Origin: Octopus vulgaris
Taxonomy: Eukaryota
Assembly: GCA_951406725.2 (NCBI GenBank)
Contig: OX597835.1
Coordinates: forward strand, 310,001 to 374,000
Direction of reading: 5' to 3'
Length of the DNA: 64,000 nt
Every line of letters begins with the position of its first letter. Within the stretch, counting starts at the first letter, position 1. The position numbers were made by a program, and so were the translations under genes. The notes beneath the pieces were generated by a model, which did not search any database, was not told the origin of the DNA, and saw only the letters and a list, made by a program, of their open reading frames with translations. Below are positions 1 to 64,000 of the stretch, piece after piece.

Positions 1-385
1 CTTGTGTAATGCTTTATATAATGTTTGCAATGCTGCTGCTGTTGTGACATTTTATCTAATGATATAATATTTGTTGTTTTTTTTTGTGCTGCTGTTGTTG
101 CCATTGTGAAGTCCTTCTCTTGTGTAATAAGAGCTGCTATTGTGATGTCTGCTGAAGACTCTGATATTGTTGTAACACATCTCTCAAAGATGTTACCATT
201 GTTCTTTTCGTGACTAATTAGTAACGCTGTACAGTTGGTCAACTTTGTATTGTTATTACATCTCATTCCAGAATTCATTATTTCTCTTTCTGTGTCAGAT
301 CATGCCGCCTGTTATCTTTTTCTTCTCTCCTGGTCATTCTTTTCTCTTTATCTCATCTCAACTAGTCGTTCCCATGACTAGGAGA

Positions 386-419
<34 letters not shown>

Positions 420-1308
420 CTGCTCTTGGTGATACCAATCTCTCTCTCTCTCTCTCACACACACACGTCTCTTAGGCTCATTCTGATTTTTCTCCTTTTT
501 TATCTTTATTGGTTATTCTGATGTCTTCCCTAGTGATACTGATCCCCCCTCCCTCCCTCCCTCCCCCTCTCTCACACACGTTGCAATCAGTCCTTCCTTC
601 CTTCCTTCCTTCCTTCCTTCTGATCTCTTTCTCTCATCTCCCTCGTGGTCCTTCTGATCTCTTCTCATTTACGTCTCTCTCTCGTTTATTTCGATGTCTT
701 TCTCTTCTTTCTATCCTCATCATTCTCAACTCTCTTCCTCTCACTTGTTCCATTTACTGTAGTCGCAATTGCATTCTCTCACCTTACCCCCACCTCTCTC
801 AAATTATAAATACTTACTTTCATAACAAATTCCAATCAAGAGGTTCAGTTTCAATCCTAAGCTAGAACTGCTTCAATTACATTGTTAAACATTGTAAGTG
901 ATTATATGAAAGCTTTGACTTCTCGTTGCCTGTGTTGTTATTTCCTCCCTGTAATGGTTTAGCTGATCTATCATTATGTAATGCTCTCCCCCTTCTCCTG
1001 CCATATTGTTACGACATCTCACACACCCGTCTCCTCATTGCCGTAGCATCGTCTCCTCCTCATTCAATCTTTATCTTACTCTGATACAGTTATAGCTCTT
1101 TCTTACTGTTACGTTCCCTTTCATACCTTCATTTTACTATTTTACATGCATGCACACATACATATTTATACATGTTCGTGTGTGTATATATCCTTTATCT
1201 TTTACTTGTTTCAGACATTACATTGTGGCCATGCTGGGGCACCACCTTGAAGGAATTTAGTCGAACTTATCGACCCCCAGCACTTATTTTCTTTTTAAGA
1301 CTAGTATT

Positions 1309-2240
1309 TACGAGGTTGTATCAAAAAGTTTCCCAACTAGTTCTGTAGCGTGCCAACAGATGGCAGCACACAGTTGTGAGCACAGTCAGAGCTAGCAGTG
1401 ACCACTATGAGGCAGTTTACTCTTTCAGGTAAAGAGTAAAATGGGTTTTTTTACGTTATTATGTCTTTTTCCAGTGGTCCTAGTGTTTATGTACCTTTAC
1501 CTCAATGAAAGTGAATTGGAATAACTGTGAGACAGGACATAAACTAGAAGAAGAAAGGTAAATAAGTTGTAAAATTTGCGATTTTATGATCATGTGGATG
1601 CTGTAGTCTGCAATTTTGTCAAGGACAGGAACAAAGAACCAACATGAAATTTTGCATTAAACTTGAGAAGTCTGCTACAAAGACATTGAGCATGCTTCGG
1701 CCTGGCAATGGGTCGTAGGCAATGTTTCGAGTGGTACAGGTGCTTCAAAAGCAGAAGAACTTCTCTGGAAGACAATAAACAACCTTGATGACCTGCCATG
1801 AGTGTCATCCCCGGAAATATGGTGTTGTACATTGAGAATTCATCCCCCAGGGTTAGGCCATCAATCAAGAGTTCCACTGCAATGATTTGAAGCATCTGAG
1901 GGGGGAGGGGATTCAGCAAAAGTAACTGGATCTGTGTTGCGCAAAGAATTGGATTCTTCATCAATCCCTCTCCGCTCTTGAGTTTCTCACCAAAAATACA
2001 TGGTATCACTTCTGTACCCACCCTATTCACCAAATTTAGCATCTGCAGACTTCCATCTCTGCCACGAGAGGAAAATGCAGCTCAAAGGTCGCCATTTTAA
2101 CACTGTTGTCAAGATCCATAACAAATTGCAGAAGGTCTTTGACTCATAGAAAATTACTTCCAGGCTGGATTCTAAAAGTTGCAGGAATGCTGGGACTGGA
2201 GTATTGCTCTGCCAGGTGACTATTTTGAAGGAGATGATGT
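1309..2240 (+). mobile_element. Degenerate mariner transposon copy
   Basis: TIR-like start tacgaggttgtatcaaaaagtttcc; remnants CFEWYRCFKSRRTSLED and a PYSPDLAPADF-like motif; homologous to 6729-8191. Confidence 0.8.
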
Positions 2241-2414
2241 TAAAACCGCACATGTATACAACAGGCTTCTTTCTGTTTCCATCTACTGAGTCCACTCACA
2301 TGGCTTTGGTTGGCCTGAGGCTATAGTAGAAGACACTTGCCCAAGGTGACACGCAGTGGGACCAAACCCAGAACCATATGATTGGAAAGCAAGCTTCTTA
2401 CCATATTTGTATAT

Positions 2415-2830
2415 ATATTTCTCTTATATGAAATCCGTTGTCTGTGTGTGTGGCCTCTAGGATCTCGGGCATCCTCCATCCGATTGTGCTCAAATTTGAT
2501 ATGTAGATACCAACGGTATCAGGGCATGTATAAGTCTTGAAAAAATTACTAAAATCGATTCCATGAGAGAATGCGATCGATAAAGCCATGGGAAATCGTT
2601 TTTCTTTGGAATAGAAAAAAAGCCTTTTTTATTTCTTCTTTTACTGGTGTCTCAAATTTAGGTTAAATCAGTGTTTCTCAAAGAGGAGGCCTATGGGGCG
2701 GTTGGACAAGTTGCTTTGAGAAAATTTGGTTTAAATGTTTGACAACTCAGCCCTGTCCGTTGGACGGGGATGGGGGGAATTTTGTTCGTATATATATATA
2801 TATATATATAAATAATGTGTTGGGAGACAA
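2415..2830. mobile_element. Non-autonomous Helitron-like fragment
   Basis: tccgttgtctgtgtgtg...ggatctcggg...ccgatt...aaattt pattern; boundaries approximate. Confidence 0.4.
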
Positions 2831-3182
2831 ATATAGTAGATACTTCATACTTTTAATACAATGGTGTATTGAGCTTGCTCAGTTTTTGTTCAACAAAAAT
2901 AAAAATAACATATATCCATGTACACACACACACACAGACACGTGTATATGTGTGTGTTCATATATATAAATGTTATTGTTTTGGGAGAATTAAGAACTTG
3001 AAGAACTCCATATCAACTGTTGAGTTACCGTTAGTGTTTACTCAGCTGAATAAACAATCCACTAAATCAGAGTTTTGTTTTCCAATTTCTCAGAAAGTAT
3101 GGCCATTTAAAAAAAAAAATTTTTTAAATTTAGCTTTTGCATCTCTCTCACTTGATGTTAACTCCTGTCTCTGTTTAATTTT

Positions 3183-3387
3183 TAGCATACCCCTCTCTAT
3201 TCATTTGTTAGTATACCCCTCTCTATTATTTCCATTGTTAGTATCTCCCTGTCTACTTAATTGTTAGTATACACCTCTCTACTCATTTATTAGTATACCC
3301 CTCTCTATTCAGTTGTTAGTATAGCCCCTCTCTATTCAATTGTTACCATACACCTCTCTATTCAGCAATCAGTATACACCTTTCTAT
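3183..3387. repeat. Degenerate minisatellite, unit about 26 bp, about 8 copies
   Basis: Unit approximately gttagtatacccctctctattcattt. Confidence 0.85.
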
Positions 3388-4404
3388 AACCTCAGTTGAT
3401 TTTTTCAGTCTCTCTTTTTATCTTGCTTTTAAAATCCTCTCTTTTGTTTTGTCTTTCACTTGCATTTTCCTAGCATTTACTTTTATACACATACCTGTAC
3501 GTGCACACTTATGTGCATACACACACTCACATATGCACACACTCCCTATGTTGTTATTACACCTTCCTTGTTTCAGTTTATGTCCTATGTCACAGTTATT
3601 CCAATTCACTTTCATTGAGGTAACAATTAGCATAAGGGCTCCCTTCGGTCATCAATGACCATCAGATTGCACCTAGAAAGTTCCCCTCCCAGGGGCACAA
3701 GTCTTCCATGCATACCAGTGACGTCACAACTCATTTCTACAGCTGAGTGAACAGGAGCAATGTGAAATAAAGTGTCTTGCTCAAGGACACAACACACAGC
3801 CTGGCCTAGGAATCGAACTCACAACCTCACGATTGCAAGCCCAACTCTCAAACCACTGAGCCATGCATGTTCATTGAGGTAAAGATACATAAGCGCTAGT
3901 ACCATTGGGAAAAGACATAAAAATGTAAAAATCCCCATTTTACTCTTTACCTGAAAAATTTTTGGTGCCTTGTCAACCTGAAGAAGGCAAAAGGAAATTC
4001 TTAGAATGGACTGAGGCACTGTATATGATGTCCAGTGTCACAGGAAATTTCATCTAGGAACAGATCAACACTTATGGGTACATGTACATGTTTATTTCTG
4101 TGCACTTACACATGCATACAATCTTGTGCTCATCCATGCATATCATCATCGTTTAACGTCCGTTTTCCATGCTAGCATGGGTTGGATGGTTCGACCGGGG
4201 TCTGGGAAGCCAGGAGGCTGCACCAGGCTCCAGTCTGATCTGGCAGCGTTTCTACAGCTGGATGCCCTTCCTAACGCCAACCACTCCATGAGTGTAGTGG
4301 GTGCTTTTTATGTGCCACCGGCACAGGTGCCAGGGGAGGCTATGCAGGTTTTTGCCTTTGATGGGTTCATTTTTGTTGCTTTATGTCTCTCCTATTCCTT
4401 TAAT

Positions 4405-4760
4405 GTAGGGCTTCTCAACCATTTTTTTTTATCTATGGGCCCCTTTGATTATATTTTTTTCTGATGGACCCCCATAGCCATTTAGGGTTTAAAAACTAGT
4501 TTTATTAGAAACTTCTCTCAAAATTCCTATTTTGTTTCTCACACATTGACTCATGGAGGTTGAACTTATGTAAAATATTAGAGAAAGAAACCTGGTTGTT
4601 TCTTGCAATACATACCAACAGATACATCTAAAGCACAATTTCTCTAAGGGCCCTTAAAATGCTACTGTGGATCCCCAATTTACTGTTTTGTTGCATGGAA
4701 CCCCCAAAAGTTTTATAAGACCCCTGAGGGTCCATATGGACCTAAGGTGGGAATCACTGC
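4405..4760. mobile_element. hAT/Charlie-like MITE
   Basis: tagggcttctcaacc...ggtgggaatcactg imperfect TIRs and internal GGACCCC motifs. Confidence 0.5.
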
Positions 4761-4851
4761 TTTAATGGCTTCAGTCATTGATCATGATGGAACACTGTTT
4801 CAAGATGACTAGTCAACTAAGTTGATACCACTAGCTTTCTTTTTAGTGATT

Positions 4852-5280
4852 GTAGGCATGGCTGTGTGGTAAGAAGCTTGCTTCCCAACCACATGGTTCC
4901 AGGTTCAGTCCAATTGTATGGAATTTTGGGCAAGTGTCTTCTACTTTAGCCTTCGGCCAACCAAGGCCTTGTAAGTGGATTTGGTAGATGGAAACTGAAA
5001 GAAGCCCATTGTGCATGTGTGTGTGTCTTTCGGTTTGTGTTTGTCCCCCCCCCCCCCCCATCAACACTTGACAACCAGTGCTGGTATATTTACGTCTTCA
5101 TAACTTAGCAGTTCAGCAAAGAGAGACTGACAGAATAAGTACTAGGCTTTAAAAATATAAGCCCTGGGGTCAATTTGTTTGAATAAATCCCTTCAAGGTA
5201 GTGCCCCAGCATGACCACAGTCAAATGACTGAAACATGTAAAAAAAAAATTAAAAAAAAAAAAAAAACAATAAAAGAATA
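4852..5280 (+). mobile_element. Full-length tRNA-derived SINE, family 1 (other copies or fragments at about 1195-1308, 2255-2405, 5570-5720, 9118-9425, 9500-9790, 32965-33112, 56389-56950, 57850-58230)
   Basis: A-box tggctgtgtggt, B-box ggttcagtcc, internal (TG)n, 3' end gtgccccagcatgaccacagtcaaatgactgaaaca plus A-rich tail. Confidence 0.85.
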
Positions 5281-6225
5281 TTATATTAATCTCAAAAGGG
5301 GAAGATTATCTGAGCAGGATTTGAACAAAGAACTCATTTTATTTTATATTTGTTTGTTTGTTTTACATCTATGTTTCCCTGTTAGCATGGGTTAGACAAA
5401 TATTCATTGGGGTAAAGTTTTACAGTCAGATGTGTCGAGCCTTATCTGTTTTTCATGTAAGAGATCTTTCATTTCAACTTGTTAATAGGACAAATGACAA
5501 TGTCACCATTTGTTACTCCTGTTATCCAAGGATTATTTAAACACACATACACACACACATATCCTCATGTGGCCTCCTCCTAGCTTTCATCTACCAAATC
5601 TCACAAGGCTTTTGTCAACCTGGTTCTATAGTAGAAGACATTTGCCAAAGGTGCTGCACAGCGTATCTGAAACGATGTGATTGGTAAGCAAGCTTCTTGA
5701 CCACACAGCAATGCCTACGCACTACTACTACTACTACTACTAACATGACTGATAGGATGCTCAGCTAATCCCAGCAACAAGCAAATCTTTCCAATATCTG
5801 CTAATATAACAAAGTGACTTCAGGTTGTCCCTCTCTCGCATCTCCCTCCCTCCCTCATATCTTCTTTTCTCAATTGTGTTCTCATTCATTTGAACACTCA
5901 CACAGTTTTGTTTATAAATGGTACTAACTAAAGTGTGTGTGTGTGTGTGTTTTGAATATTGACAAAAGATATCAACACCAGCAAGAAAAAAACCAATAGC
6001 CTAATGCTTTCAAATGTAGTCTTTTATGATATTTGTTCTGCTTGAGTTGTAGAGGCACTCCTCTTTTGCCATCATCATCAGAAATACAATGGACCAGTGA
6101 TTAGCTCATTGGAATTCTATGACCAATAATATCGGTGTTCACCAAATGGCAATATAAAATTTTAAAAGAATTTTAAATATGATGACTTCTGATACAAGCA
6201 CAAGACCACAAATTTTAGGGACCAG

Positions 6226-6672
6226 TTGACCCTTTAGCATTCAGATTTCTTTGTCAAACATATTGCTTATCTATTAACATTGTTTTGAATTAATTGCACA
6301 TTATCTTGTAGCTTCAAGATTTCAATGGTGTATTTGTATATTTTCAAAATGACAATATATGTTTTCTTATTACCCACAAGGGGCTAAACATAGAGGGGAC
6401 AAACAAAGACAGACAAACGAATTAAGTCGATTACAATGACTCCATTGTGTAAGGATGAAAGGCAAAGTCGACCTCAGCGGAATTTGAACTCAGAACGCAG
6501 CAGCGGACGAAATACCGCAAAGCATTTCGCCCGGCATGCTAACGATTCTGCCAGCTCACCGCCTTATCAAAATGACAATTTAGGGTAGGTGTGAGTGGTT
6601 GGATCTGGTCAGTTTTAACCTAAAAAAGGTAGAATATTTGTGCCAGATATGGCCGGAATAAATGCTAAAAGA
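6226..6672. mobile_element. piggyBac-type MITE (ccctttagcatt...aatgctaaa) with a SINE inserted at about 6360-6567
   Basis: Same family as the copies at 52048-52242 and 58608-58835. Confidence 0.7.
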
Positions 6673-6865
6673 CTGAATCAACTAATTCTTTCGATACCAA
6701 ACCACCTAAACTGCCCCTGGTTCTATTATATGAGGTGATATCAAAAACTTCCCAGACTAGTTATATTTAATAAAAAAAACAACTTATTTACCTAAATGTT
6801 AATATCATCTCCTTCAAAATAGTCATCTTGCACAGCAATACACCAATCCCAGTGTTCCTGCCACT

Positions 6866-7083
6866 TTAACCCTTTCATTTCCAACCCGGCATCGGCTCTG
6901 AGTACAAATGTCTTGTTTTCATAAGTTTTGAATTAAAATCTTCCATGAAACCTTAGTCACAATTTATGTTCCTAACACTAGCTTAATGATAACTAAGTTG
7001 TTTTACTAAATTCTTTGTTGTATTTAAAGTAATTGAAAGAAACACAGAGCATCTCAAAATAAATACAGTAACGAAAGGGTTAA
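6866..7083. mobile_element. piggyBac-type MITE
   Basis: TTAA-CCCTTTC...GAAAGGG-TTAA termini, interrupting the mariner. Confidence 0.8.
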
Positions 7084-7268
7084 GAATCTGGCCTGGAAGT
7101 CGTTTTTCCATAAGTGAGTCAAGGACCTTCTTCAATTTGCTCTGGATCTTGACAATGGTGTTAAAACAGTAACGTTTGAGCTGCATTTTTATCTTGGAGA
7201 AGAGATGGAAGTCTGCAGGTGCTAAATCTGCCAAATAGAGCAGATGTGGAAGCAGTACCATGTTTTTG

Positions 7269-7659
7269 GTGAGAAACTCACGAGTGGGGAGAGAGCAGGG
7301 ACCGGGTGTGAGAAACTCACGAGTGAGGAGAGAGCAGGGACCGGGTGTGAGAAACTCACGAGTGGGGAGAGAGCAGGGACCGGGTGTGAGAAACTCACGA
7401 GTGAGGAGAGAGCAGGGACCGGGTGTGAGAAACTCACGAGTGAGGAGAGAGCAGGGACTGGGTGTGAGAAACTCACGAGTGAGGAGAGAGCAGGGACCGG
7501 GTGTGAGAAACTCACGAGTGAGGAGAGAGCAGGGACCGGGTGTGAGAAACTCACGAGTGGGGAGAGAGCAGGGACCGGGTGTGAGAAACTCACGAGTGAG
7601 GAGAGAGCAGGGACTGGGTGTGAGAAACTCACGAGTGAGGAGAGAGCAGGGACAGGGTG
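7269..7659. repeat. 39-bp tandem repeat, 10 copies
   Basis: Unit tgagaaactcacgagtgRggagagagcagggacYgggtg, near-identical copies. Confidence 0.95.
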
Positions 7660-9789
7660 CATTGTCGTCCTGAAGAATCCAATTCTTTGTGTTGAATATC
7701 CTCCCTAAAATAATTCAAAATGTCACAGTAGAACTCTTGATTGAGGGTCTAGCTCTGGCGGACAGATTTTCCATGCACAATATCACATTTCTGGAGGTGA
7801 CACTCATGGCAGGTTATCCAGATTGCTCATTGTCTTCCAGGGACCTTATGCACTTGCAGTGTCCGTGCCACTAGAGATATTGCATACAAACCATTGCCTT
7901 GCTGCCGTAAACCTGACCAAAGCATGCTCAGTTTCTCTGTAGCAGACTTCTCAAGTTTAATGTAAAACTTCACATTGCCTCTTTGTTCCAGTGCTTGACA
8001 AAATCACAGACTACAGCATACATGCAATTACAAAAACACAAATTTCACAACCTGCAAAGTAAATACAGCAATGTCGCTCACCATACTGCCTCATGAAGGT
8101 CACTGCTAGCTCTCACTGTGCCCACAACCATGTGGTGCCAACTGTTGGTGCACTACAGAAGTAGTCCAAGAACTTTTTGATACCACTTCATACAAACCTG
8201 TTTTAAAGTGATCTGTATTAGAAATGTCCATCAAAATTTCATGTTAATTTATGTCACAGGCACCAATTTAATAATGACATTTATTTTATTAAATTCTTCA
8301 TTATTTTCGAAAGTATTTGAAACAAAAGCCATGTATTTCAAGAGAAATCTGGTAACAATAGAGTTAAATAAATGCGTCAACAAATTACTTTACTGGTTCC
8401 AGTAAAGTAACAGGCAAGATTGATTCTAGCCAAATTTGAACCCAGAATGAAAAGGGCCATAACTGAATGTTGCAGCATATTGCATTGGATGTTCTACCGA
8501 TTCTGCCACCTGCTGTACTTTTATATGAAGTTTGCACGCTGGGCGAAATGCTTAGCAGTATTTTGGCTGTCTTTACATTCTGAGTTCAACTTGCCTTTCA
8601 TTTTTTCGGGGTCAATAAATTAAGTACCAGTTACATACTGGGGTCGATCTAATCGACTGGCTCCCTCCCCAAAAATTTCAGGCTTTGTTCCTAGAGTAGA
8701 AAAGAACACGCAGATAAGTTTAGGAAGGCTGTTTCATCACAACATGAATATGTATACACAACCAATAGTGTATGACTTGAGTAATTAAATGGGTGTTTTG
8801 TCCTATTATGACTGTGGGAACTTCATTAATAATGTAGAAAGAAAATATTTATTTCATTTAGTGTAATAAACACTGTAACACTAATTTTTATTTCTTTAAA
8901 CTTATCCTCTATCTGTGCGTGTGTGCATATTAAGAGCTGACAGTCTACATCAGCAAAAAAGTGAAGTTTGAGTTTGGATAAATTACTTAATTCATTTTGC
9001 CATAAGAAAAATAGGAATTTAGTCCCTCTTCCTTTCATAGTATACAAACTTCAAAGCACACACACGCTCACACAGAGTTCATATTTTCTCAATAAGACTT
9101 TTAAAAAGTGTGGGTATCTTTTATCTTTCACTTGTTTCAGTCATTTCACTCTGGCCATGCTGAGGCACCAACTTGAAGGATTTTAGTCGAACGATTCAAC
9201 GCCAGGACTTATTTTTTAAAGCTTAGTACTTAATCTATCGGTCATGCACACACACACTCATATATATGGGCTTCTTTCAGTTTTCATCTCCCAGATTCAC
9301 TCACAAGGCTTTGGTTGACTTGAGGTTATAGTAGAAGACACTTGCCCAAGGTGCCATGCAGTGAGACTGAACCAGGAAGTGTATGATTGAAAAGCAAGCT
9401 TCTTACCGCACAGCCATACCTACATGTATATCTCTGTCAAATTTATTTCCTAGTAGCAGAGAAACCCGTCATTTCTCGTGATTAAAATGGCATAGTTTTT
9501 TATTGTTTTGCTTCAGTAATGTGACTGCAGCCATGCTGGAGCACAGCATTTAGTCGAAGCAATTTACCCCGGGACTTATTCTTTGTAAGCCTAGTACTTA
9601 ATCTATCGGTGTGTTTTGCCAAACAGCTAAGTTACGGAGATGTATACACAGCAACCTCAGTTGTCAAGCGATGGTGGGGTACAAACACAGACACACACAC
9701 AAATATACACGTATATACGACAGTTTTCTTTCAGTTACTGTGTACGAAATCCACTCACAAGGCTTTGATGGGCCTGAGGCGAGGCTACA

Positions 9790-10047
9790 TTGGCCCATGG
9801 AGGATTATAATCCCAGAACCTAAATCAGTGTGGGTCCTAGGTATCAACATGAGTGATGATACCTCTTTCCAAGTGCACATTACCAAGATGGTGACAAAGT
9901 GCAGACGGCCAGCTGGATAGATCCTGAGAACCTTCTGAACCAGAAAGAAGCCATGATGGTCCTCTGGAAGACAGTCATCCTCAGATGCCTGGACTACTGT
10001 TCCCAGCTATGGTCACTCCACAGTGTAAAATTAACAGTGGACCTTGA
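9790..10047 (+). mobile_element. Degenerate fragment related to the 11.7-kb CR1-group LINE
   Basis: IPEPKSVWVLGINMSDDTSFQVHI...LWKTVILRCLDYCSQLWS parallels IPESKSVRDLGIDMSNDASFQMHI...LWKTFVLSRLDYCSQLWS. Confidence 0.85.
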
Positions 10048-10425
10048 AGCATTTCTACTAATTAAAGAAGAATTTCTCTCAGATAATGTTTACTCTAGAC
10101 AGCTCACGAAGGTTTAAATACAGAAAAATATCACAAGTACATAGATCGTTTGAGTACGTCAACGTTTCAAGATTAGCCAAATAAATCAGCATTTCTTTCG
10201 TCAGCTCAAAAATTTCTTAATTTGGATTTGGAAACACTAAAAAGAAGGAACTTTACCTATCAGCGAACTTGTCGCTTCAGATGAACCACTCCAACTAAAC
10301 AGTGTCAACAAATTCAAACGATCTATGTACTTGTGATATTTTTCTGTATTTACTCCCCAAACCTTCGTGAGCTGTCTAGAGTAAACATTATCTGAGAGAA
10401 ATTTTCTTTAAGTAGTAGAAATGCT
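10048..10425. repeat. Long inverted repeat (arms about 105 bp, spacer about 160 bp)
   Basis: 10048-10153 is the near-perfect reverse complement of 10314-10425. Confidence 0.92.
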
Positions 10426-10453
10426 AAGAAAATTTTTTTTTTTTTTTGGCTGC

Positions 10454-11662
<1,209 letters not shown>

Positions 11663-11732
11663 TTAAATCCTTAAAAATGTTTTAGCCCGAAGGCCGCGGC
11701 CATGCTGGGGCACCACCGCTGAATGAGCCACA

Positions 11733-14700
11733 CTAGTTTGTGAATCCACCTCTGATACGTGGCACTTGATCAACAAGGGAGTTCGATGCTGCTGCCCGCA
11801 TCCGTGTCTCCTGTCGTGAGGTAGGTTCATCTGGGACTCCCAACAAGAAGAGATCCAGTTTAGTTTTAAAGAAACCCACATCCACACCATGTAAGTCTCT
11901 CAGGCATTTAGGGAGGATGTTGAAAAGCTGTGGTCCTCTGAAACCCAAGCTGTTGCAGTATCTGGACCTGTATTTTGATGGTGATGTTGGAATCCTTGGC
12001 ACCACGCAGCGGCGCCCCGTTCTGCGGTTGGAGTAACTTTGAATGCCAAAGTTTGGGACAAGACCCTCCAGGATTTTCCAGATGTATATTACTGCATATC
12101 TCTCCCGCCTCCGCTCCAGGGAGAAGAGGTTTAATACCTTCAGTCTTTCCCAGTAGCTGACATTTTGCATTGAGACGATTTTCTTTGTGTAGCTTCTCTG
12201 AGTTGCTTCGAGTTCTGCTGTTTGTTTTATATTGTGTGGTGACCAAAGTTGGGAGCAGTAGTCCAAGCGGCTGAGGACAAATGTTTTCCATAGGACCATC
12301 AGTGTCTCCTTCTCTCTTGTTCTGAAAGTTCGGAGAATCCATCCAGCTAGCCGTCTGCATTTTATCACCAGATTAGCAATATGCATTTGGAAAGATGCAT
12401 CATTGCTCATGTCAATGCCCAGGTCACGCACTGATTTTGACTCAGGGATTGCAATTCTTCCTGGGCCAGTGTATCCAGTCTTCACGTCATTTACCTTTGT
12501 GTGCCAGTAGCGCAGGGCCTGGAACTTACCTGCATTAAACTGCATGTTGTTGTCCTCAGCCCACCTGTATATTGTGTCCAGCTCATGTTGCAGATGCGCA
12601 ATATTTTCAGGGTTCTGTATTGCGTGGGAGACCTTTGTGTCATCTGCATAGCTAGCAAGGGTGGTCATCGTAGCAACTGAAGGCATGTCTGAAAGGGCCA
12701 CTATGAACATCAGTGGCCCCAAGACAGTGCCCTGTGGGACACCGCTTGTTATTTGCGTTTCCCTGGAGGTGGCTCCATTGCTCACAACTGCCTGTTTTCT
12801 GTCTTTTAGGAAGTTGTGCAGCCACTCTCCAAGTTTCCCGCCTATGCCGAGACCACGCAGTTTGTGACAGATCATACCATGGTCGACTTTATCAAAGGCT
12901 TTTGCAAAGTCAAGATATATTACATCCACATTTGAGCCATTTAGTAGCTGTTTCAACACCCAGTCATAGTGTTGCAGGAGCTGTGTTAGGCAGCCTCTAC
13001 CTGGTCGAAATCCATGCTGGGTGTCAGACAGTAAGTCATTTTCTTCAAGGAACATGATTAGTTTCTTACGGACTATTCGTTCCATGACTTTGCTGATGTG
13101 TGAGGTCAGAGAGATAGGCCTATAATTTTTAGCATCTGCTCTGCTACCTCCCTTATGGATAGGGCATATTACCCCCTCTTTCAGTTTGACTGGGAGCTTA
13201 CCACTTGCAAGAAAGCTCTGAAAAAGAAGCTGTAGCGGTTTTGCAAGGGCTCGTTTGCACGATTTGAGAAGGATCGCTGGGAATCCATCAGGTCCAGCAG
13301 CTGAGTTTGTGTCAATCTCATCAATGGCTAGTGTGATATCATCTTCTTCGATGTTGATGTACTCAATTTTTGTCTCTTTGGCCGCTGGTAAAGTGGCAAA
13401 GAATTCTTCTGGGTTGTTTACTTGCCTGTGTCCTAGAGGTGTAGTGAATACACTTTGGAACTGTTCGTTCAGTATTTCACTTATCCTCGTGGGATTTCCT
13501 GTGAGAGAGCCATCTTTTTGGAAGAGAGGTCCTATTCTCTGGTGCACTGTGGCTGTCTCTTTGGCAAACTTAAAGAAAGCTTTAGGGTTTGATTTTATAT
13601 TTTCTATTACCCAAGCTTCTTTATCTGCTCTCTCCTTTTCATGGGACTGATGTAGACTTTTCTCAGTTTCCATTAGCATTCTTTCGAGCCGAGACTTCTC
13701 ACCACTTTTGGTGTGCTTGCTCAGGCGGTTTGCAATCCTTGTCCGTCGTCTCATAAGAATCCTCCTTTCTCTAGGGATCCTGTTTTTATTCTTGTGTGTG
13801 CTGGCCCTGCACATTGGGACATATTTGTCACATATGGCTTGTATTATGGACATGAAGTGTTTGTGTTTCATGTTTATGTCCGGTGTGGAGAGACATTCAG
13901 GCCAATCCTGTTTGAGGATCTCTTTCTCAATCGACTTCCAGTTGGCTTTATGAAAGTTTAAGTTGGAGAGATGGTGGGTGCTTCGTATAGGCTGTGTGTC
14001 TGCGGGGGCTTTTGTTCCATACGTAGACAGCTCTATTATGTTGTGATCCGAGATCATTGTCGGCATCACATTAACATTATGGATAATATCCATATTGTTT
14101 CATTAAAGCAGAGATCCAGTATATTATCTGCCCTTGTTGGTTGCAGAACTATTTGCTCCATGAAAGAGGTATTTGTGAGATGGAGCAGGGACTCCACCTG
14201 TGCCTGCTGATGGTGTGTCATCCCTGGGAGCATCTGCCCCCCAGGCCATTCCACATTGGGGAGGTTAAAGTCACCCATGAAGAATACACTGTTGTGCTGT
14301 TCAAGGTTGGTGAGGACTTCTCCTATTTTTGTTAGGCAGTCTTCAAACATGCCTGAGTGTTTTGGGGCGTCTGGTGGGCGATATGTAGTGCATATGATGA
14401 TATTCAGTTGTCTTATGTGTACAATTTGAGTTTCACATACTGAGTTTGAATATGACAGCAGGACCTGGGGCGTGAGGTCATCTCGGATGTACATTGCAAC
14501 TCCACCATGGCTCCTCCCTTTTCTATCTGTGCGTATGACTGCATATTGCGGCATGTGTATTTCTGCATCACCTATATCGGGTTCAAGATGCGTTTCTGTG
14601 AGTGCCATGCATATAGCTTGATTGCATGTCACAAGGTCTCTCAGGAATGAAATTTTCTTTTTACAGTTTCCGCGCAGCAGCCCTCCTACATTCAGTAGAA

Positions 14701-14746
14701 ATATTTTTGTGGTGTGTGTGTTGGTGTTGGTGTCTGTGGTGGCCAT
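11733..14746 (-). pseudogene. LINE ORF2: APE endonuclease plus reverse transcriptase, one frameshift near 14100
   Basis: LLNVGG, LTETHL, GGVAMY, YRPP, MGDFN, ILDL and SDH (APE); [31 protein letters not shown] and YADD (RT); split across ORFs 14066..14839 and 11733..14093. Confidence 0.93.
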
Positions 14747-15589
14747 CCTGCATCTGTTGGAGGTGGCCTTATGTGGTGGTAGTTCCAGCTTTGTGCTTGT
14801 AGCCAGGTCAGTTGCTGAACAATTTTTTGTGCCATGCACAAAAAAGACTGCTGTTCAGCTGCCGCCCTTCTCACATCTGGGTGAAGCTGGCCACCTGTTG
14901 GGTTTCCGCGCACCACATCTGCATACCGTCTTTCAGTAGTGGTCAGTGCGCTTTTTTCCCTTCTTTTAACTTTTTGTTTTTGTTCTCCCTGAGGGAGGGA
15001 CCTCTGTCTCGCGTCCGTGCGGTTTTGGTAGGGCCTCCGATGTGCAAAGCGACAGTTTGCACCTTCAACGCCGTACCAGCAGTCCCCCCTCAGGTAGAAT
15101 TTGCAGGTGTTTCTTTCCCTGCCCTTACAGTTTTTGCTGGGGTCCCTCTGCTTTCTCTGGACAGGGCTTCCTTTAGCCTTGATTCTGTCACCCTTTACCT
15201 CCTGCTTCCCATCAATTCCAGGGTGCCTTTCCTTTCTTGCGGCCATCGCACCTCTTTGGTCTTCAGTTGTGGTGTTGGAAGCTGGACATGTGTCATCGTT
15301 TCCCTGTGTTCCAGGCTTCTCCATTTGGCTCTGGATGCTTTCCTCATCCTTTTGGCCCTCCCTGCTGCCGTCACTCTCCCAGGATGATGTCCAGGGTGTC
15401 CACATGTTGCCTGATTAGAGCGTACGAACGGATAACTTCTCTCTTCTTTCGCTCTATCTGGGCGGTGGTTCTCGAAAAATTGTTGCTTTTCAGCGCCGCA
15501 GCAATAATTTCGTTCGGCGAGTCGTCCTCAGCGATCTTCCAAGCGCGGACGAACAATTGCACCTCTCTCGCAGACCAGTTTCTTGCCAT
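14692..15589 (-). pseudogene. LINE ORF1: N-terminal Myb/SANT-like (trihelix) region plus CCCH zinc finger, probable frameshift near 15375
   Basis: WSAREVQLFVRAW...IAAALKSNNFSRTTAQIERK in 15371..15589; CKFYLRGDCWYGVEGANCRFAH (C-x7-C-x8-C-x3-H) in 14692..15405; overlaps the ORF2 start. Confidence 0.7.
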
Positions 15590-17255
15590 TTTCTTCTAGT
15601 GAAATATAGGAACAGAGAGAGAGATAGAGAAGGAGAGATATGGAGAGGGAGAAGAGAAAGGAGAAAAGCCAGGGGGGGATAGAGAGAGAGACGAGGGGAT
15701 TTTCCTGAGAGAAGAGAGAAAGAGAGAAAATAAGAGGGAAAAAAGAGAAAGGTGAGAGAATGGCAGGTCAGCAGGGGGAGAGTGAGCGGGATAGAGGTGT
15801 AGTAGAAAGGGACAGGGTGGAAAAGTGAGACAAGAGGGTGGACCCTAGGGGGGCAGGGAGAAGAAAGGCGGAGAGATAAAATGGAGAGGAAGAGAGAGAT
15901 GAAATGGAGAGGGAGAGAGAGAGAGGGCAGGATAGAGGTACCAGGGAGTGAAGTAAAGGGACAGAGAGGGTGGTGTGGAGGAAGGAGACAGAGAGAGGAA
16001 AAAGAGACAGGGGGGTGGTGAGCCTTAGAGGGAACAGGGAGAGGAAAGGTAGGAAGGAAAAAGGGGGGAAGAGGAAGAGAGGGGGCGCAACAGAGTGTAG
16101 TAATGGGACAGGGAGGGTGGTGTAGAGAAAGAAATAAGGGGACAGAAGGGGAAGAGGAAAAGGGGTTTGACCTGTGAAGGAGCGGAGAGGAAAGAGGCAG
16201 AGAGAGGGAGGGGGAGTAACAGAGAGAGAGAGAGAGAAAGAGGGCGGTATATAGATACAAGAGAGAATGAGTGAAGTTGAGGAACTGAGAGAGGGGGTGA
16301 GGTGAGAGAAAGTTGATCTGAGAGAGATGCAGAAAGAGAAACGATTGCAGAGGGAGAGAGAGGGAGGAGGGGAGAGTGAGAGCGGAAATAGAGGGTCTGG
16401 CTGGATGGGGAGACAGATAAGGTATAAACAGTATGAGAGAGATAGAAATAGAAATGTAAGAAAGAGAGGGAGAGATTATAAAGATAGAATAGCGCGTATT
16501 TTTATATCTTTTTAATTATTATTTTCTGTTTGAAAGAACACTAATGATAACAAATAATAAAAATGTATGAGAGAGATAGAAATAGAAATGTAAAAAAGAG
16601 AAAGAGAGAGAGTGCGTGGCAGGCACGAAATTATAAAGATTATAAAGATAGAATACCGCGTATTTTTATATTTTTATATCTTTTTTGTTTTTTTAATTAT
16701 TTTCTGTTTGAAAGAACACTAATGATAACAAGATAAATAATATCTTACCTTACCGGCTGACAGAGAGTACTTACGTGATTCCTTTTTATAAGAAAGGAAG
16801 ATAGATAGACAAGACAGACCTTTTATATTCCTCCCCAAGCGCACTTTGTAAATAAAAGGGGTTTGAGTTTCGATTTAGCACATGCAACAGTTTCACGATA
16901 CTTTCTATATTTTCCTAAGCTGATTTGGTATTAAGCAGCAAATTTTTCAGAGGCTTTTTTCAGGACACGCAGATATACATCAAAAACGAAAATATCCTGT
17001 GTCTTGTTGATTCACAGACGAAGAATAAAATTCACTTCGATTTCGGGAAGTAACACACGTGCGTTTTAACACGCGAGTATGTTCTAGTTGCAAATACTAC
17101 ATCAAAAGCGAAAATATTCTTCTCAAATACAGTGACTTGTTGTACTAACACTTATATTCGCTTTGCAGACAATTTCGCTTCTGATAACATCGATCTCTGG
17201 AAGGACTTCTTTAATATTTAGGAGAGACACGTTAACACACTTGTTGTTAGTTCAG

Positions 17256-17264
17256 CGCCATCTT
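17256..17264 (-). promoter_or_regulatory. YY1-type motif AAGATGGCG at the LINE 5' end
   Basis: Exact motif directly inside the TA flank, as in internal Pol II promoters of LINEs. Confidence 0.55.
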
Positions 17265-17270
17265 ATATAT

Positions 17271-17370
17271 NNNNNNNNNNNNNNNNNNNNNNNNNNNNNN
17301 NNNNNNNNNNNNNNNNNNNNNNNNNNNNNNNNNNNNNNNNNNNNNNNNNNNNNNNNNNNNNNNNNNNNNN
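17271..17370. other. Assembly gap (100 N)
   Basis: Run of n. Confidence 1.
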
Positions 17371-17690
17371 ACTAAACATTGCATTAAGTTATTGCTTATA
17401 TGCTCTCTAAATAGACATCTCACTGTTCATTGCTATATCTGCAAAAGGCCTTTAACGAGGACTTATACAGTCCTTAAATCTTTATTGTTCCGAAGTGTCC
17501 TTCCATTCACAAGTTCTCCATAGAGCATCCTGCTTAGGAATCCTTTTATCCTCCATTCTAATAAGGTGTCCAGTCCAACGCAACCGGTGATTGTGTACCA
17601 TCGCCTCAATACTCAAGATATCAGCTGTCCTCGGGATCTGTGTGTCTGGAATTTAATAGTCCAGCCAATATTGAGATATATGTGTACCAT
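17371..17690 (-). mobile_element. RTE (BovB-like) C-terminal fragment
   Basis: IEAMVHNHRLRWTGHLIRMEDKRIPKQ and MLYGELVNG. Confidence 0.75.
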
Positions 17691-17796
17691 GATGATATAT
17701 ATATCAAGGAATATCTGACGTATGTACAAGATATACATGTAGAATATATGATAGATATTTATCAGATATATTGATGAATATATCTAGGATATCTTG

Positions 17797-18192
<396 letters not shown>

Positions 18193-20260
18193 CTTGTTGA
18201 GTGAGTTGTATCCGGGCATGGGTGGCTTATCTGGTATTCCTTGAAGAAATATATGTCTCCATGATCCTGAATTGGGTGGGAGGGACCTTTTTCTCTTTGA
18301 TCAGTTTTGGGAGATATATTAACAGGGCTGGTGTTGAGTGTACCTATATGTTGTGATCCTGAATTGGGTAGGGAACTCTGGACCGTGGTCTCAGCCTTGG
18401 ATGAGATCAAAACTAAAATTGCAGATAACAAAAAGAGAAATGAACACGCAATTCAGTGAGAGAAGTACAGAAAATAACCATTAACAGATATGGATGTATA
18501 AACGCCCTCGGGCAAGCTGCATTGCGCATGTACACTTGCTCATGCAACCATCAGCAAAAACGTGAGCATATGCACATGCAAGGTTTGGTGCACTCATGAT
18601 CACAAAGCCAGTTGGTTATTTACTTGATGTTTAGAAGAACTGGGAGGTTAAAAGTAAACCTAAGTTATCCATACCTTAAAGTAAATTAAATTATGTTAAC
18701 ATTTACTCAAAATTCATTCCCACTGCATTGTGCAAAAGTATATTTATATGCGTGTTGGCATCTCGAGAGTCGTTCAGAAATTCTATTAATGATCTTCTCA
18801 TTAGTCTACAGAATAGACAGGGATTCCTCAGATATATATATATTTGTCCAACCCATGCTAGCATGGAAAACGAATGCTAAACGATGATGATATATATCAT
18901 CATCATCATCGTTTAACTTCTGCTTTCCATGCTAGCATGGGTTGCACAATTTTGACTGAGGGCTGGCAAACCAGATGGTTGCACCAGGCTCCAATCTTGA
19001 TTTGGCAGAGTTTCTACAGCTGGGTGCCCTTCCTAACACCAACCACTCCGAGAGTGTAGTAGGTGCTTTTTACATGCCACCAGCACGGGGGCCAGTCAGG
19101 CGGTACTGGCAACAACCTCGCTCGAATCTTTTTACACATGCCACCAGCACAGGTGCCCAACAGGTCTTCGCAAGCAGAGTTTAATGTCCAAGGAAGGAAA
19201 AGGTGCGCATAAGCGGGCTGGTTACGCTCCTGGCATGGGTCACAGGTTATGGTCTTATTTGGCTTGCCGGGTCTTTGCAAGCACACCATATTTCCAAAAG
19301 TCTCAGTCGCTAGTCATTTCCTCAGTGAAGCCTAATGTTCGAAGGTCGTGCTTCACCACTTCATCCCAGATAATCCTGGGTCTACCTTTTCCACAGGTTC
19401 CCTCAACCGCTAGGGTGTGGCACTTTTTCACACATCCATTGGATCATACTGGTTTCATTCCTTGCGAGCTTACGCATGTCCTCAACAGTCACAGCCCATG
19501 TTTCACTAATTAAATTTATGCATTGTCATTCTCATCAGAGTGAGGAATTTTTGGAAGGAATTCAAAACAGGTTTAATAAAAGAAAATAAGATACAATAAT
19601 GGAAAATACAGATGGGGTAATAGGGGGAAAATTGTATATTTGCAAACAAGTAGTAAAAGGGGGAAAAAATAACGGTAAAATAGCAAGAGAGAAAAAGAAA
19701 AACATATCAAATGTATGTGTGCAGTAAACTATATCATAAAAATAAAAATCTAACGGATATGTTTAAAGAAATAGGAACATGTTGAGACGAAGTATAATGT
19801 AAACAGGTGTATTGTATAATATAACGCAACAGGTACACTAGCAGGAAAAAGCCATAGAGAGTTATAGGATACATATAAATAAAACGAGAAAAATATATTA
19901 CAAGAGGCTAAAGGTGGTAGGCAAGACTATTTCAGAAAGGTAAAATAGATAAGTAAAAAGGTACGTGTAAGCCGAGAAGAAAGCAGAGAGAAAGAAAAAG
20001 CATCGATCAGAGAGAGGGGCGGTCGGTGTGTTCAAGACAGTTAACTTAATCAAAAACTAGTCTGGGGCAGGGGAGACAATCAGAAAAAAACTGAATAGAA
20101 CGAAATCGAATATCTGAAGGAGGAGAAAATTAATTTCATATTCTTCTTCCTTGCTCTGGCTGTTTTTTATGAATATGAATCTTTATTAGAAAGCATTTTT
20201 TCTCTCTTTTTGGATCTCTCAAAAAGTTTCAATTGTTCTTTTTGAACTTATTTTTTCTGA

Positions 20261-20322
20261 GATATATAAATATATATGTGTGTGTGTGTATGTGTATATA
20301 TACATACATACATACATATATG

Positions 20323-20415
<93 letters not shown>

Positions 20416-20425
20416 ATATATACAT

Positions 20426-20457
<32 letters not shown>

Positions 20458-20538
20458 GTATGTATATATATATATATGTATATATACATACACACATACA
20501 TATATATATATATATGTATATATATATGTATATATATG

Positions 20539-20570
<32 letters not shown>

Positions 20571-20611
20571 TATATAAATATGTATATATATATATGTAAA
20601 TATGTATATAT
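20261..20611. repeat. Compound TA/TG/CA microsatellite
   Basis: Seen directly. Confidence 0.95.
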
Positions 20612-22116
20612 ACTTTGATACTTTGATAGGTTTCGGCCATTATTGGCCCAGGCCATGTCTAACTTAATAGCACCACCTGGTGAAGTCTTTCAAGTCAGAA
20701 TTTGGGCACTATGGCCCACTCAAGTAGAGAGTTATTGTTTACAGAGACATATCCGGGTGTAGGGGGTTTATCCGGGATTTCTTGAAGGAATCTGTCCAAA
20801 GACTTCTTGAACCCTATAGGGTCTGTTTCTGTTTTAATGTGTTTTGGTGTAATGTTAAAGAGAGCGGGGCCAATTGAGGTGAAATAATTGTGCCGTATTA
20901 TTGTTATGAGATGAGTGTGCGATTTTTGTTTTGGGCGGATGGCACGGGGCCCAAGCCTTGGATGTACCTTAAAGGCGATGCCAACATCATTTAGGCAATG
21001 CTGATGGAATATTTTCCACATCATGCAGATGATGTAACGCTCACGGCGACGTTGGAGGGAATAAAGTTTTAGCTTTTCTAGTCGACCCCAATAGTCGAGG
21101 CCTGTCATGCCATCTATCTTTTTTGTGATTGCCCTTTGAGGTGCTTCAACTTTTATGATACTTTGTTTTGTATGGGGAGACCACAGTGGACAACAGTATT
21201 CAAGGTGGGGTCGGGCAAAAGTGAAGAAGAGAAGGATAATGGTGTGGATATCTCTCGACTGGAAAGTTCTGAGAATCCAGGAACACATTCTGCGGGCCAT
21301 GTCAACTTTGGTGTTTATATGAGTGGCCCAGCTTATGTTGTTGTCCACAATTACTCCCAAGTCTCTGATGTTGTTGGATGCCACGAGAGTTTCACCTGAA
21401 GGAAGGGAGTATGGGAGTTTCAGGGCATCCTCTTTTCCAAAGTGGATTAACTCAAATTTATCCTCATTCAGCAGCATATTGTTTTTTTCTGCCCATTGGA
21501 TAACAGCCAGTAGATCTGACTGAGGGCATGTCCGGTCACTCGCCTTATTTATGACCTTCTGTAGCTTGGAATCATCTGCAAAGATTTTTATGTTGCTGTG
21601 CTTGATGATGTCATTAATGTCATTAATGTAGATGATGAAAAGAAGTGAGCCCAGCACAGTGCCTTGCGGAACGCCACTACTGACTTTGGCTGGGCTTGAT
21701 TTTACCCCTTCAACTACAACATGTTGAGATCTGTCTGTCAGGAAACACTTGATCCATTTCAGTAACTTTCCAGCGACACCAATGTTGGATAGTTTTTTCA
21801 ATAGGATCTTGTGATCAACCCTGTCGAAGGCCTTGCTGAAATCAAGGTAGATGACATCGGTATTGGAGCCCTCTCCCAAAGCTCTCAAAATGTCATCAAA
21901 GTGATGCAGGAGCTGCATTAGGCAGTCCCTTCCATTACGGAACCCATGTTGGTTAGAGATCAGCCGTCTGTTGCTTTCCAGACGATGATATGAGAGGTGA
22001 GTGAGATCGGACGATAGTTCACTGCAAGGGACTTGTTTCCCTTTTTGAAAACTGGGACAACAGACTGGGACAGAAGGTTTTTTGGAATATAGCCAGCATC
22101 CAGTGAGTTTCTCCAC
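20612..22116 (-). mobile_element. 5'-truncated CR1-group LINE (second family), RT C-terminal part plus 3' tail (TATCAAAG)2, embedded in TA-rich repeats
   Basis: ORF 20695..22116 contains [37 protein letters not shown] and RRRERY; similar to but distinct from the 11.7-kb element. Confidence 0.92.
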
Positions 22117-22334
22117 ATATATATATATATATATGTATATATATATGTATGTATGTATATATATGTATGTATGTATATATATATATGTGTATGTATATGT
22201 ATGTGTATGTATATGTATGTGTGTGTATATGTATGTGTGTGTATATGTATGTGTGTGTATATGTATGTTGTGTATGTATGTGTGTGTGTATGTATATATA
22301 TATATGTATGTATATGTATGTATATATATATATG

Positions 22335-22419
<85 letters not shown>
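22117..22419. repeat. Compound TA/TG microsatellite between two LINEs
   Basis: Seen directly. Confidence 0.95.
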
Positions 22420-22421
<2 letters not shown>

Positions 22422-24374
22422 CATCATCATTTAGCGTCTGCTTTCCATGCTAGCATGGTTTGGACGGTTCGACTGGGGATCTGTGAAGCCAGAAGGCTGC
22501 ATCAGGCCCAGTCTGATCTGGCAGTGTTTCTACGGCTGGATGCCCTTCCTAACGCCAACCACTCCGTGAGTGTAGTGGGTGCTTTTTACGTGCCACCCAC
22601 ACAGCTGCCAGACGGAGCTGGCAAACGGCCACGGACGGATGGTGCTTTTTACGTGCCACCAGCATGGGGACCAGGCGAGGCTGGCAACGGCCACGGACGG
22701 ATGGTGCTTTTTATGTGCCACCGGCATGGGGACCAGGCGAGGCTGGCAACGGCCACGGACGGATGGTGCTTTTTATGTGCCACCGGCACGGGGGCCAGGC
22801 GAGGCTGGCAACGGCCACGAACAGATGGTGCTTTTTACGTGCCACCGGCACGGAGGCCAGTCGGGGGCCGTGCTGGCAACGGCCACGATCGGATGGTTCG
22901 CTTACTTGTCACCGGCACTGGTATCACAGCTGCAATTTCCATTGATATTGATCAACTTCGATTTTGGTTCTGCTTTCTGATATCTGATTTGATTTGGTTT
23001 GATTTTGATTTTCACTTGCCTCAAAGGGTCTTCACATGTGGAGTTTTGTGTCCCAAGAAGGAAAGGTATGTATAAGTCGACTGGCTACATACCAGGTAGA
23101 GGCCACGGGTTATGGTCTCACTAGTCTTGCCGGGTCTTCTCACGCACAGCATACTTCCATAGGTCTCGGTCTCTATTCATTTCCTTAGTGAGACCTAAAG
23201 TTCGAAGGTCGTGCTTCACCACCTCATCCCAGGTTTTCCTGGGTCTACTTCTTCCACAGGTTCTCTCAACTGCTAGGGTGTGGCACTTTTGCACACAACT
23301 ATCTTCAGCCATTCTCGTCATATGACCATACCAGCGCAAACATCTCTCTTGCACACCACAACTGATACTTCTTAGGTCCAACTTTTCTCTCAAGGTACTT
23401 ACACTCTGTCGATTATGAACACTGACATTACACATCCATCGGAGCATACTGGCTTCATTTCTTGCGAGCTTATGCATATCCTCAGCAGTCACAGCCCATG
23501 TATCACTACCATGTAGCATGGCTGTACGTACACATGCATCATACAGTCTGCCTTTTACTCTGAGTGAGAGGCCTTTTGTTACCAGCAGGGGTAAGAGCTC
23601 TCTAAACTTTGCCCAGGCTATTCTTACTCTAGCAGTTACACTTTCAGCACACCCACCCCCGCTAATGACTTGGTCACCTAGGTAACGGAAGCTATCAACT
23701 ACTTCTAGTTTTTCTCCCTGGAACATGGTAGAAGTTGGTCTCTGCACATTTTCAGTGTTTATTGCTCCTGAGCATCTGCCACAGACAAAAACTATTTTCC
23801 TAGTTAGCCTTCCTTTGACATTGCTGCACCTCTTATGTGTCCATAGCTTACACTTGGTGCACCTTATAGAGTTTCTACCTACACCTTTTTTACAGATCGA
23901 GCAGGGTCATCTATCTGAAGGTGTTTGTGATTGGTCTACCTTCCTACTTATTAGGACTTTGGTTTTGGCTAGGTTGATTCTAAGGCCCTTCGATTCTAAT
24001 CCTTGCTTCCACACCTGAAACTTCTCCTCCAGTTCTGATAGTGACTCAGCAATTAGAGCAAGGTCATCAGCATAGAGGAGCTCCCAGGGGCATCCTGTCT
24101 TGAATTCCTCCGTTATTGCCTGGAGGACTATGATAAATAGGAGGGGACTGAGGACTGAACCTTGGTGGACCCCAACCTCTACCCGGAATTCTTCACTGTA
24201 CTCGTTGCCAACCCTCACCTTACTAGCAGCGCCCCTGTACATGGCTTGCACAGCTCTCACTAACCATTCATCTATCCCTAGTTTCCTCATTGACCACCAG
24301 ATAAGGGATAGGGGGACCCTGTCGAAGGCTTTCTCCATGTCAACAAAAGCCAGGTACAGGGGCTTATCTTTGGC

Positions 24375-24375
<1 letters not shown>
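22420..24375 (-). mobile_element. 5'-truncated RTE-clade LINE with 3' UTR tandem repeat and (GAT)n tail
   Basis: [43 protein letters not shown] and RPRKTW; one frameshift; 3' end ...GGAAGGGCATCCAGC...CATGCTAGCATGG...GATGATG. Confidence 0.93.
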
Positions 24376-24405
<30 letters not shown>

Positions 24406-24979
24406 GTATATATATATGTATGTATATATATGTATATATATATATATGTATGTATATATATGTATATATATATATATGTATGTATATATATGTATATATA
24501 TATATGTATATATATATGTATGTATATATATGTATATATATATATATGTATGTATATATATGTATATATATATGTATGTATATATATGTATATATATATA
24601 TGTATACATACATATATATACATATATATGTATACATACATATATATACATATGTATGTATATATATATGTATACATACATATATATACATATGTATGTA
24701 TATATATATGTATACATACATATATATACATATGTATGTATATATATATGTATACATACATATATATACATATGTATGTATATATATATGTATACATACA
24801 TATATATACATATGTATGTATATATATATGTATACATACATATATATACATATGTATGTATATATATATATATATGTATACATACATATATATACATATG
24901 TATGTATATATATATATGTATACATACATATATATACATATGTATGTATATATATATATGTATACATACATATATATAC

Positions 24980-25033
<54 letters not shown>

Positions 25034-25171
25034 ACATACATATATATACATATGTATATATATATATATGTATACATACATATATATACATATGTATGTA
25101 TATATATATATATGTATACATACATATATATACATATGTATGTATGTATGTATATATATATATATATATAT
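24376..25171. repeat. Compound TA microsatellite with a higher-order unit of about 40 bp
   Basis: Unit tatatatatgtatacatacatatatatacatatgtatgta repeated from about 24620. Confidence 0.92.
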
Positions 25172-25286
25172 GTAGGTCCCGGGTTGAGTCGGGGTTAACC
25201 ACAGTAAATAAGGTACTCAATACATAGCAGAGTAAAGTAATTTATTTTATAGAAGGAGCTTCTACAGGACTAGAACTGTTTCATTC

Positions 25287-25321
<35 letters not shown>

Positions 25322-25324
<3 letters not shown>

Positions 25325-26810
25325 CTGAAAAGATCATATCAGCAGTGCCACGTCCCACACGAAAGCCAGGTTGACTTTCTGGAAGAACACAATCTGCAAC
25401 ATGTTTCAGCAGATGATCCAGAAGTACCCTGCATAAAACCTTTCCTATGACAGAAAGCAATGATACTCCCCTATAATTACTCCAATCATTCCTGTTGCCC
25501 TTTCCCTTACACAAGAGCACCTGTGGTGTGTGCGAGATAGTTGATATATAAAGGCACCTACCTTCTCTTCGCTCTGATAGAGACCCTTCAGTCGTAACGG
25601 ATCCTTCGTCACAGCCCCGACCCGAACGCTAAAGATAGCAGCTGCTTCACCCAACCTTAGCAACGTCTTCACACGTCTTAACACCTCGACGACCCACGTT
25701 GGAAAAAGGCTGAAATCCCCGCTGCCTGCGCACGCCTCACGGCTGCCCCAGCTTCCAGTCAACGCACCCAGCTGCTGACGTCATCCCACAACCACCATTA
25801 CTGTATCTCTCCAGTCCTCAGGTACAGATTCACTAGTCCATATCTTACCAAACAAAGAGTGAAGTTTCTGCAGAAGTTTCTCACCACCATCCTGTAACAA
25901 CTCTGCATGTATGCCATCCATACCTGGAGACTTCATCCTTGAGACAGCCACTGCAACTTCTTCCAACTTTGGTGGTTCTGCGAGTGCTGCCTTCACAAGT
26001 AATCCAGGGATGAGATTGAGAACATCCTCTAACTACAGACTGCTGATTCAAAATTTCATCAAAGTGTTCTTGCCACCTTCACAGAATTCCTTTTGAATCA
26101 CGAAGAAGTTCTTTACCGTCCCTGCTTCGAAGTGGTGTCATCAGGTCCATAAACTTCTCGCAAGAGACCATACAACAGCTTTGTGTTATTGGAATCTGAT
26201 GCCGCCTGTATCTCATCAGCCTTCTTACTCCACCACGTATCCCTCATCTGAGAGAGCCTTTGCCGCACACGTGATTTTACATCCTTGAGTTCCCTATGCA
26301 ACACTTCCCTTTCCTGTGGCTTTGCTGACAAATAGCGTGACAAAGTACGTCTTTTATCAGTCAATAAACCATCTGTATGTTCATCATTTTCTTTAAACCA
26401 ATCTTGATGCTTTCTTTGTATCAATCCCAGAACTTTCTTGCCTTTGTCATAAACTGACTTTTTAAGGGTCGGCCAATCCTCCCCAATATCTGCAGCATTC
26501 ATTTCTTCTCGTAAAGTTCTCTTCACACTATTATACCTAAGACGATCAACTTTCAGTCTTTTAGGCAGGGTAATCCCTGCAGCTCGGATTTTATGTTTTG
26601 TGACTAATTTCACTTTTGCACGTACTAGGCAGTGGTCAGTCCAACACTCAGCTCCACGAAGAACACGAACACACTGCACATCCTGTCTGTCACGCACCCT
26701 AACAAGGATGTAATCCAGAATAAGCCATTCTTTGGATGTAGGATGCATCCATGTGGTTAAACTTATTCTTTTGTTGAAACATGATATTGGTAACACACAG
26801 ACGCAGCTCC
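25322..26810 (-). mobile_element. RTE (BovB-like) LINE fragment, endonuclease C-terminus to RT N-terminus, interrupted by a solo LTR
   Basis: TWMHPTSKEWLILDYIL, RGAECWTDH, KSPGMDGI, KGKGNRNDWSNYRGVSLLS, LPESQPGFR. Confidence 0.9.
25522..25790. mobile_element. Solo LTR (269 bp) inserted in the RTE ORF
   Basis: TGTGG...CCACA termini; 6-bp near-duplication agcacc/accacc; removing it restores the frame DTVMVLLCKGKG. Confidence 0.75.
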
Positions 26811-28600
26811 TCACACAACTGCAGCAAAAGCATCATGCTTCAAGAGAGTTTGATCTGCACCAGTATCTCTAAAAAGTGTAACAGACTTAGGGGTAGACGA
26901 ACTGTCAGAAATAGCATCATTACTAGAACTATCCACAACTGGAATCAGAACTAAATATGCATCAGCAGCATCAGAAACACCCACATCTGGGTCCAACTTA
27001 ATCTTAGACAAAACCCCTGTGTCCGAAAAACACAGAACACCTGATGGCACAGCTACCTTTACAGAACCCACAACATTTGACAAATCACAACCCTTAAAAG
27101 CTGCTTCGGGAACAGCTCGATCCCTGGACTGACCTGCTTCAGCTGCCTCCTCCTCCTTAGCCTTTAACTTTCAACAATCAGCAATTAAGTGTCCGGGAGT
27201 TTACAGTAATGGCAGGATTTAGAAGAAGCACTATACCGAGCCTTCTGCTGCTTCTGACCTACTTCTGTTTTCTGAGTAACACCATCTGACTTGATAAACT
27301 GTTTGTTTTTATTTTCATTCTTTGGTTGACGCTTGCCGTCAATCAATGCATCCTCATCGGCAAGTTTTGCTGTTTCAGCTAAAGTATTAACCTGCCTTTC
27401 AGCTACAAAAACTCTCACTTCATAGGGAGACATTCAGGATCTCTTCTATCAACATCAACTCTTCCAACTAACCGAAAGTATCAACTTTTTTAGACCTCAG
27501 CCACTTACCCCACATGACTATTTTTTCGTAGCGAATTCTATGTAAGAGTCAGAAGAATTTTTCCAAGCTTGCCTAAACTTTTGCCGTTACACTTCAGCTA
27601 CTTAATAATAATAATGAACTTATTGTATACAGTGCTCAGGTGCACCACAACTTGTCAAAAGTGCGTATAAAGCATCTGCAGTAATGTACAAATGTCTGGA
27701 AAACGAACAGTGTATGAGTCAGATACAAGCTTGCGTGTGTATGGAGGGGAGAAAATCAAGTGTAGTGTTGGCGAATCTCAGGAAGCATGGAAGTTTTGAA
27801 GGATGCAGTGCTCCAACAAATAACAACTGATGCCGGCAGTTTGTTCCATACTTCAGCAACTCTTAGCGTGAAAAAATGTTTCCGAAAGTCATGGGAGCTG
27901 TGCTGTTTTCTGACTTTGTAAACATGTCCACGGGTGTTAGATGGGTGGAGTTTGAAAAGGTGCTCAGACTTCTTGTTAGTAAGATGGTTAATGACAATCT
28001 AATATCTAAGTCATAATCTGTGCAAGAAGCTACACTCATAGCATAGTAGACCTCTAAACATTTCCCAGTAAGTTTTAAGCCATTTCAATAACATGGCTGT
28101 TTTCTCAAAAGCTAAGAAATAATTATACAAATCACTATCCTGGAATCTAAGATCGAATTTACTAGCACTAGCAATGTTAAAGCGTTTAGATGGAGAAGTA
28201 ACATCAGCCTCCTCAGACTCAGAATTAATTTGATTCGCTTTTAATATTATTTCTAACACTTGAAGTTCATGCGCACCTGCTTCTCTCTACCGGTGGCACG
28301 TTTTTCTCGTTCTAAACTAATTTGCAGTCTTAACTTTCCCAAGTTCATAAGCCATCATTCTTTCACTAATTGAGGGGCGGCTGAATCAGGGTTTGCCTCA
28401 TCACCGACGGCAGACATTTTACCCTCAACAATTTGGGCGGGTTTCAGTTGCGAAAAGATGACTTGCAGATACCAAGTTTAGCACCCACCTCTAAAAGCGC
28501 ATCTTGGTTTAACTGCTGCAGTTCCTTCAAAGTGATGGAATCTTTCTGCATCAACGCTTCTGTCACGGTGCACGCCTGGACCACCGTAGTTAACAATATG
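26811..28600 (-). mobile_element. Degenerate Gypsy (Gmr1-like) LTR retrotransposon gag-protease remnant
   Basis: YFLAFEKTAMLLKW (gag), CHYCKLP zinc-knuckle remnant, LFRDTGADQTLL aspartic protease motif; many stops and frameshifts. Confidence 0.75.
27603..27990 (-). mobile_element. 3' end of a CR1-type LINE with (TTA)n tail, nested in the Gypsy remnant
   Basis: Translates to RKHFFTLRVAEVWNKLPASVV...SFKT, a CR1 C-terminal pattern, followed by a short UTR and microsatellite tail. Confidence 0.8.
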
Positions 28601-28877
28601 GTAAGACACCAGTTAAAACAGGTTTACAAATAATATCACAACGGTAATATTTGACAAAAGGCTCCTTAACAATTTACAAAATTTTTTGGGGGCCATAACC
28701 CGAATTTACAGAATCAACGAGGAAATGGGTGAACCCAAAACAACACACAATGAGGTTTTTTGTAAAATATTATTAACAATAGTCAGCATTAAAAACAGCT
28801 TACATACAAAACAAATATATACACGAACAAAAAGCAAATGCCACAACAGACATGCAGTCAAAATATTTACAAAGGTA

Positions 28878-28914
<37 letters not shown>

Positions 28915-30049
28915 CATACATACAGTTCAGAAATACGAACTCTAAATCCCGGTTTTTGCTTTCACCAAAATTGGCCTCACATATTTGGTTTTTCAAAAAT
29001 ATGCATTCCAAAAACTTGGATTTCATAAAATCTGGATTTCCATTTTAGTACAAATTCGGTTTTCGAACCTTGGACCTTCTTAAGATAAATCTTATGTCAA
29101 AGCAAGCATTTAAACTAAAAGTTCATGACACAAAACGACTGCCAGACTTCATCAATAATTATAGTTAAAAACTTAAATGGTCAAACAAAAAGCTAGTTTG
29201 CTTTAAATTCACACAAAACTGCTTCATGCAAACATGCTGAGTAAACCATTAGACAAAATTTACAGTTGTCTATAACAAAAAATTGGCTACACGAAAAAAT
29301 TAAATTCATACCCTTTCGCTGTTTATACAAATTTTAACATTTATCGTAACAGAAACTAGCAAAATTATTACACAACCTTTCCACAAATGCAGGGTTCAAA
29401 ATTCAAATCAATATTACAACATAACTTTTTTGTACTCACCCAGATGTGACACAGAAATTATTTTAACTCTGACAAAAGTTCTGGCGAATTCCTGGAGCAT
29501 AAAATAAATCCATAAATGCCTAAAACAAAGCACAGAGTGCATAATAAACTAAACGGGTAATTACAGCTTCCAGAATCCAATTGAACAACTTTGTCTCACA
29601 AAAAAAAAAAAACTGGGGTATACCATTATCTCTGCCTATAAAGGTTTGCCAAGGTCTGGCCAATTTGTTAGTTTCACAGTTTTGGCTAATAACACCTAGC
29701 CTCCCCCATTTAGACAATGGACTTCGTCCTGACCTTACAGTGCAGCACGAAAAACTGTGCACCAGTTTAACATAATAATTTACAATTTCCTAACAATGGT
29801 TAATATAAGTGATGGCTATTTCGTCTGCTGTTACGTTGTGAGTTCAAATTCCGCCGAGGTCAACTTTGCCTTTCATCCTTTCGGGGTCGGTAAATTAAGT
29901 ACCAGTTACGCATTGGGGTCAATGTAATCGACTTAATACCTATGTCTGTCCTTGTTTGTCCCTGCTATGTTTAGCCCCTTGTGGGTAATAAAGAAATAGG
30001 TTAATATAGGTGATGGCTAGTAGGCGCAAGAAACTGGATCCCATGAGGA

Positions 30050-31040
30050 GACCTGTTGTCTGTTTGTATGTGATCATGGAAAGAGAAGTAGGTGTTGTCC
30101 ACGATGTTGGAGATAAACTATTTCAGTCTGGATAGTTTGTGGTTGAGTTCTCGGTTGGTTGGTTGGGGGGGGGGTCTAGTTGGTACGTGGGAAATTTGCC
30201 AAGTGTGTTGTTCTTCGTCTTCCTTACCGATGGCCATTTGAGTTGGTAGGCTGTTCGACAAAAGTTGGCTTCCAGGTCAAGTAAGATTTTCTAGTTCGGC
30301 TGTTGGCTCAAGATAAATTTAGAGCCCAGTCTGAGAAGTTCTAGTGCTTCATGGGAGAGTGACCCACTCAAGTCTGTGACTAGGGGTTTCATTGTTGATG
30401 GTGTGCTGGCGTCCTCCTCGATGTCGATGTTATCTGGTTCGGTGGACGTGTCCTGTTCATCTGTGTCGGCCGAGTTGTACCAAGTACAAAGCCACAGGAA
30501 TTTAAGTTTGAGCCGTTGCTTCTCTTGGTCAACGCAGTGCTGGTAACATCGGTCAACAGCTGCGGTTGTTCTTCGGTGTGTAGGTTCAGTGGTTGAATTG
30601 ATATTATTTCAGAGAATTTGTGTATGTGTTCATGTAGTTGGTGGTGTAGATAGCGTATGATTTTTCTGATGACGAACGTATTATTGTATTTCAGTGATTG
30701 TCGAAGGGTAAGGCTGCAGAAGCACGTTTGTCGATGTATAATCCTGACGGTGTTGGGAATTATGTTGTTGTTTTAGGCAGCGTTTAAGAAAGTTTATTTG
30801 GCATCCGATTTTAGCGCTTCTCCGATAGCTTCATTAACTCCCCAGCGGTTGCGAACTCGGCCTGGCCCAGGCGCAGAGATAGGAGAGTATTGTAGTTCGC
30901 TTGCATCATTGTAAAATATAAAATGTCTTGAATGGCACAACAATGCACTATAATAACTGTTATAACTTTATTAGCCATAGTCTGATAAATTAATAAAATT
31001 CCTTCTTCAGATATCGCTAGGAATTGTTCGGATCACTGCT
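30050..31040 (-). mobile_element. Penelope-like element 5' remnant
   Basis: Minus-strand AKIGCQINFLKRCL and VTDLSGSLSHEALELLRLGSKFI resemble conserved PLE N-terminal motifs; CTGAAGA hammerhead-core heptamer upstream at 31010-31004. Confidence 0.65.
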
Positions 31041-31959
31041 ATAATCAGTATGTATGTATGTGTGTGTGTATATGTATGCATGAGAAATAAAGAAATAATA
31101 TGTATGCATGAGACCACCCCGCTTTGGTCATGACTGACTGTAGGATTGCACCTAGAAAGTTACCCTCCCAGGCACAAGTCCGAGCAAGGTTGTTTACGGA
31201 AGACCAGCATTTTTTTTTATTAGTTTGATCTGGAGAACCAAGATGATTCTATGGTCCTTCCAGGCCCCCTGAGAAGAGTGACATTGATGCAGTTAATGTT
31301 TGTTCTTCTTTAAGAGATGCTTCAGGAAAAATATGCAGAGAAGATTTCTAGAGAACCAATGTTCTGTGGAGGAAGAACTAGGAATATTAGATAGTGCAGG
31401 GCAAGGTGGAGTAATGGATTCTCATTGTAACAATTGTTTGTACAGCTACCAGCTTTTCCCACTGCTAACCATTCGACTCTGGTTAATAGAATCATTTTTT
31501 GTTTGTCAAGCAAAATGGTGGGTGGAAAGTTATGTGCCCATGATCAAGGGTTGTAACTCTCTAGACGTGCTAAGCAGGCACCAAAATAGGACAACCAGAA
31601 CATTTCATGAAATATTTCAGTTTTAGACACTTTCCACAGATTAACTTTTTATGAATCCTTTTACGACTTACTATTTATTTTTCTCATATAATTATAGAAT
31701 GACAATAAAAATTATGTACTAATGGGAAAGACAACAACGGAACCATTACATGATCACTCAACTTGCCAGAGATAGCAGCCAAATCTCCCATAAATTACAC
31801 TGTTAAATAAGAAAGTACATATTCAACAATATAACCTTAGCTTTTATGAAAAGCTGAGATGATGTTGGCTAGAATGTCTCTGGTTGTGCGTCTGTTTAAA
31901 TACAACTAGATGGCTATTCAATTCTATATTGTCATACTTTTTAATTTGTGTGTGTGTGT

Positions 31960-32945
31960 ATGGTCGTGCAGATAATTTTTATGATGCATAAAACTGATTA
32001 TAAATAGATATAATTTTAATGTAACATTTATTACAACAAAAACATCACTCATGACCACCCTTTTGGGCAATCATTGCCTCCACACAAGAACGAAATTCTT
32101 CTGCAGCTGCCACAACCTCTGCCTTTTTTATTTTGCATATCACACGCATGATGCAGGTCTTCAAACTGCTGACACATGATTGTGGAGAAGCATTGGTCCT
32201 TGCTTGAAGTACGCCCCATAAAAAGTGATCAAGAAGATTGAGAGCTGGGCTATTACTGAGCCAGATGTTGGCCCTCACAAAAAATGGCACCTTCTCATCA
32301 TAAAAGGCTCATGTTGCTTTTGACCCATGGCATGGTGCAGAATCCTGGATAAACACCACATTGTTGAGCCCAAACTTCTGTTCCATCTAAGGTAACAGAG
32401 AGTTCTTCAGGATGTCCAGATCCTCCTTTATGCTGATCTTCAAGCCAGACTCAATGAAGTGTGGACCCATGACACTTCCATCACTGGCTACGGCTCTAAA
32501 TACCATCACAGAGGCAGGATTCTTAGTCTCAAAAACAGGTGGGGACATCAGAAGGGTTGTATGCAATCACTTGAGAATTTCTGTGATTCACCTCAGCGTC
32601 CACAAACATGAGAGTTTTTCCTGCACCTTGATGAATGACAGAAGCTTTGGGCATCTCTCGGCTCTGGCCTTGGCTGTTGGTAGGTGACGGTATTGTCAAA
32701 CACAGTTAGTCATGCCAAGGTTCCTGTTCACAGCTCTGGACACCACAGAAAAGGACACATTGTATTTCTTTGTAAGAGTTGTCATGGATGGGTTGGCTTC
32801 AATTGGGTGCTTGAGGCCAGCAAGACACTTTGGATTGTACTTGGAATCACTTTGAGTCTTGTGTTCTTTTCTATTGATCTATCCCTCTTCTTTAAATTGT
32901 TTATACACAATGATAAACTGTTGATTTTGGAAGTTTCGTCAACTT
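31960..32945 (-). mobile_element. Degenerate Tc1/mariner-superfamily transposase remnant
   Basis: VFIQDSAPCHG, WLSNSPALNLLDHFLWG, FRSCVEAMIAQKGGH. Confidence 0.8.
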
Positions 32946-34406
32946 AACCACTGCTGAGTGCCACATCAGTTTCTGTCTACCAAATCCACTCACAAAGCTT
33001 TGGCCAACCCAAGATTACAATAGAAGACACTTGGCCTATGTGCCACACAGTGGGACTGAACCTGGAATCATAAGGATGGGAAGAAAGCTTCTTACCACAC
33101 AGCCACGCCTGTATTCATATGTTAAATTATATTCCAAACGCCAGCTCAACGATGAGTTATTTTACTAAATTTGGCTATTACCTTTTGCCTATACTGACAC
33201 ACAAAATGATGGTAAGCTTGTCACCTAATTATATGATCTAAATCCAGCCCTTTCCATTGTTACAGTCTCTTTCTTTATTACATCATTTGATCACTTCTTA
33301 ATCAAGATGAAACTCTGATTCTCATTAACAAATATGTTTAACATCTGATGTAGCTAAGCAGCTGATAAATATTGTCCTCCTAGGTGTGTGTCTCACTGAA
33401 TTCGAGCTCCTCCTCTCATTGTCTCCTGTTTACCCACAAACAATACTTGAAAGACAACCCATTTGTCCACTGCATTGTCTGCAACATCCTCTGCATCCAG
33501 TTTTAGTTCCATGCCATGCAGAATCCTCCTCAACAAAGATGACTGTAAAAAAAGCATTCATGCAGATAAAAATATGACAACAACTCTAATATTTCTTCTT
33601 GCAAAAGGCCTGGTTGGAGGCGTAACCTTCCAAGTTCTTTTACAGGGCTTAGAAAAACTGAAGGACCCCCTGCATTAAGTGTGTGAATCTGAGAAGGGAA
33701 TATGTTGAATAAAATTATAATTAACTGATCTGAAATCCTAAAGCTTCTCAGCACCCCTCATAGTCTCAATAAATACATATACCAAGGAAACATTCTTTCC
33801 TTCCTAAACATTAACACACAGCTAAAACAAATCATTGCTGCTACAAATACTTAGTCATCAATCTCTGATGGTCTTTCACATGCATCCCACATGGTTTGTG
33901 TTGGTATTGCAGTCTGGCAAGATACACCACATCTACAATACCTGTATATCTCATGTCCTGCATCCTCAATATACACATTAAATTCATTTTGATCAAAACT
34001 ATACATCACCTACATTCATCTGGAAGGACCTAGCAAACCTATTATTTATTCCGCTTCTTTAAAAGTAGCTTAAATACTAGCTTAAAAGCCACATTCCATG
34101 TGGACTTTTAAGCTAGCTCCTGTAGAAGGCTAACTGGACCTGTGGCCCAAAACTAATGAGAGCAATAATAATAAAGAACTTATTGGTACCCTACCAATAT
34201 GGTATTACTTTAAACTCAGTTTAAATGAAAAATTTATCAGTTCACAAAGTTTGGGAATTCTTTAAAAATTTTAATGCTGGATGTTCAAGAACAAAATGAA
34301 GAGCAGATTTTCAACCCCGGGGTCATCCTGATTCCAAAAATATGTCTATGCAGAGCAAATGTAGACTGAGATAAAGGGGGCCCGGACGGACAGGTAGAAT
34401 TTTGCA

Positions 34407-36201
34407 TTTATTATTATAGAAATACATGGATGCATATATCACATTTGAAATTACCATTTGTTGTCATAATTATTTATAAAAAGATCAAAGAAAGATCAAG
34501 ACAGCAAAACACTGAAGACAATCGAGTTTAATAAATCACACTTTATGTACACAACAACATAAAGGAAGCAGTTTGAACTAGTAACCTTCTTCACTGCCCT
34601 AAACTATTAATAATAATTAGCAATGGTTTGGAAGTTCATGTAGAAAGATGACGGTGGCCAGTGTTTTGTATTCCTAGTTCTGTCTTCTTTTATTCTTGGC
34701 AAGACTTGAGACAATAAGGTTTATATATAATCATTTCTTACATTATTTGCTTAAAAGGTTGTATGGCTTAGAGTTAAGAGCCTTGCTCAAGGGCCAACAG
34801 CACAGTGACTGGAGTCCAACATGTAAAGAGTGAAAGATGTTTGATATATCTCAGCCATAAGCTACTATCACATAAATAACAAACAAAACACTTGAGATCT
34901 TGGCTCAGTGATTTTTATACAGAAATTAGCCTTGTCAATGTATTTAATATTCAATGGAGTGGGTCAGAAAGGTTGTTTTTTTCTTTCTTGCATTAAATAA
35001 AACCTTATTGCTCAAAAACAGGCAGTCTTGTGCCAAGGTCTTTTTTTTCCCCTTGTTTCCTAGACAAAAGAGCAAATCCTGTCTTATTGATAATTTCCTA
35101 TAAACCTACAATATAGAAAGCTAGCCCCTGAACTTTCAGCTAAATCCTGCCTAGAAGGGGGTGGGGGTGGAATACATTATTATGTAAGCAAAGGAAACTA
35201 GTACATACTGCTAAATTAAGATTATCACTTTTAACATTAAGAAAAACATTCAGAGAGAAAACATAGTGCAAGCCTTAACAAAATGGAGTGATTGACAATT
35301 ACAAGTTAAAGAAAAAAACCCAAAATTGCAGAATAATTGAAATGTTTACCAAACAATAAATTTACAGCAAGCAAGTTTTACACAAGCAGTTGCAATGTGT
35401 CAGTGACCAGGTTATAAAAAAAAAAGAGAGAGAAAAAAAGAAGAAGAAACAAAAAAACGTTTTTTTGTTAGTTAATAAATTGACTAATTAATGCTATTTA
35501 AATTTTTACTGGTCTGCAAACCACAGACAAAGGAATAGATAAAAGGGAGAAGTAGGAAATAAAAAAAGAATGGGGGGGGGACTAAAATTTGGGCCCCAGC
35601 TTTATGATACGTCTTTAACTAAACAGAATAAAAAATGAAACTGAAAAAGAGAAAAAAGACCCAAAACTGAACAATGAAAGGATAAAGCTACAGGTAATAG
35701 CTACAGGTGAAAAATTAACTAATTACTCTTGAAATAAAGAAATGGAACATAAATATTAAAAAAAAAATATATATAAACTATTCCATGGTGAATGGTGTCC
35801 CCGTTCCCTTATGCAGTGTTTGCAGAATATATTTAAAAAATACACAAAGGGCAAGAAGCAATTACGCATGATCAATGAACGGTGTAACAGCAGTGAAAGC
35901 TGTGCTCAAGAACTGGTCCCCCAATCATATTACCAGCATAGGGGAGTGTGTAGGGATTTTAGGGATCATGGGATTAGTCTCTGCAAGAAGAACAATGTCA
36001 AGACGGACCTCATTGAGTGGGGTGGGGTCGGGAAGGGTAGCGGAAGAGTTCAATTTCTTTTTATATATATTTCTGTTTAGTTTGTTTACACTGTTTTAAT
36101 CTAATACTGGTATTCAGCCCCCGTTTTTTCTTTTTTGTTTGTTAGTTGTTGTTTTTTTTTTCATTTTGTTTAGTTTACTGGTGAAGAGACGAACAACTCG
36201 A
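34407..36201 (-). other. TOLLIP: Probable Tollip 3' UTR with candidate poly(A) signals (AATAAA at 34412-34407, ATTAAA near 34530)
   Basis: Largely repeat-free, U-rich sequence downstream of the stop codon; hexamers present on the minus strand; true 3' end not determinable. Confidence 0.5.
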
Positions 36202-36407
36202 TTATTGTTCGGAACTCATTGAGAGCAGTGAATTAATGACCGCATTTTTGTTGCCTCGTTGCGCAATGAAAACTGACTGAATGACATTGGTTTCAATTCC
36301 TGGGAACATATCCTTCATTTGTTGAACATCAGATTCTGTGTATGCTGGAGCTTGTTGTACAGGGGCTGGAGGCAGCTGGGTAGTTTGATACACTGGAGTG
36401 CCACCAA
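36202..36407 (-). CDS. TOLLIP: Tollip last coding exon (CUE ubiquitin-binding domain), ends at TAA
   Basis: (V)GGTPVYQ...YTESDVQQMKDMFPGIETNVIQSVFIAQRGNKNAVINSLLSMSSEQ*, with the CUE MFP and LL motifs; acceptor ctctgttgcag|. Confidence 0.95.
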
Positions 36408-39400
36408 CTGCAACAGAGACAGGAAAAATTAGTAAAACAACCAATTACCTACAAATTAATTAAAAAATAAAAAAAAACCCCAAAAAAACGCTATCAGACA
36501 CTCACTGTGTACCAAGAAATAAGGAAGAGGGTATGTGTGTGTGTGTGCACACTCAAGAATGGACAGGCCTGATTATCAAAATCCAACTTCTAATCAGTAC
36601 AGATGCAGATAGATATCCAGACATCATGGCTCGTGTGTACTGATGTCACCTTATATGGTTTTCTTACATTTAATCACATAACATGTACAATAATATCTAT
36701 AATTTTACAGGATGCACTGAAACAGCTGTAAAGATTCATTTCTTGTAAATATTATGTAACAACTTAAGGCAGTGAGCAAGCAGAATCCTTAGCACACCAG
36801 GTAAAATGCTTAGCAGCATTTTGTCCAAATACTAGTAACAATTGACTTAACCTTACCCCCAAATTGCTGGCCTGGTACCAAAATTTGAAACCAATTTTCT
36901 AACAACTTATGTAAATATATTTGTATACCAATAATTGTCCAAATGTATAGATAACTAGATAGATCAGAATCTTCCCTAACTGCTTTGTTTTCTGCTGAAT
37001 ATCCCTTTCACTTCCACTTTCCCCCAATACATCTGCTCAATCTACCAATAGCAGCTCCCACTATTTCCACCTCTATATACCACTGACCTCCTCCCAGGCA
37101 CAGTGCATCTCTTGCACACTGTCTACACTCCACATCACCTGTACAGCCTCCTATTGCCTCCACCTGCATTTAACTGCATTTACCTCTACCTCCATCTCTA
37201 TCCATCTCTTGAGAACTTCCCTGCCCCTTCACCCTGTCCAATCCTCTGGACCACTAATGTTCACCTTCCTGTAACTTGAGAGTATGCCCTGATACCTCGT
37301 CACCATCTCTCCTTTTCAAGCTGGGGTAGTCACAACGCAAGACATCTATTTGTGTCCCTCTAACATATGTTAACATCTCATCACCGGGCATAAAACCACC
37401 TTCCTCGGCTGCTAACCTCACAAGTGATAGAGTCATGTAAAAAGGCACCCACTAAGTGGTTGATGATAGGAAGAGTATCCAGCAATAGAAACCATGCTAC
37501 AGTAGACAATGGTGCTTGACGTCGCCCTCTGACTTGTCAGATCCTGCAAAATTGTCTGACCCATGCCAGCATGAAAAACAGGTGTTGAACGAGAGAGAGA
37601 TGACTGTAAATACTAACTTTTCTGATGGAAAATGTACGATCCAATATAAGCTGCAGGTTTGTGCCTTCCGAGTAAGAGGAAGACAGAAAGAGAGTAGAGA
37701 AAGAAGGTGAAGAACATGAAACATTCATATCCTTCTGCTAAATATTTGTTCCGGGCTATTCTTGATGGTGTATACAATAAGGAAGGAAAGAACAGAAACC
37801 AATAACACTGATCAATAGGATACAGCGACTGAAATCTATACACAGGATCTGTGGCTGGAGTAAGGTGCAGGCCAGAAGGTATTACAGTAGTGAAAGAGTA
37901 CCTTTAGGGAGAACACTAAAAGTTAAAAGATAGGCATGGAAGAACTGGAAAGGAACATCAAAGAACACCGGGAAGCTAGCTGGCTATCAGAAAGCAGAAA
38001 TTTTGTTAGTGTTCTGCAATAAGTGGATCAGAAGTTCTGGATTACAAAGCAAGAGTCTTGCAGGTGAATCAAAACGTCAATGGGGAAAAGTGTGCTCAGA
38101 ATGACAGTGGTGTACTTACCTTCATTGGCAATAAGAAGAGACAAGACAGAGAAATATGTGCGAGACGAAGAGGAGTTACTCCAAATATACACAAAAGAGT
38201 AACCACTTATTCAAGTGGACAGTTATATATGGATATAGTTGAAATGGCCATTAAGCATCTAAAGTTGGGGAAAGTGACAGATGAATCAAGCATAGTTGCT
38301 ATGATGTAAGGGGTTAGGCTAGCCACCCACATAATCAGTCAGGTAATACCCAGGCTGGTGGGGCAGTATAATTGTAGAATGCTGTAAGGGTGTTAACAAA
38401 TTTATTTCTACAGTAACAACAACAATTCATTCTATTATATTAAAAAATACAAGCTCATTCAATGAAAACTCCACCCTTTTCCCTCAGTCAAAACTATCAA
38501 AGACATCTAATTTTATCATAAACAAATGCCCAAAACCTAGAAGTTAGATAAGAAGGTTGTCAAAGACAACACACATAAAGTCAGACTGCCCCCCCCCCCC
38601 CCCATTCTGTCTCTGTCATTTTCTTTGTTGTCTACTTCAGTACAAGATTTAATGTCTAAATATTATGACATGTTCTCCGGCTGCAAAACCCAAGTATTGC
38701 TACCTGAAACACAGAGGAGAGAAAGATAAACAAATACAGGAGCCTGACCAGCCATTATCAGTTGGTGTCAAGACCTCAGGTGTTCTTGGGCCCCCCCCCA
38801 CCCGCATTGCTGATTTCCTGTGGCCTGTGAGGTGGGGTGGCTGCTGCAGTGCCTGGCCATCATGGCTGCAATGAGGCACAGCTAAACACCCCAATTTGTT
38901 CTGAGCTGTAAAACCCATTACTCCCTCTCCCCACCATCTTCAGTTGCTTAATTCCCCACTTCTTTTTCTTTGTTTCCTTGGTGACGTACTTATTCTTTTA
39001 TACTTTTACACGTTTCAGGTGATGAAAGGTTATGGTGAGATAGAAACAAATGTCTTGCTAGAGCGGAGGTACGTGATTGCCTAATTGTTATAATAGAAGA
39101 CACCTCCCAAGATGCCATGTAGTGGGACTGAACTCGGAACTATGTGGTTGGGGAGCAAATTTCTTACCATACAGCCACACTTGCACGTATGTGTTTATTT
39201 TTGAGTTACAATTACTACAAATTCTAATACAAAGCTCTCCAAAATCTCAAAAGTTTCTCTGCTATAATATACTGAGTAATATGTGGCTGTTTAACAGCAT
39301 GTAATTAATTTTCTAATGAAATAACAGATCATTATTTAATGAGCGCCAAGAGGGCAAAACTGATGCCCAAAACAGGACTAACTTCTTAAGCTCCAATATC

Positions 39401-41357
39401 TAAAGTGCAACTTATGTCCTTAATTTTAGCACTTGAATGAATACATCAGCCTATCAAGGGGTATATCATTATCTCCTAACTAAAACTGATAGTACATTTG
39501 AAATCAGTACCCGGAATATAGTTAACTTTCACATTTTTTCATTTTTTTTTTTCTGGCAGTGTTATCTCCCTACAGATTCAAAATAGTGTTGTGATGGTGA
39601 GAATTTAGATGTTTAATCAACTGAAACACCTACCCTCATAAGTAAGAACTGGCACGATACAGTGCATGACAAGGCTGTACCGTTTTAATTACAGATACAA
39701 TTCTCCCAACCAGTTTCTGCATAGTTTCTATCAAACTAGTCTTACTAACAATGGATGGGTCAATCCAAGGCTGAAGAAAATGACAATTTGCCTAAGATAT
39801 CATGCCTCCCAAACCATTTGCTTCTAATATGGTTAGATTTACTTATCCATCTGGCTGGTTTATGTTATGATCCAAGGTGGAGCACACAACATGTTCACTC
39901 AAACTGCTAAAAAATAACAGCTAAATCTCTCTCAAATAACATCTCCTGTCTTACAAACAAGGAAGAACATAGTTGTATAATGTGGACCTATACCTGACGG
40001 AAAAACAAGATGTTGAACAAGAGAAGGTATTTGATAGTAGGTCTGCTCGATCAGAGAGGTTGACCTAGGCTTTAAACAACAAAAACAAGTCAATCTTTTC
40101 TTGAGAGAGGTGGTGCCATGACTACGACCTTGTATGAATGTTTTCCTGCCTGGAACATGAAATAAAAACAGAAGCAAACTGAGGGTTAGTCCAGAGACAT
40201 ATTCGTTGCCACACACTCACAGAACTGAAGTGAGTGACACACATGGTCAGTGAAGCAGACATGGCACTGTGTTTAAGATTAGAATGAGCTTATTTTATGC
40301 AGTGTTCAAGTCCACTACAACTATTCCTGCTCTAGTGGGAACACTGTATGAAAAGGTTAACAGAAATAAGGGCAGTGATATGGTAACAAAATATATGGTA
40401 CAGAGATATGATAACAAATGGGTTTTATGGTCATGTGCTACACATATTGGTTTGTTAGTCTTTCAACCCTGCTCATGGTTAGGAAACTACTAACCAATCA
40501 CATATTTTGAAATTAATATGGGTGAAGACTTATGACAATGTTAGAAATAAGGGCACTTTTATGCAGTTGCTTAACCTATCCTGCTAGAAATATCTGCCAA
40601 ATCTCTCTCAAAATCAACATACCATCTTCAAAAAGGGAATACTATAGGATGGTCAGAGTTGGAATACTTCCTGTCATAAATAGGCCTGCTCAAGCGAGGG
40701 CAACTGTGGGCTAAATAATAAAGAGAACATTAAACTGAGAAATTTGGTTTCTCTAATGCCAAAGAGAATCTCTTCTGGCATCTAGAATTGGTGATAAGTA
40801 GAAAAAGAGGGACTCTATAAATCTTTGCTCGTATCATTAGTATCAGTGCAAAGGTGTAAACGAAGTTAATGAAATTTGAATAAGTCACACACAAGACACA
40901 GAACAAGAAATTTTGATCCTCACAGAACTTATTTACAATATGAAGGATATTTAGTTTGTGGAACAGACAGAAAGTAAAACAGAGTGAGAGAGAAGGTACC
41001 TTGAAAAATAGAGGAGAGGAGAGTAAGAATGAATATGGACAATGGGGAAAGGTGGCAATGGAGAGAGTGAGAAAGAAAGACAAGAAAATGGAAGAGTGCA
41101 AAGGGGAAAAGCAGGAGTTAGTGATGGAAAGAGGTGAAGGGGTGGATGAGAGGAAAGGAGAAAGAAGCAGAAGCAAGATGGAGATAAAAGGAAGAACTAA
41201 ACTTGAAAAACTACTGCTAGAGTACTAGGGCTTAAATTGTAGAAGAATTGTGTAGGTTAGTGTTTCAAGAGACAAAATGGTAAAATAGAAGAACAGTTCA
41301 AGAGCAACAATTGCAGGAAAACTAATGAATAGACTCTGCTATTCCTTCTGTACTTAC

Positions 41358-41463
41358 CTACAGGCTGCATGGGAGCGTAAAACATTCCAGGGCTGACAAC
41401 TTGTGGGATTACCATAGTTTGTTGGGGACAAATAAAGCTTCCCATTGTAAGGTTTTGGACAGG
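41358..41463 (-). CDS. TOLLIP: Tollip coding exon E (Pro/Gln-rich linker), 106 nt, phase 0/1
   Basis: PVQNLTMGSFICPQQTMVIPQVVSPGMFYAPMQPV plus G; acceptor ttccattcacag|, donor |gtaagt; phases fit the flanking exons. Confidence 0.88.
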
Positions 41464-41878
41464 CTGTGAATGGAAGAAGAAATTCAAAGAGATTTATTAT
41501 TCACACATAGTTACTGTCTGTGTCAAGGAGGAGGAAGAGTATAATTTTTTTATATTCTTTCATAGGAGTTGATGCAACAACGTATTGATGGAACGACTGA
41601 TTTTATTCTACCGTCTTTCATCATTTATATTTCCATCTAAACATACACACATATATACATCTTCAGTGGACCACATTCTAAAGGATAGAGCAGCAATGTA
41701 TTTACAAGCAGTTAAATATACGTCCAGTCAGAGTGATCAATCGTCTCACATCCCTAAAACGCTTAGTTTTATAGACAATTTGCCAGACTCTAATGCAGTC
41801 TCTCTGGAGGCTTTATGGATGTGAAACCATTGGTCATTCTACGACTGGACATATATTTAACTGCAACATATATATATC

Positions 41879-41909
<31 letters not shown>

Positions 41910-41910
<1 letters not shown>

Positions 41911-42470
41911 AATAAAAAACACCATCCGAGCGTGGCCGTGCATACCTTCCTTCCTTCTTGTGAAGACCTGTTGAGGCAAGTGAAAATCAAATCAAATCAA
42001 ATCAAAACAAATCAAAATAGATGAACATCAATGGAATTTGTATCTTTGTGGTACCAGTGCCGGTGGCACACAAGAAAACCATCCGAACGTGGCCGTAGCC
42101 AGTACCGCATCGACTGGCCTTCGTGCTGTGGGCATGTAACAAACACCATCCGATCGTGGCCGTTCGCCAGCCTCATCTGGCACCTGTGTCGGTGGCACAT
42201 AATAACACCATCCGAGCGTGGCCGTCTGGCACCTGTGTCGGTGGCACATAAAAAACACCATCCGAGCGTGGCCGTTCGCCAGCCTCGTCTGGCACCTGTG
42301 TCGGTGGCACATAAAATCACCCACTACACTCTCGGAGTGGTTGGCGTTAGGAAGGGCATCCAGCTATAGAAACACTGCCAGATCTGACTGGCCTGGTGTA
42401 GCCTTCGGGCTCCCCAGACCCCAGTTGAACCGTCCAACCCATGCTAGCATGGAAAACGGATGATGATGAA
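41910..42470 (+). mobile_element. RTE 3' UTR/tail copy with tandem units (related tails at about 4140-4340, 18897-19500, 49602-49734, 61900-62200)
   Basis: Homologous to 22420-23100 in the opposite orientation. Confidence 0.85.
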
Positions 42471-43923
42471 TGATGATATTTCGTTTTTGGATTTGGTTTG
42501 CAAGATTCTTTATGTGAGTTCCTGTGTTGAAGCACATTCTGTTGTCTGGGGAGAGTCATTCTCTTTTAGTGCCTTATAATTTAACACACTCACTGGTAAA
42601 ATTTCCACTCATTTCCTTTATTTTTCTAAAATTTTCATTGCACCTTGCAACCTTGTCAATAGTTTTGAGAGTCATTATAAGAACCCTACAGTTTTGTTTT
42701 TGGATAAATATTAACCAGCCCTATTTATGATATCATAAGTGCTCTTTCTAGACATATTGGTAATTTCTTGTCTTATCTTAGTGCAAACTTCATTTCACTA
42801 CTTTTCAAACATCCTGGTCCCCGCTTTATATAGAAATAACCTGTAAATATTTCCCTAGACCACTGCGAGATCACTCTTTTGTCTATTGACTTCAAAGCTC
42901 TATGCAGGACGATGGTATGACTAATATATTAAGTCTCCTGGCCTCTTCTCGAGGCCATGTTCTTACCTATTCCCTCCGTTTATTTTATTTTATGCATTTG
43001 TATTCACTCTGATGAAGTTCCATGTACTAGATCGAATGTCCTTTAAAGATGAATACTATTAGCACCGACTGGCACTGGAAGCAGATATGGCCATAAGAAA
43101 TGTTTATGTTATGTTTTGTATTAAAAAATAATCTACAGATGTAGTCCAATTTGTGTTTCTTGATCAAAAGTTTTCTCCATTTTCTGATTATTTAAATTAT
43201 TTACACACACACAAGCAGGTCTTATATTCCTGTCTCATGACTTTCATCTCTTCATCTCCTGTGTTCCTGCTTCAAGGCTTTCGCTCTACACATGCCAGCG
43301 CAACTTGATTCATCTTTATTAGTTGAAAGACATCTGTTGTTATTTTCTCCTTGTTTGTAATTGTACAACATTTTTTCTGTTTTTTTTTTTGGTTTTTTTG
43401 CCTTTGTTGTCGTACACATTCACTTGCTTTCTCCCTAAATATTTAATGTTCTTAGCTTAGATTTTGGGGGCCAGCCAAATTTGAACAGTCTCAAGTGTAA
43501 CTGGCCGAAACTGTAAGGATAAGCTGGAAACTTGACTGAAGAGAGAAAGCTGCGAATGACCCGGCCTTATTTTTCCTGTCTGTCTTTGTATCGTCTATCT
43601 GTCCAGATGTTTTATTGTCGTCTGTCACAGATATTTTGAAGTAACTTTTTTTCTACTGAACCAAATCTCAAACTATTTATGCCAAAGTGTAGCTGAGGAG
43701 GTGTCCTCTTTAAAACTGCTAACAGTTTGCAATTTAGTTGAGAACTGAATTAGTGGTGAAGCTTGGAAGCTGCTGCGATTGACGAAATGGTGGACTTAAG
43801 AATACATTCAACCACTACCGTGGTTGAACGATTATATAACATGGAGTGAAATTAAATGAGAGAGACAAAAAATATATAAACAGTTGCCGAACATGGCAGA
43901 GGTGAAGATTTTTTTCTTTTCTT

Positions 43924-44293
43924 TTTTACAGGAACACACTATATTGAGGGCAGAGATTCTGAATCTGCAAAAAAATCTGCATTTCAAAATTTAAATCACC
44001 CACCTAAATTTCTTAAATTTTCACTGTTTATTAAAGATTTTTTTTTTTTTTGGCGAAATACATAGAAAAATATGGAGATTACGATTCTGAAAAAAAAAAA
44101 TTCTGTAAAATTTCAATTTTTCAAAAACAAATAAAAAAACAACTCCCATTCCCTCCGCCCTATGGCGAAGTGAAATTAATTTCACTTCTTGTCAAAGGGC
44201 GTGCCGTTCAAACCGAAAAGATCCAAATTTTGAAATGCAGATTTTTTTGCGGATTCGGAATCTCCGCCCTCGATACAGTGTGTTCCTTTAAAA
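43924..44293. repeat. Inverted repeat (arms about 69 bp), MITE-like
   Basis: ggaacacactatattgagggcagagattctgaatctgc... versus ...gcggattcggaatctccgccctcgatacagtgtgttcc. Confidence 0.88.
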
Positions 44294-44979
44294 ATACCCC
44301 CTCCCCCAATCCCAAGGTGGGTGCGGTCCATGATCTTTACCTCCGCCCCGAGCTTTTCGATTTACGAACAGACAACAAAATAATACAAACTAGACGGACG
44401 TTCGTTAATAAAGAGCAATGACTAAAAGTCATCGCTAAAATGAAACTCGCAATTTTATGTTAATATAGTAGTTCAGTTCGGGGAAAATCTGAAAGGTGAA
44501 TTAGCCCCATGCATTTATTTTTTCCCCCCTAGTTGTTTCACGAGTCGAACAAATTGCTTAAATGCATTCCTTCTGGGTTTTTACATTCTGAGTTCAAAGA
44601 CTGCCGAGGTCAACTTTGCCTTTCATTCTTTGGATGTTCACCCACACAACCTTCGCTCACGACATGGATAAAGAGGGTGGGCTGTAAAAGAGGGTGGATG
44701 ACGTCTCAAACCGACACTCTTCCTAATGCTGTGTGCCTCTACTATAAAAGTAGGAGTTAAAGTGGGTCGATCAACGAGGATTATCAGCGCGCTCACGCAC
44801 ACCATTTGACTCATAAATCAACTTTCCTGTCGAAGTACCAATAAAAAATAAACAATCGCAAACTATTTCCGTTTATGGATTAAAAAAAGAAATCAAACTC
44901 GTTTTGCAAAAAAAAAAAAAAATCCCATTTAAATTTCCTTTTCTTACGTCAGATACTTTCCACTTTAATTTTATTATCA

Positions 44980-45345
44980 TACAAGCAGTAATCGCCCGGA
45001 GTTGCTCGGGTTTGTTTCGACCTTTTAGAATTGGAATTTTTGAAAAGTAAAAATTTTACATTATGTAGTTTGTTATTCTCTTTGAGTGAACATTTTTCTG
45101 GTTGAAATACACCGAAAAATGGCGTAAAAATAGGGATTTTAATAGAAAAAAGCACCTTTTTGATGTAAATAATTTTTGGTGTTAACATGGTCCGATTTGA
45201 ATTTTTTCTTCTACGGGAGGAAGAGCAAGCCTTCTTCTATCATATTCTCAATTTTGGTCAACTTACGCCGCAGGGTCTCAGTGTTAATTGAAGGCTACCG
45301 ACACCTGCCGCACACAGACAACTTCAGCTTTATAGAGAGAGAGAA
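44980..45345 (+). mobile_element. Non-autonomous Helitron-like element
   Basis: Terminal hairpin cccggagttgctcggg near one end and acagacaacttc..tttatagaga at the other, typical of small rolling-circle elements. Confidence 0.55.
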
Positions 45346-45999
45346 GAGATTTCACTTTGATTCATCCTACACTTCCTTGATATCCGCCATTATATGTTCA
45401 TATATCAAAAGATTAGGCCGTCTTTCGTTTTGATTTGCAGAAGTCATTTGGATCAACTGGTTGTTAGCCGATGATTATTTACTATCATTTGTTTTGTTTT
45501 TCTTCTTCGGTTTATGAGGAAGGGCTGTGGAAACGAAACCAAGACGACCTTTCAACAAGTTTCCAAAACGAGTAGGACGAAGTGGTAACGTTCACGAGTG
45601 AATTCCGCTGAAGGAACCCAAGGACCTTCCACAACAGTTTCCGTCTACCAAATTTCACACACGAAGTGATGGTCGACTCAAACACTGCCCAAAACTGGAA
45701 TCGAACTCCAAACAACGTAGTTGCGCAAGTGAACGCGTTACTGCCTGCCACCTAGACTGTAAATGCGTGCGTGAGGGCGAAGGGATAAAGACGATGGGAA
45801 CCAAGAAGGCAAAGAGCCGGAACAAATACCACCAACTTATGGGATAAGTTCAAAGCCATAAAAAAAAAAAAATGCCCATTAAACAGGCAAGAAACTCCGC
45901 AGTTAACAATATTATTTGACGATTAAAGAAATCTACCACCAACACCCTCTTCTACTTTATCGCCATGTTGACAAAATAATAACAAACGAAAAACGATAC

Positions 46000-46110
46000 C
46001 TGGTTTGGGACATATTGGTAGACCCCTGATGGGGTAATCAATCGGCCGTTACTGGTTTGGACCGAATATACTGAAACAGTGTTAGGATAGTGTTGCACGT
46101 AGGTTCTCAT
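46000..46110 (-). CDS. TOLLIP: Candidate alternative first coding exon of Tollip (37 aa, MRTYVQHYPNTVSVYSVQTSNGRLITPSGVYQYVPNQ)
   Basis: ATG in taatcATG context; ORF ends at cag|gtatcg in phase 0, compatible with exon E; upstream acceptor ccttttctgtag| at 46218; lies in a CpG-rich patch. Confidence 0.55.
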
Positions 46111-49100
46111 GATTAAAACCACTCGGAGCTGATCAGTTGGGACAACAACGACGATGGCGCGAGACAGAAACCAAGTCAGACGAAGATAAAACAACAAAAA
46201 TGACAAACGCAACCAACCTACAGAAAAGGAGTGTTACTAAGTAGGAGGAGGAGGAGAGATATATATAAATAGAAAGAGAGAGAGAGAAATGAAAGGAAGG
46301 AGGGAGAGGAGAGACTATATCAGAATGATTGACAAAAATAAACAGGATTTAGTCAGGTGGACATTTAGTCAGGTGGTGAGAGTAGAGAAGTGATAGGACA
46401 CGTCCACACGCACCTATGCCAGAGACGACATCAAGCCGATTAGGTGACAGAGCTGTAGACGAGAGCAAGAGACACTATTGTGTAACTTGACAACTGTTTG
46501 TCACCTTAAACCGACGGACTGCCCCTCCTGCCTCATCTCCACGAATCACTCAAGTGTATCCCCTACTCCCCAAATTTATTAAATATTTATTTGCTGTTCA
46601 GGTACGTTTAGTCCTTTCGTAACAGACGTGAAACTTCTCAAAGCAGACAAACAGGAAGTGAAGTGATAGTATGTGTGTGTGTGTGTGTGTATCGTCGGTA
46701 AATCCTAAATCCGAAAAAGAAGTTACAGAGCAGTATAGTATCTCTCTCTACACACACACACACACATATATATATATACAAACACACACACACTAGTGAG
46801 TGGACAAATGAAACATTTAATAGGCGTTACATGTATGATTTAAAAGAATTGGATTCAGTTTCGTGCACATCCACAAACACACGATTAAGTTGTGTCAAAA
46901 GGTGAGATTTTCAATGTGAAATGATATTAAGAGATACGAACTAAGACAAAAAGAAACTGATGAAATACAATCAAGAAGCACAAACTCATGTGACCACCAC
47001 CTGCCAATCCTTTTTATCTCAAATGTTATTATTCATTCTTTTTCTCTCTGCTACTTTATTTTAAATTATCATCAGTTGACGCCCGCTTTCTATGCTGCTA
47101 TGGATTGGACAGTTAAACAGGAGCCAAGCCAGGCTCCTCAGTCTGTTTTGGTAGGATTTCTACAGTTGGATGCTCTTTAACACCAACCACTTAACAGTGT
47201 ACCAGGTGCTTTTTATGTGGCATCATCACTAGCACTTTTCACAGGGTCACCAAGCACCTTGTAATATACAAACCCCTAAACTCAGAGAGGGAGTAGAAAG
47301 TATTAAGTGGGTGTGGCTTTGTGCCAGTTGAGAGATTAAAGATATAGAGGGACAGTTAGAGGTGTCTGGTTGAAGAGTAAATACAAGCACCCCCCTGTTG
47401 GAAAACAAAGGAGAGTGCATGATGATGGCAAAGATGTATCAGGAGATGCCACTGAGGCACACTGGGGCTCGTGAGAATAGGTGAGGTGATGTGGAGGCTT
47501 GGATTGGGTGAGTGGGTTAGAATGAGGTGACTGCAGCAAATGATGCTGAGAAATACAGAAGTTTGGGTGAGGGTCGCAGTAGATATATGAGGATGACAAA
47601 TACTAAAGATGGAGAAGAACACAGGGAGGGGAGAGAGGGTACAAAAAGGGGGTGATTGGTGGAGACAGCAGGTAGGGGAAGACAGTAGGAAATAGAAGTG
47701 GTTTGAGGTGGGAGGAAGGTAACTGAAAAAGCCAAGGGAGAGGGATAGTATGTGCCGATTCTGCTCTCAGGTGAAAAAGGAAATGATGGGTAAAGGGGAT
47801 GAAATGTGGGAGGAGAAGATTGATGAGGCTGAGAGGAAGTGGGGAAGAGCAACTGGTGAACAAGCATTACCAGGGCAGTTTTAGGATATCAATTCTGCTG
47901 TGGTGGATGGGTCTTCTTGAGTACAGCAAAGCGCCAGATATCCCAGTCTTTTGTCATCTCCTTTGTAAGGTTCAGTACCTTGAGATTGGCCTTCAATACT
48001 TTGTCCCATGTCTTCCTGGGTCTCCCTCTTCAACATGGTCCATCCACTTCAAGTTTCTGATACTTCTTTATGCAACTGTCTATCACATGACCAAACTAGT
48101 TCACTCTTTTCCCTTGTACACTGCATATAATTCCTCACATAACTTTTCACTCTATACACTAACACTCCATTGCACATGCATACTGACACTGCACATCCAG
48201 CAGACCAGACTAGCTTTGTTCCTCTCTAGTCTTTGCATGTCTTCTGCATTCAGGGCCTGCATTTCACTATCATGTAGCATTGCTGTTTGTACACATGCAT
48301 CATACAATCTTCCTTTCAGTCAAAGGGAGACCTTTGGTTGCCAACAGCTCTCTCAACTTTCGCTATCCTATTCTTATTCTAGCAATTATTCTTTCAGTAC
48401 ATCCTCCTCCACTGCTAATTAGGTTATCTGTATATTTCTAAGCTATTTTAAATGAGCTATTTACATTTCTACAAGATAATCAATCTGCTCACATAGCAAG
48501 ACAAGTAAAACTACTTGTAGATATATATATATATATATTCCACTTATCCAATATACTTACATTAATAGACAAATTCCCTTGGAGGTAAAGAGAGCACAGT
48601 TTAAAAAATAAAATAAAAACTTAAATAATAGGTAATAAAAATGATTTAAAAATTTTCTGAGGGATTGGCAGGTACTCTGTTGTGTAAGCAGCAACACTGA
48701 TAGGTGGCAAGTGATAGGTTTAAGGTTTGGATCATGTCAATGAGCCCATCTCATCTTACTCTCCCAAATTCATTAAGATGTTTAATACTATAAAATGATA
48801 TGTTTACACAGTGTCTATCTGTTAGTTTAGTCTTCAATAAAAAAAATTATTTCATTTGTTTTTCCAGGGTTTTTCCATGCTAGCTTGAGTAGGATAAATA
48901 CACGTCTTATGCAGTGACTGATTTTTAGTTTGGTGCTCAGCTTTAGTTTATCATGGTTCATTCAGAAATCCAGTCACATTCAAATAACTGAGTATCACTC
49001 CCCTCATGAAAAGCAGTTCTTATGACGGCTTAGTTCAGATGAAGAACACAAACACAAGGTGCATTGGAATCAAAAGCCATCTTGTCACTGCAGCAGTTTA

Positions 49101-49274
49101 GAAAACTATGTTTCTTTCACTTCCCTAATTAGTTTGTATCTGTATTCTGTCATCAACACGGACGGAGAACAGAAATGCTGAAATTTCAACATCTTCAGAA
49201 ACCATCATCAGAGAAAATACCTATCAAACATTCAAACATGTTTGAAGGAAGATTCTTGGATGAGAGAAAGAAAT

Positions 49275-49330
<56 letters not shown>

Positions 49331-49439
49331 GAAAAATTTAAAATAATAAGAGTGAAAAATTGAATATTAATTTGATTAATATCAATTTAAAACCAGTGGT
49401 CTAACATATTGAAAAATCTGAAGTTTCAGAAAAAATTAT

Positions 49440-49758
49440 ATTACTTACATATAAGAGGGATGACCTGTAAGTGGACATCCATTATGCTAGAAGATCCGCT
49501 ATGGTCTTATCACTAAGAAAGGAATGTTCTCAAGAAAAGGACATTACACAGAATAATCTTCTTCTAGCATAATGGATGTCCACTTACAGGTCATCCCTCT
49601 TCATCATCATCATCGTTTAACTTCCGCTTTCCATGCTAGCATGGGTTGGACGATTTTGACTGAGGGCTGGCAAACCAGATGGCTGCACCAGGCTCCAATC
49701 TTGATCTGGCAGAGTTTCTATAGCTGGATGCCCTTCCCTCTTATATGTATGTAATATA
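49440..49758. repeat. Inverted repeat (arms about 55 bp) with a 133-bp RTE-tail insertion and 8-bp TSD tccctctt in one arm
   Basis: aagagggatgacctgtaagtggacatccattatgctagaaga versus its exact reverse complement ending at 49601; TSD copies at 49594-49601 and 49735-49742. Confidence 0.9.
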
Positions 49759-49781
49759 AATAAATGAATGTATATACTCAC

Positions 49782-49934
49782 TGTGAAAGATAAAACAAGA
49801 TTAATCATGCCTTCCTTTTCTTCGCCTTGCCTTCCACTAAGAGGGTACCAGTCATCAACGACATCACCATTCAAGACAGACTGGGGTATTGTGACGTGAC
49901 ACCATGCTATCCTATCATCAACAGTAAAAGATCT
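49782..49934 (-). CDS. TOLLIP: Tollip coding exon D (end of C2, with the two AIM/LIR-like motifs WCHV and WYPL), 153 nt
   Basis: [51 protein letters not shown]; acceptor tttcag|, donor |gtgagt. Confidence 0.96.
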
Positions 49935-50439
49935 CTGAAATAGATACAAAAAATAAAAAATAAATAAATGCAAAGTCTTCATTGTTGAGATTCAAATCCT
50001 ACAAACATGTTAATTATTGTTCTCAGTAAAACAGATTATCATTTTGACATTGAGTCTAAGCCATTTCACGCCAACCCACCCAAGACCACCTCTAGTTCGA
50101 TATGTAACTGCTTGTTTAAAAATATTCATATTTAAATTATAATTGTCTCATGAATTTATTGAAATTATGTTCTCCAAATCAAAATTGATAATTTTTTTTG
50201 ACAAAGGTACAAGGCTAGACAGAAGCCATGTGTGAAGGCACGTGGTTCAGTGGTTAGAGCATTGAGCTAACTACACTGAGGTCATGAGTTTGATCCCTGG
50301 ACTGGGCTGTGTGTTGTGTTCTCAAGCAAAGCACTTCATTTTCACATTGCTCCTGTTCACTCAGCTGTATTTTGATTCTGCTGCAACTGTCATGTGCCCA
50401 TAGTTTGCACTGACCACACTATGGAATTTCTATCTGCAT

Positions 50440-50830
50440 CTTGTCAACATATGGAACAGGGCTGTTCACTTGAAGGGATTAGGGTTCTGTCTGTTCTTCT
50501 GCTACTTAGAATTTTAGTCTTTACCAAGTTAACTTTAAGACCCTTGGAATTTTAATTTTAATTCTTCTACACTTTCAGTTATAATAACAAGGTCATCAGC
50601 ATAGGGGAGTTCTTATTGATAACTGATCTTAAATTCCTCTGTTATGGCCTGGAGGACTATGATGAATAAGAGGGGACTCATAACCGAACCCTTATGGATT
50701 CCTACCTGCACACTAAATTCACTGTTGTACTTGTTAACTCTCTCTTTGGTAAAGGTACCCTTGTACCTGCCTTGAATGGCTCTTACTAGCCAGTCATCTA
50801 TTCCTAGCTTTCACATCAACCACCAGATGA
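50440..50830 (-). mobile_element. Degenerate RTE RT fragment in Tollip intron (further fragments at about 47900-48430 and 37700-38390)
   Basis: [21 protein letters not shown] and PYADDL, homologous to 24040-24310. Confidence 0.75.
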
Positions 50831-51071
50831 GGGATCAAAGTTTCCAAATGTTGTGTGTGGAGAACTGGAAACAAATAGCCACTGTCTACAAAAGGCTCAT
50901 TCAGACAAAAGGTCACACAACATGGTAAGGCATATCAAGAAGCCCAGATTTATAGGTAAATGTGTGTGAAAAAATGTCAAACTTCCAAAAAGCAACCTGA
51001 ACAGATGTGCACAACTAATTACGCTAACACACTTATTTAGTATAGGAGAAAACAGGCCAACTAAAACTCAC

Positions 51072-51120
51072 CTCATCGAAGATTTCAAGATACATACTGT
51101 CCACGCCAACTGGAAGGTAA
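51072..51120 (-). CDS. TOLLIP: Tollip coding exon C (C2 domain), 49 nt, phase 2/0
   Basis: (C)YLPVGVDSMYLEIFDE; acceptor ctctgttccag|, donor |gtgagt; completes the phase-2 codon from exon B. Confidence 0.93.
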
Positions 51121-52047
51121 CTGGAACAGAGTAGAAGAAAAATAATCTCAGATGTTTGATTGGTTTCTAATTAATTATCATTAGATCAAGACCACACTTT
51201 AAATTAATAAATAAAAATATTAATGAAAAAGCTACTGTGTAGATATTTTGGTTTCCACAACAATAATCTCATTATCTTTGTAATGGATACAGTAATACTT
51301 TAATACTTTAAGCCCCAAATCTTACAGAAGTAATGCAGATAAAAATAGAAACAAAAAAAAAAGAGAGAGAGATGGCTGACCACTGTGAAAACAGTAAATG
51401 AATGATTATAAAATCCTATTTTAGAAGGCAAACTTTGAAAGTGCCCAGTCGCATCCAGAATGGTTATGGCTTCACTCTAAGTATCAAGAATATTGTTGGC
51501 TAATACCACTTTAGCTCAGCAACTCCTGGCATACAGGTGGTTGGCCAGACAACTAGGTCTGGCCCACAGAACTATTGTTCCAGATACACCAAACTTCTGA
51601 CAAGCTGAGGACAATATTGCACACATTCCAATATCCTGAGTAAGTGTAGACATGTTGTCCTCTCTCTACTGTCCAGTCTATTTCTGGAATACTTATAGAT
51701 TCTGGTGGTGACCACAGCAGATGTGGGCATGATTGAATGTTAAAGTATGACAAATACATATTCTTCTAATGTTGGAAACAAAAACGTATTTTAAAGGACT
51801 GTGAAATTCCGAACAGTCACAGCTGAAAGAAAGCCATCAATTTGGCAAAGTAATGAGGCCTGTAAAGGAAAAAACATTGAGGGCATTTCTCTTCACTCAT
51901 TTTCCTGTCTTCTGGTCTACCGATTATTGTAGCTATGAACTTAGAAGTGTCCTGGCCAAGTATTAGACTGATCTGCACATAGGGCTTTGATTCAAATCTA
52001 TTGCAAACATTTTGTGTTCTTGTGCTAATCATCACTGGGCAAATGAT

Positions 52048-52242
52048 TTAACCGTTTAGTATTCAGATTACTTTGTCAAGTTTAATGCTTATTTATTCAC
52101 ATCGTTTTGAATTAATCAAGCATCATCTTCTAGCTTCAAAAATTTCAATGATGCGATCATATTTTTGTAGAATGACATTGTCGGTTAGATGTGAGAGGCC
52201 AGATCTGAGCTGGGTAGGGCCAGTTTAAATGCTAAAGGGTTA
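52048..52242. mobile_element. piggyBac-type MITE
   Basis: ttaaccgtttagtattc...aatgctaaagggttaa. Confidence 0.7.
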
Positions 52243-52893
52243 AGAGGATCTGATGAAACAAGGAACCTGTATCAAGCCCCAATGTCTATTCTGGCATGGT
52301 CTTTAAGGCTGGATGTTCTTCCTAACACCAATCACTCAACAGAGTGTTGTAGGTGCTTTTTTCTTGGCCCTGGCACCAGTGAGATTACTAAGTGACTTGC
52401 AAGATAAGACACCCACTGCAATAGAGTTGGGGTGCAGTGTTGAGGGAGCTGGCTTTGTGCTAGGTGTTGAAGTATAATAGAGGGACAGGAACTGGTGCTC
52501 TGTTGTAGAGGAGATACAGGATTGCTCCAGCTGGGAAGGTAGGACACATTATTTAAATTATCACAGTCTAACTAGTTGTTAGAAATAGGTACCAGACAGT
52601 TATCTGTGATAGACTAGTGGTGTTTTACCACAGAAGCATTTATTTCTCATCCACTAAACCCCATAAGACTAGAAACAAACCAGTGGCCTTTGAAAAGCTG
52701 CCACACCTTAGGAGTTTATGTTTTGTATTATAGATTATGGCTGTATGGTTAAGAAGTTCACTTTGGAACCATACAGCTTAAATTTTATTTCCACTGCTTG
52801 AACACCATCTCTGTGAAAGTGGTTGGCATTAGAAAGGGAGAGAGGGGAAGAGAGAGAAGGATGAGGAAGACTTTAAAACAAGGTCATATTTAC

Positions 52894-53027
52894 CACTGAA
52901 CACATTTATTCCAGGAAGGAAGTTTTGCTCCATTATACGAAGTTGGAGTCTCAAACACCGCATGTCCTACTCGGATGCGACAATAAGGGTCCATCTTCAT
53001 AATGCCATAGTTTTTGGTTAATTGAGC
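52894..53027 (-). CDS. TOLLIP: Tollip coding exon B (C2 domain), 134 nt, phase 0/2
   Basis: [44 protein letters not shown] plus TG; acceptor tgatcag|, donor |gtaaat; read directly from the sequence, absent from the ORF track. Confidence 0.95.
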
Positions 53028-55215
53028 CTGATCAGAAATTAAAAAACGTGCAAATTATAACTGGTATATTTAGAAACAGGAAAGTGGTGCAAGAAACAAA
53101 CAACATGAAAGATAAGTTATCAAGAGGACAAAGTTTCAAGCCAAGGCCGCCAAATTGCTACACTTTGCTTACAGTGACGCACGGGAGAGGCATGAATATC
53201 ACAACATGTTTCCTACCATGCTCAAGTTGATAATGGAAACAATTCATTAAGAGATAACGCCAGTTACAACATATGACGAAGGTAACCAATGCAAACCTGC
53301 TCATTGAAGGAGCATAGTCAGTTGTATATAGCGAGAGGAAGGAATTGCTGTTTAGTGGCTGAAAATGCCAAAGAGGGCAACCAAATGCCATAGAGGGCAA
53401 CCAAATCTTCATATCTCATGCTTTAGTATCTTTAAAAAAAAGAAAGACAAAATGTAGTCCGTGATATAAACAAGACGGTCATAGCCGTAACCCCTTTTAT
53501 CGTGTATCTACTTGATTGGTGTTGATCTGCAGCTAAGCAGCCAGAATTAAAGGAGTTTCCACAAGGTCGATCAATCTGCTAGAAATAGCAACCAAAGCTC
53601 AATCACGTCACTCTGTACTTCCATCAAAAAGGAAGGATACATTAGAAAATGTGATCCTTGATATACGAAGTGATGAATGGTCATGGTTTGAAGGCTCTCA
53701 TTATAAGTGTCTTCAGTTTGGGCTGGCCTGGGGCTAAACAACAACCATAACTATTTCCAGCCAATGAAGAATCACCTACTTCAGTGATTTTCAACCCTTC
53801 CTCTGTTTTTTTAACTCCTTGACTTGATGTATTTTGCTGTTTAACTTCTTACTTCCTCACAAAAATAAGCACTAAATAATCACTATATATAAAAGCTCCT
53901 GTCACTGCCAAAACATTACCTTTAAGGTAGCATGTTAGCACTAGTAGTAGTAGTAGTAGTAGTAGTAGTTGTAATAATAATAATGATGCTTATAATTTTC
54001 GCACAAGTCTAGCCTTGTTGAAGGGAGGAGGCAAGTACTTGAGTGGTACTTATTGTAATGATGAAACGTAAAGCTGATCTCAGCATAATTTGAACTCAGA
54101 AAGTAAAGAGTTGAAAATTGTAGTAGTTCTTTCTAATTTTGGCTCAAGGCCAGCAATTCTGGTGGAAGGGAGCAAATCAATTGCATCATCTCCTGTAGTG
54201 AGTTGACTGATACTTTATTTTATCAACTCTGAAAGGATTAAAAACAAGGTTGATTTTGGCAGGATTTGAACTCAGAATGTCAAGAACCAGAAGAAATAGC
54301 ACAAAGCATTTTGACCAACACACTAATGATTCTGCCAGCTTTCTGCCCAATAATAATTATAAGGGTTTCAAATTTTGGTACAAGGCCAGCAATTTCGGGG
54401 GAGGGGTAAGCCAATTACAATGACCCCAGTACACAACTGGTACTTATTTTATTGACCTCCGAAAGAATGAAAAGCAAAGTCAACCTTGGTGGAATTTGAA
54501 CTCAGAACGAATAAATAGACAAAATGCTGCTAAACATTTTGCCCTGTGTGCTAATGATTCTGCCAGCTCACCGCCCCCGCACAGTAATATTAATAACAAT
54601 TGTTTCTCATTTATGCACAAAACTCCAACTTCCATTGCAACATCAAGAAAGAGGAAATTCACATTAGTATGGCAGAATAAAAATAGACAATTAAGCATTG
54701 AAGGAAGCAAAGAACTGAAGAGAATCCAGACAAACACCAAACACAATATAATAAAGGGATTATTTTAGAAACACACAACTTTGTTGTAAAACTGAAGTGA
54801 GAACATTTTAACGGTTACTAAAATCAGAGTTTTTGGTCAAGTAGAACAAAGAAAATGTTGGACATAAGTGAAAACAAAATAAACTGGAATCATTGTTTCA
54901 GAAAAAGAATGGAATGATGAAAGAATATTTTGAAGAGGAAAAAGAAAGGTGATACAGTGTGGGAAGGAGAGGGTGAATAAGAGGAGGGTTGAGAGGTGGA
55001 TGAGGGGAGACAGAGGGGTGGATGAAGGGAGGGGGAGAGAGAGAGGTGGGAAAGAGAGTGGAGGAAGAAAGAGGGAGAGAGAGAGAGGAAGGAAAGAGAG
55101 GAGGGAAAGAGAGAGAGGACAGAGAGAAAGAGAGTGGAGGAAGAAAGAGAGAGAGAGAGAGCAGGAGAGAGTGGAATGGTTTTAAAGTATATAAAGCTGT
55201 TTATTGAATACTTAC

Positions 55216-55386
55216 TGTAACTATTTTAATACTAAGACGACCAGCAACACTGCCAGCCACAAAAGACATTCCGGCTTGGTGTTGTGCCTGAAGAATTTGG
55301 GCCACTCGCTCATCTGCTGCGATTTGTTGCTCGGTAGGGTTGGAGGAGACCCGCAAGAAATCATCTGGCAGCTCACCTACCATAAC
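55216..55386 (-). CDS. TOLLIP: Tollip coding exon A (Tom1-binding region and start of C2), 171 nt, phase 0/0
   Basis: Translates to VMVGELPDDFLRVSSNPTEQQIAADERVAQILQAQHQAGMSFVAGSVAGRLSIKIVT, matching the Tollip GELPxDFLR...GRLxI pattern; acceptor aag|, donor |gtaagt. Confidence 0.93.
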
Positions 55387-55391
55387 CTTCA

Positions 55392-55429
<38 letters not shown>

Positions 55430-56388
55430 TAACAATAATAACAATCCTTTCTACTAAAGGCACAAAGCCTGAAATTTGTGGGGGGGGGACGACTAGTCAA
55501 TTATATCAACCCCAAAAGGATGAAAAGCAAAGTCGACATCGGCAGAATTTGAACTCAGAATGTAGCAGCAGACAAAATTCCGCTCAGCATTTTGCCCGGC
55601 ATTCTAACAATTCTGCTAGTTTGCTGCCTTAAACAACAACAACAACAACAGCTTTATTGGCCTGAAGGGCCCAAGACATCAAGGAACGGTACATGTATAA
55701 ATAGAAAAACAAGGAGTTGGTGGATTTAAATCAAGTAAAACAAAGGAATCAGCAATAAGAATAAGGAACAATAACAGAAGATAACAAATCCGCCTGGTGT
55801 TGAATCAAAAGAAATAAATAATAAAAACAAACGATCCTGAAAAGTGGAGGTGAGCCTCATTGGGTAACTCAGGGGATCCTACATAAAACCCCCAGATTAC
55901 ACACCAAAGTACTATCTGCTAGAAATAGCAGCCAAATTTACCTTAAATCACACACACTACCATCTTCAAAAAGAGTGCATTAGATAACTTAGTTGGAGAT
56001 GCACTCTGAAACAGATGGTCATATCTGGAATATCTTTGATGAGTTTATTCAATCAGGATTAATGTAGGCACAGAAATATCACCATAGCAAGCAAATCAGA
56101 TTGGAATTGTGATATAACGAGAGTACAACTTCTGCACCTTAATACTACCTTTTAAAGGTAAGGGTCAATAAAGTTTCCATCTGCATACTCCTTAAGAACA
56201 GTACCAAAACTGAGGCACAGCAGTATTAGATTTTAGGGGAAAAATTAGTCCAAAGATGAGGTCAGTTGAAATGAGGCTTAAATACAGTTAGTGTTTAGTA
56301 TCCTTAATGGTCAGTAGTGGAGGTGGAGACCAAAATAGAGAAGGTGCAAATCTAAAGAGGAGGGATTTTAGTAAAAGAATAAATAAGT

Positions 56389-56800
56389 GCAGGCATGGCT
56401 GTGTGGTAAGAAGCTTGCTTCCCAACGACATATGGTTCCAGTTTCAGTCCCAGTACATGGTACCTTGAGCAAATGTCTTCTACTATAGCCTTGAGCCAAC
56501 AAAAGCCTCATAAGTGGATTTGGTAGATGAAACTGAACAAAGCCTGTGATGTATGTATGTGTGTATGTATGTGTGTACACCTTTGTCTGTGTTTGTACCT
56601 CCACTATCGCCTGACTATGAATGTTGGTGTGTTTATGTCCGCGTAACTTAGCAGTTCGGCAAAAGAGACTAATAGAATAAGTAGTAGGCTTACAAAAAAT
56701 AAGCCCTGGGGTCGATTTCTTCAACTGAAAAATCCCCTTAAGGCAGTGCTCCAGCATGGCTGTAGTCAAATGACTGAAACAAGCAAAAGAATAAATAAAA
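56389..56800 (+). mobile_element. Full-length SINE family 1 copy in Tollip intron
   Basis: Same head, body and 3' hairpin tail as 4852-5280. Confidence 0.85.
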
Positions 56801-57186
56801 AGGTGCAGGCATGGCTGTGTGGCAACAAGTTTTACTTCTCAACCCCATGGTTCCAAGCTCAGTGCCACTGCATGGCACCTTGGGCAAGTGACTTCTACTG
56901 TAACCAAAGCCTAGTGAGTGGATTTGGCAGACAGAAACTGAAAGAAGCCTAATAACCGAAACAGATACAAGGTTAAAGATTAAAAAAAAAACATCTATTC
57001 AATTCTTCTGGATCTCTCTGTTAGATTTACTTATTAAAAGGCAGTTTAGATTTCCAATGGGGGAAAGTAAAATCTGCTGCATGCATGTTTCTTTATATGA
57101 ATAGCAACAAGGATTGCTACTTGGTTGCTGTCGATAGTAATATAGAATAATAATAATAATATACAAGAGAAAGGAATGATAAATAA

Positions 57187-57223
<37 letters not shown>

Positions 57224-58607
57224 GAGCAATGAGAGAGAGGGAGGAGTGCATGCATTAGCAGTCAGGTACAATAGAGTTAGTGACCTAATAATGTTGGTTG
57301 AATATGAATGCGGTGGTGTACATGTTAGAGATGAGTGCAGTGGTGTACGTACAGCTGAGGCAGATGATTAATATCAACATGGGAACAATACGAGGCACAT
57401 GTTTACGTCAATGTCTTTCATTAAACAACAATATAACAATGTTGTTTGTCATAATAAGGATTCCTATTCTCATGGCATTTGAGTGGGTGCAGATGGCAGA
57501 GAGAAACAGGTGAGCTGATGTGAAGCTCAGATGAACAAGCAGACCTACAATCAAAGGCATTCCAACCATAGCCATCCAGCCTTCATTTCAGGTAGTCGTA
57601 TATATAGGATTATATTACCAATATGTCCTTCCATTTCTTTTAAAGAGGAATGGTAAAATTTAAAGGAGATTCAGCTGTTATCTCTTGTAGATCAAGACAG
57701 CCATGTAGCTATTTCTTTGGTTCATCAGATTAAATGTTGTCTAGGATGATGATATAGGAAGTTGTGACATTCACACTTTTCCCAAAAGCAGTTAACACAA
57801 TGTCAGCTGTTTGTCTTTGTGAAGACAATAATAACAATAACTTTCAGAATTAGAATGACTGTGTGGTAAGAAGCTAGTTTCCTAACCATCTGGTTCTGGG
57901 TTCAGTCCTACAGTGTAGAACCTTGGACAAGTGTCTTCTACTACAACCCCAGGTCAACAAAAGCCTAGTGAGTGGATTTGGAAGACAAAGACTGAAAGAA
58001 ACCTGGTGTGTATGTGTGTATTTTGTCCCCCCCCCCACTACTTGACAGCTGGTGTTGGTGTGCTTACATCCCTGTAACTTAGCAGTTCAGTAATAAAGAC
58101 TGATAGAATAAGTATCAGGCTTAAGAAATGCAAAGTAAGTACTGAGGTCAATTCATTCAGCTAAAACTTCTTCAAAGCGGGTGCCCTAGCATGGCCACAG
58201 TCTAATGACTGAAACAAGTAAAGGATAAAGGATTGGTAAGTTCCACAAATGTGAGGAGGAAGAGGATAGAGTCAATTCTAAACCCCATTCCTACAGTACT
58301 TTTTTGGACTGGTGCTTTATTTTATCAATAAGACTAAATTGATCTGAGCAGAACTGACTTTGCCATTGTTTTCATTTCAGGGTTTGTCACCAATGCAGGA
58401 TTCAGACGTCATCTAAAAGGGCTACGGCTGAAAGCATCATAAACTGCAGAGGCCTCAAATTAATTAAAAGGCATCATCATAATCATCATCAACAAGATTC
58501 TTTCTCAGAAACTTACATAAGAATATTCTGTAGTAGCTGTTCAGTCAGTAGGGCATGTGGACTGCTCAAGGCAACATTTAAGGGTGGTGAAGAGACAAGC
58601 ATATGTG

Positions 58608-58835
58608 TAATCCCTTAGCATTCAAACCAGCCATAGCTGGCCTAAACAGTCAAAACCAGTTTAATATAAAACTGGCCAGATCTTATCTTTCACACCTATC
58701 CTACAATGTCTTTCTAAAATTAAGCAATCACATCATGAAAATGTCGTAGCTACAAGGTAATGCATGATTAATTCAAAACAATGCAGATAAATAAGCATTG
58801 CATTTGAGAGAGTAATCTGAATGCTAAAGGGTTAA
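58608..58835. mobile_element. piggyBac-type MITE
   Basis: taatcccttagcattc...gaatgctaaagggttaa; opposite orientation to the 52048 copy. Confidence 0.7.
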
Positions 58836-58954
58836 AACATGTTACATATAAGGAAGAGAGTGGCCAAAACCCCTGCCACTGTATTCAGTCACCACAAATT
58901 CACACAATGCTGGGTTGTATCAAATCAAATTACAATGTTGTATATACTTGTCAA

Positions 58955-59250
58955 GTGGAGGCGCAATGGCCCAGTGGTTAGGGCAGCGGACTTGTGGTCG
59001 GAGGAACGTGGTTTCGATTCCCAGACCGGGCGTTGTATGTGTTTATTGAGCGAAAACACCTAAAAAGCTCCATGGCAGGGGGTGATGGCAACCCCTGTTG
59101 TACTCTTTTGTCCCAACTTTCTCTCACTCTCTCTTCCTGTTTCTTGAGTAACGCTGCGATGGACTGGTGTCCCGTCCAGCTGGGGGGAACACATACGCCA
59201 CAGAAACCAGGAAACCGGGGCCCATGAGCCTGGCTAGACTTGAAAAGGGT
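58955..59250 (+). mobile_element. tRNA-derived SINE, family 3
   Basis: tggcccagtggttagggcagcggact...gtttcgattcc tRNA-like head followed by a non-tRNA body. Confidence 0.7.
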
Positions 59251-60039
59251 GATGTTTATAGTTATTTTCATATACTTGTCAAAACATTTGACAGTGAAAA
59301 TATGAACAAAGAAAAATAAAAAAATAATAAGCAAAAATATAAATGAGAGAGAGAGAGCGAGAGAGAGAAATCTGATAACTTCAGTAGAAATATTTACTAA
59401 CTTTATCTAAGACATGACATACCATTTTTTCTCATTAGATAACAAAAGTGACATCCCCAAATGTCAAACATCCTATGACTGCTGTTGTTTATTATTCATG
59501 TCGAGATAATGTTACAATGTATGGCCTCAAGCTCTTTACATTCTAAGTCCAAATCCAACTGAGGTTAGCTCTGCCATTCATCCTTCCCAACTTCATAAAA
59601 TAACTTTACCAGTCAAGTACCGAGGCAGATGGTAACAACTAACCCCCCCACCTCTCCTCAAAATTATTGCTCTTGTACAGAAATCATAAACCACTGATCA
59701 TGTCTTTATTTTAATTGATGTTATTGTTTAGCTCCAGGTCTGGGCTGATTACGAAGCCCTATGATCAAAGATACTCCATACAAGACCATCCTGTCTCATT
59801 TTTTTTTTAGTCATTATATCTAGTACTAAACTCTGCAAAGCATCTGTCTCCCTCTGCTTTGTTTAGTCAATAACTAGAGCATGATAAAAGAAATTTGGTT
59901 GCTATTTCTGGCAAATCATGCAATCACATTGAGGCTCACATGTTGTCTCGTGATAACCTATATAAGGAAATGACGAAATCTATAACAACAGATATGAAAG
60001 GTCAATGTTATTTGTTGAATTATTATTAGAATTATTATT

Positions 60040-60495
60040 CGGGCAATGAGCTGGCAGAACCATTAGCATCCAAGGCAAAATGCTTAGAAGCATTTTGTTC
60101 ATTTTTACGTTTTGAATTCAAATCCCACCAAAGGTCAGCTTTGCCTTTCATCCTTTCGGGGTCGATGAAATAAGTACCAGTTACACACTGGGGTTGATGT
60201 AAAAGACTAGACCCATCCTCAAAATTTCAGGCCTTGTGCCTATTGTAGAAAGGATTATTTTAATAACAATTATTAAGCTGGTGGCAGAATTGTTAGCATG
60301 CCAGGCAAAACACTTAGCGGCATTTTGTCCATTTTTACATTCTAAGTTCAAATTCCGCCAAAGTTAACCTTGCCTTTCATTCCTTTGGAGTTGATAAAAT
60401 AAGTAGCAGTGGGGCACTAGGGTCGATGTGATCAACTTCACTTCTCCCCCGAATTTACTGGCCTTGTGCCAAAAATTTGAAACCATTTTATAATA
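60040..60495 (+). mobile_element. Two tandem copies of SINE family 2 (gagctggcagaa...gagttcaaattcc...agaaaggattatt); others at about 6360-6567, 8530-8705, 29815-30000, 53990-54580, 55395-55630
   Basis: Recurrent sequence with Pol III A/B-box-like motifs and an (ATT)n tail. Confidence 0.8.
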
Positions 60496-61012
60496 ATTCT
60501 GCTTCTTCCTCCTTTCTGCTTGATCAGTTGAAGGGGAAAACAAAGAGCGAAAGAAAAAGGAGAGAAGAAAAGAGGGTAAAGCAAAGAGTGAGAGAGAAAG
60601 AGGGAGACTGCTGTGCATAATGTATATAAAATGTATATATAAAGTGCATTAAGTAATCATTGTATTCCAATTTCCTTCGCTTTCCAATGCTTAGCAGATG
60701 AGCGACTATCTTCCAATACAGACACAACACAGGCGCTAAGCTCTCAGGTTTTTAGCATAAAGTTTTCAGAAATAACCCAATTAGTTTACTATTAATGCCA
60801 TGAAATATTTATGGGTCCCACTAGCTATTCTAATTATTATTATCATGATGACAGATTGGTAGAACTGAGAGAGCAGCAGACAAAAAAGTTGTGCTGTATT
60901 TCGTTCCAATTCTTTGTTTTGATTTCAACTTCACCTTTCCTCTTTTCAAGGCTCAATAAGACGTGGAGGTCAGAGCATTAGATCATATTACCCCTCTGAA
61001 TGCAAGGCTTTG

Positions 61013-61550
61013 TACAGGGTGGGGCAGAGAGGATGGATGTTTTTGAAATGGCTATTACTCAGCCCCAGGGGGAGGGACATATGTCTGACAGGTATCAAAG
61101 AATAACGAGTCTGTCATAGCAGCTCAGCATGAGTTTCAGAGTCACTTCAACATAATGGGTGGGAACAAGATTGTTCTCACCCATAACACGATCTTATGTT
61201 GGGTGAATGCACTTCGTACACAAAGTACACTAATGAATAGGAGACTGGTGGAGGCACCACAAATGGTACGGACCCCAGAAAATGTGGAATACGTCAGACG
61301 AGCTTTAATATGGAGCCTGAATCACTCTGCTCGGAAGCATTCCACTGAACTTAACATTGGTAATCGATCAGTAAGGCGTATTTTGTATGACAAACTGTAT
61401 TTCCACCTGTAGAAATCGGTCATTGGGCAACAGTTGAAACCATGGGACTAGGTAGAGCAGCTTAACTTCACACGTCAGATGGAAGCAATTTTTAAGGCAA
61501 ATGACAACCTCATTTTGTTAACAAGTGATGGAGCTCATTTTCATGTCGTT
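61013..61550 (+). mobile_element. Tc1/mariner (rosa-like) transposon 5' remnant
   Basis: tacagggtgg terminus; RTPENVEYVRRAL...SARKHS...SVRRIL...LTSDGAHFH. Confidence 0.75.
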
Positions 61551-62999
61551 ATTGGGCTCTTGAAAATCCAAGAAAACTGCGTAGGACTACGTAACGACCT
61601 TTTAACCCTAGGAAAACATCTTTTCCAGCTGGTCATTGACAAACAATCTAGCTGTTTTATTCATTACGAGATCAGTGACTGTTTGCCACTTCTATATTTA
61701 TATACTGTGAGTAGGGTCAAGTAAGCTGAGCCTACTCACTGAGGACAGGAAATTACACAGAAACCATTGGTCTCTTGGTACTTCTAGTGGCTAGACGGGA
61801 GTAGTACACTCCTTTACAGTATATTTCAGAGACAGATCATGAATCGATATTAAGTTAGTATGGGCTGTAGTTGGAGGTGGAGTTGAAGCAATCATGCCAC
61901 GTATAAATCACTTGTATTGGTACCATGTAAGAAGCACCATGCTGATGTCAAGTAAAAAAAACACCTGTGTTGGTGCCATGCTGGTGTTGCGTATAAAGCA
62001 CTGGAACTGGTACCAGATATAAAATACCCAGTACACACGGTAAGGACGTTGGTGTTAGGAAGGGCATCCAGTCATAGAAACTATGCCAAAACAGATGACT
62101 GGGGTCAGATGCAGCCCTCCAGCTTGCCTGCTCCTGTCAAACCATCCAACCCATGCCAGCATAGAAAATGGACATTAATTGATGATGATGATGATGATGA
62201 AAGGTGAAGTAAAAGACAACCAGGTCTAATGGGAGGTAACCAAGATAAATCAACAATACCAAAAGGTATTTTCAGTTGACATACCGATACATACATCTAA
62301 AAGTCTTACATATAGTTCCCATCTACCATATTTCACTTAAAAGACTAATCCAACTCTATGGTAAAAACAGCCACAGAATTTCAATCATATTTAGGGTCAC
62401 ACGGTTGCAATGCAAATGTCATACCCCACTTTTAGAAGCACTGACCGAGAACTAAATAAAACCAAGGTACAGAATAATCATGATGGAAACTTCAAATCTT
62501 TGTATATGTCTTTCTCACTTGAACAGAACTACCAATAATAATGGTAGTTTTGGAAACACCAACTCATTGCTCTCCTACAATTGCAACAAGCAATTCTAAA
62601 AATGCCTTTTCATTTGAATGCTTACAAGTAATCCTAATGATAAACAATGGCCCAATGTCTTTGTTATGCTTTGTGTTATTAATTACAAGGTTTTGTTTTA
62701 CTTGTGAATTACTGCTCTTTCTTTTGTTGTGCAGTGAATATAATAGCATTAAACATTCTGTATTGTTTTAATTGCAATAAGTAGAATTAGGAGATCACAA
62801 GATCTCATAATTCTACTTTTTGCATACTTGCTTACTTATTACAAAAGTGGAAAAGTGTATCTAAAGTATGACACTTAACTATTCCCTGTGCCTCAATTTA
62901 CATTGGAATCATCCACTAAAGATGGTAAATTCCTCATAAAATATTAGGTTCACCCAAAAATATAATCTGGATGGGAAACTAATTTTTCTGTCTTTTATC

Positions 63000-63640
63000 A
63001 TGAAATTACTCTGTTTTAAAGTAGCATTACATACACGTTGTGTCACAACAGGGCACAGGGTAGTTAGCAGGATAATACAAGTGACAAAAATTAAGGATCA
63101 TCCTGCAAGCCCATGCAATATGCATCAGCATTTTCAGGACGCCATGGCAACAGTAACTCAATTTGGTGAATGTGATCTGTTCCTGACTTACACAAAATGT
63201 GCAGAAATTGTAAATAACAGCCGAAAGAAACTTGAAAATTGCCCTGATTTAGTTCCAAGAGTGGACAAAATTCATCTCTCAGAACTTCTGACTGATATCA
63301 GAAAAAGCAAGTTCTTGGCATCCCAGTAGCTCATGTACATCTTAGAGAATTTCAAAAACAAGGCTTGCCACACTGTCATATGCTTATAATTCTGAAGAAT
63401 GAGTTCATAATAAGAAACAGTGAAGATACTGACAGGTTAGAATCTGCAGAGAAACCAGATGAGGATGAAGACAGAACTTTGCATGAGACTGTGAAGAAGT
63501 TTATGATACAAGGTGCAGGTGGGACTGAGAACCTCTCCTCTCCCTGCATGGAAAATGGAATATGCTCAAAAAGTTACCCAAATCACTCCAGCAAGAAACA
63601 AAATCCAACATACATGGCCATCCTGAATATCACAATATAT
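63000..63640 (+). mobile_element. Helitron Rep domain remnant
   Basis: FQDAMA...GECDLFLTYT, PDLVPRV, EFQKQGLPHCHMLI (HUH motif), SPCMENGICSKSYP; frameshifted. Confidence 0.85.
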
Positions 63641-64000
63641 ATTCATTTCAAAGTAAGAAACTGTGTGTCTCATTCGCAATGACTGTGGGGAATTATTGGC
63701 TCCTTCAATGTTATTAATCTTGTTGAGAAAAACTTGTGGTTAGATAATGGGATTATGTTGGATTACTTATTTAGATGTTTTGGCCCTTAGGATTTAAGGA
63801 TAAAGTATGATTCCCTTACACACAATTTATATTAACACTAAAGTGGTGAGCTTTGGACAAGACCGACCATTCAAGATGGCAACTCACATTCTCACTCTTC
63901 ACATTATATATATGGAAGGCCAATGTGGTGGAGTTAAGATATCTGGTGTTCGAGAATATGTATATGTGTAATATATGATATTCTATTCCTTTTTCTTTTG

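Follow-up and report, generated by a model that had tools for sequence, protein, structure and literature searches.

In the window analysed here, the whole stretch of 64,000 nucleotides of Octopus vulgaris DNA, Tollip is encoded on the minus strand; six of its coding exons are present and are matched by proteins named from Octopus species. Pfam finds both a C2 domain (PF00168) and a CUE domain (PF02845) in the protein read from the window's exons, which makes the gene a Tollip, and a Tollip search of the animal's own genome returned five matches, all at the present locus. The host gene, a single-copy Tollip, shares C2 and CUE with the Tollip/CUET family (Octopus Tollip XP_029649349.1). Its coding exons are as follows:

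Coding exon 1, L002:4968-4945, outside the window
Exon 2, 55216 to 55386, minus strand: N-terminal region, corresponding to the Tom1-binding domain
Exon 3, 52894 to 53027, minus strand: C2, ending in phase 2
Exon 4, 51072 to 51120, minus strand: C2
Exon D, 49782 to 49934, minus strand: end of C2, with two LIR-like cores, each led by a Trp (residues 137 and 155)
Exon E, 41358 to 41463, minus strand: Pro/Gln linker, with an internal Met from which a 97-aa product would start
Last coding exon, 36202 to 36407, minus strand: CUE domain

The internal Met of exon E is kept in all four cephalopod sequences aligned, and the two cores of exon D probably correspond to the human Atg8-binding motifs. The acceptor of exon 2 (55386-55445, minus strand) is preceded by an (ATT)n run and scores -5.8, far under the other acceptors; two annotated O. 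vulgaris proteins (P0002 and P0006) omit this exon and, with it, the Tom1-binding region. P0002 also exits the CUE exon early, its last 49 residues matching 33396-33542 (minus strand) at 100%, which reflects either an alternative C-terminus or an annotation error. There is a 100-N assembly gap at 17271-17370 of the window.

Our subject is a segment, X, of the intron between exons D and E, which an earlier note on this DNA had put forward as a hidden exon, either the start of a short CUE-only isoform or a poison cassette:

Segment X, 46000 to 46217, minus strand: candidate exon, 218 nt
ATG frame of X, 46000 to 46110, minus strand: 37 codons, phase 0 at the donor

The layout given in that note was borne out by the sequence. 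X is bounded by an AG on its 5′ side and by the donor CAG/GTATCG on its 3′ side, its first ATG is at 46110, and the 37 codons from there end in phase 0, matching the start of exon E (41463, phase 0). The computed length of X, exon E and the last exon together is the 140 aa foreseen and, as was also claimed, a reading that enters X from exon D (end at 49782, phase 0) stops early, after 13 residues, at a TGA. The ATG frame is closed upstream by an in-frame TAA at 46236-46234 and is stop-free from there to the donor; its ATG has an A at -3, and the three short ATG frames upstream (46536, 46431 and 46364) all terminate ahead of it. X is single-copy in a search of the octopus genome. The “Tyr-rich” N-terminus proves to be so only mildly, with 5 Tyr against 6 Val in 37 residues. 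No Pfam family was found in this peptide, and a single-sequence fold of it, made without a control and not used as evidence, gave a beta-hairpin (pLDDT 73, pTM 0.34). X is a candidate exon, predicted to be spliced to exon E.

How far do these features exceed what an intron of this size would offer by chance? Splice sites were scored with a crude matrix. On it the X donor reaches 1.5 bits, a score equalled or exceeded by 19 of the 486 GT sites of the D-E intron; the six real donors score 0.9-7.9. The acceptor, which had been described as strong, is less remarkable than that on its matrix score of 3.1, which 22 of 484 AG sites in the intron equal or exceed; the AG 19 nt upstream scores 9.9. Its pyrimidine tract, however, does stand out (83% pyrimidine in the 100 nt before it vs 54-68% at the six real acceptors). 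In dinucleotide shuffles of X, an ATG frame of at least 37 codons in phase with the donor arose in 341 of 5000 (6.8%). Equally good intronic donors number 89 in 31,859 bases, three of which have an ATG frame of at least 37 codons, and X alone has both such a frame and an open frame of at least 72, a comparison that is not a p-value, its thresholds having been set from X itself. The sequence features of X are therefore only modestly above chance. None of the upstream Tollip exons ends in phase 1, as reading X in its ATG frame would require, which fits X as a first coding exon; X as an in-frame cassette is rejected on the same ground.

Depletion of CpG along a gene body is what is expected of a methylated gene, and most of the Tollip gene body is depleted in this way. 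X, in contrast, lies near the upstream edge of a region in which CpG has been kept:

CpG-retaining island in the CpG-depleted Tollip gene body, 43750 to 47000, no strand: likely an unmethylated regulatory region
High-copy dispersed repeat of ~380 nt, 44957 to 45351, no strand: inside the island, masked before CpG was counted

The repeat-masked CpG observed/expected ratio (o/e) is 0.91 at 45352-46900 vs 0.24 at 47001-64000 and 0.20 at 36202-41400. Only three of the 28 1-kb bins of the gene body reach at least 0.65, all of them in the island, and the next highest is 0.46, making the island around X the sole CpG-retaining island of the Tollip gene body. As a positive control, the true first coding exon sits in a similar island with a masked o/e of 0.82, to which the retention at X is comparable, this measure being only a proxy for lack of germline methylation. 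The 144 kb examined comprise 144 bins, of which 123 are usable; 16 of these are at or above 0.65, three at the X island, six at the main start and seven elsewhere, so Tollip starts are not the only places with such islands. The masking, built from the 144 kb of local sequence and one genome search, is incomplete. Elsewhere in the genome 45360-46900 has only simple-repeat or short (40-55 nt) matches; this part is otherwise single-copy, and the island is therefore not merely a young repeat. Candidate copies of the ~380-nt repeat inside it run into the thousands, with tandem ones among them on contig C29; most of the matches listed are 85-89% identical (40 of 3876 candidates scored). The available portion of one study reports that Octopus methylates gene bodies and that a large class of its genes is without methylation at the start site (PMC9476566). 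The island around X is likely an unmethylated second promoter, for which we infer methylation state, promoter activity and direction alike. The island itself leaves the direction of transcription unfixed, poly(A) and donor-like words being about equal on its two strands. Two other CpG-retaining patches were seen, one upstream of Tollip (L004:8001-10000, masked o/e 0.81 and 1.31), possibly a neighbouring promoter, and one downstream of the last Tollip exon (28001-31000 of the window, bins of 0.69 and 0.83).

Ahead of X on the minus strand, the following elements are predicted:

Candidate core promoter, 46580 to 46659, minus strand: ETS-like word at 46659-46652, E-box-like word at 46630, AATAAA at 46591 and 46580
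Non-coding leader exon, 46414 to 46550, minus strand: 3′ end at the donor TAG/GTGCGT (46414), 5′ end at 46550 guessed
196-nt intron or retained 5′ UTR, 46218 to 46413, minus strand: pyrimidine tract, three AG only, TAGTAAC at 46239

The donor at 46414 ranks third among the 486 GT sites of the D-E intron on the crude matrix, and the TAGTAAC is a branch-point-like word. A leader exon ending at 46414 would best explain the acceptor of X, rather than splicing from exon D. The core promoter is a lead only, its ETS 8-mer showing no enrichment in the window (3 found vs 1.99 expected). The two AATAAA words (minus strand), 11 nt apart and upstream of X, could be either TATA-like boxes or intronic polyadenylation signals. 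At the main start, CRE-like and ETS-like words are found at L002:5240-5225 (minus strand), ~260 nt before the first ATG and within the main CpG island, and the first coding exon likewise has a pyrimidine tract and an AG ahead of it.

We found no X protein in the databases searched. The X peptide gave no candidate among the 71-2000-aa protein representatives, no close match among 1.84 billion representatives and no usable match in the Atlas search, and its exact 37-aa and 52-aa frames are absent from the protein collection. Eight weak matches among the 1.84 billion, all of them long multi-repeat proteins with bacterial Ig-like, beta-propeller or secretion-tail domains, were rejected as summed chance matches. 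The octopus Tollip cluster has 10 members, under names from three Octopus species and Argonauta, and the X start is in none of them, a weak absence because RNA-derived entries are few (4 of 10). Similarly, 30 short CUE proteins of other animals were all without an X-like start; these, and 12 of the further cluster members, look like read-throughs of an acceptor, calls from an internal Met or truncations of full-length forms. A 97-aa protein that begins at the exon-E Met (P0013) is neutral for X. Rfam gave no matches in the D-E intron, and a metagenome scan returned five loci of 1.1-1.9 kb, too short for that intron. A search of sequencing runs with 46000-46660 found all or part of the stretch in 20 of 24 rows, none recorded as RNA. 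Fourteen of these runs (4 studies, 2 organisms) were guessed to be RNA and contain 0.44-0.99 of the 72 words vs the ~0.30 that X alone would give; there being no control stretch, they may be DNA or unspliced precursor and are a lead only, no evidence.

One protein model resembles the predicted isoform. CAE1323232.1 of the cuttlefish Sepia/Acanthosepion pharaonis, a 123-aa “CUE domain-containing protein”, begins with 21 new residues that meet exon E precisely at its boundary and are followed, as in the octopus prediction, by linker and CUE. The residue before the junction is a Met and the model is therefore not an AG-acceptor read-through, as far as can be judged from AG-ending codons. It differs from the octopus prediction in having 21 rather than 37 new residues, with no significant similarity between the two peptides (BLASTP E 5.1; 1355 of 5000 shuffles score as well), and it is a predicted gene model. 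Nor does the cuttlefish peptide have a homolog among the 244 stop-free segments of the octopus D-E intron (best score 33). The model is an independent prediction of the same layout in a second coleoid; neither homology nor expression follows from it.

What, then, is X? The explanation that we prefer, tentatively and at a little under an even chance of being right, is that an internal promoter gives rise to an RNA of leader, X, exon E and last exon that would encode a 140-aa linker and CUE isoform. The claim of the earlier note for such an isoform has gained independent though indirect backing from the CpG island, the plausible leader exon with its 196-nt intron and the cuttlefish layout. Against it stand the empty searches for an X protein, the two AATAAA words upstream of X, the weak X donor, the 6.8% of shuffles with such a frame, the unrelated cuttlefish peptide, the 30 short CUE proteins without an X-like start, the minor effect of a human CUE-containing fragment (below) and the unfixed direction of the island.

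In a rival account the island is a real, unmethylated regulatory element, such as an intronic enhancer or an antisense or non-coding promoter, with X never spliced to exon E and its frame and sites due to chance. The island is clear where its direction is not, the donor is weak, a frame like that of X is reached by chance at the 6.8% level, the protein searches were empty, and seven of the 16 high bins lie outside the two Tollip islands without a known start. However, a leader donor, a pyrimidine tract, an ATG frame and a matching phase coincide at one edge of the island, the cuttlefish model joins at the same exon-E junction, and no Rfam family was found in the intron. We regard this account as somewhat unlikely.

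Quite unlikely, in our estimate, is an internal promoter that makes the X-E-last-exon RNA only at a low level or in a poorly translated form, with no functional short protein. The three short ATG frames upstream and the lack of detected conservation between the X and cuttlefish peptides would fit such an RNA, and non-coding mouse Tollip transcripts from other first exons are described in the available portion of PMC1431733. None of the three upstream frames, however, runs as far as the X ATG with its A at -3, and the second Met, in exon E, is present in each of the four aligned cephalopod sequences.

Splicing of X after exon D as a regulated poison cassette, whose 13 residues and stop would lead to nonsense-mediated decay or a CUE-less protein, is a weak reading and to us a very unlikely one. 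As the 50-nt rule for nonsense-mediated decay demands, the early stop brought in with X would lie more than 50 nt before a later junction, indeed far upstream of two, and the pyrimidine tract at the acceptor is unusually long; a CUE-less isoform and a cryptic-acceptor transcript of mouse Tollip are also known from the available text of PMC1431733. But a stop in the D frame appeared in 4625 of 5000 shuffles of X, so the poison stop carries almost no information and the earlier note's poison claim finds no specific support in it. A cassette accounts for neither the island nor the ATG frame, and the nearer donor at 46414 can account for the acceptor. Highly improbable is the remaining account, that nothing here is functional, X being plain intron and the CpG excess coming from old insertions or local mutation bias: several repeat copies do lie in and beside the incompletely masked island, but its unique part keeps an o/e of 0.91 and has only short or simple-repeat matches in the genome.

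If an internal promoter does act at this island, transcripts would start near 46.55-46.7 kb, traverse X and be spliced to exon E and the CUE exon. Compared with the Tollip/CUET family, the predicted protein would retain the CUE, Met-Phe-Pro motif included, together with the linker; missing from it would be the Tom1-binding region, the C2 and both of the Trp-led cores of exon D; if the X ATG were bypassed, the exon-E Met would still give the 97-aa CUE protein. The roles of the lost parts, Tom1 binding and phosphoinositide binding by C2, are set out in the available portions of PMC4482507 and PMC10933033. Like the CUET aggrephagy receptor Cue5 the short form would have a CUE domain, but Cue5 carries an Atg8-binding motif, where the short form would keep only a bare YQYV core in X and the FPGI core inside the CUE. 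According to the part available of PMC8394947, the CUE of yeast Cue5 binds ubiquitin and self-associates, and for this reason buffering of full-length Tollip is possible. The short protein may bind ubiquitin, and perhaps also full-length Tollip, but would not reach membranes or Atg8, and could for that reason weakly buffer Tollip-dependent cargo sorting. In the available text of PMC4482507 a human CUE-containing C-terminal fragment had a minor effect only in a Wnt reporter, competition not being the stated test.

A bolder proposal is that coleoid cephalopods, octopus and cuttlefish alike, have an internal Tollip promoter in common in the post-C2 intron, from which a CUE-only Tollip with a lineage-variable leader peptide would be translated as a built-in competitor in ubiquitin sorting, aggregate clearance and Toll signalling. 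On present evidence we think this rather unlikely. As would be the case in octopus, mouse and human Tollip are diversified by other start sites and by splicing, with several start sites and splice forms, CUE-less and non-coding ones included, in the portions available of PMC1431733, PMC5142340 and PMC9340867; among them are a mouse form of 220 aa without CUE, a human form of 213 aa and non-coding ones (PMC1431733, PMC5142340). Unlike the octopus prediction, no form described in these portions starts downstream of C2. Nor was a Tollip form starting after C2 found in the literature searched, whose coverage does not extend to the main isoform paper (Lo et al. 2009), or a short Tollip isoform in the available parts of PMC5418219, PMC9334734 and PMC6390351.

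An internal start in octopus Tollip is, judged from sequence, credible and unproven. Internal promoters commonly serve to make short isoforms and the kind would not be new, but, if translated, this one would provide a natural test of a lone Tollip CUE in a long-lived nervous system. A second promoter, if real, would also make Tollip qPCR results depend on primer location. When Tollip was evaluated as a reference gene for qPCR in Octopus vulgaris, its stability rank was mostly mid to low (PMC10230085).
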